From Promethearchaeota archaeon (GTDB lineage Archaea; Asgardarchaeota; Lokiarchaeia; Sigyniarchaeales; SOKP01): DNA of 64,000 nt. The stretch is from the NCBI GenBank assembly GCA_048941285.1, contig JBHLNS010000002.1, positions 64,001 through 128,000 on the forward strand. Direction: 5' to 3'. Below are positions 1 to 64,000 of the stretch, piece after piece. The position numbers and the translations under genes were made by a program. The notes below the pieces were generated by a model, which did not search any database, was not told where the DNA came from, and saw only the letters and a list, made by a program, of their open reading frames with translations. Every line of letters begins with the position of its first letter. Positions within the stretch are counted from its first letter, which is position 1.

Positions 1-10
1 TCAATTTTAA

Positions 11-328
11 TTATTCAAAACTTTTTGAGCCATTAAAAAATTCTTTTATTAATTCTGAAATTAGTGTGAAATTACTAGAAGACGCTTTAGGACTTTCACT
101 TTCCAATTTTAAAGATATTTTTCTTTTCTCAATTCCACTAGACTCTAGTTTAATTATAAGCTTTTTATTTTCATTTTTTGAAACCTTAGAGGGGGATGAA
201 TTTTCACTCCACAAACTATCAATTTTATTCCCTACTATCTCTTTATTATTGGAAGTTCCAATTTCGGAGTTTTTAGATAATTTTATTTTTTCCAATTTAA
301 ACCCTTTATTTTTTAGATATAAATTCAA
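11..328 (-). CDS. hypothetical protein (Lys/Ser/Asn-rich)
   Basis: 105-aa ORF with TTG start; composition more protein-like than the overlapping + strand ORF; no recognisable motif. Confidence 0.4.
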   Translation of the reverse strand: MNLYLKNKGFKLEKIKLSKNSEIGTSNNKEIVGNKIDSLWSENSSPSKVSKNENKKLIIKLESSGIEKRKISLKLESESPKASSSNFTLISELIKEFFNGSKSFE

Positions 329-436
329 TAATTTACTTTTAAGCTAATTATTTAAAGCCCTTCTATAATTTAACATTAAAGTAATACAAAACATTGAAAA
401 CCCAAAACTTTTCTTTTCTTATTATTTTTCTCAAAT

Positions 437-775
437 ATGCCCGATGAGTTTGATTTTAAGAATTATAAAACAATGGAAGAATTTAGTAAGACAGTTGAGG
501 GAACACGATATTTACATGAGCTTTATCTTAAAGCTGTTAATCATCCCATCAGGCGAGAAATCCTAAATATAATAAACGATGCGAAGCGAATTTCAAAGAC
601 CGAATTGTTAAAAAAGCTTGTTAAAGATAAAATTCTCGATGATGAATCAATGCTAAATTATAATATTGATTTTTTAATCAAAGCTTTTTGTATTAATTCT
701 GTAAAAGATGAAGATACTGGCAAAATTCTTTATGAAATAACTCAAAGTGGAAAAATAATTGAATATTTAAAATAA
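437..775 (+). CDS. winged-helix (ArsR-like) DNA-binding protein
   Basis: KAVNHPIRREIL N-terminal helix, LNYNIDFL recognition helix, YEITQSG wing. Confidence 0.7.
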   Translation: MPDEFDFKNYKTMEEFSKTVEGTRYLHELYLKAVNHPIRREILNIINDAKRISKTELLKKLVKDKILDDESMLNYNIDFLIKAFCINSVKDEDTGKILYEITQSGKIIEYLK

Positions 776-788
776 AAATTATTTATTT

Positions 789-1259
789 TTATGTTTCTCT
801 CAGAAATTGCTTATAGCAACTACAACATGGAACTCCAAATTGAAATTTTATTTTTTTTAAGTTTTCTTTCTTTAATGTCATCAGTCTTATCAATTCTTTT
901 ATAATAAATTTCTTATCATCATCAAAAAATATGTGCTTTAAATTAAAGAAGTGATTTTGATTACCACATATAGGACAAATCCTATAAAATCTAATAAAAT
1001 TATAAAAAATTTCTCTTTCTTTATCTGTTAATGCTTTAATTTTTAAGTCTGGATTATTTCTAATTAATTCTCTTAAATTATTTAACTCATTTATCATTTC
1101 ATCTCTTAGAAAAGTAGAATTACTATTTACTGATACAATATTATTAGTGTTTTCTTGGTTCACCAAGTCTTGGTTATCGAATTTATCAATATATTCGACT
1201 GCTTCGTTAAAGAATTTCAAGCGAGTATTTCTCTTTTTTTCACTCATATAAAAATACAA
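789..1259 (-). CDS. hypothetical Zn-binding protein
   Basis: CPICG and VPCCSC Cys clusters; real start probably the ATG at 1247. Confidence 0.6.
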   Translation of the reverse strand: MYFYMSEKKRNTRLKFFNEAVEYIDKFDNQDLVNQENTNNIVSVNSNSTFLRDEMINELNNLRELIRNNPDLKIKALTDKEREIFYNFIRFYRICPICGNQNHFFNLKHIFFDDDKKFIIKELIRLMTLKKENLKKIKFQFGVPCCSCYKQFLRET

Positions 1260-1316
1260 TTATAATTTTTGGAACTTTTCAAAAGAATATTTAGATATTC
1301 TTTCTAAAAAATTTTA

Positions 1317-2603
1317 TTAAAGAAATTTCAAATTTTTTTCATTTCCATTAAATAAATCGTTCTCCTTTTCACCTTCTAATCTTCTAAAGTCAATTATTTT
1401 TGTTGGAGCAAAATACTCAAAATCAAATTCAACTTCATCTCCCGATTTTTTCCCAGGAATGGGCATAAGTCTACAAGTTAATGGTTTATTTAAAACAACA
1501 GATATCGTGCATATGTCAAGTAATATATAAAATAATTCACGTTCTGTTATATCTCCCGGAAGTGGAACTACATCTAAACCAGCTCCGCACATAGTAGAAT
1601 ACAATATAAGGGAATCTAAATTAAATTTATTTTCAGCTAATCTTCTTGATAATATAGAATCCTCTAATACAGGTTGCATAAATCCCGAAAATCCTATCAC
1701 TTTTTCTTTATTAATTGGAATCGAATTCTTTATAAGTGCTACTGCTGTCAGCGTTCCATTAGCTCCAAAATAATCAATCCCTAATTTTTCTATAGCTGTT
1801 CCAATGCTCTTCTCAATCTTTGGAAAGGGAGCTGGAGAAAAATCTATCCCTTTGAACTCTATATCAAAATTCCTTGATAATTTTTCTGCCATTTTTGTTA
1901 AAAGATCATAGATTTCATTAAATTTTGCAAGTAAATTATGCTGAGCATCCCCAAATGAATTTGATTGCTCAATAACATTAACCACTTCATCTGCCATTTC
2001 TAGAGCTAATGAAAAACCAGGCTTTTCTGATAAATGATAAGCAGCAGGGAAAAAAGGAGTATTTGGACCTACATTAGTAGAAATACAAAATTGCAGATTA
2101 TTGAAGGGATCGGGGTCTGAAGAACTTTTTATTATTTTTGCTCCTGATCTTAACGCAGTTAAGTTAATTCCTTTTTCTGTCGAAGCTACAGGCAAAGATG
2201 TAAAAAAATTACGTTTATTTTGGATAAAATGTGGCACTTCATTTAATAGAAGTTTTTCAAAAATTCCTAATTCTTGCATTTGGTCAGCTCTCATAATGGC
2301 ACAGGCGAAATAATTAATATCATAATCCATGAATACGTCTTGTAAAAACTGTAATTGATCATCTATCTTCCCAATTGTTTCTTTTAAATTTTTTTCATAA
2401 AATAACTTGTTATCGTAAGAAAAAAGTGGCTGTGAAGAGATTCTTTTAGTCTCTATTTCAATACCAATTTCTTTTAGCATATCACTAAATTCATTAAAGA
2501 AAGAGCCAAATTTTCTTAATTTGTCCTGCAGAAATGATAAAATTGTTTCATTTTTTAATAAAAATGGAATCATCTGCCCAATGGTAATAGCACGGATTCT
2601 CAT
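1317..2603 (-). CDS. DUF711/UPF0210 family protein
   Basis: MRIRAITIG start, PFFPAAYH, GIDFSPAP, GFSGFMQPVLED, CGAGLDVVPLPGD, KPLTCRLMP motifs. Confidence 0.8.
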   Translation of the reverse strand: MRIRAITIGQMIPFLLKNETILSFLQDKLRKFGSFFNEFSDMLKEIGIEIETKRISSQPLFSYDNKLFYEKNLKETIGKIDDQLQFLQDVFMDYDINYFACAIMRADQMQELGIFEKLLLNEVPHFIQNKRNFFTSLPVASTEKGINLTALRSGAKIIKSSSDPDPFNNLQFCISTNVGPNTPFFPAAYHLSEKPGFSLALEMADEVVNVIEQSNSFGDAQHNLLAKFNEIYDLLTKMAEKLSRNFDIEFKGIDFSPAPFPKIEKSIGTAIEKLGIDYFGANGTLTAVALIKNSIPINKEKVIGFSGFMQPVLEDSILSRRLAENKFNLDSLILYSTMCGAGLDVVPLPGDITERELFYILLDICTISVVLNKPLTCRLMPIPGKKSGDEVEFDFEYFAPTKIIDFRRLEGEKENDLFNGNEKNLKFL

Positions 2604-2755
2604 ATTTATCCTGTTAAATTATAAATTTATGATAAAAATTCGCGTAATATAATATAATAGAAAATATCTATTTATAAGCTTTATAAGAGATAAGCTTTAT
2701 AAAATTGAATTTTCTAGGTGAGAATCATTTAAAGTACGCCATATTGTATTATGCC

Positions 2756-5146
2756 TTATAGTTCATTTAATTTTGCTTTATCTTTTAATGGTTCTTTAAC
2801 AGAGGGAGGTTTTATGAATTCATTTGGTCGAATTGGACCTAAATTAGCTATGTCTTCGTTAAAATCTTTTATTATTTTTGCATATTTATCTGCTTCTCCA
2901 GCTGAGACAGATACAATTTTTACTCTATTTTCATTAATTCCCACTTCTGCCAACATTTGCTTAATGCTTTCATATCTAGTTTTAGCTTTAATAAATCCCT
3001 CTTGATAGTGGCAGTCTTGTTCATGACAACCAGCAATTAAAACCCCATCAGCTCCATAAAATAAACTTTCGAATACTAAAGATGGGTTCAACATGGCGGT
3101 GCACATTACATGAATGGTTCTTACATTAGTAGGATATGTTAGTTTATTTACTCCAGCTAGATCAGCACCAATATAGGAGCACCAATTGCATAGGAAAGCA
3201 ATAATAAGAGGGAACTCACTTTTTTTAGCTAATATTGTTTTAATTTGATTGGAGATTTGATTTTTTGTAAAACCGGGGATATATAACGCATCCTCGGGAC
3301 ACATTGCAGCACATGCACCACATCCAGTGCAGTTGGCAGGGATTATCCTTAACTCTTTCTCTTCAATCTTTAAGGCATTAAACATGCATATATTTTCACA
3401 TAATCTACATAATGTACATTTATCTTTGTCAAAATAAACTACATGTGGGTCTAATTCTACTTTTCCTTTAGAAATCAGTGAAATAGCTTTTGCTGCTGCG
3501 CTTTCTGCTTGCGCAATGCTATTCGGTATATCTTTTGGGCCTTGGATTACTCCTGCTAGAAATATTCCATTTACAGAAGTTTCAGATGGCTTCACTTTTA
3601 GATGTTTTTCAAGTAGAAAACCATTTGGATCAAGGGAAATATTGAGAATTTGGCTCAATTCATCTGTACCTACGGGAGGTTCAATACCAACGGCAAGAAT
3701 TACTAAATCTGTTTTATTTTCAAAAAGTGAATCTTCAATTACATCTTCGCCTCGAACTATTAACTCATCAGATGTATCACTTTTTAATATTGCCGAGACA
3801 TTACTCTTAATAAAGCGTATTCCAAAGGATTCCATGGCTCTATTATAAAACTCCTCGCAATTCTTGCCTACTGCTCTAATATCTGTATAATAAACATTGA
3901 CCTCTACACTAGGATACTCCTTTTTTAATAAAATTGCTTGTTTAATAGATTCATTGCAGCAAACTTGACTACAATATTCATGATGTATTTTTTTATTCCG
4001 AGAACCAACACATAAAACAAAAGAAACCTTCTTAGGGGGTTTCCCATTAGAAGGTCTTACCACTTTTCCATGAGTTGGACCATCGTTATTAAGTAATCTC
4101 TCCATTTGCATCGTAGTGATGACATCAGAATATTTATTATATCCCAATTCTCCTAATATTGATGGATCAAAAGTTTTAAACCCAGTTGCAACGATAATTG
4201 ATCCTACTTTAAAATTTATAATTTCTGGTTTTTGTTCAAAATCAATAGCATCTCTATCGCAGGCTTGAGCACACGCTTTACATCCGATACAATGCTCCTC
4301 TAAAATGTTAGGAAATAAAGGTATTGCTTGAGGATAAGGAACATCGATAGCTTTCCTAGGGAAAAAATTATCCTCTATATTAATTGGACAGACTTCCCGA
4401 CAAATATCAAAACATCCAACGCAATCCTCTTCTACTATAAACCGAGGTTTCTTTTTTATTTTTATATCAAAATTCCCAATATACCCATCCACACTTTCTA
4501 CAGACGAATATGTTAACAATTCAATATTCGGATGATCTTTAACCTCAGTCATCATTGGTCCTAAAATACATATACTACAGTCAAGCGTTGGAAACGTTTT
4601 ATCAAACAATGCCATATGTCCTCCTATAGTTGGTTCTTTTTCAACTAAAAAGACTTTATTACCTGTATCAGCAATTACGAGAGCTGCCTTGATCCCTGCA
4701 ATACCTCCTCCAATGATTAACACTGCGGGTGAGACATTTGAATACTGAAGCTCTAGCGGTTCTAAAAGCTTAACTTGCTCTATTGCCATATTTATCTGAT
4801 CAATTGCCTTTTTTGTTGCTTTTTCTGGCTCATCATAATGTACCCATGAATTTTGTTCTCTTATATTTGCAAATGATATTAAAAATCTATTAATTCCAGC
4901 TTTTTCAATTGTTTTGCGAAATAAGGACCCATGCAATTTAAATGAACAGGCAGCTATTACAATTCGATCAACTTCTTTTTCTTTTATTTCATCAATTATC
5001 TTATTTAATCCTAATTCTGAACATAAATATTGATCCCTAAATACATGTATATCAGGGTATTTCTCAAAATGTTTGATTAATAAATCATTATCGATTACAC
5101 CACTAATATTTTTACCACAATCGCAGATAAATAAACCAATTTTCAA
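2756..5146 (-). CDS. hdrA: heterodisulfide reductase subunit A fused to MvhD
   Basis: CDCGKNI N-terminus, GGGIAG FAD motif, KTFPTLDCSIC, ferredoxin CxxCxxCxxxC repeats; C-terminal MvhD with CNWCSYIGADLAG and GCHEQDCHY; TTG start with a purine-rich SD. Confidence 0.92.
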   Translation of the reverse strand: MKIGLFICDCGKNISGVIDNDLLIKHFEKYPDIHVFRDQYLCSELGLNKIIDEIKEKEVDRIVIAACSFKLHGSLFRKTIEKAGINRFLISFANIREQNSWVHYDEPEKATKKAIDQINMAIEQVKLLEPLELQYSNVSPAVLIIGGGIAGIKAALVIADTGNKVFLVEKEPTIGGHMALFDKTFPTLDCSICILGPMMTEVKDHPNIELLTYSSVESVDGYIGNFDIKIKKKPRFIVEEDCVGCFDICREVCPINIEDNFFPRKAIDVPYPQAIPLFPNILEEHCIGCKACAQACDRDAIDFEQKPEIINFKVGSIIVATGFKTFDPSILGELGYNKYSDVITTMQMERLLNNDGPTHGKVVRPSNGKPPKKVSFVLCVGSRNKKIHHEYCSQVCCNESIKQAILLKKEYPSVEVNVYYTDIRAVGKNCEEFYNRAMESFGIRFIKSNVSAILKSDTSDELIVRGEDVIEDSLFENKTDLVILAVGIEPPVGTDELSQILNISLDPNGFLLEKHLKVKPSETSVNGIFLAGVIQGPKDIPNSIAQAESAAAKAISLISKGKVELDPHVVYFDKDKCTLCRLCENICMFNALKIEEKELRIIPANCTGCGACAAMCPEDALYIPGFTKNQISNQIKTILAKKSEFPLIIAFLCNWCSYIGADLAGVNKLTYPTNVRTIHVMCTAMLNPSLVFESLFYGADGVLIAGCHEQDCHYQEGFIKAKTRYESIKQMLAEVGINENRVKIVSVSAGEADKYAKIIKDFNEDIANLGPIRPNEFIKPPSVKEPLKDKAKLNEL

Positions 5147-5400
5147 TTTTATCCTACTCCGAAATAAGATATATTTGTTTTTCTTTAATTATTATAAAGT
5201 CGATTTTTTAATAACTATTGAGATTAATTAAATTAGGATTTTAATATCACAAATTTATAAAATTAAATGATTATCTAATTAAATAGAAATCTAATTTTTT
5301 ACTATTGGAAAAACTCGTATTCATTTGAAAATAGAAAGTTTTAAATTCTTGATATACAGACAATTGCGATTCTATATTTCATTTTATGAGATAAAATGAT

Positions 5401-5475
5401 ATTAAGTATATAATAAGAAATATGTAAAACCTTTTAAATTGGGCAAGACAATTTAACTGTAATTCCGATATGGAA
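5401..5475 (+). promoter_or_regulatory. conserved upstream block, copy 1 (duplicated promoter region)
   Basis: Near-identical to 6535-6609, including exact ACAATTTAACTGTAATTCCGATATGGAA; TATA-like TTTTAAA upstream of that. Confidence 0.7.
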
Positions 5476-5517
5476 AAAAAAATTTAAACAAAAATAAAAA
5501 ATAAAAAGTGATATTGT

Positions 5518-6180
5518 ATGGGAGAAGAACGAGGAGTAATGACTCCTACTAAATTAGTTCTCTTTATTGCTATGCTGTTGATCTTTGCACAAGGAATATT
5601 TTATTTCTATGCATTTGCTCTATTGCCATTGCTGGGAATGCTTATTCTCTATGGAATCCTATGTATTGTTTTCGCTATTATAATCTTTATTTCCTTAGAT
5701 CTGATTGGTTTAGGACCAGTTAAACTACCTTACTTTTGGTGGCTAATGCTTATTATCGGTGTAATTTTGATATTATTTGATTGGTTAAACGATGGTAGTT
5801 ATTTAAACGGTACTCTTGTAATTTTAGCTGTATTGATGGAATTAGTTGGAGGAAAAATGAAACTTGAAGGCTGCAAATTTATGGTATTCTTTGGAGTACT
5901 CTTTGGTATCTGGGATTGTGTTACAATTTTCATTGGTTACGCACCTGGTGGAGAATTAGGACTAATAAACGGGATTTTTGGTCTAATCTTGATGATAATT
6001 TTGTTAATATTAGTGTTTGATTTCTTTGATATTAAAATTCCCTATAAATGGTGGGTTCTTTTAATTATCGCATTTGTTATGTATACATTTGTAGAGGGAT
6101 TTGCTGGAGGATTCCCTGTAACTGGATTCAGCGGAACGGTTTTAATGATTGCTTGGGTTTGTCATATTTACTTCAAATAG
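5518..6180 (+). CDS. multi-pass membrane protein, paralogue 1 (two internal repeats)
   Basis: About 8 hydrophobic segments; KLPYFWW and KIPYKWW internal repeat; similar to 6655-7392. Confidence 0.85.
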   Translation: MGEERGVMTPTKLVLFIAMLLIFAQGIFYFYAFALLPLLGMLILYGILCIVFAIIIFISLDLIGLGPVKLPYFWWLMLIIGVILILFDWLNDGSYLNGTLVILAVLMELVGGKMKLEGCKFMVFFGVLFGIWDCVTIFIGYAPGGELGLINGIFGLILMIILLILVFDFFDIKIPYKWWVLLIIAFVMYTFVEGFAGGFPVTGFSGTVLMIAWVCHIYFK

Positions 6181-6318
6181 ACTGGTTTTTAATATTATTC
6201 GTGATAAATAAATTAATTTTTTTTTTTTTTCTTTTCACAAAACCCTTAGCTCCTAATGTTTAGCTAAAAAGTTAGTGTTTAGACTTTTTGCAATTGTAAT
6301 TCATGAAAGTAAATCCCT

Positions 6319-6533
6319 CTAATTATATGTTTTTTTGTCTTCTAGCATTTTTTCAGAGAGAAAAGGATAACTTTAAGAATATTAAATTTGTGTTATTTCA
6401 TTTCTAAGAAGTAATTCTTCTCCATTTCGTATTTGTATTTTGCCCTTTTTAGAATTTCGTCTTTCATATTAAATATTCCTTTCAGAAGTTGCAGTCAATT
6501 ACTTTTCTTATCATAAGTGTCAAAATTGTATCC
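6319..6533 (-). pseudogene. degenerate copy of the 3' end of the YkgJ-family gene at 7529-8122
   Basis: Translates as GYNFDTYDKKSN*LQLLKGIFNMKDEILKRAKYKYEMEKNYFLEMK*HKFNILKV/(frameshift)PFLSEKMLEDK versus KLNFDNYTKKCKGLQLLKGKFYTREEILKWAKEEYEIEMKYFLEMKKHKFNILKVYTFLPKEMLEE. Confidence 0.85.
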
Positions 6534-6534
6534 T

Positions 6535-6609
6535 ATTAAGTATATAATAAGAAATTTATAAAAGCTTTTAAAGTAGGCAAAACAATTTAACTGTAATTCC
6601 GATATGGAA
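6535..6609 (+). promoter_or_regulatory. conserved upstream block, copy 2
   Basis: Direct repeat of 5401-5475 upstream of the paralogous gene. Confidence 0.7.
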
Positions 6610-6654
6610 TAATAACAATTTAATTAATTTAAAAAATATAGAACGTGATTTTAT

Positions 6655-7392
6655 ATGGGAGAAGAAAGTAGAGAGATGACTGCCCCAAAAATAATGTATT
6701 TTATTGGGATGCTATTTTTACTATTTGACGCTGTTGCTTATTTCTGGTTAGCTGATTCCGCATTTACTGGAGATAATTTATTGATCTTATTTGGTGTTTT
6801 AAACTTGATTTTAATCCTTATTATGTTTTTGTCTTTAGAGCTTGTTGGAACAGGTCGTGTCAAAATTCCTTATTTCTGGTGGCTAATGCTAATAATTGGT
6901 GCGCTCTCAATTGTATTTTCATACCTAATTGCTAATTTCTGGAACTATGGAGAATATTTTATAGGATTACTAGAAATTTTTAATGTAAAGCCAATTCCAT
7001 ACTTCACAGGGGTTTTAATAATACTAGCTGTTTTAATAGAAGTTGCGCCTAAAATAAAAGATTTAAAAAGTTCGAAAGTCGTAGCAATAGTAGGAATTTT
7101 ATTTACAATCTATGATTGTGTTGTTATGATTATATTACAAACTTATACATTCTTTTTGATAACCGCAATTGTTGGCATCATTTTAGCAGTCATTCTCCTA
7201 ATAATAGTTCTAGGTTTTATTGACATCAGAATCCCCAATACCTGGTGGGTTGTTCTTACATTCGCTTTTGTAATCTATATTTGGGTTGTACCTACACTAG
7301 TAGCAGCTTGGGCATCAACATTTGTTCCTTTGACTGGTTTTGGCGGACTATTCCTACTAATTGCAGTGCTACTAATGCTATTTGGTATGTAA
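6655..7392 (+). CDS. multi-pass membrane protein, paralogue 2
   Basis: MGEESREMTAPK versus MGEERGVMTPTK; KIPYFWWLMLIIG nearly identical to paralogue 1. Confidence 0.85.
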   Translation: MGEESREMTAPKIMYFIGMLFLLFDAVAYFWLADSAFTGDNLLILFGVLNLILILIMFLSLELVGTGRVKIPYFWWLMLIIGALSIVFSYLIANFWNYGEYFIGLLEIFNVKPIPYFTGVLIILAVLIEVAPKIKDLKSSKVVAIVGILFTIYDCVVMIILQTYTFFLITAIVGIILAVILLIIVLGFIDIRIPNTWWVVLTFAFVIYIWVVPTLVAAWASTFVPLTGFGGLFLLIAVLLMLFGM

Positions 7393-7528
7393 AATAGAGT
7401 AATTATTAAGTAAATTACAAATCTTTTTTTTTTCTATTTTAATTAAAAAACGAAGTATATTGCTTTAATCTAAATTCCGCTCTGATCATCATACATCATA
7501 ATAATTAATCCCTCTCGTATGATCTTAT

Positions 7529-8122
7529 TTACTCTTCGAGCATTTCTTTTGGTAGAAAAGTGTAAACTTTGAGAATATTGAATTTATGTTTTTTCATTTC
7601 TAAAAAGTACTTCATTTCAATTTCATATTCTTCTTTTGCCCATTTTAATATTTCCTCTCTCGTATAAAATTTCCCCTTAAGTAGCTGCAGTCCTTTACAT
7701 TTTTTTGTATAATTATCAAAATTTAATTTACTAGATACCATCATTTGCCAAAAAGGAAATGATTTACACTGAAAAGGGCGCGCTACATGAACACTACATT
7801 TATTATTTATTAGAAAGTGGCAATGCTCATCGTCTCCTGTAAATCTAAAACCAAGAGACTTAAACCGATAAGTCTTTCCTCTTTCTGCTCCTGGTTCCTT
7901 CCAAAAAAAAGAATCGTTTACAACTTTTAGATATTTTTCAGCGAAATACCTCAAACCTTTAAATCCATGCAGATTCAAATGTTTTGCTAATCTGAAAATA
8001 TCTTCTTTATATAAATAAACTTCGCCTTCGTTGAAACCAGTACAACACTTCCCACACATTTGGCAAGAAAATTCAATTCCATTTGCTAGATTTCTGGATA
8101 TTGATATCTTTGCAGAAGTCAA
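7529..8122 (-). CDS. YkgJ-family CxxCxxCC cysteine cluster protein
   Basis: CQMCGKCC, CHFL, CSVHVARPFQCKSFPFW. Confidence 0.85.
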   Translation of the reverse strand: MTSAKISISRNLANGIEFSCQMCGKCCTGFNEGEVYLYKEDIFRLAKHLNLHGFKGLRYFAEKYLKVVNDSFFWKEPGAERGKTYRFKSLGFRFTGDDEHCHFLINNKCSVHVARPFQCKSFPFWQMMVSSKLNFDNYTKKCKGLQLLKGKFYTREEILKWAKEEYEIEMKYFLEMKKHKFNILKVYTFLPKEMLEE

Positions 8123-8243
8123 GACGGTTTATTTCAATTTTACTTTGGTTTAATAATTAATATACAAATACTTAATTAATATTTAAATATTAAATCATTG
8201 ATTATAAAACAGAATTGATAATTCGGAGTATTAATTTTAGGTT

Positions 8244-10496
8244 ATGCTAATTAATCTAAATGATGAAAAAGTTTTAGATCTAAATTTTATAAATGAGAAT
8301 TTGAAGAATCTCGAGGTTCTCTTAACTAAACATGGAATTTTCCAAAAAGCGGAATTTAAAGAATGGTTTGATGATTTCAAAAAGGTATATGGTGAAAACC
8401 TGGTTACATTGCAATTATATAGTGTTTATGCTCTTATTTATTTAATTGGATATTTATTTATCTCTAAATTTGTTCTTAAAAAAAAGAATTCAGCTTTCCA
8501 AATTAAAAGTTCTTTAAAATTATTAAAAAATATCGAAACTGAAATTCGATCTAATTATAAAAATCTAGATCTTTTTGTGATAAGATATTTTGAACCCGTT
8601 TTTTCTCTCTCTGAAATAGAGAATCTAGAATTTTTCAATTCTTTATTATTGGAAGTGTCTGAATATGTTTTTAATCTTAATATTCCTCCTGAATACTATT
8701 TTGATTATCTTATGCAAAAATTAATTTCTCCTATTATAAGGCATAAATCAGGTGAATATTATACACCTCCATTTTTAGTAAAAACGATGATTAGAGATTC
8801 TTATCTATTTGGTGAAACTGTACTTGATCCTTGTTGTGGTTCAGGTAATTTTCTAGTGGAACTTGTAAAGTTAATATTGTCTCAGAGAGAAACGAAAGAG
8901 AAGAAAATTGGAGCATTCAATAGTATCTATGGTTTTGATATAAATCCAATTTCGATTTATATGTCAAAGATAAATTTATTGTATTTATTAGAAAACTTTA
9001 GGGCTGAAGTAATGTTAAATTTATATGTATTTGATTCTCTATTTCAAGTAGAAAGAAAATTTGAAAAAAAATTTGATTTAATAATTGGAAATCCCCCGTG
9101 GTATACTTATCGCGATATAGAATCTATTGATGAACAAGAAAGAGTGAAAAATTTAGCACATCAATTTAAAATTAAACCCTTACCAAAAAATCTATTGAAT
9201 TTAGAAATCTCAACCCTGTTCTTTTTCAAGGCAAATAGCACTTTTTTAAGGGAGAAGGGAAAAATATTCTTTGTAATTACCAAAGGAGTGATAACAGGTT
9301 CTCATACCTCTCGATTCCGTAATTTTGAAGGCCTTTCTAATATAAAAATCTGGGTATTTGATAGAAAAGTAGAAAATATTTTCAATATTGACTTTATATG
9401 CTTATTTGGGCAAAAAACGAGTAATTCCTCTATTAATTCTAACAAAGAAATTAAATCCTATTATTTTAATTTAAAATGCAAAAATGATCAAATTGAATAT
9501 TTTAAAGAAATAGAATTGAAGTTAGAAAAGGTAGACAATTTAATACCGTATGAAATCGAAAAAAAAGCCGGAAAAACTTATACTAAAAAGTTTATATCGA
9601 AAAGTATTGTACAAGATCTTTTACCTATAAAAGAGAGTTATTATAAACCACTTTTTCATAAAGGAGCAGACTTAAATCCAAGGAATTTGATATTTGTAAG
9701 CTATAAAGAATTAAATAACTCCTTAGTTAGGATAAACCCTGAAAAGAGAATCTTCAAAAAAGCCAAACCTCCATGGAATAAAAAGGAATATAAGAATGAG
9801 GTTATTGAAAAGAAATATATCTTCAAAATAATCAAGAGCACAGAATTAGTAAAGTTTTATGTATATAATTATTACAATGTATTTCTACCACTCTCAAAAA
9901 ATGATTTGAGTTTTGAATATAAAAATTTAGATAAATATGCTAAATCTTTTTATGATAAAATTAACAATCTGTATAAAAGATACAAAAAATCAACAACTAA
10001 ACATAAAACTTTGATGGACAATCTAAATCGATGGTCTAAATTGATAAATAAAAGACAGATGTCTAATATCAAAGTGGTATATAATAATTCAGGTTCTATT
10101 TTACAATGCGCTGTAGTATTAGGAGATTATTTGGTTACGGGTGATTTATCTTTCTATGCTACAGAAAATCTTGAAGAAGCTTTCTATTTATCTGCCATAC
10201 TAAATTCTAACATAATAAATAAACAAGTAAAAATTATGAAGAGTTCAAGACATATTTTTAAACTTCCATTAGAAATTCCTATTGAAAAGTTTGATATTAG
10301 TAATGATAATCACCAAAAACTAGTGGATTTAGGGAAAAGAGGACAAGAAATGGCGAAAGTACTCTTTAATAGATTTATAAAAAATAATAATGAGAATTTA
10401 TCAAAATTTAAAATTCAAAATTTTTTAAGTGACAAATTAGAAGCTATAATTGCTAAAATTGATGAGATTCTTATAAAACAATTTTATAAAAGTTAA
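8244..10496 (+). CDS. N6-adenine DNA methyltransferase (gamma class) with C-terminal target-recognition region
   Basis: GEYYTP, LDPCCGSGNFL (motif I), FDLIIGNPPW (motif IV), YLSAILNS specificity-region motif. Confidence 0.85.
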   Translation: MLINLNDEKVLDLNFINENLKNLEVLLTKHGIFQKAEFKEWFDDFKKVYGENLVTLQLYSVYALIYLIGYLFISKFVLKKKNSAFQIKSSLKLLKNIETEIRSNYKNLDLFVIRYFEPVFSLSEIENLEFFNSLLLEVSEYVFNLNIPPEYYFDYLMQKLISPIIRHKSGEYYTPPFLVKTMIRDSYLFGETVLDPCCGSGNFLVELVKLILSQRETKEKKIGAFNSIYGFDINPISIYMSKINLLYLLENFRAEVMLNLYVFDSLFQVERKFEKKFDLIIGNPPWYTYRDIESIDEQERVKNLAHQFKIKPLPKNLLNLEISTLFFFKANSTFLREKGKIFFVITKGVITGSHTSRFRNFEGLSNIKIWVFDRKVENIFNIDFICLFGQKTSNSSINSNKEIKSYYFNLKCKNDQIEYFKEIELKLEKVDNLIPYEIEKKAGKTYTKKFISKSIVQDLLPIKESYYKPLFHKGADLNPRNLIFVSYKELNNSLVRINPEKRIFKKAKPPWNKKEYKNEVIEKKYIFKIIKSTELVKFYVYNYYNVFLPLSKNDLSFEYKNLDKYAKSFYDKINNLYKRYKKSTTKHKTLMDNLNRWSKLINKRQMSNIKVVYNNSGSILQCAVVLGDYLVTGDLSFYATENLEEAFYLSAILNSNIINKQVKIMKSSRHIFKLPLEIPIEKFDISNDNHQKLVDLGKRGQEMAKVLFNRFIKNNNENLSKFKIQNFLSDKLEAIIAKIDEILIKQFYKS

Positions 10497-10581
10497 GTAA
10501 AAAAATAGTTAAAATTCAACGTATTAAAATAAATAAGTAGTTTTACATTTTTCCCATATAATAGTATTTACCCATTCACTT

Positions 10582-11100
10582 ATGAAAAATTATATATTCA
10601 AAGTTCTTCTGACTGGAAATGGTGGAGTTGGAAAAACATCACTTCTAAGAAGGTATGTGGATGGTATGTTTGACAGCTCAACAGTGATGACTATCGGGGC
10701 AGATTTTTTTACCAAAGAGCTATTTTTTGATAATGCACGTTGTATGATACAATTATGGGATTTGGGAGGTCAAGAACGCTTCAGATATCTTCTTGAGAAT
10801 TTTGTCATGGGAGCAAGGGCTGCCCTTCTTTTAATTGATTTAACTCGAATGCCTCTTATAAAAGATATATTAGAATGGGTAAATATTGCTCGATTGCATG
10901 ATATAAGTTTACCTATATTACTTGTAGGGACCAAACTAGATCTTGAAGATTTAATTGCAATTGATGACGAAAGTGCTCTTCATCTAAAAAATACTTTTAA
11001 TATGATAGACTATATAAAAACATCAGCTAAAACTGGTTATAACGTTGAAAAAGTATTTGATGTACTAGTTAAAAATTTAGTAAATATAAGTAAATATTAG
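10582..11100 (+). CDS. Rab-like small GTPase
   Basis: G1 GNGGVGKT, TIGADF, IQLWDLGGQERFR, GTKLDL, TSAKTG. Confidence 0.92.
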   Translation: MKNYIFKVLLTGNGGVGKTSLLRRYVDGMFDSSTVMTIGADFFTKELFFDNARCMIQLWDLGGQERFRYLLENFVMGARAALLLIDLTRMPLIKDILEWVNIARLHDISLPILLVGTKLDLEDLIAIDDESALHLKNTFNMIDYIKTSAKTGYNVEKVFDVLVKNLVNISKY

Positions 11101-11118
11101 ACTTATTTTGGTAAAAAA

Positions 11119-11934
11119 ATGATTAGTATGAATGATGAACTAGTTATTCTTGGTTCTGGAGGTGGTCGTCATCATATTAGAACACAATATAGAGCTACTG
11201 GAGGAATTATCTATAAATTTCAAGGCATACAAGCACATATAGATCCAGGACCTGGTGCTATTGTTAGGGTAAATCAATATAAAGAAGATCCTGTAAAAAC
11301 TGAACTTTTTATTGTGACTCACGGCCATGTTGACCATTATAGCGATTTAAGTGCTATTATTGAGAGTTCCAGAGAAGTTCTACATGATAAAAAATATTAT
11401 TACTATAAAAAGGGTACTTTAATTACAACAGATGAAGTATTAAAGTATATTTCTGATTATCATCTTAACATGCTTGAAAACGTGGTGAGGTTTAGAGCAG
11501 GAGATAAAATCATCTATAAAGGGGTAGAAATTATGGGGACAAAGACTGTTCATTCTCCCTCAAATGATGGATTTGGAATTAAATTTGGCCTTAAAGATTA
11601 CTCTATAGCATTTACAAGCGATACAATGGTATACGATGGTTTTTCTGAAGAATTTTCCGGATGTAATATTTTAGTGCTTAATTTACTTCGCCCAGATTCA
11701 ATTATTTGTAAAAGACATTTATGTACTAATGAAGTTATCCCCTATATAAATAAGATTACCCCTCCACTTAATGGGCTTATCATTACTCATTTTGGTTCAT
11801 TTATGGATAGCCCTACATCGACAAAAAATTATGTCCCTAGCCAAGTATTAAAATTCCAAGAAAATACAAGCATAAACAATATTATCGCAGCAGAAGACGG
11901 ACTAAAAATAAATATTAAAGACCTATTGAAATAA
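11119..11934 (+). CDS. MBL-fold metallo-hydrolase
   Basis: LGSGGG, IDPGPG, THGHVDH, FTSDT, ITHFG. Confidence 0.85.
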   Translation: MISMNDELVILGSGGGRHHIRTQYRATGGIIYKFQGIQAHIDPGPGAIVRVNQYKEDPVKTELFIVTHGHVDHYSDLSAIIESSREVLHDKKYYYYKKGTLITTDEVLKYISDYHLNMLENVVRFRAGDKIIYKGVEIMGTKTVHSPSNDGFGIKFGLKDYSIAFTSDTMVYDGFSEEFSGCNILVLNLLRPDSIICKRHLCTNEVIPYINKITPPLNGLIITHFGSFMDSPTSTKNYVPSQVLKFQENTSINNIIAAEDGLKINIKDLLK

Positions 11935-12367
11935 GGTTTTATTGCTTCTATAAGGGGTTTACTAAATAAGATGAATTTTTTGGCATGATTTTGTACAAAA
12001 ATTTTAGTTTGTTACTCAAATATAATATTCTAACTTGTACTCGATACCGTAACATAAATAAAATATAATACTATAGTTTTTATATCCCCAATATCTACTA
12101 TCTTTCAAGAAGGGAAAACTAAATAGATAATCTGGTTGCATAACATTGGATACAATTATAATTAGAGAGCCCATTTCGGGTAGTTGCCAAAATTCGCCCT
12201 CTATTAAACTCTTTAGAGTTTAATTCTCTCCCTGATTTTTAAATTTTTGCCCAGATTTCTGTTCCCTTCCTTTTCTTTAACACTTTAAATGTGTAAAACT
12301 TAAAAAGACTAAAATTAGATTTGATGTTTATTTAATCTTTATCTTCTTTATAATAAGTATAAGAATT

Positions 12368-12526
12368 TTATTCTTGGGCAATCCAATATCGACAAACGAT
12401 GCACTGCAATACATTTTGGAATGTAACTTCATTAGAGTTATTAAGACGAATCTTTCGATTTACCATAACATTTCCGCATTTATCGCAAATAGTTAGGTCT
12501 TTTGGTTTTAATTTATGTACGGACAT
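12368..12526 (-). CDS. small zinc-ribbon protein (52 aa, not in ORF track)
   Basis: MSVHKLKPKDLTICDKCGNVMVNRKIRLNNSNEVTFQNVLQCIVCRYWIAQE: two CxxC pairs. Confidence 0.7.
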   Translation of the reverse strand: MSVHKLKPKDLTICDKCGNVMVNRKIRLNNSNEVTFQNVLQCIVCRYWIAQE

Positions 12527-12741
12527 GTGTCATTTCACGAATAACTGATAATGCTAATAAGAAATCGATTTTATCAATATGCCTAATGACATAAGCATTA
12601 ATCGATGATGCAACCCTTATTTAGATATTAATAACTATCTAATTATTTAAATATGTTTTAAAGTAAAAATTTTATCGATTTTAATACGAACTGTACTTTA
12701 AAAGCCTCAAAAGATAAGAATCTTATCCAAATGAAACGATT

Positions 12742-13296
12742 TTAGATTAAAGTTTCTTTATTTAACATACATACTATTAGTGTATAAATATGAATTATCA
12801 TTAAAATTATTACTGCTATAATAAGAACAATATAATAATTTATAAAGTTTTCAGGCGCAAAAGAAATAATTTCAATAAGTGTAATGATATAATTATACAA
12901 ATTGAATGAATTAAATATGATATATACTAAAGATAATATGAAAAGAACTGCTATAGATGACTTTGTTTGTCTATAAAAAAACCATCTAGCAAAAATATCT
13001 TCACTTCTAAAGTGCTTCTGGATTGTTGCGCATAAAATAAATATTGTAATAAGAAAGTTTACTAAAATAAACATTAAAATGAAAGGTATAACGCTCACAA
13101 TTAAGTTACCTATATTTGTTAATAATTCTGAAATTGGGATGGTATATAAATAATATAAAAATGATTGAATAAAATAATATAGCTGAGGAATAAACTGAAT
13201 AAAAAGAGTAAGTGAAATAAAAGCCAGAATTATTGTACCGGTTTTGCTTATTCGAAAACCGAATAATTTTATATCAGAATTTTCTTTTATAGTCAT
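12742..13296 (-). CDS. membrane protein with two internal repeats
   Basis: 4 hydrophobic segments; FGFRISKTGTIILAFISL resembles FFYRQTKSSIAVLFILSL; GAGGTG SD. Confidence 0.7.
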   Translation of the reverse strand: MTIKENSDIKLFGFRISKTGTIILAFISLTLFIQFIPQLYYFIQSFLYYLYTIPISELLTNIGNLIVSVIPFILMFILVNFLITIFILCATIQKHFRSEDIFARWFFYRQTKSSIAVLFILSLVYIIFNSFNLYNYIITLIEIISFAPENFINYYIVLIIAVIILMIIHIYTLIVCMLNKETLI

Positions 13297-13355
13297 TAAA
13301 ACACCTCATTCAAACTGGAATTCTAATAGACAATTATAACCCTTTGTTTTTAAAA

Positions 13356-14288
13356 TTAATTAAAGCTTTTTGAAACCGAAATTTTATCTTTTTCTTTGAT
13401 CTTATTAATTTTTAATACTGCAATTAAAATAGCACAGAAAATTAAACCACTACCAATCCAACCAAATATAGATAAGATTTCATTATCTATTAAAAATCCA
13501 AACAAAGCTGCGAATACTGGTTCAAGAGTAAATATAATTGCAGTGGTTGTTGGCCCTTGATATTGTTGACTCCAATTTTGGAAAAGAATGGTAAGGGTCA
13601 TAACGACAATTCCCATATATGTCATTATTAACCAAAAAGGAAGAGAAAATGAAAATAAGTCATATGGTTCTCTTAAGATTAAGGAACAGAGAAAACAGGA
13701 TGCAAAAACAACAACCACTTGAATTATGGAATATAGATACAAATCAACAAGGCGGACATATTTATCATTTAAAATAATATAAAAAGCAAAGAAGAATGCA
13801 CAAATTAATACTAAAAGATCTCCAATTATTAATCCAGATTCACCCTCCAATAATAATAATGCCATACCGATAACAGAAATTATTACAGCTAACCAAATTC
13901 TAATGTGAAGTCGCTTTTTATAACCAATCCATGCAATAAATGGCACGATTATTGTACTTAAACCCGTTATAAAACCAGTTTTTCCAGCTGAATCATTGAG
14001 TTGAAGTCCATAAGTCTGAAATACAATACCAAAAAAATATAATAATCCTGTTATACATCCCATTAGTAATATCTTTTTATTCAAGTTTTTTAGACGTGGA
14101 AAGAAAGGAATAAATCCAAAGAAAGCAATCAAAAATCTAAAACCAAGATACAAAAAGATTGGGACACCTTCTATAATATTTTTAGTTATAATAAATGATG
14201 TCCCCCAGAGTACTGTAGTAAGAATCAATAAAAATATGGCGATAACCCTCTTAGAGTGTGAAATTTCTTTAAGGTTTTTCTGCGCCAT
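13356..14288 (-). CDS. DMT/EamA family transporter
   Basis: LWGTSF, about 10 TM, GDLLVLICA, IFTLEPVFAALFG. Confidence 0.9.
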   Translation of the reverse strand: MAQKNLKEISHSKRVIAIFLLILTTVLWGTSFIITKNIIEGVPIFLYLGFRFLIAFFGFIPFFPRLKNLNKKILLMGCITGLLYFFGIVFQTYGLQLNDSAGKTGFITGLSTIIVPFIAWIGYKKRLHIRIWLAVIISVIGMALLLLEGESGLIIGDLLVLICAFFFAFYIILNDKYVRLVDLYLYSIIQVVVVFASCFLCSLILREPYDLFSFSLPFWLIMTYMGIVVMTLTILFQNWSQQYQGPTTTAIIFTLEPVFAALFGFLIDNEILSIFGWIGSGLIFCAILIAVLKINKIKEKDKISVSKSFN

Positions 14289-14507
14289 ACTAATTTCATC
14301 TTCTAAGTCTTGTAATTGTAGAAAAATTAATTAAAATATAAATAATTCTAAACGCCCATTTTTTCTCTATTTATTATCTTTTTATAATTTTAATGCATAT
14401 TTTATGCATTTAATGGATATTTTCAAAATTTAATAATATTAAATATGCATATCTCTAATTTTTCAATATTAATAAAAAATAGATATGCAAAAAAAAAAGG
14501 TGATGAA

Positions 14508-15629
14508 TTGCCAAAAACCTATAATGAGATTAATGAAAAAATAAAGAAAGGAAATGTTAAAGTTGTTACAGCAGAAGAAATGATTAAAATTGTAGAAGAA
14601 AGCGGAATTAAGGTAGCTGCTGAAGAGATCGATGTAGTAACTACAGGAACTTTTGGACCTATGTGTTCAAGTGGGGCATTCTTGAATTTTGGTCATTCAG
14701 ATCCTCCAATAAAGTTTGAACATGTTTGGCTTAACGATGTTAAAGCATATCATGGTAATGCTGCCGTAGATTGCTATATAGGGTGTTCAAAAATGTCTAA
14801 ATTGTACCCATTTAAATATGGTGGGGGCCATGTAATTGAAGATCTTGTATCTAGAAAACCAATAAAATTGAGAGGTAATTCTTATATAACAGATTGTTAC
14901 CCTCTCTCTAATGTTGAAACTGAATTCACAATCGATGACATAAATCAAGCCATTTTATGTAATCCGAGAAATGCATATCAACGATATATTTGTGCAGTGA
15001 ATAGCTCTGATAAAACGTTATATACGTATATGGGAAAATTATTACGTCACTTTGGAAATGCTCATTTTGCTGGAGCAGGATGTTTAAATCCCTTAAGCAA
15101 TGATCCTGATTATGAAACAATAGGAATAGGGACTAGAATATTTCTTGGTGGAGGCGTTGGATATGTTATCGGAGAAGGAACACAACACAACCCAAGAACA
15201 GGAATGGGTACTATATTTGTTAAGGGGAATCTGAAACAGATGAATTCAGAATTTCTACGTGGAGTATCCTATGAGAATTATGGAACTTCTATGTTAGTTG
15301 GAGTTGGAATCCCAATTCCAATTTTGAATAAAGGATTAGCTAAAAAAACCGCAATTAAAGATGAGGACATTTTAACTGAAGTAGTAGATTATGGAATACC
15401 GAGAAGAGAAAGACCAATACTTAAAAAAGTTACGTATAAGGAATTGAAAAGTGGAAATATAGAATTAAATCATAAAAAAATAAAATGTTCATCCTTATCT
15501 TCCGTCCCAAAATCAAGAAAAATAGCTAAAATTTTGAAAAATTGGATTCAAAAGGGAAAATTTTACCTAAATCCCCCAGCAGAAACACTACCTTTAGAAA
15601 AAGAGTTGAAACAAATGAAGCAGAATTAA
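14508..15629 (+). CDS. homocysteine biosynthesis protein (DUF39 / MJ0100-like aspartate-semialdehyde sulfurtransferase), no CBS pair
   Basis: KTYNEINEKIKKG, DVVTTGTFGPMCSSGAFLNFGHSDPP, YGGGHVIEDL, RNAYQRY; TTG start at 14508 after GGTGA SD. Confidence 0.85.
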   Translation: MPKTYNEINEKIKKGNVKVVTAEEMIKIVEESGIKVAAEEIDVVTTGTFGPMCSSGAFLNFGHSDPPIKFEHVWLNDVKAYHGNAAVDCYIGCSKMSKLYPFKYGGGHVIEDLVSRKPIKLRGNSYITDCYPLSNVETEFTIDDINQAILCNPRNAYQRYICAVNSSDKTLYTYMGKLLRHFGNAHFAGAGCLNPLSNDPDYETIGIGTRIFLGGGVGYVIGEGTQHNPRTGMGTIFVKGNLKQMNSEFLRGVSYENYGTSMLVGVGIPIPILNKGLAKKTAIKDEDILTEVVDYGIPRRERPILKKVTYKELKSGNIELNHKKIKCSSLSSVPKSRKIAKILKNWIQKGKFYLNPPAETLPLEKELKQMKQN

Positions 15630-15667
15630 GTGAAAACTTTGTAAAAAAATATTTAGTATAAAAACAA

Positions 15668-16681
15668 CTATTCCCTTGTTATAATCTCAAAAATCTCATC
15701 CAAGCGAGGAGTCTTGCGTCTTAAAGTGATACAACGTTCTTCTTCACAGCCTCGCAGGATAGCTATTAATTCATTCAAATGAATAGTAGGAATATCCAAC
15801 TTCTCTCCAAACCATTTATTCATTTTCTCTCTATATTCAGGCTTACTTAAAGTATATAAACAAGTCGGGCAAGGAGTTACTAAGAAATCCGCTCCAACGT
15901 TTTCGGCACTCTTTAATTTATTAAAGGTAATAGATAGGGCTTCTTTAGGATTTATTAATAATTGTGAAGCTCCCCATCCGCAACAACTTTCTTTTTCTTG
16001 ATAATCAACTGGTGTCCCTCCAAAAAGAAAAACCAATTCATCTAATTTAGTTTTATCTTTTAAATAGGCTTCGATATTTCTTTTATCCCGTGATAAATTT
16101 AGATAATGACAGCCATAATGAATTGCAACTTTAAGTCCTTTTAAATCGAATTTTAAAGAATTAAGAACATCATTTCTAATTAAATATAAAAAATCTAAAT
16201 CATGAATTAACTTTAGATTAAAATTGTCTAAAATCTCATATTTTTTAGGATAATTTTCTCCTATTCTTTTCTCCTTTAATCTGTTTAGAATTTCAATTGT
16301 TTTTTTCTTAACGTCAGGAATATTTAAAAATTCCCGACCTCTTAAAAGACTGTTATAACAACCATTACAACTAAATAGCACAATATCTGCTAATTGATTC
16401 ATTTCACTTAAATTCCTCTCATTAATAGCAGCAAATTGCGCTCGAGTAATCAAATTTCTTTGAAAAAATGTCCCAGAGCAACAAGACTGATTTAAACACA
16501 AGGTCGGATTTAATTCAAGCTCTTCTAAAAGATCTTGAAGACCCCATCTAACTCCAGGAAAATAACGTTCTAGACATGCTTTGAAAAGACACAATCTTTT
16601 TTGTTTAAAAAATTCTAAAGGATTTTCTGGATAAGCTCTTTCTATTTCTTCAAGATTTAATGCTAAATTAATTGCTTCCAT
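15668..16681 (-). CDS. hdrB: heterodisulfide reductase subunit B (CCG domains)
   Basis: QSCCSG, CNGC, HYGCH, SCCGWG, PCPTC; directly downstream of hdrC. Confidence 0.85.
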   Translation of the reverse strand: MEAINLALNLEEIERAYPENPLEFFKQKRLCLFKACLERYFPGVRWGLQDLLEELELNPTLCLNQSCCSGTFFQRNLITRAQFAAINERNLSEMNQLADIVLFSCNGCYNSLLRGREFLNIPDVKKKTIEILNRLKEKRIGENYPKKYEILDNFNLKLIHDLDFLYLIRNDVLNSLKFDLKGLKVAIHYGCHYLNLSRDKRNIEAYLKDKTKLDELVFLFGGTPVDYQEKESCCGWGASQLLINPKEALSITFNKLKSAENVGADFLVTPCPTCLYTLSKPEYREKMNKWFGEKLDIPTIHLNELIAILRGCEEERCITLRRKTPRLDEIFEIITRE

Positions 16682-16696
16682 TGGTCTGAAACTTTC

Positions 16697-17221
16697 TTAT
16701 TTTTTCTTTTTCTTTGTCTCTTTTTTTTTATTTTTGCTCGCTTTAAATACATATTTTATACGCGCAAAATTACATATTTCATTTAATTCTTCCATACGTT
16801 CCGGTGACAAACCTCCATCTAAAGGATCTTCCAACACAGTACCGTTGGTTAAAAATTTTTCAGACATCTCTACATATTTTCGCAAATCATTATAACGAGG
16901 TCCATAACCTTTCTTAAAACTCTCATTTCTCAAATTAATAATTAATAAAGGGATATTTATATTATCTTTTGGGCAGACTCTTTTACAACGTTCACATAGA
17001 TAACAATACCAAATATCAGAATCTTTTAAAACACTTTTATCTCCTCGAAGTACTTTCTTAATTATTTTTCGTATATTAAAGTTTGAAACTTTACTTGCAG
17101 GACAATCGCCAACGCATTTTCCACATGAAATACATTGAATTAGATTTCTATTTTCATCTACATCATCAACGAGTTCTTCATAAAAGTTCCAATTCCATTC
17201 TGAATCACTATATCCGCCCAT
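16697..17221 (-). CDS. hdrC: heterodisulfide reductase subunit C
   Basis: CISCGKCVGDCP and IWYCYLCERCKRVCP [4Fe-4S] motifs; adjacent to hdrB. Confidence 0.85.
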   Translation of the reverse strand: MGGYSDSEWNWNFYEELVDDVDENRNLIQCISCGKCVGDCPASKVSNFNIRKIIKKVLRGDKSVLKDSDIWYCYLCERCKRVCPKDNINIPLLIINLRNESFKKGYGPRYNDLRKYVEMSEKFLTNGTVLEDPLDGGLSPERMEELNEICNFARIKYVFKASKNKKKETKKKKK

Positions 17222-17430
17222 AATTTTAAGTATTTTTCTCAGGTTAATATATTACTTTCATTTTCTATTTGAGAATCATAGTTCATTGTAAAAAAAATAT
17301 TGTATTTAAGTATATAATCTTAAAATGCAAAATCTTTAATTTTGAAAATTTGTATTATATATATCCTTGATCAAACTTATCCATATAGAAGATTTAAAGA
17401 TAATTTACGGAAAAGCATTGGAGATTTTTA

Positions 17431-18123
17431 ATGGTTCAATATAAAGATGGTAATATTTATCTGAAGATTGTGTATTATGGTATGGCAGGGTGTGGGAAGA
17501 CAACTATACTAGAAACCCTCTACAAATTAACAAAAGATGGTAAAAGAGAAATTATTCCTGCAAGTGATTTACAAAAAATTGATAGAGATAGTGGAGCTAC
17601 CCTTTATTTTGATAGGGGAATATTTCAATCTGCAAAAAAAAAGAAGATTTATTATAGAGTATACACTGTTGCTGGTCAAAAAGGTTTTGCTACATTAAGA
17701 AGAAAAGTTTTTAATAAAATAGATGCTGAGACAGATGCTGTAATATTCGTTGTAGATTCGCAAATAAAATATTTTGAAGATAATATTGAATTTCTACTAG
17801 AATTAAAAGACATTACGAAAGATAGACTCATTAAAGAAATTCCATTTATTGTCATGCTAAATAAACAAGATTTAAAACAAATAATTAATGAAGATGACTT
17901 TATTCATATATTAAAAAGAGAAAAGCTTTGGTATGAACCTGATCATGAATTATACATTTGGAGTCCACTAATTTATAAAACTTGTGCATTATATGATCAA
18001 GAAAAAGATATTTATCGCAGTTTTCATGAGATAGCACGAAGAACAGGGTTATATCATATATATGGAGATGGAAGAGCTCCAAAAGATAAGAGATTTACAG
18101 ATACTTCAATCTTAACAGCTTAA
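17431..18123 (+). CDS. MglA-like small GTPase
   Basis: KIVYYGMAGCGKTT, TLYFD, YTVAGQ (MglA-type G3 lacking Asp), NKQD. Confidence 0.85.
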   Translation: MVQYKDGNIYLKIVYYGMAGCGKTTILETLYKLTKDGKREIIPASDLQKIDRDSGATLYFDRGIFQSAKKKKIYYRVYTVAGQKGFATLRRKVFNKIDAETDAVIFVVDSQIKYFEDNIEFLLELKDITKDRLIKEIPFIVMLNKQDLKQIINEDDFIHILKREKLWYEPDHELYIWSPLIYKTCALYDQEKDIYRSFHEIARRTGLYHIYGDGRAPKDKRFTDTSILTA

Positions 18124-18176
18124 TTTTATTTTGCTGCAATTCTTTCTTAAAATAAAAATAAAATAATGAATTTATA

Positions 18177-18938
18177 TTATTCATTTTTTATAAAAATCTC
18201 TTTCATCCAACGAGGGAGAAGGAAACCGCCATAGAATTCCAATGCACTTAATATCAACAATATTCTTACGACAACAACCATTATCGATAAAAATAGATCA
18301 GTAGGATCTTCAAAAATAGCCCCTAGCAAAGAATCAAATACTGAGCCAACAGTGAAAGTTATAAACGCAGCCCGAAGTAATTTCCCCTTCAATCTAATTT
18401 CTCGGTCGTCTGATTTAACTGATTTTTGAGCAAAAATTATTCCAGTAACCAACATAACTATAATTACTATCATTAAGTAAATTGTGATAAAGATGCCAAA
18501 ATCAGCAGTGAATGGTCTACTTAATGGATCAATTGTACCTATCAAATTTAAATCTATGAAAAACAGAGAAAAAAATATAATTTCAAAGATAATTGAAAGA
18601 ATAATTGTGGTTGTGATTACCTTTTTCTGCGATTTTTTTCTTATCATATCTGTATATGCGGTTAACCAAGTTATTAAAGCAATAGGAAGAAAGCAATTAC
18701 CTATGATAAAATACCAGCCAGTATCCAAAGGAGTCTGTGCAATAAGAATCATTAAGAACGAAACAGAATCAGGAATCCATGGATTTGCCACACCTATCCA
18801 GGAAATTCCTACTAAGATCAATAGCCGATTTTTATATTCAAAATACTTCGACAAAATTGTTATTCCAATAATTAAAGATATTATTACAAATATAAGACTA
18901 AAACTCCCTTGTAAGTAATCTACTAATTCAAGTGCCAT
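18177..18938 (-). CDS. seven-transmembrane membrane protein
   Basis: About 7 hydrophobic helices, basic loop REIRLKGKLL before the sixth, C-terminal GFLLPRW. Confidence 0.75.
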   Translation of the reverse strand: MALELVDYLQGSFSLIFVIISLIIGITILSKYFEYKNRLLILVGISWIGVANPWIPDSVSFLMILIAQTPLDTGWYFIIGNCFLPIALITWLTAYTDMIRKKSQKKVITTTIILSIIFEIIFFSLFFIDLNLIGTIDPLSRPFTADFGIFITIYLMIVIIVMLVTGIIFAQKSVKSDDREIRLKGKLLRAAFITFTVGSVFDSLLGAIFEDPTDLFLSIMVVVVRILLILSALEFYGGFLLPRWMKEIFIKNE

Positions 18939-19067
18939 AATTTCTCACTAAAGTTTTAAATATATTATCGTGCGATTGTATAAACTTATGTTCTTTTTCT
19001 ATAAAAATATATATCTTTTTATTGCCCTAAATTTAAAGCTTAGAATAGAATCAAATAGTTACTAAAA

Positions 19068-20153
19068 TTAAACAATTTCATAATCAAAAGAGGTATCTTC
19101 TCCCATCTGCTCTGTTAAGAGCTTTAAGTGAGTTATATATTCATTTAAGGATATTTCTTGGTTCTGATATCTTTCAATTATTTTCTCAATAACATAATAT
19201 GGTCTGAATTTAATAAACCGGACATCGGAGAAAAGGTAGACAAAACCCTTTGTTTCATAAATAAATCTCTTATCTAATAGCTCATTAAAGAGTTCTTCTT
19301 TATTGTTTAAAATATTCAAGCAATCATTTACCGACAATCTTTTTTCTCTTAGTGTCTTCAAGAGAGAAAATACATCTTTATTAAATAATACTGTCTGAAT
19401 TACCGTCTTATTTTCGTAATCTGAGATATTATAATAATCAATATAATATTTTTTTAAAGATTCTTTATACTTTTTTAAGATATGTTCTTCTATCTCTTCA
19501 GAAGGAAATTTTTTAGGAGGAATTCGAGAGCAGGATAGGTCTTTCACTAAAAAATAACATTCTTTGCTTCCGGGTACATTCTTTTTTATCACAAGATTTT
19601 CATGAAGAAAAGAGATTAATATTAGATCAATATTTACTGTGGAAAAGCCATAGCTATGTCTTAAAATGTTCATTAACTCAATTTTAGATATTACGCCATT
19701 TCTTAAGATTTCGAGAATTGTATATTTCATCTTATCTTGAAAAAAATTGACTAAATTATCCTCTTCATCTAATTTGGAATAATCTCTTATTGTATTGAAC
19801 GCTTCAGATATTGTCCGAGTGATTTTATTTGTATTAATTAATTCAATTAAATTTTTACTTATAAGCGCTAGAATCTCTGGAGATTGCTCAATGATATCTT
19901 CAATACTCTCTTTTTTCTTATAAACTAAGATAAGGAAATAATCTTCTCCCTCCATTCTTTGTATCATCGAGATATAACGGATATCTTGATCCTCAGGAAT
20001 GAATTCAATCATAGAGGCTTCTTTATTTGTTTCGTGTTTTGCCCAAATTTTTAGTAGAAGTTCTTTCGAAGGAAAATTTTTTTCTGGGGGATATTGTATT
20101 ATGGGCTCCGGTCCTGTGGAAGTATTCCAGTGAGTTAGAATAATGCGTTCCAT
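19068..20153 (-). CDS. putative longin/uDENN-like domain protein with C-terminal winged-helix-like regions
   Basis: IILTHWNTSTGPEPIIQYPP matches the hydrophobic-strand/GP-x-I-x-x-x-YP start of longin/uDENN folds (recognised by eye). Confidence 0.55.
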   Translation of the reverse strand: MERIILTHWNTSTGPEPIIQYPPEKNFPSKELLLKIWAKHETNKEASMIEFIPEDQDIRYISMIQRMEGEDYFLILVYKKKESIEDIIEQSPEILALISKNLIELINTNKITRTISEAFNTIRDYSKLDEEDNLVNFFQDKMKYTILEILRNGVISKIELMNILRHSYGFSTVNIDLILISFLHENLVIKKNVPGSKECYFLVKDLSCSRIPPKKFPSEEIEEHILKKYKESLKKYYIDYYNISDYENKTVIQTVLFNKDVFSLLKTLREKRLSVNDCLNILNNKEELFNELLDKRFIYETKGFVYLFSDVRFIKFRPYYVIEKIIERYQNQEISLNEYITHLKLLTEQMGEDTSFDYEIV

Positions 20154-20394
20154 TTCTGTATGGATCTCTATTATTAATATATATTTTTATTGAGTTTTAC
20201 ATATCTTTTATAATTATTTTTCTCTTTCTTATTAATGGATTTTGTTCTTATAATAATTTACGATTTTAGTATAGATGATATTTTATATTATATTAATAGT
20301 ATAGAAAGTCCAAAAAGGTTTTCTTTAATATTTTTTGATATAAATTAAGTTTTAATTAATTAAAAAAGAGATATTCTGAAAAGAGCTATTTTAA

Positions 20395-20643
20395 TTAAAA
20401 GAATTCTGGAAAGGATTGCTCAATTCTATTTAATGTTATTGCTAAAAGATTAAGAACTTCCTCATTATTATTAGATTTAATATTGTCAATTACACTATCT
20501 AAAATTTTATTACCTAATTGAATATCGGCTTTTGTCTTTACTTGTTTATAACGAAACAACAAAGTGAACTCATTCTCGAGCCATTCTAAGTCTTCTTTTA
20601 AAGTATCTTCCAAAACTTTCTCATAGTCTCCATCAACTGACAT
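20395..20643 (-). CDS. hypothetical small helical protein
   Basis: 82-aa ORF with strong AGGAGG SD. Confidence 0.75.
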   Translation of the reverse strand: MSVDGDYEKVLEDTLKEDLEWLENEFTLLFRYKQVKTKADIQLGNKILDSVIDNIKSNNNEEVLNLLAITLNRIEQSFPEFF

Positions 20644-20881
20644 TTATTAATCCTCCTAACCTAATATAATACCTCAAATCTTTAATAATAATATAATTAT
20701 TTAAAACTAGTTGAACAAAAAAATTTTTATAACAATAGGACGTACAAAACACTTTTGTACACAAAAAAAGTGATTTGAGATAATAAAAGAATGCAATGAT
20801 TGATTAAGAATTTAATTCCCTCTCCCTATTTGCGAGATAGAATAAAAATTATAACTAATTTATGATTTACCAATAGAATAG

Positions 20882-21055
20882 TTAATTCTCTACATTCTTA
20901 AATTGATACCTAGTGAAAATTTTCGAAAGTTCGTAGACCGACTGCATATTTTTCCTTAAAATTGCGTTATCGAGCGTTTTATAGAATTCTGACAAATTAA
21001 TTTCATTATTTTCCTTAGGGATAGTTTCCTTCAAGCTTTTTCCTTTTTCATTCAT
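20882..21055 (-). CDS. small hypothetical protein (57 aa, not in ORF track)
   Basis: MNEKGKSLKETIPKENNEINLSEFYKTLDNAILRKNMQSVYELSKIFTRYQFKNVEN; co-oriented with flanking genes. Confidence 0.5.
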   Translation of the reverse strand: MNEKGKSLKETIPKENNEINLSEFYKTLDNAILRKNMQSVYELSKIFTRYQFKNVEN

Positions 21056-21135
21056 AACCTATATTGTATTACCCTCGGTAAAAAAAAAGAATGATATCAC
21101 AATGATACTTGAAATAAAAAAGGATTTAAAAGTAG

Positions 21136-21954
21136 TTAATCAAGATTATTAACAGACTTTTTCTTTTCATAAAATCTAGCAAAAAGGTAATAAGCAATAA
21201 AAATTATAGCTAATACTCCAACTATAATTAATAAAATTATATTAAATAATGCTGATTGTGCCTCAATGTTAGGATTATTAGGATCAACTCCGAATAAAGA
21301 ACCTAACCACGCAAAGAAGAATGCCCGAGGAATGGCTCCAATTAAAGTTCCAAGGGTGTATTTCTTAACATCCATTCCTACGAGTCCTGAAGTATAGCTT
21401 ATAGGATCAAAAGCTATGAATGGGAGCACTCTTGAAATTAAAATTGCCCATATACCATATTTTTCAATAAATGCATCAGCCATATTTATCGCTTTCTTTC
21501 CTACAAATTTTTCTGCAAGTGGACGACCTCCTTTTTTACTAACATAAAAGCAGAGAACACCTGCTGCTAAAGATCCAATTATCCCCATAAAACCTCCTAA
21601 AAAGAGCCCCCATATCATACCAGTCGCTAACAAAACAATCTCAGATGGGAGAGGTACAATAAGACCTTGAAGTGCCATTATACCTATAAAAAAGAATATT
21701 CCTAAAAATCCTAAAGCTTGAATTGGATTGACAAAAAGATTTACCACAATTGTATAGAGAAAAGTTGGATCAAAGAAATAGTTATATATAAACAATCCAA
21801 GAGACAATACAATTAAAATTACAAATAGAATAATATATAGAAGAGTTTTGGTATCGTAATGAGAGAAATCAACTAAATTTCTTAAATAGTTCTTTACTTT
21901 CGCCGAAAAAGAATGGTTTTCATCTATTTGCTTATCCTTATTTTCTTGTGTCAT
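21136..21954 (-). CDS. TVP38/TMEM64 (DedA/VTT) family membrane protein
   Basis: VPLPSEIVLLATG, ILISRVLPFIAFDPISYTSG, GTLIGAIP. Confidence 0.9.
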   Translation of the reverse strand: MTQENKDKQIDENHSFSAKVKNYLRNLVDFSHYDTKTLLYIILFVILIVLSLGLFIYNYFFDPTFLYTIVVNLFVNPIQALGFLGIFFFIGIMALQGLIVPLPSEIVLLATGMIWGLFLGGFMGIIGSLAAGVLCFYVSKKGGRPLAEKFVGKKAINMADAFIEKYGIWAILISRVLPFIAFDPISYTSGLVGMDVKKYTLGTLIGAIPRAFFFAWLGSLFGVDPNNPNIEAQSALFNIILLIIVGVLAIIFIAYYLFARFYEKKKSVNNLD

Positions 21955-22051
21955 TTTTAATAAGATTTTGAGTAAATATTAAGTAATATTAGTAATTTAA
22001 ATTTCTATAAAAAGTATTTTTTAAAGTTATTAGCAAATTTGTGGTTTAGAA

Positions 22052-22861
22052 ATGTTTAAGAATATTAAAAAATCTATAATTACGAAATTAATGTTAGTAA
22101 TAATAGTCTCTTGGGTCATTCTTGCTCTAGTTTTTGGTTTCACAGACCTAGAGATATCTAGAATTGTTGTTAACGAGAATTCAGTTTGGGGTATTTTTGG
22201 AAGAGATTATGGTGAAGCTCCAGGATATGGATTAATCGCCATTGCCTTATCAGCTTTAATTGGAAGTTACAATGATAATTTAAGGAAACAAAAAATTCCT
22301 GCGTACGTAATTATAGTAATTGGAGTTATACTACTAGTTTTAGGTATCATTTTTAATATCCAAGCTTTAGCTGTTGATGGAGCAAGCGTCTCTATTTGTG
22401 TTTTTTTATTTCTAGTTATAACATTCAATAAAGATTGGAAGAATTATAGAAATATTTCAACTGTTGTAATTATTTTGGCAGTTTTAAATCCATTGTTATT
22501 TGTACAAATCACAAAAATTTTAACAGGGAGAATTAGATTTAATGAATTAGCTCCAGGTTTTACTGATTATACTCCTTGGTTCCTACCTCCTGGACCCCTT
22601 TCTGGAGGAGATTCATTTCCATCGGGACATACAAGTGTATCTTTTATGTTTTTACCATTGCTGATACTCATGAGAGAACGTAAATTATTTGATCCAATTA
22701 GAATCTTGGTTACAGTTTTAGTATTAGGATGGGCAATATTTGTTGGAGTATCTCGGGTAATAGTTGGCGATCATTATGCTTCAGATGTCTTATTTTCAAG
22801 TATGGTGGCCGTAGTTATTACTACCTTGCTTTATAAAAAATTTTACGTCAAAACATCCTAA
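22052..22861 (+). CDS. PAP2-family membrane phosphatase
   Basis: KILTGRIR, SFPSGH, SRVIVGDHYASDV. Confidence 0.88.
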   Translation: MFKNIKKSIITKLMLVIIVSWVILALVFGFTDLEISRIVVNENSVWGIFGRDYGEAPGYGLIAIALSALIGSYNDNLRKQKIPAYVIIVIGVILLVLGIIFNIQALAVDGASVSICVFLFLVITFNKDWKNYRNISTVVIILAVLNPLLFVQITKILTGRIRFNELAPGFTDYTPWFLPPGPLSGGDSFPSGHTSVSFMFLPLLILMRERKLFDPIRILVTVLVLGWAIFVGVSRVIVGDHYASDVLFSSMVAVVITTLLYKKFYVKTS

Positions 22862-22875
22862 TCTAAGATTTTAGA

Positions 22876-24252
22876 TTAACCTTTGCTAGTAAATCTCAAG
22901 TTTTTAACTTTTATAGGTACCACTATGCTTTTAATATCATAAGCTTGTTTGATTGGCTGTTTAAATTCTTTTCCAATCTCAATATCTTTTAGAATTCGTG
23001 GAATTTCATCAGTAAATCTCATATTTCTAGCTGATCCTATAATCTCTCCATTCTTGATGATAAGCAATCCATCCTTGGTCATCCCTGTAATCGATCCTAC
23101 TGGAGGGTTAACAAAATTAATATAGTGAAAATTGGTTATTAATAATCCATTTTTAATTTCTGAAATCATTTCTTCTTTGCTGTATATGCCAGGTTTCATA
23201 GTTTCTGCAAATGGAAACCCAATTGTTTCACCAAAAAAGTTATAACAAGTTCCCAATGCTTTAGTTCCTAATCTAACTGCATCTAAACGAGAGCATGAGT
23301 AATTTTTCAAAATACCATTTTCTACAACGGGGAAACGTTGAGTTGCCAATCCCTCATCATCTATAGGTCTAGAACCTAAATGCTCAGGATTATGAGGATT
23401 ATTAATTAGCGTTAGTTTATCACTAAAAACTTGCTTTTCAAGTTTATCAGTTAAGAAACTGGCTTTATCTATTATTAATCTTGAAGAGGTAGCCATACTA
23501 ATATAAAAAAGTAGTTCATTAACAGCTTGATGATCAAGGATTACTTCATATTCACCAGTTTCAATTGTTTTAGCGCCTAATCCTTGGACAGCTCTTTTAG
23601 CAACTTCTTCTGCCTCTTGCGCAATCCCAAGTTTTGAGAATATTCTCGAACCAAAAGTACTATTAGACCGACTTACTTCACCATGCTCAATTGCATTTAT
23701 ATTAATGGTTGAAGTTATTTTTGTACTAGGGTAGAGTATCTCTTGTCCTTCAGAAGAAATGAAATATTTAAAACCATCAGTTAATAAAATATTACCGGAA
23801 ATCCCTTCAATCCGTTTATCAACAGCTTCTCCTGCAACGATAGATTCTTCAACTTTATCAACAATCGCATCAGGGCCAATATTTGAAACATTAGGATCAT
23901 TTAAACTTAATGAAGGATATTGCTGTTTCTGTTTTATAATTCCGGGGTAATCTGGATCAGGAGGTACTAATTTTGCAGTGGTAATGAGATAATCTACGAG
24001 ATTAAGAATTCGCTTCTTTGTTACATCATTTGTTGATGATTTAATCCGTTGTTTATCTTTATAGATAATAGTAATAGCGAAATCTCTGCATAAGTCTCTG
24101 TAATTTTGTAATATCTCTGAATTGGAAAACCGAGTAATATATTCTTTTGCTATTGAAGCATTTATAAAAGCATCACATCCAGAATCTTGTGCTCGTTTTA
24201 CTGCAAGTTCTGAAAGTTCAATAAACAATTCCTTTTGTTTGTCTAAACTCAT
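22876..24252 (-). CDS. pmbA: TldE/PmbA family protein
   Basis: TRFSNSEI, DDEGLAT, ITGMTKDG, NMRFTDEI; no HExxxH; follows tldD. Confidence 0.85.
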   Translation of the reverse strand: MSLDKQKELFIELSELAVKRAQDSGCDAFINASIAKEYITRFSNSEILQNYRDLCRDFAITIIYKDKQRIKSSTNDVTKKRILNLVDYLITTAKLVPPDPDYPGIIKQKQQYPSLSLNDPNVSNIGPDAIVDKVEESIVAGEAVDKRIEGISGNILLTDGFKYFISSEGQEILYPSTKITSTININAIEHGEVSRSNSTFGSRIFSKLGIAQEAEEVAKRAVQGLGAKTIETGEYEVILDHQAVNELLFYISMATSSRLIIDKASFLTDKLEKQVFSDKLTLINNPHNPEHLGSRPIDDEGLATQRFPVVENGILKNYSCSRLDAVRLGTKALGTCYNFFGETIGFPFAETMKPGIYSKEEMISEIKNGLLITNFHYINFVNPPVGSITGMTKDGLLIIKNGEIIGSARNMRFTDEIPRILKDIEIGKEFKQPIKQAYDIKSIVVPIKVKNLRFTSKG

Positions 24253-24263
24253 AATTACACCTC

Positions 24264-25715
24264 TTAACCACTAAATATACTTACTCCTTGGAATCTAGAC
24301 CATGGACCACCATGAGAAATCCACATTGACTGCATATATGGTGCTCCTTTACCACAAACTGGACCATGACCATCAATTCTCCATTCTTTAGTCATCATAT
24401 CTAATCCCCCCCAGAATTCAGGAGTAGCTGCTTGATATATAGTATTTTTCAAAGGTTTCCCTAGTTCACCATTTTTAATTTCATAAGCAATCTGTACGGC
24501 AAATTGGAAATTCATTCTCTTATCGTCAATACTATGAGATTTCCAATTAATACCATATATTCCTTCTTTCGTTTCAGATATAAGTTCATCAACATTTTTA
24601 GGTCCTTGAGGGTCTGGTTCGAGATATAAATTACTCATTCTAATAAGAGGAAATCTATTATATCTGTCAACTCTCGCATTTCCATTACTATACTCTTTAC
24701 CTATAAGCTTAGCTGTTTGCCTATCCGATTGATAATCATTAAAAATCCCTTCTTTTACCACATAAAACTTTTTAGTTTTTACTCCTTCATGGTCATATTT
24801 TTCATGACCTAGAACATAGGGCATTGTTGGATCGCAGATTAAATTCACTTTCTCTGATCCATATTGATAATTAGATCCAAGTTTATCTAAGGTTAGAAAA
24901 CTTGTTCCAGCAAAATCTGCTTCCCATCCCAAAACCCTATCAAGTTCTGAAGGATGCCCACAAGATTCATGAATTGTGAGACCAAGTTGGTATGGCTCTA
25001 ATATAAAAGTTGTTTTTTGAGGTTTAGGAGCGATAGCTTCGGTCGCAAGAATTATTGCTTCAGTTGCAATTTGATCTGATGTTTTTTCAAAATTAAACAT
25101 GTCAATATATTCATAACCTCGCATATCAAACAACATTATATTCCTATTCTGGTTATCCTTTTCAATTGCAGTTGCTGAACAACCAGCACCAGAGAATAAC
25201 TCTTGTTGAGATATCAATGTTCCTTCAGAATTACCATAATTGATATTAATTTTTGCAAAATACATTGAGTTCTCTCTTACTTTAATACTATTGCCTTTTT
25301 CCGCCATTATAGAATCTGCATTCTTCAAAATCTCTATTTTATCTTCTATATCAACCTCAAAGGGATCTATTTTGAAAGAAGTTTCATATGTATCTTTAAT
25401 AATCGGTTCGTCAGTTAGTTGAACTGGATTCTTTATTATTCTACTAGTAGCTTCAGCTTCTTTTACAGCTGCTTCAACTATCTCAGGTAAAATAGATTTA
25501 TCTATGATTGCCGTACTAGCAAAACCCCAAGCTCCATTTTTTAATACACGAATTCCATATCCGATATCTTTAGCTCTCATTAGGTTATCAATTTGTCCAT
25601 TTCTGATCCGTAATTCTTCTACTTCATATCCAAAAAATCTACATTCAGCAAAATCAACATCATTCAATTCTGCTTTTTTTAATGATAAGGAAATAAAATC
25701 TTCCATAGTTATCAA
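24264..25715 (-). CDS. tldD: TldD metalloprotease
   Basis: GIRVLKNGAWGFAS, HESCGHPSELDR, RMSNL, CGKG. Confidence 0.9.
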   Translation of the reverse strand: MITMEDFISLSLKKAELNDVDFAECRFFGYEVEELRIRNGQIDNLMRAKDIGYGIRVLKNGAWGFASTAIIDKSILPEIVEAAVKEAEATSRIIKNPVQLTDEPIIKDTYETSFKIDPFEVDIEDKIEILKNADSIMAEKGNSIKVRENSMYFAKININYGNSEGTLISQQELFSGAGCSATAIEKDNQNRNIMLFDMRGYEYIDMFNFEKTSDQIATEAIILATEAIAPKPQKTTFILEPYQLGLTIHESCGHPSELDRVLGWEADFAGTSFLTLDKLGSNYQYGSEKVNLICDPTMPYVLGHEKYDHEGVKTKKFYVVKEGIFNDYQSDRQTAKLIGKEYSNGNARVDRYNRFPLIRMSNLYLEPDPQGPKNVDELISETKEGIYGINWKSHSIDDKRMNFQFAVQIAYEIKNGELGKPLKNTIYQAATPEFWGGLDMMTKEWRIDGHGPVCGKGAPYMQSMWISHGGPWSRFQGVSIFSG

Positions 25716-25848
25716 GTAAAAATAATATTACATTTAATGAATGAGTTTTTTTAATAATAGTTTTCTTTAATAATTGCATTTTACAAAACTATTATTTTTT
25801 AAATAATAAATCACAATGATTGATTAATATTAATAAGGAGAATAAAAA

Positions 25849-26499
25849 TTGAGAGAAATCATTAAGGATATTTATCATATAGGAGATTCTGGTTGTTCAG
25901 TTTATTTAATACAAACCCATAGTGAAGAAGGTCTGGTTTTAATTGATTGTGGAATGAGTGTTAAGATGATAAAAAAGATTGATAGTATCAATTTAAATCC
26001 AATGGATATTAACCATTGCATTATAACGCATTTCCATATTGATCATATTGCTGCCTGTTATGATCTTAAGCAATTTAACGAAAAAATAAATTTTTATGCT
26101 CATGAGATGGACGCAGACGCAATAGAAGAAGTAGGTCATGATAAAGAAACCGCAGCTAAATGGTATGGAGTGAGTTATAAACCAGTTAAACTTAAAAAAA
26201 GATTGAAAGGTGAACTCGAGACACTTGTTTTCGGTATTTATGATTTTCAATGCATTCATACACCTGGTCATACTCCAGGATCTATTTCAATTCTACTCCA
26301 AACTAAAGAAAACAAAAAAATCTTGTTTGGACAAGATTTGCATGGACCAATTATTCCTGGAGTAAGTAATTATGAGGATTACCAAAATTCATTACGCAAA
26401 CTCCTTGATTTAAAAGCAGATATTTTATGTGAAGGTCATTTTGGGATTTTTCAACCAGCAAGCGAAGTTCAAAGATATATTAAACAATATATAGATTGA
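25849..26499 (+). CDS. MBL-fold hydrolase (glyoxalase II-like)
   Basis: LIDCG, THFHIDH, HTPGHTPGS, CEGHFG. Confidence 0.88.
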   Translation: MREIIKDIYHIGDSGCSVYLIQTHSEEGLVLIDCGMSVKMIKKIDSINLNPMDINHCIITHFHIDHIAACYDLKQFNEKINFYAHEMDADAIEEVGHDKETAAKWYGVSYKPVKLKKRLKGELETLVFGIYDFQCIHTPGHTPGSISILLQTKENKKILFGQDLHGPIIPGVSNYEDYQNSLRKLLDLKADILCEGHFGIFQPASEVQRYIKQYID

Positions 26500-26526
26500 A
26501 TAAGGATTAACTCAAATAAGATTTAC

Positions 26527-27000
26527 TTAAGATTCTGCTTTTTGCTCTTTGCCCGTTATATCAGATATATCCATCCGTAACATTCCCGAATTTTCATAGG
26601 TTTCATCTTTTTTTAGGTACTTATTTCTAATGATATTAGGATCTTGTTCCAATTGATTTAATAGAATATTGAATCCATATTTTTTTTCTTTTAAAGTTTC
26701 TATAATTTCCATTTTTCCTCTAAACACTATTGAGCGAAAGGTTTGACCGCAAGCTTCTTCATACCCATTATCCTCGATGACAGTGCCACACACGTAAGGA
26801 TTCGCTTTTATGAAATCTATTTTTTGCCCTTCTTTTGCGCAATGAAAATATAAAGCATTTTTGGATTCATCATATCCATAACTTAAAGTAATAATGTAAG
26901 GTTCATTCTCTTTAGCCAAAGAAAAAACCGCATATTTTCCTCCTTTTAATAACTCACGTAATTCTTCTGTATTCTTTATTTCCTTTTCAATCCTTCTCAT
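26527..27000 (-). CDS. pyridoxamine 5'-phosphate oxidase-like (NimA-type) flavin-binding protein
   Basis: MRRIEKEI, PYIITLSYGY, LYFHCAKEGQK, SIVFRG, ITGK. Confidence 0.85.
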   Translation of the reverse strand: MRRIEKEIKNTEELRELLKGGKYAVFSLAKENEPYIITLSYGYDESKNALYFHCAKEGQKIDFIKANPYVCGTVIEDNGYEEACGQTFRSIVFRGKMEIIETLKEKKYGFNILLNQLEQDPNIIRNKYLKKDETYENSGMLRMDISDITGKEQKAES

Positions 27001-27172
27001 GTGATATTTGGGTATAATAAACCACCCCTTAAAAACTCCAAATTAAAAAAGTAAATTTTCCTTTGTTTAAATTTTCACCTCGAAATTCTTTAAATTTATT
27101 GTTCAAAACCTCTTTAACTTATAAGATCATATCATTAATTTTATCAAACTTCAACTATTTTTCAAATATAAG

Positions 27173-28033
27173 ATGGTTTTAGAAGATTGGCATACTCATA
27201 ATGAACTATGTCGCCACGCAGTAGGCTCTATTGAGGATTATATTAAACAAGCTATCAAATTAAATTTGGATCTTATTGGAATTAGTGATCATTTCCCATA
27301 TGAATATCTTAAGAACAGCAGTGTCTTAATAGAAGAAGTTCCTTATCAAGAATATGCCATGAAGTTAAGTGAGGTTGAATTATATTTTTCTACAATTCAA
27401 AAGTTGAAGAAGAAATATGATAATGATATTCAGATAAGAATAGCTTTTGAGATCGACTATTTTAGAAGTCAAGAAGAATTATTAATTAAATATTTGAAAA
27501 AAAGGGTTGATTTAATAGACTATATTTTAGGATCTGTCCATATGTTACATGGAAAATCAAGATTATTTGCTTTTGATGATGAAAGATTCTTAAGCATGTA
27601 TAAAGAATATGAGAATATTGATATCATCTATTTAGAATATTATCATAATTTACAGGATATGATCAATTCAGATAAATTTGAATTTGATATCTTATGCCAT
27701 TTTGATTTACCAAAGAAATACAATAAAAGAGCTATCAATAAGGATTTAGTTATGAATGAAGCGATTAAGACTCTAGAGCTGGCAAAGAAATTAGATTTAA
27801 CTATAGAAATAAATACCGGAGGATTAAGAAAGCAAGTGAAAGAACAATACCCCAGTTTTGAAATTATTGAACGAATGTATGAGTTAGATATCCCAATCCT
27901 TCTATCTTCTGATGCACACCATCCAGATGATCTAGGATATAAATTTAATAAAATGTTAAAACTATTAAGAAAAATTGGTTATAATCAATTAGCTCATTTT
28001 AAAAAAAGAAAAAGATCATTTATAGAGATATAA
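27173..28033 (+). CDS. histidinol-phosphatase, PHP family
   Basis: DWHTHN..C.HA, GISDH, EIDY, DYILGSVH, HFDL, EINTGG, SSDAH. Confidence 0.85.
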   Translation: MVLEDWHTHNELCRHAVGSIEDYIKQAIKLNLDLIGISDHFPYEYLKNSSVLIEEVPYQEYAMKLSEVELYFSTIQKLKKKYDNDIQIRIAFEIDYFRSQEELLIKYLKKRVDLIDYILGSVHMLHGKSRLFAFDDERFLSMYKEYENIDIIYLEYYHNLQDMINSDKFEFDILCHFDLPKKYNKRAINKDLVMNEAIKTLELAKKLDLTIEINTGGLRKQVKEQYPSFEIIERMYELDIPILLSSDAHHPDDLGYKFNKMLKLLRKIGYNQLAHFKKRKRSFIEI

Positions 28034-28054
28034 TAATTTACATTTAGGATTGAG

Positions 28055-28771
28055 ATGAAGGAAAAAAATAGTGATAAATGTGAAATTTGTGGCAAGAACT
28101 TAATTTATGCTACTAAATTTGAAGATTATAAGGATCTAAAGTGTGAAATTTGTGGTAAAATTTTTAAATCGAATGTTTATTGTGAAATAGGTCATTATAT
28201 GTGCGATACTTGTCATTCCAAAGGTCCAATTGAAATTATTGAACAAATTTGTGCTGAAACAAGGCTTAAGGATCCATTTGAATTAGCAGATAAGATTATG
28301 AAGCATCCTAACTTTAAAATTTATGGCCCTGAACATCATGTGTTGACACCAACTGTTATTTTAACGGCACTTAGAAACAATAATATAAAAAAACCTAATG
28401 GAAATGAAATAACTTTGTTTGATATCAAAGAAGCAATACGGAGAGCCTCTAAGATCCCGGGTGGTTGGTGTGGGTATTATGGATCGTGTGGTGCGGGAAT
28501 GGGTTCTGGTATAGCAATAAGTATTTTCATGGATGCAACACCCTCAACAGATTATCCAAGAACATTAGCAAATCAAATTACGTCTAGATCATTAGAAAAA
28601 ATAGCCGATAATTTGGAGCATTGCTGTAAAAGATCTGTTAGATTATCAATTATCGAAACTTTAGAACTCTTAAAAGAGAAGTTTAATATTGATTTAGGAT
28701 ATATTAACAAAAATTGTATATTCTCAAGAGTCAACAAAAAATGTGAAAGAGAAAAGTGTCCTGTTTTTTAA
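28055..28771 (+). CDS. Cys-rich DUF5714-like protein
   Basis: CEICG x2, GHYMCDTCH, GPEHH, PGGWCGYYGSCGAG, CCKRS. Confidence 0.7.
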   Translation: MKEKNSDKCEICGKNLIYATKFEDYKDLKCEICGKIFKSNVYCEIGHYMCDTCHSKGPIEIIEQICAETRLKDPFELADKIMKHPNFKIYGPEHHVLTPTVILTALRNNNIKKPNGNEITLFDIKEAIRRASKIPGGWCGYYGSCGAGMGSGIAISIFMDATPSTDYPRTLANQITSRSLEKIADNLEHCCKRSVRLSIIETLELLKEKFNIDLGYINKNCIFSRVNKKCEREKCPVF

Positions 28772-28779
28772 TTATAGAT

Positions 28780-29580
28780 TTAAACTTTTCTACTCTGTAT
28801 CCACCCTTCAGTGGATATTGAATTAAGCAGTTTAATATGTTTGGAATCTTTTGTATGAATTACTAAATTATTATCATCAGAATTGCCAATTATAGCTAAT
28901 AGTAGTTCTTCTCCATCTCTAGTTAAGACGTATCTATCTGCTCTTTCATAATTTCTAAGAGCTATGTTATCTAGGCTTTCAAATTCCTCGAGAAGTTCAT
29001 TATGTTCCTCAATTTCAGGACTAATTCTACAAGCAATTTTCAAAGAGACAGACGATCTTAATTCATACAAATATAATTCCTGCAAATCTTCAATAGAAGG
29101 GACAACAATTGTAACATTAGCTATAGCCTTCTCTAGAATCTCTCTCATTTTTTCGATAATGGTGGGCTTAGAAATTTGCAATTTTGTAAAATCAATAATT
29201 TTAACATCATTAGAACTAGTTTGTGCCTCTTTAAGTTTCTCATTTTCTAATTCTAAGCTCTCTATATCTTCGTCAGCTTTAGATAATTCTTCATTTAATA
29301 TTTTTATTTCTTTCTGAAGTTGATTGATAGTGGCATCTTTTTGTTTTAATATATTATGATCAACTGCTGAAGAAGTCAATTTTTTAATTTCTTCATCCTT
29401 TAGTGTTATAGTTTTTTCTAAGGTTTTGGCTCCCTTATCTTTAGTCTCTAAAGTCTTTTCAAGTATTTTGATTTGTTCGTCTTTTAATGAAAGAGAATTC
29501 TCAAGTGTCTTGATTTGTTCATCTTTTAATTTAATGAGATTATCCTTTGTCTCTAACTGCTTTTTAATTTCATAATCCAT
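28780..29580 (-). CDS. coiled-coil protein with 14-residue repeats and C-terminal alpha/beta (PLD/TrmB-like) domain
   Basis: LKDEQIKTLENSLS/LKDEQIKILEKTLE/TKDKGAKTLEKTIT/LKDEEIKKL; C-terminal TRDGEELLLA. Confidence 0.7.
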   Translation of the reverse strand: MDYEIKKQLETKDNLIKLKDEQIKTLENSLSLKDEQIKILEKTLETKDKGAKTLEKTITLKDEEIKKLTSSAVDHNILKQKDATINQLQKEIKILNEELSKADEDIESLELENEKLKEAQTSSNDVKIIDFTKLQISKPTIIEKMREILEKAIANVTIVVPSIEDLQELYLYELRSSVSLKIACRISPEIEEHNELLEEFESLDNIALRNYERADRYVLTRDGEELLLAIIGNSDDNNLVIHTKDSKHIKLLNSISTEGWIQSRKV

Positions 29581-29801
29581 AATCTAACAAGATCACAATA
29601 TTTTTTATTTATATTTTTAACTATAAAGATTATAATTTTAAAATTTATTATTTCTAAATCCTTTTTATCATTTTTAACATTATATCAATCTGATTCAATT
29701 TCAGCCATCTAACAACTTTGAGTTATTATCATATACATTTTTTTAAAATTATTATTAAATTATTAGAATATCTTTTTATTTTCAGTTATACAATATTCCC
29801 T

Positions 29802-30539
29802 ATGAATGATCAAGAAAAAATACTAGAAGAATTAAAATCAGATGTGTCTGAACGAATAGAAAAAGAGCTTGAATCCTCTTCAGCAATATTAGGTATTAAT
29901 GTTGGAACACTAGAGGGTACTAAAATTGCAAGCATATTCAAAAAAGATATTAAAATGACAACGGGCGAAGTTACAGCAGCAAACAGCAGCCTAGTATTTC
30001 TTTCGTCTAAAATGTTAAAAGATTCACTAAATCAAGAAGTCTCTTATAACTTAATTTTTGGCAAGGAAAAAATAGTTTTATCAATTTTGACAGAAATTAT
30101 TACTATGATTATCTATTTAAATCGAGAAATTGCTGAACTCGAAGGTTTAGATTCTTATATAGAAAAATTACAAAAATTAAGTTTACAAATATCTGCTATA
30201 ATTGAAACCTCAGATATTCTTAAGGAGGAAATTTTTAAAGGTCTTAAGAGGGCAATCCCAAATACTTTGGTTTTAGCAATTATTACAAAAGACGGATTAC
30301 CCATTAAGGTTCAATCTACTATGCCCGAACCAATTCTTTCTGCTATGGTTGCTGCTTTATATAATTTATCCGGGGTATTATTAGAAAGTCACATGGAATA
30401 CTCGATTATCGGTGGAGAGAATGGCTCTGTAATTCTTCATGACTTAGATGAGAATAGAGTTTTAGCAATAGCAGTTCCAGAATCAGATGGAAGGAAGTTA
30501 GGAACATACATCGCAAAGATAAAGGCAATCATTCAATAA
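29802..30539 (+). CDS. tandem Roadblock/LC7 domain protein
   Basis: Two repeats of GINVGTLEGTKIAS / LAIITKDGLPIKV; ILSAMVAAL; IIGGENGSVIL; probable start ATG 29802. Confidence 0.8.
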   Translation: MNDQEKILEELKSDVSERIEKELESSSAILGINVGTLEGTKIASIFKKDIKMTTGEVTAANSSLVFLSSKMLKDSLNQEVSYNLIFGKEKIVLSILTEIITMIIYLNREIAELEGLDSYIEKLQKLSLQISAIIETSDILKEEIFKGLKRAIPNTLVLAIITKDGLPIKVQSTMPEPILSAMVAALYNLSGVLLESHMEYSIIGGENGSVILHDLDENRVLAIAVPESDGRKLGTYIAKIKAIIQ

Positions 30540-31776
30540 TTCCATTAATTTTACTTACAACATCTTTAGCACCACTATAAGATTCAGAAAAAGTTTTCCC
30601 CTCATATAAAATAGTACATAAAGGTTCACCTTTAGAAGTGTTCTTAATTGGTTCAGATTTATCATGAATGAACTTTAACATATTGATTTTTGGTATAATG
30701 TTTTTATTAATATCTTTTGGGGCAAAAAAGATTAATTTTGTTGCAAAACTTTTGGGTTTTGTGGATTTAATTAGAGTTGTAATACTTTTCCACTCTTCAG
30801 GGATGAAACTTTTAATATGTAGGTCTAAAAGATTTAAATTTAAAACTAATTCAGAGGCTCTAATTGAGCCTGGAATTCTTGGATTACATTCCATAAGATA
30901 TGGATAATGTTCTTTTAATACAAAATCAAATCCGTTAATTCCTTTTAAACCTAATTTTTTAGATAAAAATATTGATATTTCAGAGATAATTTTCATATCT
31001 TTTTTAATTAAACCCGCAGGTACAATATTGCCACAATAAACAAATTCTTTTGGAGGATAGAGGAATTTTTCACCAATAATTTGACGGTTTATAGAAATAA
31101 CTTCACACTCTTTACCATTTGAAATCACAGTACAACTTACTGGAGTCCCTGTGATATATTCTTCAATTAACCATTCTGATTGCAAAAAAGATTTCTTTTC
31201 TAAAAGCTGCGTTTGATTATTTAAATTGATTTCATCTTCAATTTTAAAAACATTCATACCCCCAGCGCTTCTCTTTTTCTTCAATATAAAAGGATATTTT
31301 AGATCACAATCATTTAAATTCAAATTTTCAAATGAATAATAAATCGGAACATTGTAGTTATTGGATTTAAGTAAATCAAAAACAAATTCAATATCTCTTG
31401 ATTTTTTTATAACCTCTAAATCGTTATTAACACTTTTCGTATTAAACTTTTGAAGATGATCTATAATAAGTGTTCTTTCTTCGTAAGCATCATCTAATCC
31501 ACTTCCTATTAATAAATACTCTACGTCTGGATGTTTCTGGAGCAATTTAAGTGCAAACTCAGCTAGATATCTACTATATCTATCTTTCAGAGAGTTATAT
31601 GTACTTTTTAATTCTTTCAGAACTATAATATAATCTTTTACAAAAGGGAAAAGATCTAAGTCTCCAAAAAAATCTACAGCATATACCTCATACCCTACTT
31701 TTTTTAGAGAATAGGCTAATGGCCGTGTATTAAATCCAACAACTAAAATTGATTTCGAATTATTAACCATTATCAA
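30529..31776 (-). CDS. ATP-grasp enzyme (COG2232-like, associated with C1-cofactor biosynthesis)
   Basis: VGFNTRPLA, DFFGDLDL, SAGG, EEYITG, YCGN, GINGFDF, ECNPR. Confidence 0.8.
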   Translation of the reverse strand: MIMVNNSKSILVVGFNTRPLAYSLKKVGYEVYAVDFFGDLDLFPFVKDYIIVLKELKSTYNSLKDRYSRYLAEFALKLLQKHPDVEYLLIGSGLDDAYEERTLIIDHLQKFNTKSVNNDLEVIKKSRDIEFVFDLLKSNNYNVPIYYSFENLNLNDCDLKYPFILKKKRSAGGMNVFKIEDEINLNNQTQLLEKKSFLQSEWLIEEYITGTPVSCTVISNGKECEVISINRQIIGEKFLYPPKEFVYCGNIVPAGLIKKDMKIISEISIFLSKKLGLKGINGFDFVLKEHYPYLMECNPRIPGSIRASELVLNLNLLDLHIKSFIPEEWKSITTLIKSTKPKSFATKLIFFAPKDINKNIIPKINMLKFIHDKSEPIKNTSKGEPLCTILYEGKTFSESYSGAKDVVSKINGIIE

Positions 31777-31812
31777 AGTTAATGATATAAAAATTAATGA
31801 AATTTTGCTTCA

Positions 31813-34017
31813 TTACAGAATCTTCTTTAATTCTAATACTAAAGAGGAAGGATTGTATTTATCGAATTTATAAATGGTAGCGTTACCATATTTTTTAAAA
31901 TTCCTCTTAATTTGATCAGCAGAATAAGTATGAACTCCTAATGCGTGAGTTGCATAAGATTTTTTCGGTTCAAGTACAACTAGGTGGATATTTTGTTTTG
32001 ACAATTTTTTTGTTAATTCTTTTAATTCTTTTGTAATCAAGGTATAATCTGTTTCTACCTGCGCAATTAAATCGGGATATTTAACAGAGATATTTGCTCC
32101 GCAATCACTACAAATAAACACAATGGGGATAATATTTCTATCCTTTAACTTTTCTGTTTTTATTAATTCTGAAACTTTTTTTAATGCTGAGGCCATAGGT
32201 GTATAACTTTTTCCTTGTAACTTCTTTAATTTCCTAATAGCCATTTGAAAATTAACCGTTGGTTTTTGTAGAACCACTGCTTCTTTACCTCGAAAAATTA
32301 TTAAAGAAATTTTATCTCTTTTTCTATATCCTTCTCTATGAAGCGATAAAATTACATCTGTCATTTGTTTTATAACATAAAACATAGATGCTGAACTATC
32401 CAAAACAAAAAAGAGAGCTAAAGGTGCGCGATATTCATAAATTTTATCCATTAAATCATATTTATTAAAATGGATAGGAAAATCAACTTCAGTCTGATTA
32501 TATACAGCGTTTTTCAGATAATTTCTAATCGTCGCGTCTAACGCAATGCTTTTCGGCTCATCACGTATTGGGGTCCTGTATGATATATATCTTCCTTTCT
32601 GAGATGAAGAGATTTTAATTCTTCTACCAATTCCTCTTCCCCCATAATCAGATATTTTTCTATCTTTTCTAATATTATCTAAAATCGAAGTCATCTTTTT
32701 TTCAATTTTGTATACAAATGGTAATGATCCATTTTTAGCATCAAAAAATTTAATATCATCATCAAGAGGTATATTCTTTACTTTCCATCCTCCTGCTGGT
32801 CTCGGATTTCGTTTTTGGTTATCTGGATATTTAGGAGGAGGTAATTTTTGTTCTTTAGATTCTGGAATATCAACCTTTTCTGGATCAACAGATTGACGTT
32901 TAAATTCATTTTGTGGCTCATCAGTATGTTTTAACGGGCCCTCTGTTTCTTTGTTGGGTAATAAGATCTGTGTGTTTTCGTATGCTTCTTTTATTTTGCC
33001 ATAGACTTCAGCAATCTTAGCTTTAATTTCTTTAGGTGTTAATTCATAATGGAGTGATTGAATTCTGTGTTCAAATACTAAATCCATGGCAACGTTTAAA
33101 TCACCTTCTGCTATGGTTCTTCTGTTATTTAAGGCAGCATGAGCTCTAGCGCATCTTATAAAAGTGATATCTGCTCTTTGTGAAAAAATTTCTAGCTCAT
33201 TTACAATTTTAGATACAAATTCATAAACAGAACTAGGGATCTGAACTTCTTTAAGGACTTTACGTGCATTGATTATTTTACTTCTTAATTCTTGCTGTTC
33301 AGAGTCATACTTTTTAATAAAATCTTTAGGATTATCATCAAATTCTATTACTCTTTTAGTTATTTCTGCTCTTAATTCTGAATCTCGAGGTGCTTTTATT
33401 GTGACCTCTAATCCAAGACGATCTGCAATTTGTGGTCTCAAATCACCTTCTTCAGGATTCATTGACCCCACCAACACAAATCTTGAAGGATGAGAAATTG
33501 AAATACCTTCTCTTTCTATAATGTTAACTCCTGAAGCAGCAGAATCTAATAAAACATCAACAATATGATCTTGAAGTAGATTTATCTCATCTACGTATAA
33601 AATACCACGATTTGCTTTTGCCAATAAACCAGGATGTAAAGCTCTAATCCCTTCAGTTAGTACCTTGTCTATTGATAAACTTCCACAAACCATGTCTTCT
33701 GTGACCCCTAAGGGGAGATTAACCAATAACATATCCCGAAATTCAGTATCAATTTTACTTTTATCCTTTTTTTCAATACAATTTTGACATAAATTATCAA
33801 TATCAGAATTAGGATCACATGAAAATTCACAATCTTTAATCACTTCAATTTTTGGCATTAATTCAACGAGTGATCTCACAGCAGTACTTTTTCCAGTTCC
33901 TTGTTGACCTGTTAACAAGATTCCCCCAATTTGAGGGTCAATTACATTTAAAACTAAGCCCATTTTCATTTTGTCTTGCCCAAGTATTGCTGTAAATGGA
34001 AAGTTTATTTTTTTCAT
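31813..34017 (-). CDS. chelatase ChlI/ChlD-type AAA+ ATPase fused to vWA domain
   Basis: FPFTAILGQ, GTGKST, PGLLAKANRGILYVDEINLL, MNPEEGDLRPQIADR, Pro-rich linker, MIDAS DSSASM. Confidence 0.88.
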   Translation of the reverse strand: MKKINFPFTAILGQDKMKMGLVLNVIDPQIGGILLTGQQGTGKSTAVRSLVELMPKIEVIKDCEFSCDPNSDIDNLCQNCIEKKDKSKIDTEFRDMLLVNLPLGVTEDMVCGSLSIDKVLTEGIRALHPGLLAKANRGILYVDEINLLQDHIVDVLLDSAASGVNIIEREGISISHPSRFVLVGSMNPEEGDLRPQIADRLGLEVTIKAPRDSELRAEITKRVIEFDDNPKDFIKKYDSEQQELRSKIINARKVLKEVQIPSSVYEFVSKIVNELEIFSQRADITFIRCARAHAALNNRRTIAEGDLNVAMDLVFEHRIQSLHYELTPKEIKAKIAEVYGKIKEAYENTQILLPNKETEGPLKHTDEPQNEFKRQSVDPEKVDIPESKEQKLPPPKYPDNQKRNPRPAGGWKVKNIPLDDDIKFFDAKNGSLPFVYKIEKKMTSILDNIRKDRKISDYGGRGIGRRIKISSSQKGRYISYRTPIRDEPKSIALDATIRNYLKNAVYNQTEVDFPIHFNKYDLMDKIYEYRAPLALFFVLDSSASMFYVIKQMTDVILSLHREGYRKRDKISLIIFRGKEAVVLQKPTVNFQMAIRKLKKLQGKSYTPMASALKKVSELIKTEKLKDRNIIPIVFICSDCGANISVKYPDLIAQVETDYTLITKELKELTKKLSKQNIHLVVLEPKKSYATHALGVHTYSADQIKRNFKKYGNATIYKFDKYNPSSLVLELKKIL

Positions 34018-34144
34018 CTTTATTACCCCAATCTAAAAATTATATATGATCTATATTTTCAATAATCGTTTAATTAAACAAAAAAAAGCGTAATCAAATA
34101 AAAATTTATCAAAATTAAAAATAAGATGAAAATTATTATAAAAA

Positions 34145-35101
34145 TTAAAATTTCTTCGATAAAGTTTTTAATTTTTTATCCAATCCAGTTACTTCTTCGT
34201 CCCATTTGTGTAGAATGATCTCAATTTTTGGAATAATAGGTTCTTTTTCTTTATATTCCAAATAATCCATAAAATCTTTAATATTCTCAATCCTAACATA
34301 AGTTTCCGCAACAAATTTTCGAATTTCTTGAGCTTGCGATTTAAGAACTTCAGGAATCCTTTTCTTTTCGCCACGATGAGTTAGTGTGGTCAAATATTCT
34401 TCTGTTCCCATTAATAAAGAATTAAATTCGTTTATTTTATCATTAACAAATTTTTCATAAGTTTCTGGAATATTACTTCTTGGAAAAAAACTTGTAATAT
34501 CTATAATAAATTTCTGAGTTGAACTAATCAATTGTTCCATACTCTCGTATCCCTCTATTTTATAATCCACTGAGTGATAGGAGGCTTCGAGACCTCGATT
34601 AATATCGTCCAGTCTAAATATTTTAAAACCTGGATCGTTTTTCAGTTGTTTATCTGGATCTCCCTTTTTATCTGCTACTTCAATCTGGCGTACTAACCTA
34701 GTTGGGTTAAAAACAAGTGAAATTGCCAGAGGATTATTCTGTTGGTAAGAAAGTGTAGTACGGATGTCAATATGACTCATCATTACTTTAAAACCTGGAT
34801 GTGAATGCCACCATCCGATAACAAATTCAGGAGGATCCTTCGAAAATGCTAAATCATCTATTATATACAAGGCTTCATAATCTTCGTCTGCCCATTTATA
34901 TTGATCAATTACAGCGTCTTTATCTAACTCTTGATGCATGATTGGGAAAGCTTCAGAAATAAAAACATCTTCACCATCATTTCGGCCTGTGAAAATTCCA
35001 CTAACTTCTAACCATTCATCCTTCGGAATACGTGCGTTAGCATATCTAACAGCCGCAGCTACTATCGTTAAATAAACTTTTTTAGGGATTATAACAGTCA
35101 T
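34145..35101 (-). CDS. MPN+/JAMM metalloprotease (Rpn11/CSN5-like) with helical C-terminus
   Basis: EVSG; VIGWWHSHPGFKVMMSHID = intact H-x-H-x7-S-x2-D. Confidence 0.88.
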   Translation of the reverse strand: MTVIIPKKVYLTIVAAAVRYANARIPKDEWLEVSGIFTGRNDGEDVFISEAFPIMHQELDKDAVIDQYKWADEDYEALYIIDDLAFSKDPPEFVIGWWHSHPGFKVMMSHIDIRTTLSYQQNNPLAISLVFNPTRLVRQIEVADKKGDPDKQLKNDPGFKIFRLDDINRGLEASYHSVDYKIEGYESMEQLISSTQKFIIDITSFFPRSNIPETYEKFVNDKINEFNSLLMGTEEYLTTLTHRGEKKRIPEVLKSQAQEIRKFVAETYVRIENIKDFMDYLEYKEKEPIIPKIEIILHKWDEEVTGLDKKLKTLSKKF

Positions 35102-35353
35102 TTTATACTCTCCATTTATTTAAAGAAAAGCTTTTTACAAATTAATACAAATTTTGCTATTTATGTGTTTTTAATCACAAAACAGAAATTAGAGAATTCA
35201 CCATTTTATTAATCGTTCAAGTGTCATTTTATCGAAAAAGATTTTTTAATTCTAAAACTAAATTTTGCCATAAATAGGAAATAATTTAAATTCATAATTT
35301 TTCATTATAATATTACTCAAATCATAAAATAACTATTAAAGAAGTGAATTAAG

Positions 35354-36001
35354 TTGGCCGAGATTGGCTTTGTGCCCCTTTCTTCTCAGCTTGGTGTCGC
35401 TGGAACAAGTTATAGAATTCAATTGGGAGAAATTAATGAGAAATGGGCAGTGCGCTTATTAAAAGGAAAAGAAGTAATTGATTCATATGTTTTTAAAGAG
35501 GAAGATGTCCAAGGAGATTTTCCAAACCAAAATATTATCGTAGGATGGGTTCTTAGAACTGTGGCAATTCCTAATATTAATCCACATCAAATAATGAAGA
35601 CAACTCAAGCGCTAGTTAAACAAGCAATGAAGAATAAAGAAGAAAAAAAGCTGAAACCTCCCGTTTCAGAAGCTCAAGAAATTGAATTAACAGCTGTTCC
35701 TGAAAGAGAATTAAAAAGACCTCAAGTTCAAGGATGGTTAAAAAGTGAAGATGCAAAATCACAAACAGAAATTGAAGAGGAGCGACGACAAGCCTTTAAA
35801 GCAAGTGTAATGGCAAAAAAGGCAGAAGCCCAAGAATCAGCTTCAACTATTAAAACAACCAGACAATTGCCTTCAATACCTAAAGAGGGGGCACAAGTAA
35901 CAGAGACTGAGGAGAAAGAAGGAGAATTTTGTCCATATTGTGGTAAAGATTTAGGATTTATATTTTGTCCCTTCTGTGGAAAACGCCTTCCGCATGAATA
36001 A
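35354..36001 (+). CDS. protein with globular N-terminus, charged linker and C-terminal zinc ribbon (two CxxC)
   Basis: FCPYCGK..FCPFCGK; TTG start. Confidence 0.8.
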   Translation: MAEIGFVPLSSQLGVAGTSYRIQLGEINEKWAVRLLKGKEVIDSYVFKEEDVQGDFPNQNIIVGWVLRTVAIPNINPHQIMKTTQALVKQAMKNKEEKKLKPPVSEAQEIELTAVPERELKRPQVQGWLKSEDAKSQTEIEEERRQAFKASVMAKKAEAQESASTIKTTRQLPSIPKEGAQVTETEEKEGEFCPYCGKDLGFIFCPFCGKRLPHE

Positions 36002-36184
36002 AAAGAAAAGTTTCTATTTCTGCTTATATATTATGATTTTATTATCATTAAATTAACAGGATTTATGAGCTAATATAAAAATTAGATTTAAATTCTATTC
36101 TATTATTCAAATATTTAAAGTCAAATAAACTATATATATATCATTAATTAATTATATCTAAATCTAATAAATTTGTGAGTAACT

Positions 36185-37660
36185 TTGACCTCTGAGAAAA
36201 GTGTAATTATTAAACCCGACGCTTACTATAAGATGCTCCTTCACGTTCTTCGGTTTGGTAATAAAGCAAGAGACCGTAGGCAATTTAGAGAATGTATGGG
36301 CATTCTCATAGGGCATTTAGAGGGTGAACCAGATAAGAAAGGAATAAGGGACGTAATAATTGAGGAAGTCGTCCCGATTTCCCATGGCGGAGCAATAGAA
36401 GTCGCTTTTGCTCCAGAGGATTACGTTACGTTTTCTATGGTTGATGCAAATTATGCAGAAAAAGGATGGTTTAGCTGTGGATGGTACCATAGCCACCCCG
36501 GTCTTGAAATATTTTTTTCTAGCACAGATATAAGAAACCAACTTGGTTGGCAAACTCCGAATCCGAGTGCAATTGGTATTGTTTTTGATCACACGTATTT
36601 GGAAAAACCTGGAGATCTTGGATTTCGCACTTTTAGATTAGATAATCCTAATAAAGGTCAAATGTCAGGTTATCATGAGGTAAAATCGACAGTAGAGCCC
36701 CCCGATAGTATTGAATATTATCTAAAATTAATAGAATTGATAAATTATGTACATTCTCAAGAGCCACCTATATTAGAAATTAATGAAATGCCTGATATAT
36801 TCGGAGATATAGCATTTCCAAGTGAAAGCCAAATTATGGCAAAAAAAGTGGGTTTAAACACAAATTTAATAATTGATACTCTTAAAAATGGTATATCAGA
36901 ATTTTTTGAAATATCTCTCAGACCTTTAATTACTATACTTAACTCTTGGAGTGGGAATATGACAAGATCTATAGTAGAGAATAATCTGCAAATGAGAAAA
37001 GATCTTATTAAAATAAAGGATGTTCTCAGTGAGGGAATTTCAAGTTTACAAAAGGATTTTAAATTTTCATTAAGAGAAAAATTAAATGAACTTGATATGT
37101 ATATTGATGATAAATTTGAAGAATTTGATTCAAATCAAGAATTTTTCAAAACAACCTTTAATCAAATTATAATAGAAATCAACCAACAATTTGATATTTT
37201 ATTTGAACAAGAATTAAAAAGCAGTATAAATAAAATACTAGATTCCATTAATAATTACGCCAATAAATTGGGAGAAATTAATAGCAAAACGTTAGAAACT
37301 TCTGAAAACTTACATTCAATTATGGAACTAGTTGAAAATTTAACAAAAGGCATTAATTTGATGGAAAATTCGTCTTGGGATGTTTTAGAAAGGAAGATTG
37401 GACAATTATCTGAATTATATACAAAAAATTCTAACAGGCTTATAGGTAATTTTATTAATCTCAGTAAAGACTCAAAAAGTTTTCTTTCAGATTTAAAAGC
37501 AGCCATAATATTATTAGAAAGCTCAAAAACCCCAATACAAAATAAAATTGATACACTTGAAATTGAAAATAAGACACTTCAAAAAAGTTTAGCAGAATTA
37601 AAAAAACAAAATGAGGAATTATCAGGTAAGATTAAAAACTATGAAAAGGGAGGAGAATAG
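36185..37660 (+). CDS. MPN+/JAMM metalloprotease with long coiled-coil tail
   Basis: ECMGILIG; GWYHSHPGLEIFFSSTD intact JAMM; heptad-rich C-terminal half. Confidence 0.88.
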   Translation: MTSEKSVIIKPDAYYKMLLHVLRFGNKARDRRQFRECMGILIGHLEGEPDKKGIRDVIIEEVVPISHGGAIEVAFAPEDYVTFSMVDANYAEKGWFSCGWYHSHPGLEIFFSSTDIRNQLGWQTPNPSAIGIVFDHTYLEKPGDLGFRTFRLDNPNKGQMSGYHEVKSTVEPPDSIEYYLKLIELINYVHSQEPPILEINEMPDIFGDIAFPSESQIMAKKVGLNTNLIIDTLKNGISEFFEISLRPLITILNSWSGNMTRSIVENNLQMRKDLIKIKDVLSEGISSLQKDFKFSLREKLNELDMYIDDKFEEFDSNQEFFKTTFNQIIIEINQQFDILFEQELKSSINKILDSINNYANKLGEINSKTLETSENLHSIMELVENLTKGINLMENSSWDVLERKIGQLSELYTKNSNRLIGNFINLSKDSKSFLSDLKAAIILLESSKTPIQNKIDTLEIENKTLQKSLAELKKQNEELSGKIKNYEKGGE

Positions 37661-37665
37661 TTGAA

Positions 37666-39033
37666 ATGAATGAAAAGAACCCGAATAATAAATCTAGCAA
37701 CGTAAACGTCTTTATAAAAAAAGAAGCTTTTAGGAATATGCTAACTCATGTTTTGCGTTTTGGGAGTGAAGTATTAGAAAATAGTGTTGAAGTAATGGGT
37801 ATGTGTTTAGGGAAATTCGACTTAACAGATAACAAAATAATTGTAGATAATGCCATTCCTATAATGCATGGTACACCAGTATCAATAGGATTTTCTAAAA
37901 AAGAAGTTGATTTAATCCAACAAATTGAGAATCAATATAAAAAAACAATTGTAGGTTGGTACCTTTCAAGACCAGGATGGGGACTGGATTTTACAGAAAT
38001 CACGATTGCAAATCATCAATATTTCCAAAATGAGAAATTTCCTCAAGGATTCTGTATAATTTTTGATCATACTTTAATCGGATTAGATGGTAATTTTGGT
38101 TTTGAAATCTTTCAATTGAATAATTATACTAAAACAGAAAAATATACTAGTTTATCATGTGAAATTGAAATTCCCTCTACATTAGAGTATTTTAAGTGGA
38201 TTCAGAAGTTTATGGAAGATTTTAATAAGAAAAACCCTATTCTAATTAAAGAAGTAAATGAAATTGTTGATCAGGTGCCGGGAGATCTTCAGGAGATTCC
38301 AAATACTGAAATAACAGAACAAATTGTGGAGGAATTAGGAAAACATACTGAGCTAACTTCCATTATTTCTGGATTTAAACAGGGTTCTGACAAATTTTCT
38401 CAGATTTTTATGGAAACTTTTCAGCATCAATTAGGGGATTGGATTAACGATATTGAGCAAGGTAATACACGAGGTATAGAATATATTACTAAATCAGTTG
38501 ATAAGATGAAGCAGGCAGTAGTAGCAGGACTTTTAAAGGGAAGTGGATGGTTTAAGAAGACCTTAAATGAATCTTTATATGAATTTAAGAATTCTATATA
38601 TAAATATGTGGAAAAAAGAATAGAGGAACAACAGCAAATCACAGAAGAAATTTCAAATGGTAAAGAAAATCTCGTAAATAATCTAAAAAATCTCATTGGA
38701 GGAAAAATAGAGAATATAGATTCTGAAATAGTAAATTTAACTACCTCTCTAGATCAAAAGTTTGACGAAACTTCCCAGATCAATATTAAAATGGAAGATC
38801 TAATAAAGAAATTGGAAAATAATTTACTCACGATTAATAACCAGACAAATTTATTCACTCAAGAGATTGAAAAGAAAGTAGAATCATCATTAGAACCTTT
38901 ACAGACTAATATTAATGAAAAAACAGAAAAACTGAGTGGAGAATTGGATCCTTTCAGGAATAACTACTCAGAAATACGGACTTTTCTCGATAAACTCCAA
39001 AAAATAATAACTGAATTTCGGAATTTAACTTAA
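37666..39033 (+). CDS. MPN- (inactive JAMM) protein with long coiled-coil tail
   Basis: EVMGMCLG; VGWYLSRPGWGLDFTEIT with both His and the Asp replaced; clearly paralogous to 36185-37660. Confidence 0.85.
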   Translation: MNEKNPNNKSSNVNVFIKKEAFRNMLTHVLRFGSEVLENSVEVMGMCLGKFDLTDNKIIVDNAIPIMHGTPVSIGFSKKEVDLIQQIENQYKKTIVGWYLSRPGWGLDFTEITIANHQYFQNEKFPQGFCIIFDHTLIGLDGNFGFEIFQLNNYTKTEKYTSLSCEIEIPSTLEYFKWIQKFMEDFNKKNPILIKEVNEIVDQVPGDLQEIPNTEITEQIVEELGKHTELTSIISGFKQGSDKFSQIFMETFQHQLGDWINDIEQGNTRGIEYITKSVDKMKQAVVAGLLKGSGWFKKTLNESLYEFKNSIYKYVEKRIEEQQQITEEISNGKENLVNNLKNLIGGKIENIDSEIVNLTTSLDQKFDETSQINIKMEDLIKKLENNLLTINNQTNLFTQEIEKKVESSLEPLQTNINEKTEKLSGELDPFRNNYSEIRTFLDKLQKIITEFRNLT

Positions 39034-39041
39034 AATTTAAT

Positions 39042-39320
39042 TTAAACAAATTCTAATTTAGAAACTTTAGAAATATGTAATTTATATTTAGGAATATTGG
39101 TATTTAATCTCTTTAATTCATTTAACTTGGCTATTTTACTTAGAATTCGCCCTATTTTATCAACCTTTATATCGACACCAAAAGATTCCTTCAAAACGCT
39201 ATTAATTTTATAAGAAGAGAGGATTACAACACTTGAGATATTTTTTTCACAGAGTAACTCAATTGCTCTCCTAACTAACTGAATAAGTGTTTCTCTGCTT
39301 TGGTTTTGATTTATATCCAT
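39042..39320 (-). CDS. small basic winged-helix-like protein
   Basis: 92 aa; KIGRILSKIAKLNEL helix followed by a wing-like strand. Confidence 0.6.
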   Translation of the reverse strand: MDINQNQSRETLIQLVRRAIELLCEKNISSVVILSSYKINSVLKESFGVDIKVDKIGRILSKIAKLNELKRLNTNIPKYKLHISKVSKLEFV

Positions 39321-39415
39321 TTTTATAATAAAGTAATGATATAACTATACTTAATTGTTATATTTGAAAGTTTTTAAAATTTACAATATAAAAATAAACT
39401 ATCATTATTATTGTA

Positions 39416-39627
39416 TCAGTCAATTTCATTTATGTCTACAATTTGATAACCCTGTACTAAAAAAATTTTATCAATTAGTGCTTGAAATCGTTGATCAAAT
39501 ATCAACCTTTATGAATAAAAACTGTCGTTAAGTCTCCTTTCTTCTCTAAAATAGGAGATTTTGGAAAGGGAAGTATTTTTTCAGTTCTATATACTGGGCA
39601 AATCATTTTAATTTCAATAAGATCCAT
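39416..39627 (-). pseudogene. frameshifted small Zn-ribbon-type gene
   Basis: GGAGG SD; MDLIEIKMICPVYRTEKILPFPKSPILEKKGDLTTVFIHKG then -1 shift to LIFDQRFQALIDKIFLVQGYQIVDINEID*; 212 nt. Confidence 0.6.
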
Positions 39628-39706
39628 TAATACACCCTCCCCTTTTATGAAATTTTAAATGTTCTCACATACAACATATAATTATAATAACTTTTTAATT
39701 TTAAAT

Positions 39707-42178
39707 ATGTCTGGTAAGCAATCGAATTCTAATTCTTCAAAAAAGTCAAATACATCTGAGCATAAAGCAGAAGCTAAAAGAAAAAAACAGCAATTTAAAC
39801 CAGTAAAATTACGCAAGATTTCAAAACCGGGAAAATTAGGAGTAAGATATAAGCTTAAAGATTACATTACACAACAAAGGATAAAGATAGGAAATTTAAA
39901 ATCTAGAGTTAAAACTCGATTTTATGATAAAATAATACATCAAGAAGTTTATATAGGCGGTAAGGAGCCAAAATCCTATTGTTATGAAAAGAAATTTTGG
40001 GGACTATATGGAATATTTATTTTTTATTCTCTAATCTTAATTATAGCAATTAATATTCCAGAAAGCACATGGATTCAATTTTTAATGTTTGGGAATCCGT
40101 TTGCTTTTTCAAATACAATTATAGCATTCCTACTAGTATTATCCTTCTTATTCAGTATAGATAAAGTGAGAATTTTTATTTTCGAGGAAAAATCTGCTCT
40201 TAAGCAGTTTATATTATATGTAACTCTTATTGGCATATTGTACGTTCTTTTTCTATATATTGGTACGAGTATCAACTTTCTAACATATTTGCTTACATTG
40301 GCAATGATTTGGTTAATTTTGTTAAGTAGTCGGTTTTATATTTATTCGAGGAAGTTTGCAACGAAAATTGAAGCAAGGTTTATTAAAAAATATTCAATTC
40401 CTAGACGTTTTTTTGCCATGATAATTCCCTTTTTTATACTAGGAGTGCTTGTAGTAATATCATTGTTTTATCGGAGTTTTTTGGTATGGTTATCTTTAGA
40501 TATTTTTGGAGCTGCTGATCCCAGTAATGCAGTGAAAGTGTATAATCTTCAAATGCGGCAGGTGATGCCCTTAATATACTTTAGTTTAGTAATGACACTA
40601 ATGTTCATTATTTTCGAATTTGTTTTTTCAAGAAAACGAGCAGAAACTAAAAGAGCAGGTACCTTTGATAATTTTACTTTTTCATTAATAGTCTTTTTCA
40701 TTTTTTTCTTTCAAATTCTGCAAATAAGTATTTACATGATGCTTCAAGACTCTACTATTGATGCTTTTAAATCAACAATTGGAGCGACAGGCTCAGCTGT
40801 TTCCTATATTTTTATATTCGAGTTTATAATTTCTATGTACTTCTTATATCGAATTGTACGGAAACTTGGTAGAAGTTTAGGATGGAGAATTTTTTTCTTT
40901 AAGAAAGATGGGTTGATATTATTAAGCTTAGCTTGCGTATTCGCTCAAACATTAACACGTTTTACTCTTTCTCCCGATGTTCAAATATCTAATCAGATAA
41001 TATCTGATGTTGGTACATTTTTAATGGCTGATAAGTATATTATTTCTGTGTTAATGATTTTTTTCCTAGGTAGCACATTATTAATCTATTATCTCAAACC
41101 TCAAGAAACCTCAATGTTTATGAGATTACAAAAAGAAACCGTAATGGAAGAAGAAAGAAGCATGGACCGGGTTTATAAAATAATAAGGGGAGAATACATT
41201 AGAAGAGGTGAAGCATACCCGATTGAAATCATTGAAAGAGAATTAATCAAAGCAACTCAATTATCAAAAACCAATATATATGCAGTCTTGGAAGAATTAG
41301 CTAAAAAAGATATGGATATTCTTTTAACAGAAAAAAAAAATGAGTTTGGAAAACCTATTAAAATGATTGATTTTGTATCTGTAACTGAGCGTTTCGAAAA
41401 AAAAGGGCTTGCTCAACAAAAAGCTAGAAGATATTTAAGTGAAAGATTATATGAAACAGCAATAGAGAAGAAAAGTAGAACTAGCAGGTTAAGTACTGAT
41501 AACGAAGTTGATGAGCCTTCAGATACTTTTATCTCATCACTTACCACTCATTATGAAAAGAAAGAAAGAGATAAGGAATTACGTCAAAAAAAATTAAGAA
41601 GCACACAAATTAGGTTCACAGAATTCGACATTTCTTTAAAAGATAAAATTAAAGAGATTATAAGAAAAGAATATATTTATCGAATTGAAAACCCAGAAAA
41701 AATAGAAGAAATATCCATTCCTATCTCTGAAATTTCTAGTCAAATTGAAAGAAGATTAAAAATTAATCCCGGTGAATTTTATCTTCTTTTAGAAGATTTA
41801 AGTAATAACGATATAGAATTATCATTAATTGATAATCCTGAAGAACCTGAAGATAAAAAGATTTTATTCTTACCATTCCTAGATAAGGGTATGAGTTATT
41901 CCTTAGCTAATTTTAGACCTGAGGAATATTCCAATTTTAGAATCTCTATTATTAAAAACTTTTTAAAAGCTCTTAAAACAAAGAAAGAAAAAAGAATACT
42001 CTATCAATTAAAGAAAGAGATCAATGAGCAAACCGAGACTCAAAAATCTTGGAATTACTTATTAAATACTTTATATAAATATTATCCACTATACACGGAA
42101 CAAATTTTTCAAGTTCCAAATACACAAAAGCTATTAGACCAGTTAGAAAAATGGAAAAGGGTATTTAATGAGAATTAG
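39707..42178 (+). CDS. large multi-pass membrane protein with basic N-terminus and duplicated C-terminal soluble domain
   Basis: About 10 TM segments then two related repeats (KIIRGEYIRR.. / EIIRKEYIYR..); probable start ATG 39707. Confidence 0.8.
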   Translation: MSGKQSNSNSSKKSNTSEHKAEAKRKKQQFKPVKLRKISKPGKLGVRYKLKDYITQQRIKIGNLKSRVKTRFYDKIIHQEVYIGGKEPKSYCYEKKFWGLYGIFIFYSLILIIAINIPESTWIQFLMFGNPFAFSNTIIAFLLVLSFLFSIDKVRIFIFEEKSALKQFILYVTLIGILYVLFLYIGTSINFLTYLLTLAMIWLILLSSRFYIYSRKFATKIEARFIKKYSIPRRFFAMIIPFFILGVLVVISLFYRSFLVWLSLDIFGAADPSNAVKVYNLQMRQVMPLIYFSLVMTLMFIIFEFVFSRKRAETKRAGTFDNFTFSLIVFFIFFFQILQISIYMMLQDSTIDAFKSTIGATGSAVSYIFIFEFIISMYFLYRIVRKLGRSLGWRIFFFKKDGLILLSLACVFAQTLTRFTLSPDVQISNQIISDVGTFLMADKYIISVLMIFFLGSTLLIYYLKPQETSMFMRLQKETVMEEERSMDRVYKIIRGEYIRRGEAYPIEIIERELIKATQLSKTNIYAVLEELAKKDMDILLTEKKNEFGKPIKMIDFVSVTERFEKKGLAQQKARRYLSERLYETAIEKKSRTSRLSTDNEVDEPSDTFISSLTTHYEKKERDKELRQKKLRSTQIRFTEFDISLKDKIKEIIRKEYIYRIENPEKIEEISIPISEISSQIERRLKINPGEFYLLLEDLSNNDIELSLIDNPEEPEDKKILFLPFLDKGMSYSLANFRPEEYSNFRISIIKNFLKALKTKKEKRILYQLKKEINEQTETQKSWNYLLNTLYKYYPLYTEQIFQVPNTQKLLDQLEKWKRVFNEN

Positions 42179-42328
42179 GAATTATTAAAAATCTTCAATA
42201 CGTCTGAATTTTAATCTTATATAAAATATTTAGAGCGTTTTTCTTATTATAAAATTCGATCATTAAGGATTAGATAATTTTAGAAAAGAAATTACTTTCA
42301 TTTAATTAAAGAATTTTATGTTTTAAAT

Positions 42329-43678
42329 ATGACAAGATTGTCTACTATAAAACTCACAAAAACACCTCTAAAGGTATTTTCAGGTTTATCCTCTTTCCAA
42401 ATAATCGCAATGTTTAGGAGGGGTCTTTTTTATACTTATTTATCTTTATATATGAGATATTTCTTGTTTTTATCGGTTTTTGAAACCACATTATATGCTA
42501 CACTCCCAATGATAATGAGTATTGTTTTCCAAAATTTCGTGTGGGGGCCATTAAGTGATAAAATTCAACGTCGTAGGACATTAATAGTACTAGGGGAGAT
42601 TTTAGCAGGAATAGGGACTTTAGTTGTTTGGGGTATTCATTTTCTATTAGTAAGTGCTGACACATTAGGTTATTCTATTAGTATTTTAGGAATTACTTAT
42701 AGCAGTTTATATATTTCTGGATATGTTATTATTATAGGGCTCAGTTTCGTAGAAATGTTTTGGTCAATGTCAAATATTGGTTGGAGTGCTTTAATTAGTG
42801 ATTTGTATCCTTCGGAAAAAAGAAGTAAAATAATGGGCCAATTAACTGGTCTTGGAGGATTGGGTCGTATTTTTGGAATATTTATTGGTGGAATTTTATA
42901 TGATAATGGATATGGCTTTAGAAATGGAATATTATTTATTGTAGCTTCTTCATTTATGTTTATATCTACAATTCCGATGCTAGTTTTAAGTCCTGAAGGA
43001 GGTATTTGCATTGAAAATAAGGAAGATGCTGGAATCTCAGAAATAAATTATAATAATAATCAAAAGAGTATCATACTTTTTGTTATATTTATAATTGCAC
43101 TTGCGGCAATAAATTTTGGGAGAAATTCAATTGCAATTCCTTATTCACAGTACCTTTATTTGAAAGATGGGTTTAATGTAGATACTATAACACTCAGTTT
43201 TATTACAAATTCCCGTTCGATAGCAACATTAATAATTGGCTTTACAGCTGGAACCTTGAGTAATAAGTTTGGCCATTCAAGAACTTTAATTATAGGTACA
43301 ACAATAGGGATTATTGCTTTAATAATTACAGCAATGACCTCAAATTTATCTATTATTTTTGTAGGAAGCTTTTTGATTGGAGCTGCCGAGGTGCTAATTT
43401 ATGCATCTTCATATGCCATTGCCTCATTTTTAATACCATCAAGAATGCGTGCTAAATTGTTTGCGGTATACAATGCTACATTCTTTCTATCATGGGGTAT
43501 AGCTGGTACATTATTTTTAGCACCTATAATAGATTTTTTAATTAGTGAAGGAACAAATAAAGTATTTGCTTATCAAATGGGATTCTATATAGCAGCAATT
43601 GTCTGTTTAATTGGACTTTTGATCTTTATAGGTTTAGAAATATGGACAAAAATCCAAAAATCAAAAAGTGTAAAATAA
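42329..43678 (+). CDS. MFS transporter
   Basis: WGPLSDKIQRRR motif A, ISDLYPSEKRSKIMG, about 12 TM. Confidence 0.9.
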   Translation: MTRLSTIKLTKTPLKVFSGLSSFQIIAMFRRGLFYTYLSLYMRYFLFLSVFETTLYATLPMIMSIVFQNFVWGPLSDKIQRRRTLIVLGEILAGIGTLVVWGIHFLLVSADTLGYSISILGITYSSLYISGYVIIIGLSFVEMFWSMSNIGWSALISDLYPSEKRSKIMGQLTGLGGLGRIFGIFIGGILYDNGYGFRNGILFIVASSFMFISTIPMLVLSPEGGICIENKEDAGISEINYNNNQKSIILFVIFIIALAAINFGRNSIAIPYSQYLYLKDGFNVDTITLSFITNSRSIATLIIGFTAGTLSNKFGHSRTLIIGTTIGIIALIITAMTSNLSIIFVGSFLIGAAEVLIYASSYAIASFLIPSRMRAKLFAVYNATFFLSWGIAGTLFLAPIIDFLISEGTNKVFAYQMGFYIAAIVCLIGLLIFIGLEIWTKIQKSKSVK

Positions 43679-43688
43679 AAATTAAAAT

Positions 43689-43871
43689 TTAAAGATTAGT
43701 ATCCCTACAACAATCTTCACATTTTAGCTCATCTAAGGGAAGATATCCACAATTTGGTCCCATGTTACACTCAAATCGGTTCTTTTCTTCATTATAAATC
43801 ATATCTTCTGAACAACATTTAGGGATAGTATCCATTACTTTACCGCATCCCGCACATTTGTATAAACCCAT
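43689..43871 (-). CDS. small Cys-rich metal-binding protein
   Basis: MGLYKCAGCGKVMDTIPKCCSEDM..ECNMGPNCG..CEDCC; directly downstream of copA. Confidence 0.75.
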   Translation of the reverse strand: MGLYKCAGCGKVMDTIPKCCSEDMIYNEEKNRFECNMGPNCGYLPLDELKCEDCCRDTNL

Positions 43872-43898
43872 TTTTAAATTCACTTTTGCAAAATATTA

Positions 43899-46796
43899 TT
43901 ATTCAATTATTTCCATAGGTTTACCGTGATGCTCTGGTAAGGGTTGAACTCCACAGGAGGCCCCCATCCAACAGACAAGTTCGTTTCCTTCTTTATGCAT
44001 TGGTTTTCCACAATGCATTGGAAGTTCTTGTTCCATTCCACATTCTGAACATTTCAATTTTCCCATTTTTTTATCATCCTCTTTTTTTTGTATAATTTGA
44101 TTTTCTTTTTCTTTTATCTTATTATTTGAAGAACTTTTCATTTGCATTAATTTTGGATCCATAGCATCATAATTCTTATATCTTTCAGGATCCGTTTTGA
44201 AGTGCGCTTCACAATTAGAACTACAAAAATGATAAATAATATTTTTATATTCGTATTCAATAGCCCGTCTTGGGTCAATTTCCATACCACATACCGGATC
44301 TCTTACTTTTTTTTGAGAAAGTAATAATCTTTCTTCTTCAATTTGCTGCGGTGTTTTTGGTTCATATCTTTTCAAGAACAAAGCATTTGTAACTACTGAA
44401 ACTGAACTTGTAGCCATAAAAACAGCTGCTAAGTAAGGGGGTAAAAATAATCCGGTTACAGCGTATAAAAGCCCAGCAGCGATTGGGATTCCAATAAGAT
44501 TATAAATAAAAGCCCAGAATAGATTTGTTATCATTTTTTTATAAGTTTTTTTAGATAAATTTATTGCAGATACAACATTTCTCACATCTCCTCTCATAAG
44601 GACAATGTCTGCAGTTTCAATAGCAACATCAGTCCCAGAACCTATTGCAATTCCTACGTCAGCTTGAGCTAATGCTGGCGCATCGTTTATTCCATCACCT
44701 ACCATTCCAACAATTTTATGGTCTCCAGATTCTTGCAATTTTTGTATAGTCAAAGCTTTTTCATTTGGTAACACTTCTGCTAAAATGTGTTGATCATCTA
44801 TTTTTAATTGTTTTCCAATAGTAAGTGCAGTTTGCTTATTATCACCTGTTAACATGAAAATATCTAATCCCATCTCTCGTAATTTATCTAAAGCATAAGG
44901 AGTCTGTTCTTTTATTTTATCAGAAATACCTATTATTCCCCTGATTTCATTATCAATGGCTATTAAAACTGTTGTAATACCTTGTTTTTGATATTCATTA
45001 AATTTGATCTCATAATCTCCAATCTCTATATTTTGATCAAACATTAATTTATCGTTCCCTATCAAAACTGTTTTTCGCTTAATAATAGTTTTGATACCTT
45101 TACCTGGAATTGCATCAAATTCAGTGGGGGATTCAAGAGATAATCCTCTTTGATTTGCTTCCTCGATAATTGCTCTTCCAAGAGGGTGTTCAGAGCCCAT
45201 TTCCGCACTACCTGCATAAATTAGTAATTCATTTTCATCATAGCCCGAATTGTTCATTTGTTGTTCAGTAAAAATTGCTGAAACTTTAGGTTTGCCTATA
45301 GTTAAAGTACCTGTTTTATCAAAGACGATAGTATTAATAGTATTAATAGACTCCAGAGAATCACCTCCTTTTATAAGAAGCCCATTTTCTGCACCTTTTC
45401 CTGTACCAACCATTACAGCAGTTGGAATTGCTAATCCTAAAGCACAAGGACATGCTATGACTACTACAGATGTAAATACTAACAAGGATGTTTCAAGTCT
45501 AGCTGCTTGAAGTACTGGGAAAATCTGAGTTCCAATAAAGTACCAGTAAAGAAACGAGCTAATCGCAATGATAATCACTAATGGTACAAAATAATTACTT
45601 ACTTTATCAGCTAACTGTTGCTTAGCCGCTTTCCGACTTTGAGCTTGCTTTACGAAATCTATTATTTGAAATAGTAATGTATCTTTACCTATTTTTTCAG
45701 TTTCCATATGAAACAATCCAGTTTGATTAACTGTTGCTCCAATTACTTTACTATCAACTTCCTTCTTAACATATTTACTTTCTCCTGTTATCATTGCCTC
45801 ATCTACTTTGGTTTTTCCTTTAATTACTCTTCCATCAACAGGAATTTTTTCACCAGGTCTTACTACCAATATATCTCCAACTTCAATTTCTTCGATTGGA
45901 ATTTCTATTTCTTCACCATCTTTTAAGATGGTTGCTGTTTTTGGTTGTAAACCTATTAACTTTTTTATGGCTTCAGATGTTTGACCTTTAGTTTTGTGTT
46001 CAAGATATTTTCCGACTAGTAGAAATGTAATAATCATACTCATTGCTTCATAGAAGGTTTTCCCTGGAATAAAGAACGTAGTTAAAATAGAATAAATAAA
46101 TGCTGTAGTAGTACCTAATGCAATTAAAACATCCATATTTGTTGACTTATTTTTCAAAGATCGATAAGCTCCAATTAAGAAAAATGACCCTGAAATCAAA
46201 TAATTAGCCGTTGCTAAAAAAAATAGAATTAAATTCCTCTCAAAAGAATCTATTACAAACCAGCTTATAGGAGCAATAATTAATGAGAATATTAATGAAA
46301 TAATCATTATTCGTAATCTGTATCTCATTTCTTTTTTATGTTTAATAATTTCCATATCCATTACTCCAGCAGATTTTTCAATATTATGCCCTAATTGCTT
46401 AATTTTTGAATAGAGCCCATTCTCATCAATTAGCAATTCATTGAATTCAATAAACATCTTAGAAGCTTTATAATTACCTCTGATCTCATAAATTCCCTTA
46501 ATGGTTTTTATTTTTGTAATGAAATCTTCAAATTCACTTTCCGAAAGCTCTTCTACAACTTTTATATCAATTTTTGCAAGTGATGCTTTATAGCCTAGAT
46601 CTCGAATTGCTTCTTTAAATTTAGTAAAATCGACTGTCTTTGGATTGTAGTCAACTGTTGCTTCTTCATTAGCAAAATTAACTACTGCTGTATTAACCCC
46701 CCCAAGACTATTTAATTTAGTTTCAATCTTTAATGCACAATTAGCACATGTCATTCCACCTAATTTTATATTCACCTTTTCTTTAGTTTCTGTCAC
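43899..46796 (-). CDS. copA: Cu(+)-exporting P1B-type ATPase with HMA, YHS and extra Cys/His C-terminal domains
   Basis: [45 protein letters not shown]; [14 protein letters not shown] (YHS). Confidence 0.93.
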
Positions 46797-46934
46797 AATA
46801 TTTCACCTTTTTCTAATATTTCTACTACCAAATTTATTAATTATACCTTTTGATTATAATTTGTAAATTAAATTTACATCCTATTTTTAAGAAGGCTCTA
46901 TTTGAATCGTCTAATTTATAAAAATTCAAATATA

Positions 46935-47237
46935 TCATATTCTTTCCCCACAATAAGGACAAAATTTCACATCTTTGTCATATAATTTTTGACCACAATT
47001 ATGGCAAAAATTAGCTTTTATTGATTCTTTAAAATCAGGAATATATGGATTTCCTCTATCATTATTAATTATGTTATCTTTTAATTGATTTCTAGATTTA
47101 GAAATGTTAATATAATGATTATAAAGGTAAGCAAACGCAATTATTAATAATAGTATAGCTCCTGCACATAAAATCATAAAAATCCAACTTTCAAATCCTA
47201 TATCCATCATGTGGCTAAAATAATCATGATAAATCAT
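46935..47237 (-). CDS. small membrane-anchored zinc-ribbon protein
   Basis: His/Met-containing N-terminus, one TM, FCHNCG..FCPYCG. Confidence 0.75.
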   Translation of the reverse strand: MIYHDYFSHMMDIGFESWIFMILCAGAILLLIIAFAYLYNHYINISKSRNQLKDNIINNDRGNPYIPDFKESIKANFCHNCGQKLYDKDVKFCPYCGERI

Positions 47238-47272
47238 TTATCCACCTTGTTTAAAATAAATTTAATTCTATG

Positions 47273-47294
47273 ATATATACTGAATAGTATATAT
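47273..47294. promoter_or_regulatory. palindromic candidate operator between divergent copper genes
   Basis: ATATATACT-gaat-AGTATATAT, perfect 9-bp inverted repeat. Confidence 0.5.
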
Positions 47295-47355
47295 TTAAAC
47301 ATAACTATTATAAAATATATACACTATTTTTTTATCATATTAATTCAATATTAAC

Positions 47356-47817
47356 TTGATTGGTGAATTATATTTGGGAGAAAATGAAGACATAAAGGTT
47401 CAAAGTTTATCAAGATTTTTTATCTTAATGTTGTTAAAATCAGAAAATTCTATTACAGGTTATTCTATTCTGAAACGACTTGATAAAGATTTGCATATGA
47501 CAGCTAGTCCTACCTATGTTTATGATTTTTTGAAAAAATTAAAGGAGGAAGGATATATTGAAGAACTTCCTACCCCAAAATCAAAAAGATCTAAGGGTTT
47601 TAGATTAACTACTTCTGGAAGTGCTTTTGTCGATAGAATTTTCTCAAGATTTGATAGCTTAATTGAAGTAACAATCCAATCAAAATTAAAAATATGTGCT
47701 AGTTGTGGAGTTAAACTTTATGAAGATTTTCATGTGGAAATAATTCATGGGAAGGAATTAAATTTTTGCTGCAAACATTGTGCAAAAGCATATAAAAACT
47801 CCTATAATAGCAAATGA
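47356..47817 (+). CDS. PadR-type wHTH regulator with C-terminal TRASH metal-binding domain
   Basis: ITGYSIL, SPTYVYDFLKKLKEEGYI, FRLTTSG; CASCG..FCCKHCA. Confidence 0.82.
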   Translation: MIGELYLGENEDIKVQSLSRFFILMLLKSENSITGYSILKRLDKDLHMTASPTYVYDFLKKLKEEGYIEELPTPKSKRSKGFRLTTSGSAFVDRIFSRFDSLIEVTIQSKLKICASCGVKLYEDFHVEIIHGKELNFCCKHCAKAYKNSYNSK

Positions 47818-47891
47818 ATCAATAATTAAGAATGCTGGAAATCTTATCCGGTTTTAAATTCAATTAATTTAATTATTAAATTAATCAATAA

Positions 47892-48758
47892 TTAATAATC
47901 TCCTTTCCAAGTTATTTTATATAATAAATCTTCTGTTCCAGGAATTTGAGGATTTTCAAATACCCAATTCCCTTTAATATCTAATTCCTTTGTTGTGAGA
48001 TCAAAATGACAAACAGCTATTCCAATATCTAAAGACCTAAATTTACTATATTGTATGAAACGCCTATCTCTAGGATTAATTGAATAAAAGTGAAAAATTC
48101 TTTTTTTAAATGCCTTAATAATTCTCCAAGGTTGTTTATTTCCCGCAGATGGCCCGATCTGAATCATTTCAAGTAATTTTGAATATTCTCCTATATGTTC
48201 CTTAATAATTGGATTCTTAAGATCACCTTCAAAAAACAATTGATCCCATGGTAATCGATTATCTGCTTTCGCAAATGATCGAACCAGCTTCTCTCTTACC
48301 GATCTTTGATTGTAATAACCAACTGGAGTAATAGCAGGTACAATTTCATTTGAAGTACAATGAATTTTCGCAGAAAATAGACTTCTATTGAAAAAGCCAC
48401 CTAACCAGCAAGTACCTAAACCTAAATCTGTAGCAGCCAAAACAATAGTCTCCATAAGGTATCCATAATGTTCTCGATCGTATTGAGATCTTTCAACTGC
48501 TCCTACTATAAAATCTTGAGCGCCTTTAATGAATCCATAAGTCCCTAACTTTTTCTTTTCATTTGGTTCAAAATCTGGAACACTAACAAGGCTAAACCTA
48601 ATTCTTCCAGAATACTCACTGAAGGGGCTTTTTAATGGATGATTTTCTAATAATTTAATAAATTTTTCCCTCAAATCATTTTCAAGAGGTTTTCCTGAAT
48701 AAGTCCTATGAGATGTTCGCTCTCTAATTATATCAATAATTGGTTTAGAAAAATACAT
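47892..48758 (-). CDS. nitroreductase family protein
   Basis: RTSHRTY, LGLGTCWLGG, PSAGNKQPWR, DIGIAVCHF. Confidence 0.88.
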   Translation of the reverse strand: MYFSKPIIDIIRERTSHRTYSGKPLENDLREKFIKLLENHPLKSPFSEYSGRIRFSLVSVPDFEPNEKKKLGTYGFIKGAQDFIVGAVERSQYDREHYGYLMETIVLAATDLGLGTCWLGGFFNRSLFSAKIHCTSNEIVPAITPVGYYNQRSVREKLVRSFAKADNRLPWDQLFFEGDLKNPIIKEHIGEYSKLLEMIQIGPSAGNKQPWRIIKAFKKRIFHFYSINPRDRRFIQYSKFRSLDIGIAVCHFDLTTKELDIKGNWVFENPQIPGTEDLLYKITWKGDY

Positions 48759-48827
48759 ACTATTACATTGCTTATTTTATTTATATTATTAATTTAAAAA
48801 TTCTAATTTTAATATACTGAAATTTGG

Positions 48828-49208
48828 TTACTTCTTTTTTTCCTTATATTTTTTAATCGCATCTTGCAATCCATCAGCAGCTAGATTACTACAATGCAAT
48901 TTTATGGGAGGTAGTCCATCTAAAGAATCAGCAACATCCTGTCGAGTGATTTTGAGAGCCTCATCTAATGTTTTACCTTTAGCTAATTCTGTTACCATTG
49001 ATGATGTGGCAATAGCAGCTGCACATCCAAAAGTCTGAAAAGATATATCATCAATAATCTCTTTTCCATTCTTTTCTTTCACTTTAATATAGATATACAT
49101 TAAATCTCCGCATACAGGATTTCCTACCTCTCCTACAGAATCTGCATCTTTCATTTCACCCATATTCCTCGGATTTCTAAAGTGTTCCATTACTTTTTCA
49201 GAGTATAC
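48828..49208 (-). CDS. iscU: Fe-S cluster scaffold IscU/NifU-N
   Basis: YSEKVMEHFRNPRNMG, NPVCGD, FGCAAAIA, KLHCSNL; 5' end extended to GTA at 49208. Confidence 0.93.
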   Translation of the reverse strand, partial: VYSEKVMEHFRNPRNMGEMKDADSVGEVGNPVCGDLMYIYIKVKEKNGKEIIDDISFQTFGCAAAIATSSMVTELAKGKTLDEALKITRQDVADSLDGLPPIKLHCSNLAADGLQDAIKKYKEKKK

Positions 49209-49299
49209 TTGCCATCACCTAATTGTCCATATAATTCTATGAAATATAATGATAATTTAACTTAAAGATTTATGTTTGATATATTATAAATGAGATTAA

Positions 49300-51603
49300 T
49301 CAATTCAATATTAAGAGCTTCCTTTTTTTAGGTAACGATACTTTTTCAACACCTAATTCTTTAACATACTCCACAACATCAGTTAAATTTTTAGCAGACT
49401 GGTGGAAAAAGCAAACTTGTTTTGGTTCTAAATTATTTATCATTTCTCTTAATTGATTTTTATCTGCATGGAGATTTATTTTGATGTGAGGTGCAAAAGT
49501 ATTCAGTAAAAAAGCTCGAAACGGCATTTTCCATGTTTCAGAAAACTCGATTTCATCTGCACCTTCAAGCAGTTCTTCACCGGGCGATTCATGAATCGAT
49601 CCTGCTAGATATACAAAATTGTGAGGACTTCGTCCTACAACATTTATTATGTTTCTTATTAGTCCATAAGAAAGATCTGGAGGATGTGAAATAATAATAT
49701 TATTTTTTTTTCGTAAAAAGTTTAAATTTGAATGATCAAACCATCTAAATTTTATACTATTAAAGGGATTTGCTTTATCTTTAATTAATCTTGAAATTGG
49801 TCCATAAATATATTCATATCGATGGTTTATAACTTGGATATTTTTCCGTACCATCATGTCTACATATATATTAGGTCGTTTTTTGAAACCACGCCTTAAT
49901 TGAAGCTTCCTAAAATATCTCCAAAAGATCAACATAAAACTAATTGCTAAACTAGAAGGATCTGCCCCAATTAAAGAATTATCTCCATATTCTGCTTTCT
50001 GTTCAAGAAATAATATTAAACTATGAAATTGATCAGATATATTCCCAAAATCTTCTTGTGCTGCTGTACCATCGATTAATAAATAATCTACTGGCCGTGA
50101 GATTTGTTCCAAAAATCTTTTTGTTCCAGCAAATGGTGTAATATCAATAAAAGTATAGTCTCCTGTATATAAGAATTTAAAATCATTCACTTTTGCTTGC
50201 ATCATCAATGCCCCAGGCATATGACCTGCATGAAAAAAAGAGAGAAAACAATTGGGTTCTTCAAATTCTATTTTTGTGCCATTTTCCACATAGATTACAT
50301 TTTTAATTATATTTCGATATTCTTCTTCCTCAATCTCATTATATTGTTCTTGTTTTAAATAATTTGAATCTCTTAATAGATATAGATCTAAAGTTATACG
50401 TGAAGATAAGACAGGAATATCTGGAAACATTTTAATTAATTCTTTCAACCCAGAAACATGGTCATAATGACTGTGAGAGATAAAAATGGCATCAATCTTT
50501 GGATTCTTGGGAATATTATCATAAATATTTTCATCAGTATCTTCAGTTTTTGTTTCTTTTCTCTCTTTTTCTGCATCCACAATATTATTAGATAAGTTCT
50601 GTAGATACTCTTCAATATATTTAAAATCGCCTTCCAATTCCTTTTCTTCATCTTTTTCTGAAAGTCCACAATCCAACAATATATTTAATCTTCCTAATCC
50701 TAATATGTGACTATTGTGGTTCGGTTTTAATATAATAGGATAAATAGTGACTCGGATATCATTCGAATTGCCATCCTTTTCAAGTAGAGATAGATTAGAA
50801 AAGTAATCAAGATCATATCTCTTCTCAATTTTATCAATTGCAATAGAAATTTCACTTTTACCAACAGGAACACCGGTAATATAAAAGTACCAACCATATT
50901 TTTTTACAAGGTTCTCTAAATTTTCATACATCTCATCTCCTAAAAGAGATTTGATTACAATCAATTTATCTTCCTGATAATAAATGATTTTTCTCATACC
51001 CTTTTTCTCTTCTGTAGGAACTAATTCATTTTTAAAAAATAAGTCATTAAGAACATCCATTATAGGGGTTTGTACTATATCCTCAAATTTAATTAATTTA
51101 AGATAGTGTCTATATTCTTTTGTATGATAAAGTGGACGCATATTTTTTTTTTGTTTTACTATTATTTTCAAATCTTCAAATTGGAATTCTTCTACGCTAA
51201 TTGTTAATTCAAGTTTTCTTGCTTCTTTTTTTTTAATCTTATCTTTTTCAAATACGTTTTGTTCTAATTTGTTTTCAGATATAAAGAAAAACCAACCATA
51301 ATCTCTAACCAACTTAGCACGATTTTTAATTATATCTTTTCCACTTGGAGTAATTACGATAATTATTCTTTCAATTTCTGAGTAGATTATTTTAGAAATT
51401 GAATTTTTAGTTTTATTTGAGATGAGTTTATCTTTAAAAAATAAATGACTAAGAACATTGTCGATTTGTTTTTGAGGAATTTTATTATCGATCATGAATT
51501 TAAGATTAATTTTATAAGACTTAATCTTAAAAGACGCATCCAATTTCTCTTTTTTTTCAATTGGGATAATCCTATCTGAAAATTTAAATTCCTCAGTAAT
51601 CAT
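49300..51603 (-). CDS. beta-CASP/MBL ribonuclease-like protein with duplicated N-terminal domain
   Basis: LLDCG, ISHSHYDH, AGHMPGA, YTGDY, HAD, final H; probable start ATG 51603. Confidence 0.8.
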   Translation of the reverse strand: MITEEFKFSDRIIPIEKKEKLDASFKIKSYKINLKFMIDNKIPQKQIDNVLSHLFFKDKLISNKTKNSISKIIYSEIERIIIVITPSGKDIIKNRAKLVRDYGWFFFISENKLEQNVFEKDKIKKKEARKLELTISVEEFQFEDLKIIVKQKKNMRPLYHTKEYRHYLKLIKFEDIVQTPIMDVLNDLFFKNELVPTEEKKGMRKIIYYQEDKLIVIKSLLGDEMYENLENLVKKYGWYFYITGVPVGKSEISIAIDKIEKRYDLDYFSNLSLLEKDGNSNDIRVTIYPIILKPNHNSHILGLGRLNILLDCGLSEKDEEKELEGDFKYIEEYLQNLSNNIVDAEKERKETKTEDTDENIYDNIPKNPKIDAIFISHSHYDHVSGLKELIKMFPDIPVLSSRITLDLYLLRDSNYLKQEQYNEIEEEEYRNIIKNVIYVENGTKIEFEEPNCFLSFFHAGHMPGALMMQAKVNDFKFLYTGDYTFIDITPFAGTKRFLEQISRPVDYLLIDGTAAQEDFGNISDQFHSLILFLEQKAEYGDNSLIGADPSSLAISFMLIFWRYFRKLQLRRGFKKRPNIYVDMMVRKNIQVINHRYEYIYGPISRLIKDKANPFNSIKFRWFDHSNLNFLRKKNNIIISHPPDLSYGLIRNIINVVGRSPHNFVYLAGSIHESPGEELLEGADEIEFSETWKMPFRAFLLNTFAPHIKINLHADKNQLREMINNLEPKQVCFFHQSAKNLTDVVEYVKELGVEKVSLPKKRKLLILN

Positions 51604-52020
51604 TAAATTAGTGATATATGCCAAATAAATTAACAATTATGATTTTCTTATTACGTCTTTAAGATAATTATTAAAATTTAATAATTTTAAAGGTAAAACT
51701 TCCTTCTTCAAATATACTACTTTATATAATAAAGTAGAGTGAAAATATCCCCATTTACTGATTTAACGTTTTAATTTGAAGTAAATGTGTAATATTTCAC
51801 ATTTCTAACAACATCAAAAACTCTGTATTAGTTTTTATTCTAATAATAATAACTACTATTTTTATAATAATCTTAGTCAGTTCTATAATGAGTTAGTTGG
51901 ACTAAATGCATTTTTTTTATGTTTTTAAAAGGATTAATGATTCAAATTAAAAAAAAGGATAAATAACCTTCAAAATTTTTTAATATATTTTTCTTCAATA
52001 TATCATTTAAATGCTTAAGT

Positions 52021-52431
52021 TTACTTGTATTTATTAAGTTTAACTTTTTTTAGTGCTGTATTTAAGTCTTCAATAGAATAACCTCTATCTTTTAAACCCT
52101 TCATAACAGTACCAAAATTGAGACCTTTAAGAATATCATTTAAATTTTCTTTCGAGATTTCAATTCCTAATTCAAGTGGTTGAGGTTTTAATGTGTAAAT
52201 TATTCTTGTTATCTCTTCAAATCTAGGTAATAAGAATGTTTCTATTCTATAACTAAATTTTGGAGATACCATTGGAGCTACCGATTGTAAATCTATGCAT
52301 TCAGCAAGTGCATTAATTTGCTTTATACTCAATGTTACAATTCCGTATTCTTTTCCTTTTTTTTTAAAATTGTTTTTTATAAAAATCACATTATTTTCAA
52401 AAATAGCATATTCATATTCATTTCCATCCAT
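52021..52431 (-). CDS. hypothetical protein
   Basis: 136-aa ORF with GGGGA SD, co-oriented with mobA. Confidence 0.7.
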   Translation of the reverse strand: MDGNEYEYAIFENNVIFIKNNFKKKGKEYGIVTLSIKQINALAECIDLQSVAPMVSPKFSYRIETFLLPRFEEITRIIYTLKPQPLELGIEISKENLNDILKGLNFGTVMKGLKDRGYSIEDLNTALKKVKLNKYK

Positions 52432-52473
52432 TATTTAATCCCCACTTTCATATTCATAATTTTATTTAGGCTT

Positions 52474-53133
52474 TTATTCAACTAATTTTATTAATTTAAT
52501 AAGATCTATTGGCCCATTGACATTGATTAAGCTTACTAAATTTTTATCTAATTTTTGAATAGAGTTTTCTACAGAGACATAATTTACGTTCCAATTCTTA
52601 TCTATAAAATTAATCAATCCATAATTTTCAGTAATTAAAATTTCTTTCGCTTTTTGAAACCCCTTTTCAACGGGATAAATCGCGAAAAAAGGTTCTAAGA
52701 AACCATTTTTCCATCTAGGAATACAGCAATCAAATCCTATTGATTCTTTAATCATTAGATTAATTACTTCTGGATTAATTAAAGGCATATCACAGGATAA
52801 TAAAAATATTTTTTCAAAACCCAAATTATTGAGTTCTTTAAACCCAGAATAAATTCCTAACATAGGTTTATAGATTTTGGAATGACCAAAAATTTCTCTA
52901 TCATCTACAATGAAATTAACATCTTTAGGAAAATCTATTTGTTTTTTATAATTAAAGATTTGTTCATCAGAATGAGCAACTAAATAGATATCTTGATCAA
53001 ATTTTGATAAAATGTCTAATTGATGTAAAATTAATGGTTTTCCATAAAATTCAATAATTGGTTTTTCAATACCAAAACGAGTACTTTTTCCACCAATTAA
53101 AATGAGAATTGCTAAATCTTTTTGACTATTCAT
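52474..53133 (-). CDS. mobA: molybdenum cofactor guanylyltransferase
   Basis: ILIGGKSTRFGIEK, PMLGI, LSCDMP, EPFFAIY, NVNGP. Confidence 0.85.
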   Translation of the reverse strand: MNSQKDLAILILIGGKSTRFGIEKPIIEFYGKPLILHQLDILSKFDQDIYLVAHSDEQIFNYKKQIDFPKDVNFIVDDREIFGHSKIYKPMLGIYSGFKELNNLGFEKIFLLSCDMPLINPEVINLMIKESIGFDCCIPRWKNGFLEPFFAIYPVEKGFQKAKEILITENYGLINFIDKNWNVNYVSVENSIQKLDKNLVSLINVNGPIDLIKLIKLVE

Positions 53134-53275
53134 TCTTCTATTTTCTGTTTTAATTAATCTGAAGATCTGTTTTTATTTTTCTATGCTTTTATGTGTTTTA
53201 TATAAAAGATGAAAAGAATTTCTAAAAAAAACTATTTAGATTTTTGTACGAAAGCTCTGAATTTTTTATTCACAT

Positions 53276-53413
53276 TTAATATTCCTCGTCGTCTGCGTCC
53301 CAATCGTCGTCGTCATCTTCGTCCCATTCCTCGTCGTCATCTTCGTCCCAATCATCATCATCGTCAACATCCTCATCCCAATCCTCATCTTCATCTTTCT
53401 TTTTTCCAGTCAT
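53276..53413 (-). CDS. 45-aa extremely acidic Trp-repeat peptide (not in ORF track)
   Basis: MTGKKKDEDEDWDEDVDDDDDWDEDDDEEWDEDDDDDWDADDEEY; GGAG SD 8 nt upstream; mixed synonymous GAT/GAC/GAA/GAG codons. Confidence 0.8.
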   Translation of the reverse strand: MTGKKKDEDEDWDEDVDDDDDWDEDDDEEWDEDDDDDWDADDEEY

Positions 53414-54240
53414 TTTATATCTCCATTATTTTTTATTTATTCTACATTAAAATAATCTTATGTTTTCAATTACGATTAAAAACTTATTATATATTTAAAT
53501 GTTTCTAATTTTAATAACAATATTTAAAATAAAAAAGCTTAATTGATATTTCAATATAATAAAACTTATTAATGGGTACTTATATTGCTTTTAACCATTG
53601 ATTTTTATCATATTTAAAATTATGCTACTCATTTTAAATAAAAATAAGGTTTAATCCACGATAAAAATCTTATGGTTTATACCTTTTTTAAAACCTTTAA
53701 TAAATCTGAGAATATTTTTACTATTAGTTAGAAAGCAAAACTCTATTTTTTTTTATATAAAATTCAATTCCTTTTAAAAATAATGGTAAAATTTTTAGCA
53801 GAAATCACTCAATATTGTAAAATAAGTTGAGAAAGAAGAAATTATGTTAAATCAAATTCACATTTATTTCCTTATGATTAAAACTTAAATTATGCCTAGG
53901 ATTAATGGATTATATTTCTAATGAAAAGAGAATTAGTGATAATAAATTTAGTTTTACCAATCATTATTAGATAGAAATATTTTTAAATTAGCTTAATCTT
54001 ATTTAACTTCAAATATAACCTTTTAATTAAATTATATATAATCAAATTTAAACAACATATCTCAAGGATCCGTTAAAACTGTAGATGATATATAATATTA
54101 ACAGTAATATATTAAGAAATCTTAATCCTAATATTAATCTTTTCCGAGATTGTTTAAAAGTCTTTAGCTTTTTTTTAAGTTATTTAAGGTTTATTTTATT
54201 CATTTTTTATCAAAATTACAAACTTATTTAATTAATAATA

Positions 54241-56172
54241 ATGACAACCCAAAATAGAAGTACAAATATTAAAAAAAAAAATTTTGAAAGTAAAGAAAAA
54301 AATACACCAAAATGTTTAGGTCCTGTTCCAGACTTAGAGAACTATGTTAAGAAGGATTGGTGGAAAAGAATATTTAACGCTTATTATTTAAAAACAGATG
54401 GTGATGTTGTCGACGATCAAAAAATCACTCAATTTGAAGCAAAATATTTTACTAAAGTTATGAACTTTCAACAAGATCATCATATTCTTGACCTTTGCTG
54501 TGGTCAAGGAAGACATTCAATAGAATTAGCTAATAAAGGTTTTAAACATATATTTGGACTAGATCGTTCAAGGTTTTTGATTCAAAAAGCTAAATCAGAT
54601 GCTAAAAAAAAAGGTGTGATTTGTAGATTTCGTGAGGGTGATGCAAGAAAACTACCGTATAGTCCTGATTCATTTGATTCTGTTATGATTTTAGGCAATA
54701 GTTTTGGATATTTTGAATCTATAAATGATGATGTTATGGTTCTTAAAGAAGTTTTTCGTGTTTTAAAACCTTGGGGAAATATATTAATTGATATTACAGA
54801 TGGAGAATATATTAAAAAAAACTTTCAGCAACGTTCATGGGAATGGATTGATAAGAATCTTTTCGTGTGTAGGGAAAGATCTTTATCTTTAGACAAACAA
54901 AAATTAATTTCAAGAGAGGTAATAACTCATGTGAATAAAGGAGTATTAGTTGATCAATTTTATTCTGAAAGACTGTACTCTAAAAATGGCATTTCAAAAT
55001 TATTAAAAAAAGCAGGTTTTAGTGATATAACCTTTCATGACACAATCACTCCTGAATCTCAGAGGGATCAAGATTTAGGTATGATGGAAAAAAGAATTAT
55101 TATTAGTGCTAAGGTTAAAAAAGAATGGACATTGGTTAAAAAGAAGGATATAAAAGTCGGAAGAAACATAGTTGTAGTTTTTGGAGACCCTAATAAACCA
55201 GATTTACTTAAACCTTTAAAAAAATTTGATGATGATGATTTCTATACAATAAATCAATTAAAAGCGGCATTAAAGGAATTAAATGAGTATAATTTTACAT
55301 ATATTGATAACCACACTACTCTTCTTCAAGATTTACGAAATTTAAAGGGAAAAACTGATTTTATATTTAATTTATGTGATGAAGGTTATTTAAATGATGC
55401 TAGAAAGGAATTACACATACCTGCATTATTAGAAATTTTAAATATTCCTTTTACTGGATCCGGCCCTCAATGTCTCGCTTTTTGTTATGATAAATCGTTA
55501 GTAAGAGGTATTGCAAAAGAATTAGGCATTCCGGTTCCTGAAGCTATTTATATTAAGCCTGAAGATAAAATTATTGATTTACCTTTATATTTTCCAGCAA
55601 TTGTGAAGCCTAATTTTGGGGATTCAAGCTTTGGGATCACTCAGAATAGTGTAGTCTCCAATGGAGAAGAATTATTAAGTGCAATTTCAGAAATCCGTGA
55701 AAAATTTGGATATGATAAACCAATTTTAATTGAACAATTTCTTACTGGAAAGGATCTAAGCCTTGGAATTATTGGAAATCCACCTGATAATTACTTTATT
55801 CTTCCTATAATTGAAGAAGACTACTCAAATCTACCTCCAGAATTACCAAAAATATGTGGTTATGAAGCAAAATGGTTGCCAGATTCTCCATATTGGAATA
55901 TTAAATCAATTCCAGCAAGTCTTCCGCAAAATATAATTGAAATAATAGAAACTTGTTCTGTTAAACTATTTGAAAGATTAGAGTGCCAAGATTATGCTCG
56001 TTTTGATTGGCGTTTGGATACTAATGGAAATCCAAAGCTTCTAGAAGTTAATCCCAATCCCGGTTGGTGTTGGGATGGTCATCTCGCAAAAATGTGTAAT
56101 TTTGCTGAGTTGCCATATAAAGATATGCTTAAAAAAATATTAGAAGTGGCAGCGAATAGAATTGGATTCTGA
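54241..56172 (+). CDS. class I SAM methyltransferase fused to D-Ala-D-Ala-ligase-like ATP-grasp domain
   Basis: ILDLCCGQGRH, EGDARKLP, NSFGYF; IPFTGS, DK, IVKP..DSSFGI, EQFLTG, ARFDWR, LEVNPNPG. Confidence 0.88.
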   Translation: MTTQNRSTNIKKKNFESKEKNTPKCLGPVPDLENYVKKDWWKRIFNAYYLKTDGDVVDDQKITQFEAKYFTKVMNFQQDHHILDLCCGQGRHSIELANKGFKHIFGLDRSRFLIQKAKSDAKKKGVICRFREGDARKLPYSPDSFDSVMILGNSFGYFESINDDVMVLKEVFRVLKPWGNILIDITDGEYIKKNFQQRSWEWIDKNLFVCRERSLSLDKQKLISREVITHVNKGVLVDQFYSERLYSKNGISKLLKKAGFSDITFHDTITPESQRDQDLGMMEKRIIISAKVKKEWTLVKKKDIKVGRNIVVVFGDPNKPDLLKPLKKFDDDDFYTINQLKAALKELNEYNFTYIDNHTTLLQDLRNLKGKTDFIFNLCDEGYLNDARKELHIPALLEILNIPFTGSGPQCLAFCYDKSLVRGIAKELGIPVPEAIYIKPEDKIIDLPLYFPAIVKPNFGDSSFGITQNSVVSNGEELLSAISEIREKFGYDKPILIEQFLTGKDLSLGIIGNPPDNYFILPIIEEDYSNLPPELPKICGYEAKWLPDSPYWNIKSIPASLPQNIIEIIETCSVKLFERLECQDYARFDWRLDTNGNPKLLEVNPNPGWCWDGHLAKMCNFAELPYKDMLKKILEVAANRIGF

Positions 56173-56239
56173 CATTAAGATTTTTAACAGTGAGTATTTT
56201 TATTCCAATTAATTTGAGCGTTAGAAAATTCCATTAAGA

Positions 56240-57349
56240 TTATATGAAAAAATCTAACAAGAGTAGTATAAATTCCATAATAAAGACAACGCTAAGCAGA
56301 ATTTCAACATAAAGTAAAAATTTTTCATTAATATTTGTTTGCGAGACATTATAAATGTTTTCTAACGTTTCAAGCCGATGTCTTATACTTTCGCTCCATT
56401 GCTTTAATTGAAATAATTCCGATAAATGAGTATATATTTCAGCTAAAAAGTAATCTCCAATTAGTTTTGACACATTTTCAATATTTTCTAGTAAAAATAA
56501 CAAATCATATCTTAATCGAATTAGCCGTCCAACTTTTCTTTTGAATCGTCTTAATAAACTCCGACTTTTAAAATAAATTTTGCGTATATCTTCTTCTGCT
56601 ATTGCTAATCTTCTATCTAGTAATTTGTCTAGTGTACGTAATTCGAGTAATTGGTAATTAGCAATCTCGACTACATATAAAATATCTTCATAATCATAAT
56701 TAGGATCAATTATTAGCCCTCTATCAAAATCAAATATTATTAGGTCATTTTTCAAATATGAAAAAGGCTTTTTAAGTGTTTTATTAATTTGTTCCTTACT
56801 GAGGTTTAGTTTTGGATTTTCTCCCATAAGTAGAGCTGAAAAGTAACCTTTTTCACTTTCAATCAATTCTTTGGGGTTAGTTAAACTATCAGTAATACAA
56901 TATAACGTATATTTTTCATATTCAGACTCACCAAATATGAATCCTTCTTCTCCTATATAATCTCTTATTTGGTTAAAGACTTTATTCTGATGGAATTTCA
57001 AAAAATTATTTATTTGAAATTCTCCATCAGAAGTCTTAAATTTAATTTTTCTAAGGGTGTGTAATTCATTAAATGAGAAATCTCGAAAAGGTAGTCTGGC
57101 AATTAAAGAGATCACACCATCTGAATATAATTTAACATGTAGAGTTAAATCTTCAACATTTTTTATTTCACAGGATATTTTCTGAGTGACTTCTAATAGT
57201 AAAGGTACGGGAAAGTCTACATAGGAAGGGGTATCTCGAGTTTTAATAATCCTTTTATCTTGAATTGCAGGGATAATTTTCATTACATCTTGTAAATTAA
57301 TGCTACGTCCTACATCAGTCATTCGGAAAAAAATTGCTTCGCCATTCAA
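56240..57349 (-). CDS. hypothetical protein with C-terminal TM (RMD1/DUF155- or CorA-like layout)
   Basis: DVGRSINL, ELRTLDKLLD, NVSKLIGDYFLA, helical C-terminus ending in VEILLSVVFIMEF. Confidence 0.65.
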   Translation of the reverse strand: MNGEAIFFRMTDVGRSINLQDVMKIIPAIQDKRIIKTRDTPSYVDFPVPLLLEVTQKISCEIKNVEDLTLHVKLYSDGVISLIARLPFRDFSFNELHTLRKIKFKTSDGEFQINNFLKFHQNKVFNQIRDYIGEEGFIFGESEYEKYTLYCITDSLTNPKELIESEKGYFSALLMGENPKLNLSKEQINKTLKKPFSYLKNDLIIFDFDRGLIIDPNYDYEDILYVVEIANYQLLELRTLDKLLDRRLAIAEEDIRKIYFKSRSLLRRFKRKVGRLIRLRYDLLFLLENIENVSKLIGDYFLAEIYTHLSELFQLKQWSESIRHRLETLENIYNVSQTNINEKFLLYVEILLSVVFIMEFILLLLDFFI

Positions 57350-57505
57350 TTGGGAAATAACCTTATTATTATTGATGCAATGAAACTTAATTTCAGAATT
57401 TACTTTAAGACTAAATGATTAATTTTAATTTAAATTTAATCAAGTTTAAATTTTTTTTTCACTTTTATAAGAATTATTTTATGATAAATATCTATAGAGC
57501 ATAAA

Positions 57506-58825
57506 ATGTTGGAAGATCTTTGGCTTCTGATTATAATATTTGGTATTTTTGCTATTGTTTTAGTAGGTTACTCATCAAAAAAATTAGATTTTGTAGTAAT
57601 TTCTTTATTTTGTTGCTTTTTAGCGGGAACTATAACTGGTATAGTCAAGAATTTAGATATAGTCGATTTTATATCATTTATTGAATTTGAAGCGATAATC
57701 GTTATTTTATGTATGAGTATTATTACTAAAATTGCGCAGGAATCAAATATTCTAGAATTCTTAGCAGTAAAACTTTTTAAAATCTCAAAGGGTAATAGAA
57801 AAATTTTTTTTTATTTAATCTGTTTTATTACGACTCTTTTAGCGGCAATAATAAGTGATGTTGTCGTAGTATTAATATTAGCTCCAGTTGTAATACGTTT
57901 ATGCCGTTTTTTAAAAATAAAAGCTGGAACTTATTTGTTGGGTATGACAATTTGCATAAATATTGGCTCAATTATAACACCATTTTCTAGTGGAGAAAAT
58001 ATTATTATTGCTGCCGAATTTAACCTTAATACTATTTATTTTATAACCTATTACTGGGGATTCTCTTTTTTCCTTTTATTTATAACCGCTTTTTTAATAG
58101 ATAAAGTGCAATTAAGTAAAGAACCTGAAATAGAAGATCTTCAAAAAAAATATGTTCTTGATCTAGTTGATGCTAAAGTAATGATATCAAATAAAAAAAT
58201 GTTTTATTTCAATAGCATAGCAATTATAATAACAATAGCATTATTCGCAATTCTACCGCTTCTTTACTTAACGGCAGCATTTTCAACATTTTTATTAGTT
58301 TTAATCAATAGGAAATTTACTAAAAAAAAGATGGGTGAATTTTTAAAAGACGTAGAATGGGAAATCATTTTCTTTTTTATTTCATTATATGTAATAGTTG
58401 GCTGTTTAGGAGTAGCAGGTTTTGAGGATCTTTTTAAAGGAATCCCGTTTGAGACTTTAGATCCTTTCTTAGTCAGTTTAATTGTTTTAGTCCTTGTTAG
58501 TTTTGTGTCGGGATTTGTAGCTAATACACCCACCGCTTTAGTATTTATTCCAATTATAAGATTGTTAGTGACTGGAATCTCTGATGGGGGATTTGGGTTT
58601 CCTTCAGTCCCATTATTTTATTCTTTAATAATTGCGGTGAATATTGGAGGAAATTTAATTCCTCAAGGTGCAGCTTGTGATGTAATGACATTAAAAATTG
58701 CGCAAAATAATAATGTTGAGAATTTTAGTTTCAAAAGATTGTTGAAAGTTGGTGCGACCTTTGCCATAATCCATATAGTTTTATCTATTGGATATTTATT
58801 TATATTAACTCTATTTTATGGCTAA
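57506..58825 (+). CDS. ArsB/NhaD/SLC13 (ion transporter superfamily) permease
   Basis: INIGSIITP, DVEWEIIFFF, SGFVANTP, NIGGNLIP. Confidence 0.85.
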   Translation: MLEDLWLLIIIFGIFAIVLVGYSSKKLDFVVISLFCCFLAGTITGIVKNLDIVDFISFIEFEAIIVILCMSIITKIAQESNILEFLAVKLFKISKGNRKIFFYLICFITTLLAAIISDVVVVLILAPVVIRLCRFLKIKAGTYLLGMTICINIGSIITPFSSGENIIIAAEFNLNTIYFITYYWGFSFFLLFITAFLIDKVQLSKEPEIEDLQKKYVLDLVDAKVMISNKKMFYFNSIAIIITIALFAILPLLYLTAAFSTFLLVLINRKFTKKKMGEFLKDVEWEIIFFFISLYVIVGCLGVAGFEDLFKGIPFETLDPFLVSLIVLVLVSFVSGFVANTPTALVFIPIIRLLVTGISDGGFGFPSVPLFYSLIIAVNIGGNLIPQGAACDVMTLKIAQNNNVENFSFKRLLKVGATFAIIHIVLSIGYLFILTLFYG

Positions 58826-58831
58826 ATTTAT

Positions 58832-59578
58832 ATGACCCATAATAGAAAAATTCTTATTGTATTAGTATTAGGAATAGGATTAATTATAGCTTCGATTCCA
58901 ATAATTTTTATAATTATTTCAAATACAAAACAGGATCAAAAAATTAATATTAGTTTTACACCTAAACAAATGAAATCATGCCCTAATCATACTGCTTGGT
59001 TACTTCTAGATATATCAACTAAAACTAGCGATTTAATGTCTAATTTAACTTTTCAGATTAACTTCAATATTTTTATAAAAATGAAGTATGAAGTTTGGGA
59101 GAATTCTCCACAAAATAAGCTAATTGAGATTTTTTTATTTCCCAATATTACTCATATCGACAATTTAATTGAAATTGAGGCCGCAGTACATAGTGAAGGA
59201 ATTTCTAAAAAAGAGTATGCATTTGTTGAAGTCATAAATTGGACAATGTATATTTCTCCTGAAATTATTGCTATGAGAAATGCATTCGTAAATTATTTAT
59301 CTAAAAATCAAACAAGGTTTAAAATAAATGAGACAACACAGTGGGAATGGCTTGGAAATCCACCTCAGATTTTAGTTGTTGAACATTATCTTTTCAAATC
59401 AATATATTGGGAGATGGAATTAAATAGACATGTGATGATTGCACCCGATGATTGGGTGAAAGTCTATCTAAGGCCAAGGTCAAGTTTATTTCCAAACTGG
59501 TCTGGAAGAATTAATTCATGGAGTAGTGGAAATCACACAGTAATAGAAGAAGACCCTCCTAATGAAATTTTCCGTTAA
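58832..59578 (+). CDS. membrane-anchored, probably extracellular hypothetical protein
   Basis: Single N-terminal TM; several N-x-S/T sequons; HVMIAPDDW. Confidence 0.7.
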   Translation: MTHNRKILIVLVLGIGLIIASIPIIFIIISNTKQDQKINISFTPKQMKSCPNHTAWLLLDISTKTSDLMSNLTFQINFNIFIKMKYEVWENSPQNKLIEIFLFPNITHIDNLIEIEAAVHSEGISKKEYAFVEVINWTMYISPEIIAMRNAFVNYLSKNQTRFKINETTQWEWLGNPPQILVVEHYLFKSIYWEMELNRHVMIAPDDWVKVYLRPRSSLFPNWSGRINSWSSGNHTVIEEDPPNEIFR

Positions 59579-59591
59579 GAATCTAAAAAAA

Positions 59592-60830
59592 TTAATGGGT
59601 GTGGCTTTTACCATTCTCATCGAAAATGTATTTAACACCTTTTTTGAGGGGGGATATCTTCCTCAATCTTTCAATTATAGTTGGTAACTTTGTCAAAAAA
59701 TAATCGATATCATGTTCTGTAGTAAACCTTCCTAAAGTAACTCTTAAAGAACCATGAGCCTCTTCAGGCTTTAATCCGATCGCTAAAAGTACATGGCTAG
59801 GATCCAGCGATTTGGATGAACAAGCTGAACCAGTTGATGTAGCAATTCCTTCTGCATCCAAATCCAATACAATGGATTCTCCTTCTATATACCTAAAACC
59901 TAAATTCACATTATTGGGAAGTCTTTGTGTAGGATGCCCGTTTAAGTAACTATCCTCAATATTTTCTGTTACCCATTTAATTATCCTATCTCTTAGTTTT
60001 ATTTGTCTCAAAATTTCTTTCTCCATTTCATCTTTAGCTAATTCTACGGCTTTAGCAAAACCTGCAATCCCTGGAACATTTACTGTGCTTGGCCTCATAT
60101 CCCTTTCATGACCCCCACCATACATAATAGGTTCAATAAATTTACCCCAACCTTCTTTTACTCCTTTATTTCGAATGTACAGCATACCTACACCTTTCGG
60201 TCCATAAAGCTTATGAGCAGAGGCAGATAACAGATCAATATTCATCTCTTTTACATCTATTGGAACTTTTCCAAAAGCTTGTACTGCATCTGTGTGAAAA
60301 ATAACCCCATACTTTTTTGTAATCTCCCCAATTTCTTTTATTGGTTGAATAGTACCAATCTCATTATTAGCAAACATGACACTTATTAGAATAGTTTTTT
60401 TTGTAATTGCATTTTCTAAGTCGTTAATGCTAATAACACCATATTTATCAACCGGTAGGAAGGTAACCGTAAACCCTCTTTTTTCTAATTCCTTGAAGGG
60501 ATTTTCTACAGCATGATGTTCAATTACAGTCGTAATAATATGGTTACCCTTCTCTTTGTTTTTTGATGTCACCCCAAAAATTGCTAGGTTATCAGCTTCT
60601 GTACCCGAGGAGGTAAAAAAAATATCATCTCTATTCGCATTAATTAAAGAGGCAATAGTTTCACGCGATTTTAATAATATTTGACCCGCTTTTTGTCCTA
60701 TAGAATGTAAACTGGAGGAATTTCCATAGGTCTCTTTAAAATGCTTATTTACTTCTGCAATCACCTTAGGATCCATTGGAGTAGTCGCAGCGTTATCAAG
60801 GTAAACATATTTTATATCGTTCATAATCAA
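59592..60830 (-). CDS. iscS: cysteine desulfurase IscS/NifS
   Basis: YLDNAATT, HTDAVQ, SAHKLYGPKG, GSACSS. Confidence 0.95.
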   Translation of the reverse strand: MIMNDIKYVYLDNAATTPMDPKVIAEVNKHFKETYGNSSSLHSIGQKAGQILLKSRETIASLINANRDDIFFTSSGTEADNLAIFGVTSKNKEKGNHIITTVIEHHAVENPFKELEKRGFTVTFLPVDKYGVISINDLENAITKKTILISVMFANNEIGTIQPIKEIGEITKKYGVIFHTDAVQAFGKVPIDVKEMNIDLLSASAHKLYGPKGVGMLYIRNKGVKEGWGKFIEPIMYGGGHERDMRPSTVNVPGIAGFAKAVELAKDEMEKEILRQIKLRDRIIKWVTENIEDSYLNGHPTQRLPNNVNLGFRYIEGESIVLDLDAEGIATSTGSACSSKSLDPSHVLLAIGLKPEEAHGSLRVTLGRFTTEHDIDYFLTKLPTIIERLRKISPLKKGVKYIFDENGKSHTH

Positions 60831-60939
60831 TCTAAACCCAATAATTTTGAGACTAATATCATTAAATATTTATTATGCTTAAATTATTAATTCTTCTTAT
60901 TACAAAATATTAATAAAAAACAAATTCAAACTTAGTAAA

Positions 60940-61506
60940 ATGCCGTTTAAATTAATGATTGGAATGACTGGAACAGGATATATGCTTGAAGAATCAATTA
61001 TGTTAATGAAAGAATTACAAGATAATTACGACATCGATATAACTGTAATTTTATCGAAAGAGGGTGCTGCGGTTATTAAATGGTATAAAAAGTGGCTTTC
61101 ATTGACTGAAACTGTGAAAAAAGTAAAAGTAGAAATAACACCTAATATTCCCTTTTATGCTGGGCCATTACAACTAGGGAATTATGATATGTTTTTAGTT
61201 TGTCCTGTTTCTGCTAATTCTGTTGCTAAAATAGTTTATGGAATAGCAGATACAATTATCACTAATTGCATTGCTCAAGCTATCAAAGGAGGCCAAACTG
61301 TCTATATTTTTCCATCTGATCAAGATACTGAGCCTATTGTAACTTCTAGACCAGATGGTTCCCCATTAGTTTTAAAGATACGAGATATAGAACTTGAAAA
61401 TATAAAGAAATTAAGAAATATGGAAGGGATTGTTGTAATATCAGACTTTTCTAAAATAAAACCATTAATCTTGGAAAAGGTTAAAGAAAAGAGCAATAAA
61501 TCCTAA
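60940..61506 (+). CDS. afpA: archaeoflavoprotein AfpA-like
   Basis: GMTGTG, PVSANSVAKIVYGIADT, AQAIKG, FPSDQ. Confidence 0.8.
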   Translation: MPFKLMIGMTGTGYMLEESIMLMKELQDNYDIDITVILSKEGAAVIKWYKKWLSLTETVKKVKVEITPNIPFYAGPLQLGNYDMFLVCPVSANSVAKIVYGIADTIITNCIAQAIKGGQTVYIFPSDQDTEPIVTSRPDGSPLVLKIRDIELENIKKLRNMEGIVVISDFSKIKPLILEKVKEKSNKS

Positions 61507-61513
61507 AATTATT

Positions 61514-61954
61514 TTAAGCTTCAAATTTTACGGGTTTTATTGCACTCTCTGGACAAAGTAACTGGCATTTTAAACATCCTTGACATTTAGCAATTTCCCT
61601 ATATTTGTATCTAATCCCTTCTTCTTCTCTTCCTACTTTCTTCACTATATCTTTATAGAATAAATTTTTAGGACAGAATTTACCATTTTCGTCAAGGCAT
61701 TTTTCACATAGAGAGCATTTCTCATGATCTATTTTAATACTTACAATTTGTTCCGGACTTGTAATTGAAGTTACTTCTATAGAATTTCTCGGACAAACTT
61801 GAACACAATTCAAACAAGCTTTACATTTAACATAATCTACTTTTCTGATTCCGTGTTCAAAATAAATTGCCTTAGCTTTGCAAGCTCTTAAGCATCGCTC
61901 ACATCTTACACACAATTCTTGATCAATTTGAACTGGAATAAATTTTTCTCTAAT
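61514..61954 (-). CDS. polyferredoxin (up to four [4Fe-4S] motifs)
   Basis: CVRCERCLRAC, CKACLNCVQVCP, CSLCEKC..CP, CQGCLKCQLLCP; 5' end extended to ATT at 61954. Confidence 0.85.
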   Translation of the reverse strand: MREKFIPVQIDQELCVRCERCLRACKAKAIYFEHGIRKVDYVKCKACLNCVQVCPRNSIEVTSITSPEQIVSIKIDHEKCSLCEKCLDENGKFCPKNLFYKDIVKKVGREEEGIRYKYREIAKCQGCLKCQLLCPESAIKPVKFEA

Positions 61955-62148
61955 AAAAAATTACCTCAGAGATTCTTTTCAAATAAGTCATATATGTCTA
62001 TTTAATCAAAAACAGTGTATATTTTAAACTTATTTTTTATTAAAAAAAAGGATGGTTATTTTCGATAATAGGTTTTGAAATATTTTCAGAAAAACTATAA
62101 TAAAATATAAGAGAAAAAAGTTGGAACTCATTAAAAGAATTATTTCCC

Positions 62149-62940
62149 TTATTGGAAATAACCAGTATATTCTTTTCCAGTTCCAGGTAATTGTTGCTGT
62201 TGTTGATATTGTTGGGCTTTTTGCGCTAATTCCAACATCTTAGCTTTTATTTCTTTTCCTTGTTCGATAAGAGAGGCAGTATCAATGGTCAAATTATACA
62301 TTTTATTTAATACTTCTAAAATGCTTGCAGCACCCTCTGGAGTAGGAATTTCTAACACGGGAGTAAATAATGCAAAAGCATTGAGTCTATTTGTTAGCGC
62401 TTCATTTAAGACCGTCGCCTCAGGACCAACGATGATTCCTTTCTCAACTTTTTTAATCCCAAATTTTTCAAGTTGTGCCATCATCCCTTCCTCAGCAGCA
62501 TAATAAACTGGATAGTCATCAATGATACCTCTCTGTGGAATTCCTTGAAATATAATGATTTCTTTTGCTTTCACATCTTCAGATAAAGCCCAATTACAAA
62601 TGGTTTTACTTAAATCATTATATGCAGTGGGAATCTGAAATGGAACTTCACAAATACCAACAATCAAATTATTTTTTGGAGAATAAAGTAATCTGAATGG
62701 ATGTTTTAATACACCTTCATAAAACACTGAAATAGGTGGAAGATATTCAGATGTCACAAATCCGATTTCTTTTATATCTGGAAGCTGTTCGATTATTGTG
62801 TTAGCAACAATAGGGCCAATTAGCCCAATTCCGGCAAAACCAAGAACGAATGTTGCACCTGGTTTAATTTCAACACTTACATCCTCAATTATAATGCTAG
62901 ATCTCTTACCCTTTTCACAAATATATTCCTTCTTTACCAT
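62149..62940 (-). CDS. PAC2-family proteasome assembly chaperone
   Basis: GFAGIGLIGPI, PFRLLY, TPEGAA; C-terminus GYFQ; probable start ATG 62940. Confidence 0.85.
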   Translation of the reverse strand: MVKKEYICEKGKRSSIIIEDVSVEIKPGATFVLGFAGIGLIGPIVANTIIEQLPDIKEIGFVTSEYLPPISVFYEGVLKHPFRLLYSPKNNLIVGICEVPFQIPTAYNDLSKTICNWALSEDVKAKEIIIFQGIPQRGIIDDYPVYYAAEEGMMAQLEKFGIKKVEKGIIVGPEATVLNEALTNRLNAFALFTPVLEIPTPEGAASILEVLNKMYNLTIDTASLIEQGKEIKAKMLELAQKAQQYQQQQQLPGTGKEYTGYFQ

Positions 62941-63174
62941 AATTCTCACCAATTATGTAGATTTTTATTTTAAGTATATGTTTTGATTATATTGTAATTT
63001 CTTCTTATGTTATTTATTGAGCTTAAATTATTAAAATTAACTTATTATAAATCATTAAAATGAAATTCATTCTTAGATTTGGATTTTTGATTTACATTTT
63101 TATTTTAGACAAGATTTATAACCTTAAGAAATATACAAAAGAAAATTAAATTGCTCAATATTAGGTGAATTATA

Positions 63175-63972
63175 TTGATTCTAGAAGTGAAAGATTTAAG
63201 TATACCCACAATTGATCAGCAATGTGTAATTCTAAACAAGGTTTCATTTGGCGTAAAAGAAGGGTCAATTCATGCTATTATTGGCCCAAATGGTTCGGGT
63301 AAATCAACATTAGCATATACCATTATGGGATTACAAAATTATAAACCCTCAGAAGGCAGAATATATTTCGATGGAATTGATATAACAAATATTGATATAA
63401 CTGAACGTGCTAAGTTAGGGATAACTTTAGCGTGGCAAGAACCTGCTAGAATAGATGGATTATCTATTCCCAAATATATTTCTCTTGGGGTTAAGGATAA
63501 AAAAAACCTTAAAGAACGAATAACTGAAGCTTTAAAAATCGTAAATCTTGAGCCTGAACGATATATGAATCGAACTATAAATGAGTCTTTGAGTGGAGGA
63601 GAGAGGAAACGTATCGAGTTAGCCGCTGCTATAGCAATGCGACCCAGATTGATTATGTTAGATGAACCTGATTCCGGTTTAGATTTTATAGTAATTGAAG
63701 ATTTTCTAAACATTTTTGGAAAGATTAAGGAATTAAATATGACGATTTTATTGATTACACATAGAGAAGATATTGGAATGGTTGCTGATTATGGAACTCT
63801 CATTTGGAGAGGAGAGGCAATATTAACTGACGAATTTCCTAAGGTTATGTTAAGGTATTGTGCTAAAGCAGGGCTCAAAGATTTCTGTAAAAGAAAATTA
63901 TTTAATGGGGAAGCTGTTTGTTTCGACGAAGATTATATTGATAAAATATTTCGAGAGGAAGAAGGATTGTGA
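63175..63972 (+). CDS. sufC: SufC/SmsC-type ABC ATPase
   Basis: GPNGSGKSTLAYTIMG, ITERAKLGITLAWQEP, LSGGERKRIEL, LDEPDSGLD, C-terminal Cys residues. Confidence 0.85.
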   Translation: MILEVKDLSIPTIDQQCVILNKVSFGVKEGSIHAIIGPNGSGKSTLAYTIMGLQNYKPSEGRIYFDGIDITNIDITERAKLGITLAWQEPARIDGLSIPKYISLGVKDKKNLKERITEALKIVNLEPERYMNRTINESLSGGERKRIELAAAIAMRPRLIMLDEPDSGLDFIVIEDFLNIFGKIKELNMTILLITHREDIGMVADYGTLIWRGEAILTDEFPKVMLRYCAKAGLKDFCKRKLFNGEAVCFDEDYIDKIFREEEGL

Positions 63973-64000
63973 ATGGTATTGAATATCCAAAAGAAATATT
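63973..64000 (+). CDS. 5' fragment of next gene (possibly SufB/D-type)
   Basis: ATG immediately after the sufC stop (MVLNIQKKY), truncated by the window edge; identity inferred only from context. Confidence 0.4.

Follow-up and report, generated by a model that had tools for sequence, protein, structure and literature searches.

A 64-kb window of Promethearchaeota DNA (the window being the whole stretch analysed) encodes two adjacent, paralogous MPN proteins, A and B, of which A carries an intact JAMM zinc motif and B, in the source genome, a degenerate one. On balance, we favor the explanation that the two would form a heterodimer of a catalytic A and a structural or regulatory B, acting on a conjugate substrate and derived from a duplication within one archaeal order. 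MPN+/MPN- heterodimers are a hallmark of the eukaryotic ubiquitin machinery, where they occur in the proteasome lid, the COP9 signalosome and BRISC/BRCA1-A. A search of the main texts of open full-text articles found no published archaeal MPN+/MPN- pair.

Two MPN paralogues in a conserved locus

The locus comprises the following genes and features (positions in the window).

31813..34017, minus strand: gene V, ChlI/ChlD-type AAA+-VWA fusion, "putative cobaltochelatase"
34145..35101, minus strand: gene C, third MPN+ paralogue, 318 aa, WWHSHPGFKVMMSHID, shorter helical tail; divergent from Z
35354..36001, plus strand: gene Z, 215 aa, C-terminal CxxC...CxxC zinc ribbon; conserved neighbor upstream of A
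36185..37660, plus strand: gene A, ORF with TTG start, 491 aa; MPN+ (JAMM) protein, MPN core ca. aa 1-192 followed by a helical tail
36488..36529, plus strand: intact JAMM zinc motif of A (H102-S-H104...S112..D115), HSHPGLEIFFSSTD
36896..37645, plus strand: helical tail of A, aa 238-487, predicted by a structure model
37649..37655, plus strand: GGAGGAG, Shine-Dalgarno-like, for B, within the 3' end of A
37666..39033, plus strand: gene B, ORF with ATG start, 455 aa; MPN protein, zinc site degenerate here, MPN core ca. aa 11-190 followed by a helical tail
37867..38037, plus strand: active-site segment of B, ca. aa 68-124, with a phylogeny at odds with that of the remaining gene
37963..38004, plus strand: degenerate motif of B (L100-S-R102...T110..T113 replacing H-x-H...S..D), LSRPGWGLDFTEIT
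38350..39027, plus strand: helical tail of B, aa 229-454, predicted by a structure model
39042..39320, minus strand: gene S, 92 aa, no known family, convergent with B; conserved neighbor
39659..42178, plus strand: gene T, 839 aa, no known family; conserved neighbor

The spacer between A and B is 5 nt (37661-37665) and the GGAGGAG lies 10 nt from the ATG of B. Together, the short spacer and the Shine-Dalgarno site suggest that the two genes share one transcript. The ORF coordinates, the spacing, the GGAGGAG inside A and every motif quoted in a preliminary description of this DNA are present exactly as given there. Twenty public sequencing runs contain part of the window, and one of these is an RNA library, whose contigs match Z in part (35359-35726) and B over a single stretch of 230 nt (38547-38776). 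No contig from this one library lies on A or spans the A-B junction; because the data are assembled contigs and the library may contain DNA, they neither demonstrate nor exclude co-transcription. A fused A-B protein was sought among longer forms (861-2455 aa), and none appeared at E <= 1e-10, which is weak evidence.

A and B are 27% identical over 325 residues (BLASTP, E 4e-31), in an alignment that extends well beyond the MPN core into the tail, and the earlier view of them as paralogues is thus borne out. Motifs common to the pair are AYYKMLLHVLRFG in A with AFRNMLTHVLRFG in B, and IVFDHT with IIFDHT. Both proteins pass the cut-off of the Pfam JAB/MPN family PF01398 (22.5 bits), A with 42 bits (E 9.1e-11) and B with 39.4 bits (E 5.9e-10). 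The MPN fold of A is supported by this match and by a Foldseek match to Rpn11 (4o8x_B, TM 0.68 on target), and the solved structures nearest to it are archaeal CsRpn11, Rpn11, CSN5 and BRCC36. For B, the modeled MPN core has 10-residue block pLDDT values of 66-90 over residues 11-190, and its best fold match is Rpn11 (4o8x_B, TM 0.73; range for Rpn11 0.73-0.75).

The synteny in relatives that the preliminary description had named as a check is present. Each of the 23 genus genomes with a B gene has an A-type gene immediately upstream of it, and the two genes are adjacent in 9 of 10 loci of other genera within the family, as well as in other families (G170, G026, G030, G037 and G039). The genes are ca. 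6 kb apart in G202, with four ORFs of at least 100 aa between them. All seven genes, V-C-Z-A-B-S-T, are found in 18 of the 23 genus loci; among the others, four loci end at contig ends and G006 is without V and C at the locus.

The zinc ribbon of Z is a candidate assignment, with profile matches under the cut-off in searches of Pfam, NCBIfam and PADLOC, and the atlas cluster of Z is restricted to Promethearchaeota. S and T gave no match in these three collections, and the atlas clusters for T and Z hold lineage-specific hypothetical proteins only. T reads as a putative hydrophobic, multi-pass membrane protein, and a T-like gene adjoins the pair in another family too (G039). V, which matches TIGR02442 (E 1.2e-177, under its cut-off) as well as Pfam families, adjoins the pair in several genera; we considered it as a member of the system and set it aside, because it is chelatase-like and does not occur near the pair in genus g12 or other families. 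Thus, V probably lies outside the system.

A separate observation concerns C, a third MPN+ paralogue beside the pair that the preliminary description did not mention. All 16 of its full-length orthologues have an intact motif, in a set that omits four split copies and loci cut by contig ends.

The genome contains ubiquitin, E1 and E2 genes, all on other contigs, and its ubiquitin-operon MPN gene is on contig C41. No ubiquitin, E1 or E2 match was found on the A-B contig, which places the pair outside any ubiquitin operon. The PCI scaffold domain (PF01399) had no match on that contig (C30) and weak matches on C66, C39, C47, C14, C91 and C32; PF01399 matches also arise in 4 of 14 control genomes.

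Zinc ligands and the mosaic history of B

The ligands of A are fixed. All 26 alignment rows share E36, H102, H104, S112 and D115, and the motif E...H-x-H-x7-S-x2-D is intact in each of the best 120 of 404 database matches to A. It is also intact in every genus copy (n = 22, omitting G001, in which a contig end cuts the gene, and G008, in which the gene is split into two ORFs). We infer from these residues that A is a catalytic JAMM zinc isopeptidase. In the source genome the corresponding changes in B are H to L, H to R and D to T, together with S to T, and the Glu is retained (EVMG). Read directly, the motifs agree with the initial account of an A with the full JAMM motif and a B that lacks both His and the Asp and keeps the Glu.

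The state of B in its relatives is variable. Among 24 genus orthologues, drawn from G000 and 23 further genomes, the motif is intact in 17, fully degenerate in 6 and partial in 1 (a B orthologue is missing from G003, where the best match has E 9.5e-9). Among database matches, the best 120 of 210 comprise 66 intact, 24 partial, 28 fully degenerate and 2 truncated copies. Loss of zinc ligands thus extends beyond the source genome, both within the genus and among these best relatives, but it is not a property of the whole B orthologue group, and the idea of B as a fixed MPN- subunit does not hold. The states are graded, from one ligand lost to all lost, and require at least four changes on the tree. 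The MPN- state arose inside one genus; further, different ligand losses are seen in other genera.

Degenerate B genes are under purifying selection. Pairs of degenerate copies have dN/dS values of 0.14-0.22 over the whole gene and 0.06-0.17 within the MPN domain; the corresponding values for intact pairs are 0.19-0.24 and 0.09-0.38. The reading frame (438-471 aa) is open in every orthologue examined. The sequence record is therefore that of a gene that is no pseudogene, and the possibility raised at the outset that ligand loss reflects decay is contradicted by the low dN/dS in the MPN domain of degenerate copies.

The conflict between the phylogeny of the active-site segment and that of the rest of B marks the gene as a mosaic, a structure supported by sliding identity, partition trees and AU tests, the last with groups chosen after the trees had been inspected. 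A second mosaic is P0146. The degenerate cassette, SRPGWGLDFT[ED]IT, is conserved between clades that are only ca. 40% identical overall and is found in three separate backbones. Taken with the purifying selection, this conservation and spread suggest that the cassette is actively maintained and not simply allowed to persist. An Arg-Asp pair possibly fills the former zinc site. Tentatively, B might be a pseudoenzyme in the making, with a conserved dead cassette that homologous recombination would have moved between species at least twice; we regard this as a doubtful but real possibility.

Helical tails and the predicted A-B complex

The tails had been described as long coiled coils. The models do predict long helices, but the hydrophobic period is ca. 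3.6-3.65 residues (3.65 in B), and periodicity power at 3.5 versus 3.65 residues is 7.3 versus 70.1 in A and 11.7 versus 128.4 in B. No classical heptad coiled coil (3.5-residue period) was found in the tail of either protein, and the tails instead have the period of long amphipathic helices. The tail of B matches the apolipoprotein family PF01442 under its cut-off (E 4.9e-6); searching with the profile of the B family brings up ApoA-IV (E 5.2e-10) and apolipophorin-III (7.9e-5). The likeness to these exchangeable apolipoproteins is confined to the tails and consists of weak profile matches and an amphipathic period of ca. 3.65; it may reflect composition and periodicity alone, and we treat it as a lead only. 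PADLOC matches on the tails to ZorA, LmuB and JetC are weak long-helix matches, and a defense-system reading of the locus was set aside.

As the preliminary description had proposed, an A-B heterodimer is predicted. The complex model scored 0.62 (runs 0.62, 0.63 and 0.45), against 0.00 for the best of three controls, among which A-A and B-B were not included; 58 of 80 solved complexes attain the mark for this score, as do 2 of 110 mismatched pairs. Contact agreement was at least 48% and partner pLDDT at least 66 across the runs. The modeled interface has an MPN part (A 11-29, 139-145 and 170-195 against B 22-37, 138-144 and 167-193) and a tail part (A 274-383 against B 271-387). This score may simply echo already solved MPN dimers that the model retains. 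Interface positions are not conserved above the rest of the MPN domain in either A (entropy 1.05 versus 0.82, permutation p 0.96) or B (1.30 versus 1.44, p 0.18).

The mechanism that we favor is as follows. The sister paralogues A and B would share a transcript and probably assemble into a pseudo-symmetric heterodimer, the MPN cores of which are modeled to pack via helix alpha-1 and the first post-core helix, with the long amphipathic tails predicted to pair side by side. A would supply the JAMM zinc isopeptidase catalysis, and B would be a structural or regulatory partner with a zinc site that is now dispensable, kept by selection. The asymmetry between an always-intact A and a variable B is in keeping with a catalytic subunit paired with a scaffold, and the presence of ubiquitin, E1 and E2 genes elsewhere in the genome also speaks for this explanation. 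Because the A-B contig carries no ubiquitin, E1 or E2 match, the substrate is only a guess, perhaps a conjugate of the organism's own ubiquitin-like protein. Against this explanation stand the ordinary conservation of the modeled MPN interface, the separation of the genes in G202 and the presence of all ligands in B of most relatives, among which a two-enzyme pair or independent enzymes are the commoner state.

Origin of the pair and alternative readings

We constructed a tree of archaeal sequences only and compared the eukaryotic families by scores against solved structures. In the tree, A groups with the upstream copies (SH-aLRT 95), B groups with the downstream copies (85), and the two groups are sisters (91); solo copies and C branch outside the A/B duplication. 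In a search that scored three candidates per genome, strong orthologues did not extend beyond one family and portions of the order and class to which it belongs; the remainder of the phylum gave MPN-domain-level similarity only. When A is the query, the scores of G003 and G233 in this search are no better than ca. 1e-22 to 1e-25. The B family profile matches Rpn11 (E 1.9e-13) and CSN5 (4.2e-13) far better than Rpn8 (1.6e-4). B is thus not an orthologue of Rpn8, CSN6 or Abraxas, being closer to MPN+ proteins and the product of a duplication inside one order. The preliminary description had left open whether the pair was ancestral to, or convergent with, the eukaryotic ones. A duplication inside an archaeal order, combined with an Rpn11/CSN5-like B profile, makes convergence the supported reading on sequence grounds, and ancestry is not upheld.

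Comparison with characterized systems yields both similarities and differences. The core of BRISC/BRCA1-A, BRCC36-KIAA0157/Abraxas, likewise joins an MPN+ enzyme to an MPN- paralogue-like partner, and BRCC36 is the best Foldseek match of A (6gvw_B, E 4.2e-10). Excerpts of the structural account describe BRCC36-KIAA0157 as a pseudo-two-fold dimer centered on helix alpha-1, with the alpha-4/alpha-5 helices in a joint bundle, and the A-B model appears to use the same elements, helix alpha-1 and post-core helices (PMC4579573). A-B is nevertheless not orthologous to BRCC36-Abraxas, given the duplication inside an archaeal order; its tails are far longer (ca. 250 residues, period 3.6-3.65), and the B motif is intact in most relatives. 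We know of no BRCC45- or MERIT40-like partners for A-B. Rpn11-Rpn8 and CSN5-CSN6 share with the pair a eukaryote-type MPN fold and an active beside an inactive subunit. For A and B alike, Rpn11 and CSN5 give the best matches in sequence and in fold. B resembles the active subunits rather than Rpn8 or CSN6, and no PCI scaffold lies near A-B. Among solved structures, the best sequence match of A is CsRpn11 of Caldiarchaeum subterraneum (PDB 6fjv/6fju, E 1.3e-8). CsRpn11 is short, stand-alone and encoded beside a ubiquitin operon, whereas A and B are extra, long-tailed paralogues outside such an operon. In excerpts of its description, CsRpn11 is an archaeal Rpn11-like deubiquitinase that dimerizes in the crystal via helices H1 and H4 (PMC6043591).

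This crystal homodimer bears on an unlikely though serious alternative, namely that A and B act separately, with a non-catalytic B that, for example, binds a ubiquitin-like protein or another partner in the manner of some eukaryotic MPN- domains, an adjacency that reflects co-regulation, and possible homodimers through the same helices. The unremarkable conservation of the interface and the absence of A-A and B-B from the controls are in keeping with separate action, as are the separation of the genes in G202 and the solo copies in related families, which imply an ancestor that worked without a paralogous partner. Against it weigh the 5-nt spacing, an adjacency retained over genera and families, the tail homology retained in both proteins and a heterodimer model that passed while the controls scored 0.00. 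Less probable still is a two-headed enzyme in most lineages, of which the degenerate B seen here would be a neutral variant with no regulatory role, one active site being enough. The predominance of intact B copies in the genus (17 of 24) and their number among the best relatives (66 of 120, from 210 matches) agree with that proposal, as does the graded series of losses. Neutrality, however, is hard to square with a cassette so strongly conserved between clades ca. 40% identical and present in three separate backbones, or with purifying selection as strong in the degenerate MPN domain as in intact copies.

Descent of the Rpn11-Rpn8, CSN5-CSN6 and BRCC36-Abraxas heterodimers from the A-B pair seems very improbable. 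Both proteins do match the eukaryote-type PF01398 and the structures of Rpn11, CSN5 and BRCC36, but they are sisters by duplication in one archaeal order, with the solo copies of neighboring families outside, and the narrow range of strong orthologues, the origin of the MPN- state inside one genus and a B profile that favors MPN+ proteins (1e-13) over Rpn8 (1.6e-4) all argue against descent. So does the ubiquitin-operon MPN protein of the same genome, which is much nearer to Rpn11 (7.3e-17) than is A (1e-6) or B (2.6e-5). We give next to no credence to B as a decaying pseudogene: its catalytic residues are lost and its branches are longer than those of A, but the frame is open in every orthologue examined, dN/dS of 0.06-0.22 contradicts decay, the fold is modeled with confidence and one RNA-library contig matches B.

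Our preferred reading thus remains a convergent heterodimer, and the locus would represent a prokaryotic, operon-encoded and independently evolved version of MPN+/MPN- pairing. Because the duplication is lineage-specific, it has no bearing on the origin of the eukaryotic complexes. Close relatives carry active, intermediate and dead partner subunits, and with these natural variants the long-standing question of how and why a catalytic paralogue becomes a pseudoenzyme that activates or scaffolds is directly testable. If B is indeed a pseudoenzyme in the making, the number of live catalytic heads per A-B complex would be a trait open to selection and exchange, and a eukaryote-style MPN+/MPN- pairing would be an end state within easy evolutionary reach, attained here a further time and independently.

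A tandem MPN pair and its conserved neighborhood

The MPN genes of the locus comprise the adjacent pair A and B and a third paralog, C, which was missing from the preliminary description:

36185..37660, + strand: gene A, MPN+; ORF with a TTG start, 491 aa
37649-37655: GGAGGAG, within the 3' end of A
37666..39033, + strand: gene B, MPN with a degenerate zinc site; ORF, 455 aa
34145..35101, - strand: gene C, third MPN+ paralog; 318 aa, 1 kb upstream

The preliminary description had reported two paralogous MPN genes 5 nt apart, a GGAGGAG inside the first, a full JAMM motif in A, and a B protein that keeps the Glu without both His and the Asp, all of which we recovered. The two ORFs are where it had placed them, with a 5-nt spacer, and the GGAGGAG lies at the end of A. 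Both proteins score above the Pfam threshold of PF01398, the eukaryote-type JAB/MPN family (A, E 9.1e-11; B, E 5.9e-10), and align with each other over 325 residues at 27% identity (E 4e-31). Because this alignment reaches ~130 residues past the MPN core, the duplicated protein was already tailed. The JAMM residues of A are E36 and H102-S-H104...S112..D115, and in B the two His, the Ser, and the Asp are replaced by L, R, T, and T. Gene C is 33% identical to A (E 7e-27).

Synteny of the pair in relatives, on which the preliminary description had made its reading depend, was observed throughout the genus and beyond it. With B as query, 24 other genomes of the genus were sampled; 23 had an ortholog, and an A-type gene lay directly upstream in all 23. 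The gene order is V (a ChlI/ChlD-type AAA+-VWA fusion) and C on one strand; Z (a zinc-ribbon gene), A, and B on the other; then S and then T, conserved neighbors of no known family. This seven-gene set is complete in 18 of 23 genus loci; contig ends truncate four others, and V and C are absent from the G006 locus. Of 10 loci from eight further genera of the family, 9 have A next to B; Z, S, and T accompany the pair in most of the loci and V and C in some. In G202, A and B are ~6 kb apart, and the gap (L070, 2819-8866) holds four ORFs of 174, 420, 297, and 336 aa that could be an insertion. Other families of the order likewise have tandem pairs (G026, G030, G037, G039 twice, and G170), and solo copies are found in f4 and in two class-level families, f6 and f7. 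When A was searched against 400 genomes of the phylum, with three candidates scored per genome, strong orthologs were found in this family (134 of 134 genomes) and parts of its order; its class had weaker ones, and elsewhere similarity was at the level of the MPN domain only.

Several features of the neighbors and of individual relatives were also recorded. V (31813-34017, - strand; 734 aa) adjoins C in several genera and matches the "putative cobaltochelatase" model TIGR02442 (E 1.2e-177, below its cut-off). Z (35354-36001, + strand) has a C-terminal CxxC-x8-CxxC zinc ribbon and lies directly upstream of A throughout the family; because small zinc fingers bind ubiquitin in eukaryotes, Z is, by analogy, a candidate substrate-recognition partner. 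Gene C is a single ORF of 301-322 aa in most genus genomes but is found as two (about 105-114 and 212-213 aa) in G005, G016, G014, and G004 (L035, L036, L037, and L049), which might be genuine decay or the result of a frameshift or misassembly. Gene A of G008 (L050, 5998-7547) is in two ORFs, of 232 and 261 aa, with one in-frame TGA reported. A-type matches in several genomes of genera g21 and g22 (e.g., G199, G203, G198, G269, G260, and G241) are flagged with one or two in-frame stops, mostly TGA, at places that also list long open frames; these stops could be alignment run-over, sequencing errors, or recoding. Finally, two distant genomes (G039, L046 6098-6838, 246 aa; G178, L065 1558-2163, 201 aa) have a third MPN gene immediately upstream of the A-type one, short and with its motif fully degenerate; therefore, some lineages may have a three-member MPN array.

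Zinc-site states and mosaic structure of B

The preliminary description had cast B as an MPN- subunit, but its relatives show that this state is not fixed. Among 24 genus copies, 17 are intact (mostly HSHPSWGLYLSESD), one is partial (G012), and six are fully degenerate, with the motif [LIN]SRPGWGLDFT[ED]IT (the studied genome, G000, and G007, G002, G004, G013, and G018). Among database relatives of B, of which the best 120 of 210 were examined, 66 are intact, 24 lack one or two ligands, 28 lack all three, and 2 are truncated. Losses in other genera affect the Glu (to Gln, G242), the first His (G280 and G189), the first His and the Asp (G202), or everything (G181), and a tree of 118 B proteins implies four or more switches between the intact state and a non-intact one. 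All 26 aligned copies of A share its five catalytic residues, and all of the best 120 of 404 database relatives of A have an intact motif, as do 16 of 16 full-length copies of C.

Decay confined to this one genome, the other possibility raised beforehand, is at odds with the six degenerate genus copies and their dN/dS of 0.06-0.22 (Nei-Gojobori). Degenerate pairs gave 0.14-0.22 for the whole gene and 0.06-0.17 for the MPN domain, compared with 0.19-0.24 and 0.09-0.38 for intact pairs and 0.08-0.21 for A. The B frame is open in every ortholog examined, the degenerate cassette is near-identical across clades only about 40% identical overall, and the MPN core of B is modeled confidently, with block pLDDT of 66-90 (residues 11-190), with Rpn11 as the best fold match (TM 0.73-0.75 on target). 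Thus, B of the studied genome is a conserved pseudoenzyme rather than a decaying gene. Within the degenerate cassette (B residues 100-113; window 37963-38004), Arg invariably takes the place of the second His, and five positions further on Asp (once Glu) replaces Tyr (SRPGWGLDFT vs SHPSWGLYLS); judging from these substitutions, Arg and Asp might together occupy what was the zinc site.

The active-site region of B has a history different from that of its surroundings. In the full-length tree, the degenerate copies of G000 and G007 are sister to the intact copy of G011 (support 99), and the remaining four degenerate copies fall in a separate, distant clade. Outside the active-site region (alignment columns ~80-140), B of G000 is about 0.7 identical to G011 and 0.3-0.45 to the distant clade; within it, identity is 0.41-0.65 to G002 and G013 and 0.38-0.65 to G011. 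A 53-column core tree, built without the four catalytic columns, unites all six degenerate copies (support 82), with the partial G012 as sister (91). AU tests, on groups named after the trees were seen, rejected a single clade of the six degenerate copies outside the core (p 1.9e-7) and a single clade of G000, G007, and G011 inside it (p 0.00135). Database protein P0146 is a second mosaic: its core shares 0.43-0.49 identity with P0149, the relative of its backbone, and as much as 0.81 with P0224 of the distant degenerate clade, whereas outside the core the values are 0.6-0.9 (P0149) and 0.2-0.6 (degenerate clade). The simplest reading is that the active-site cassette moved between lineages by homologous recombination, apparently at least twice. 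Convergent change after catalysis was lost could also leave a shared degenerate cassette, but this is the weaker alternative because several of the shared states look ancestral (GWY, PG, and F).

Predicted A-B complex and helical tails

Full-length A and B, each with its own alignment and in the A-B pairing only, were modeled as a complex with a median score of 0.62 (runs 0.62, 0.63, and 0.45) against 0.00 for the best control; 58 of 80 solved complexes attained the score mark, as did 2 of 110 mismatched pairs. Contact agreement among runs was at least 48% and partner pLDDT at least 66. The confident contacts are pseudo-symmetric and involve helix alpha-1 (residues 11-29 of A and 22-37 of B), a short segment (139-145 of A and 138-144 of B), and the first post-core helix (170-195 of A and 167-193 of B), with the tails side by side (274-383 of A and 271-387 of B). 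The BRCC36-KIAA0157 dimer is described as centered on helix alpha-1 and an alpha-4/alpha-5 helix bundle (PMC4579573), and CsRpn11 as a crystal homodimer via helices H1 and H4 (PMC6043591). Because solved MPN dimers exist, the A-B score may reflect structures already known to the predictor. In neither protein do the predicted interface residues of the MPN domain show greater conservation than its other residues (A, p 0.96; B, p 0.18). The heterodimer proposed earlier is predicted by the model and gains no support from interface conservation.

Monomer models contain very long helices (A 238-487, B 229-454; mean pLDDT 65.5 and 70.6), but the coiled-coil character previously ascribed to these tails was not borne out. 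Averaged over the ortholog alignments, the hydrophobicity of both proteins has its strongest periodicity at 3.6-3.65 residues and little power at 3.5, and the B tail gives weak apolipoprotein matches. The tails are therefore amphipathic helices resembling the hendecad or apolipoprotein type, not coiled coils with a heptad repeat. Such tails, together with neighbor T, which reads as a multi-pass membrane protein, raise the idea that the complex would act at a membrane or lipid surface.

Origin of the pair

A profile search of the studied genome found eight PF01398 matches. The canonical ubiquitin operon (MPN, E2, E1, and Ub) is on contig C41 (about 1168-6311), where an Rpn11-like MPN, E2, and E1 are grouped with three ubiquitin-fold matches; a second group on C40 (about 25119-26922 and 37456-37659) has a 176-aa MPN, an E1, and an E2-like gene. 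The window's contig, C30, gave no Ub, E1, or E2 match. The C41 MPN matches Rpn11 at 7.3e-17, compared with 1e-6 for A (1.3e-8 to archaeal CsRpn11) and 2.6e-5 for B, and C matches CSN5 at 2.9e-10. By these scores, A, B, and C are divergent extra paralogs, distinct from the operon deubiquitinase. Public close relatives, labeled Promethearchaeota or Lokiarchaeia MAGs, carry only the product names "Mov34/MPN/PAD-1 family," "hypothetical," and "proteasome lid subunit RPN8/RPN11."

The preliminary description had considered the pair either ancestral to or convergent with the eukaryotic complexes. In a 38-row tree, A and the upstream copies of other families form a clade (support 95) that is sister (91) to B and the downstream copies (85), with the f4 solo copies, gene C, and the ubiquitin-operon MPN outside both. 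The B family profile matches Rpn11 (1.9e-13), CSN5 (4.2e-13), CsRpn11 (7.7e-13), and BRCC36 (1.5e-9), but Rpn8 at 1.6e-4 only. These results place the A/B duplication within one Asgard order, with ligand loss younger still; as the preliminary description had foreseen for such a sister grouping, they refute ancestry but not convergence, which stands.

The most likely reading, held with moderate confidence, is that A and B form a paralogous heterodimer in which A would supply the obligate catalytic head and B would be a partner whose own, dispensable site has died repeatedly. MPN+/MPN- pairs of this kind are known from eukaryotes; literature searches returned no archaeal counterpart, of independent origin and encoded by an operon, whose partners occur naturally in active, intermediate, and dead forms. 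The details are richer than a simple "archaeal Rpn11-Rpn8," and their bearing on eukaryogenesis is smaller than initially hoped.

Follow-up and report, generated by a model that had tools for sequence, protein, structure and literature searches.

A predicted acidic-tryptophan microprotein family with a reproducible link to an uncharacterized ligase in Asgard archaea

Results

Organization of the microprotein locus

The window analyzed here, i.e., the whole stretch of 64,000 nucleotides from a Promethearchaeota archaeon, contains on its minus strand a short open reading frame (ORF) for a putative peptide of 45 amino acids, 32 of which are acidic (23 Asp and 9 Glu according to the window translation). 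The features of the locus are compiled in Table 1. The basic head MTGKKK of the peptide is followed by four [D/E]n-W units and the C-terminal sequence DDEEY; the Trp residues are located at positions 12, 22, 30, and 38 with a spacing of 10, 8, and 8 residues, and the net charge is about -29. Determination of the GC content in windows of 100 nt revealed 46–48% over the ORF as compared to 12–26% on either flank. A first-pass annotation of this DNA had described the acidic ORF with its four regularly spaced Trp, a GGAG sequence, a TATA-like box, and its location within a GC-rich island; all of these elements were borne out on the sequence.

Table 1. Features identified at the microprotein locus (positions refer to the window)
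Feature	Position	Strand	Remarks
Acidic-Trp microprotein CDS	53276..53413	minus	ATG to TAA, 45 codons, translation MTGKKKDEDEDWDEDVDDDDDWDEDDDEEWDEDDDDDWDADDEEY
24-nt (8-codon) tandem array within the CDS	53286..53353	minus	2.8 copies, 88% matches (Tandem Repeats Finder)
Shine-Dalgarno-like GGAG	53422..53425	minus	8 nt 5' of the ATG; counterpart in 27/31 orthologs
Conserved block TAATCGTAATTGAAA, 3' of the TATA box	53464..53478	minus	consensus TCGTA.TTGAAA at ≥80% in the alignment of 31 upstream regions
Archaeal BRE/TATA-type promoter AGAAACATTTAAATA	53492..53506	minus	TTTAAATA at 53499..53492; box aligned in 31/31 orthologs
T8 run	53224..53231	minus	44 nt past the stop codon; run of ≥5 T 20–92 nt past the stop in 31/31 orthologs (AT-rich DNA, no background control)
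MobA-like NTP transferase, 219 aa	52474..53133	minus	downstream, same strand; 99.8 bits vs MobA cut-off of 164
136-aa protein, no known family	52021..52431	minus	after the MobA-like gene; present in about half of the g1 loci
SAM methyltransferase/ATP-grasp fusion, 643 aa	54241..56172	plus	divergent from the microprotein gene

The conserved block 3' of the TATA box probably comprises the transcription start region and the beginning of a 5' untranslated region of about 55 nt, and the T8 run is probably an archaeal oligo-T terminator, which would render the gene monocistronic. A search of Rfam with positions 51500–55000 returned 0 matches at E ≤ 1. A scan for sigma-70 promoters and hairpin terminators, a type of scan inapplicable to an archaeon, gave sites no commoner than in shuffled sequences.

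The divergent neighbor encodes a putative fusion enzyme, in the following called the ligase, which consists of a class-I SAM methyltransferase domain (approximately residues 40–260) and a D-Ala-D-Ala-ligase (Ddl)-like ATP-grasp domain (approximately residues 300–640); the respective Pfam matches are Methyltransf_31/25/11 and Dala_Dala_lig_C. The best score against the NCBIfam Ddl models was 124 bits at a cut-off of 243. PDB matches were VanA/Ddl (1e-19), with which the ATP-grasp domain aligns over its whole central and C-terminal parts without a large gap. Apparently, the enzyme is Ddl-like, but not a Ddl. Orthologs are present in 88 of the 154 genomes of the order, mean column identity over 44 of them is 66%, and at least 5065 database relatives at E ≤ 1e-30 were found among 8000 scored. 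They carry only the public names 'methyltransferase domain-containing protein' or 'D-alanine-D-alanine ligase', and no account of the function of the fusion enzyme was found in the open-access full text searched.

On the other side, the MobA-like gene follows the small ORF solely in the genera designated g1 and g22; outside these two, its place is taken by MFS, PAN-like, and other genes. At 15 of 49 evaluable loci (6/12 in g1, 6/20 in g22, and 3/3 in g16), the ligase gene is followed 17–154 nt on by a same-strand gene for a PAN-like AAA protein, in which the OB domain of proteasomal ATPases is combined with an AAA domain. The window itself contains no such gene, the two PAN-like genes of this genome being located on other contigs. 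Six PAN-positive loci have the small ORF upstream of the ligase and six do not; the two adjacencies hence do not track each other. The link to the PAN-like ATPase, itself no more than a hint, belongs to the ligase and not to the peptide.

Host organism and occurrence of the ORF in related genomes

The genome from which the window originates comprises 3.55 Mb with 29.7% GC and is 94% complete. Public records of its close relatives bear Asgard labels of several kinds, and the genome encodes four actin-family proteins (best match 441 bits), in agreement with the earlier assignment to an actin-containing Asgard lineage. Furthermore, five ubiquitin-family matches above the Pfam cut-off were detected. 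Among 32,180 ORFs of 20–100 aa in the whole genome just four contain ≥40% Asp plus Glu, and the window ORF is the only one of these 32,180 with an acidic-Trp repeat (≥3 acidic-Trp units).

A search of relatives with the single protein recovered 3 of 40 genomes, though most carry the gene. Since low-complexity queries fail, synteny and DNA patterns were used to find relatives. Orthologous loci were gathered via the downstream MobA-like gene, leaving out a paralog at about 50% identity, which resulted in 41 loci from 40 genomes. The acidic ORF is intact (33–55 aa) in 31 of these syntenic loci of the genus, where it shares the strand of the MobA-like gene and is located 107–410 nt upstream of it; the remaining 10 lack it, and in six of them a cysteine-desulfurase-like gene abuts MobA. 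One of the 31 orthologs, L022, shows either an apparent frameshift in an A10 run or a later GTG start. The orthologs start with ATG (23), GTG (3), or TTG (5), preceded in 27 cases by a GGAG/GAGG-type motif at a distance of 3–13 nt. All 31 have a promoter block in common, consisting of GAAAcATTTAAATAT and, about 12 nt on, TTTTaTCGTAaTTGAAA, some 80–110 nt before the start, and in other genera, too, the small ORF is preceded by the promoter motif GAAAACATTTAAATA.

A DNA pattern describing two Trp codons with acidic flanks matched 77 of the 154 genomes of the order as compared to 0 of 154 for the reversed-pattern control; this pattern overlooks 6 of the 31 known orthologs and also matches a few larger proteins. 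Taken with the ligase neighborhoods described below, a conserved W-acidic ORF, for which the first-pass annotation had proposed to search related genomes, is present in at least five genera.

Selection on the translated product

The acidic frame is stop-free in all 31 orthologs, and the remaining five frames are open in 5, 10, 20, 23, and 23 of them. Over 21 alignment columns that are mostly Asp/Glu, nucleotide diversity amounts to 0.071 at the first, 0.040 at the second, and 0.552 at the third codon position, and the commonest replacement by far is the exchange of Asp and Glu. Two Trp columns are retained in 28 of 31 and 30 of 30 sequences, and in one close pair of orthologs 11 codons differ synonymously and none non-synonymously. 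Third-position variation together with conservation of frame and Trp indicates selection on the translated product, as had been suspected earlier from the synonymous codon variation of the ORF.

GAC accounts for 0.48 of the Asp codons in the window ORF (11/23), 0.23 in the family, and 0.13 in the long ORFs of the genome; the share is 0.38 in the EF-1alpha gene and 0.11 and 0.16 in two thermosome genes. The choice of Asp codons is thus a weak hint at high expression.

We conclude that the window ORF is very probably a real, previously unannotated gene for a disordered polyanionic microprotein, whose transcription, translation, and disorder we infer from the features described above. That the region contains no protein gene at all and is a GA-rich DNA repeat or an RNA element open by accident would fit with its being a tandem DNA repeat and with the peptide missing from protein databases. 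This explanation is exceedingly improbable given a kept frame, a start codon with a Shine-Dalgarno sequence, third-position variation, and kept Trp residues, all of which point to a protein, and the region is without an Rfam match.

The microprotein family

The 49 family members compared, from five genera, have a length of 33–62 aa (median 47), an acidic fraction of 0.38–0.76 (median 0.61), and 1–5 Trp residues each. The family consensus begins with a variable stretch and G-x-K-K, followed by an optional aromatic residue, 4–6 acidic residues, W-D-[DE]-D, acidic/aromatic repeats that vary, and W-[DE]-D-[YF]. At the C-terminus, Tyr is found in 27, Phe in 7, Asp in 12, and another residue in 3 members. 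Apparently, the predicted proteins are built of a short Lys-rich head and repeats of 5–7 Asp/Glu plus Trp (Tyr/Phe in relatives), and they usually have an aromatic end. Between species, the array grows and shrinks by the 24-nt unit, with the repeat number shifting in frame; ortholog L007 contains 5.8 copies.

Database searches identified no known family. The window peptide gave no match in Pfam and NCBIfam, and a Pfam search with all 49 members at E ≤ 10 yielded scattered low-complexity matches only, including FAM176 in 5 of 49 members (best E 1.1). The PDB, queried at E ≤ 10 with the family profile and with the peptide, returned 0 matches, a result in which composition filters may hide weak similarity. 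A protein homolog search returned 21 word-sharing candidates, none of which was scored. Exact look-up of eight family members in 15 billion predicted proteins found one, and seven were absent; the ESM Atlas contains the exact window peptide, the nearest clusters being without a name and with scores <0.9. The open-access full text searched contained no description of such a microprotein family. The family is apparently fast-evolving, unannotated, and so far confined to one family of Asgard archaea.

A pattern with three Trp was used to scan one genome per species of 185,579 species and detected at least 119 stretches, which come from numerous phyla of bacteria and archaea. Of 80 translated matches, 33 are located in ORFs of ≤110 aa, and most of the others belong to acidic tails of larger proteins. 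The same build with a Lys-rich head, acidic-Trp repeats, and an aromatic end was found in some of the small ORFs, e.g., in records labelled Bathyarchaeia, Thermoproteota, Acidianus, and Chloroflexi. As small ORFs of the same build occur in other phyla, acidic-Trp miniproteins appear to extend beyond Asgard archaea; the ligase link appears not to do so, with a Ddl-like gene near 1 of 119 loci among the matches listed from other phyla.

Linkage of microprotein and ligase genes

The surroundings of the ligase gene were scanned for small acidic ORFs by composition, not by pattern. At 43 of 76 evaluable ortholog loci, the 43 belonging to five genera, an acidic small ORF was detected no more than 1 kb upstream of the start of the ligase gene (Table 2). 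In tandem arrangements (g15, g16, and g21), the small ORF is located 92–544 nt from the ligase gene and still has its own promoter and T-run; co-transcription with the ligase is therefore not indicated.

Table 2. Acidic small ORFs found upstream of ligase genes
Group	Ligase loci with acidic ORF	Arrangement	Remarks
g1	23/32	divergent	
g22	10/23	divergent	
g15	6/6	tandem, same strand	
g16	3/3	tandem, same strand	
g21	1/2	tandem, same strand	
Four further genera of the family	0/5		
Three other families of the order	0/5		ligase identity 56–60%; genomes without pattern match

The pairing outlived at least one rearrangement, since divergent and tandem arrangements both occur while the other flank changed. 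As only g1 and g22 have the MobA-like gene next to the ORF, the ligase is the sole neighbor that persists through the change of orientation and flank. Chance adjacency is negligible with just four small ORFs of comparable acidity in 3.55 Mb. One genome was found to contain two copies of the microprotein gene, one located by the ligase and one by MobA.

Co-occurrence was counted by hand in 135 genomes of the family: 61 contain both ligase and acidic-W pattern, 18 the ligase alone, 12 the pattern alone, and 44 neither; relatedness inflates this co-occurrence, and two adjacent genes can be lost by one deletion. All 31 g1 genomes with a syntenic ORF contain the ligase. On a tree of the MobA genes, absence of the ligase corresponds to three changes and two well-supported contrasts; the ORF is concordant in both (sign test p 0.5, underpowered). 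Prediction of a complex of ligase, ATP, and peptide gave a score of 0.00 in two runs performed without controls, which weighs neither for nor against a contact. At the level of gene order and distribution, the putative microprotein gene is physically and phyletically linked to the ligase, and its promoter, Shine-Dalgarno sequence, and T-run are conserved.

Discussion

A possible partner or substrate of the ligase

Tentatively, we favor a role of the microprotein in conjunction with the methyltransferase/ATP-grasp ligase, be it as partner, substrate, scaffold, or tag. The peptide would act with the fusion enzyme as a peptide substrate, a scaffold, or a conjugatable tag. The ligase would activate a peptide carboxylate, either C-terminal or in a side chain, as acyl phosphate and join it to an amine, with modification of the product falling to the methyltransferase domain; docking may take place at the Lys head and at the two near-invariant Trp residues. 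Contact of peptide and ligase, as well as any such chemistry, we infer from the recurrent neighborhood of the two genes. The same neighborhood lends circumstantial, gene-context support to the earlier suggestion that the peptide is a repetitive precursor for modification.

Several observations argue against a role together with the ligase. No such ORF was found within 1 kb at 33 of the 76 ligase loci, and ligase orthologs in three other families have no small ORF nearby (0/5 loci); as the enzyme occurs there without the peptide, it does not need it. Conversely, 12 genomes have the acidic-W pattern but no ligase, some of these matches being located in larger proteins. The ATP-grasp sequence gives no sign of an active site opened up to macromolecules, the peptide varies in its last residue, and even tandem copies of the small ORF come with a promoter and a T-run of their own. 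Furthermore, the independent contrasts on the MobA tree are few, and a Ddl-like gene is almost always missing near the acidic-W loci listed from other phyla.

Alternative functions

Nearly as likely is a free-standing polyanionic decoy or chaperone that binds basic surfaces. It might be a nucleic-acid mimic, a chaperone of histones or ribosomal proteins, or, similar to DSS1/Sem1, a multivalent binder of ubiquitin-like proteins and proteasome-associated complexes, and its proximity to the ligase would then be due to shared regulation or to synteny that was inherited. Such a role is in line with composition and predicted disorder (pLDDT of the peptide is <50, which indicates low fold confidence only); the strong consensus promoter, like the choice of Asp codons, hints at a product of high abundance, the gene is probably monocistronic, and comparable stand-alone acidic-W ORFs exist in unrelated archaea and bacteria with no ligase nearby. 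Besides the five ubiquitin-family matches encoded in the genome, the aromatic spacing of the disordered ubiquitin-binding motif of Dss1 is relevant here. This motif is reported to consist of at least two aromatic residues, best Trp, 2–3 residues apart among acidic residues, and its binding strengthens with more Trp and Asp/acidic residues (PMC9381478). Aromatic pairs of this type, e.g., WDEDW or WEDY, occur in 29 of 49 members, but not in the window peptide, the Trp residues of which stand 7–9 residues apart. DSS1/Sem1 is likewise a small disordered protein with Trp among Asp/Glu, but homology with the microprotein is not detectable: the Pfam model DSS1_SEM1 (PF05160) matches 0 of 49 members at E up to 10, and the PDB searches remained empty. 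Moreover, a decoy does not account for the ORF staying by the ligase despite the change of orientation. Sequestration of Ca2+, Mg2+, metal ions, or polyamines by an abundant peptide with about 32 carboxylates would be in accordance with its extreme charge density and, in one genus (L233), with an arginine decarboxylase gene in the neighborhood; such a cation or polyamine buffer is quite unlikely, as ion binding needs neither near-invariant Trp nor a Lys head and no transporter or metal-related gene is consistently linked at the loci examined.

A leader peptide, in which translation of the Trp/Asp/Glu-rich ORF controls read-through of the T-run into the MobA-like or ligase gene, could explain the succession of small ORF, T-run 20–92 nt on, and same-strand gene 92–544 nt downstream. 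However, the downstream gene is not the same between genera, the peptide is long for a leader and conserves residue classes over its whole length, and in the window a TATA-like box is located between the T-run and the MobA-like start; we regard this function as very unlikely. Highly improbable is also the proposal of the first-pass annotation that the peptide is a multivalent W-acidic ligand of cytoskeletal machinery, comparable to the Arp2/3-binding 'A' motif or to the ligands of kinesin-light-chain TPR domains. In WASP/WAVE proteins, the Trp-bearing acidic stretch of the VCA region comes after WH2 (V) and central (C) elements of the same protein, and the W-acidic core recognized by kinesin light chain consists of a hydrophobic Leu or Met, an acidic residue, Trp, and an acidic residue. 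The 45-aa peptide has neither a WH2 nor a C element, just a K-rich head and acidic repeats; its Trp contexts are EDWDE, DDWDE, EEWDE, and DDWDA, with no Leu or Met two residues before any Trp. Actin-family genes are present in the genome, but genes for actin, profilin, or gelsolin are not linked to the microprotein gene at any locus examined. Searches of the genome, which is 94% complete, for ARPC4 (PF05856) and ARPC2 (PF04045) remained negative; they had no positive control, the control genomes giving no match either. The Pfam model of the Myo1 central-acidic region touches 1 of 49 members (E 0.32, not significant). An acid-flanked Trp within a disordered stretch serves as docking point in the known W-acidic motifs, i.e., kinesin-light-chain ligands, the acidic region of WASP/WAVE, and the C-terminal tail of the WalK kinase as a prokaryotic W-acidic docking tail (PMC9087282), and the window peptide would resemble them in this respect. 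These motifs are single and located inside large multi-element proteins, whereas the microprotein is an array of 1–5 units with no other domain.

Comparison with known small acidic proteins

By analogy, the microprotein may be compared with the pairs of small acidic protein and carboxylate-amine ligase Pup-PafA, LysW-LysX, and RimK-S6, which it resembles without belonging to them. The conjugation of Pup uses a C-terminal GGQ/GGE, and the ligase has the PafA/Dop fold. As in the Pup-PafA-Mpa system of Actinobacteria, a small disordered acidic protein would be encoded beside a carboxylate-amine ligase, and a PAN-like ATPase gene follows the Asgard ligase at about a third of the loci (15/49), the window not being among them. 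In contrast to Pup, none of the 49 members ends with GG[QE], the ligase is of the ATP-grasp (Ddl-like) type, and conjugation is hypothetical. LysW is likewise small and acidic; it has a zinc-ribbon with four Cys and ends in a fixed motif of acidic residues and Trp. The ATP-grasp ligase LysX/ArgX acts on this tail by attaching an amino compound to a carboxylate. The microprotein differs from LysW by having no Cys and a variable C-terminus; moreover, LysX/ArgX are RimK-type ligases, whereas the neighbor here is of the Ddl type and fused to a methyltransferase, with no lysine or arginine pathway genes nearby.

Tyrosinated alpha-tubulin terminates in EEY, an end shared by the window peptide. A CAP-Gly domain was not found in the genome, and its sole TTL-like match is borderline and situated at another location. 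TTL/TTLL enzymes acting on tubulin and RimK acting on S6 are ATP-grasp-type ligases that extend or decorate acidic tails, but their substrates are tails of large folded proteins. In the case of RimK, a publication describes addition of Glu to ribosomal protein S6 at its C-terminus (PMC10375531). Graspetides are ATP-grasp-modified RiPPs with core Thr/Ser/Lys and Asp/Glu residues cross-linked by a dedicated ATP-grasp ligase encoded alongside. The window peptide contains Lys (in its head) and Asp/Glu, its repeats are without Ser/Thr, and an ATP-grasp gene is adjacent; however, the ligase is Ddl-like and is present also without the peptide.

A rather unlikely further reading is a modification system specific to Asgard archaea. 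It would consist either of a tag or scaffold that is conjugated or decorated by the ligase and read by a PAN-type unfoldase, convergent with and similar to Pup, or of an archaeal counterpart of DSS1/Sem1 bridging ubiquitin-like proteins and proteasome-associated complexes. A check of the genome for PCI domains was negative or non-specific.

Significance

Asgard archaea are the prokaryotes closest to eukaryotes, in which disordered segments of acidic and aromatic residues are common docking devices, as exemplified by DSS1, W-acidic motifs, and tubulin tails. Small ORFs of this type slip past annotation. The sequences compared here delineate a new, previously unannotated family of predicted microproteins with a reproducible link to an uncharacterized ligase, and thereby a conserved, probably abundant microprotein of extreme composition in Asgard archaea. 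If the peptide acts alone, it would be a simple, synthesizable probe for partners with basic surfaces in organisms that are hard to grow. If its link to the ligase is functional, it would reveal a new peptide-modifying or tagging chemistry and provide a substrate for a widespread uncharacterized enzyme.

Genomic environment of the ligase gene

The divergently transcribed genes of the acidic microprotein and the methyltransferase/ATP-grasp ligase are separated by an intergenic region of 827 nt (window 53414..54240) with a GC content of 12-24%, in which no convincing ORF was found. The conserved promoter block of the microprotein gene lies within this region. At its other end, the ligase gene is convergent to the gene of a 369-aa protein with a C-terminal hydrophobic helix but without a Pfam family. 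A counterpart of 372 aa occupies the same position in genus g22 (L200); at L065, a locus from a genome lacking the ligase, a relative with 41% identity is encoded close to a further acidic ORF.

Beyond the MobA-like gene and the gene of the 136-aa protein, a β-CASP protein with an aCPSF1-like RNase architecture is encoded, and this downstream position is kept in several relatives. The protein carries an N-terminal extension of about 300 aa, in which a module of about 150 aa appears to occur twice.

Examination of 49 loci revealed that in 15 of them (L233 and 14 others, from three genera) a gene encoding a PAN-like AAA ATPase is located 3' of the methyltransferase/ATP-grasp gene. The two genes share a strand and are separated by 17-154 nt, which points to a candidate operon that would tie the enzyme to protein unfolding or degradation.

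Features identified in the window and at other loci
Feature	Location	Position	Strand	Remarks
369-aa protein	window	56240..57349	-	convergent to ligase gene
Metallo-β-lactamase/β-CASP/RMMBL protein, 778 aa	window	49300..51636	-	
PAN-like proteasomal AAA ATPase	L233	4448..5665	+	follows methyltransferase/ATP-grasp gene
Tyr/Trp-acidic ORF, 57 aa	G000, C64	56243-56416	-	≥40% acidic residues
ORF, 82 aa	G000, C68	36525-36773	+	≥40% acidic residues; CxxC...CxxC (zinc-ribbon-like), then poly-Asp/Glu tail
Second-type acidic-Trp ORF	L011	576..716	-	MVPKDDDEDW... start, NDGYFEEE(Y) end
Second-type acidic-Trp ORF	L013	2944..3144	+	start and end as in L011
Second-type acidic-Trp ORF	L253	1381..1539	+	start and end as in L011
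(EECQEW)n tandem repeats	L114, L121, L122, L135, L148			Prochlorococcus records

Branches of the acidic-Trp family and other acidic sequences

In the genome of the window (G000), three further small ORFs contain at least 40% acidic residues, two of which are listed in the table. A zinc ribbon similar to that of the 82-aa ORF, but followed by an acidic-Trp tail with a terminal Y, was found at L047, which belongs to another family, and at L138, an Anaerolineae record; this build is reminiscent of LysW-type carriers.

Among the matches listed in the global pattern scan, several Prochlorococcus genomes contained tandem repeats translating as (EECQEW)n. These do not appear to be related to the Asgard family and might represent a DNA repeat instead of a gene. 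In one congener (L022, ~1240..1290), the Lys-rich head and the acidic part of the small ORF lie in different frames on the two sides of an A10 homopolymer run. This reflects either a mistake in the assembly, a genuine frameshift or a start at a later GTG.

In the same neighborhood, a few kb off, some congeners harbor acidic-Trp small ORFs of a second type; other genera carry acidic ORFs of the 'NDGDW' type at loci that are not linked. Hence, the acidic-Trp family comprises several paralogous branches, some of which are not linked to the ligase.
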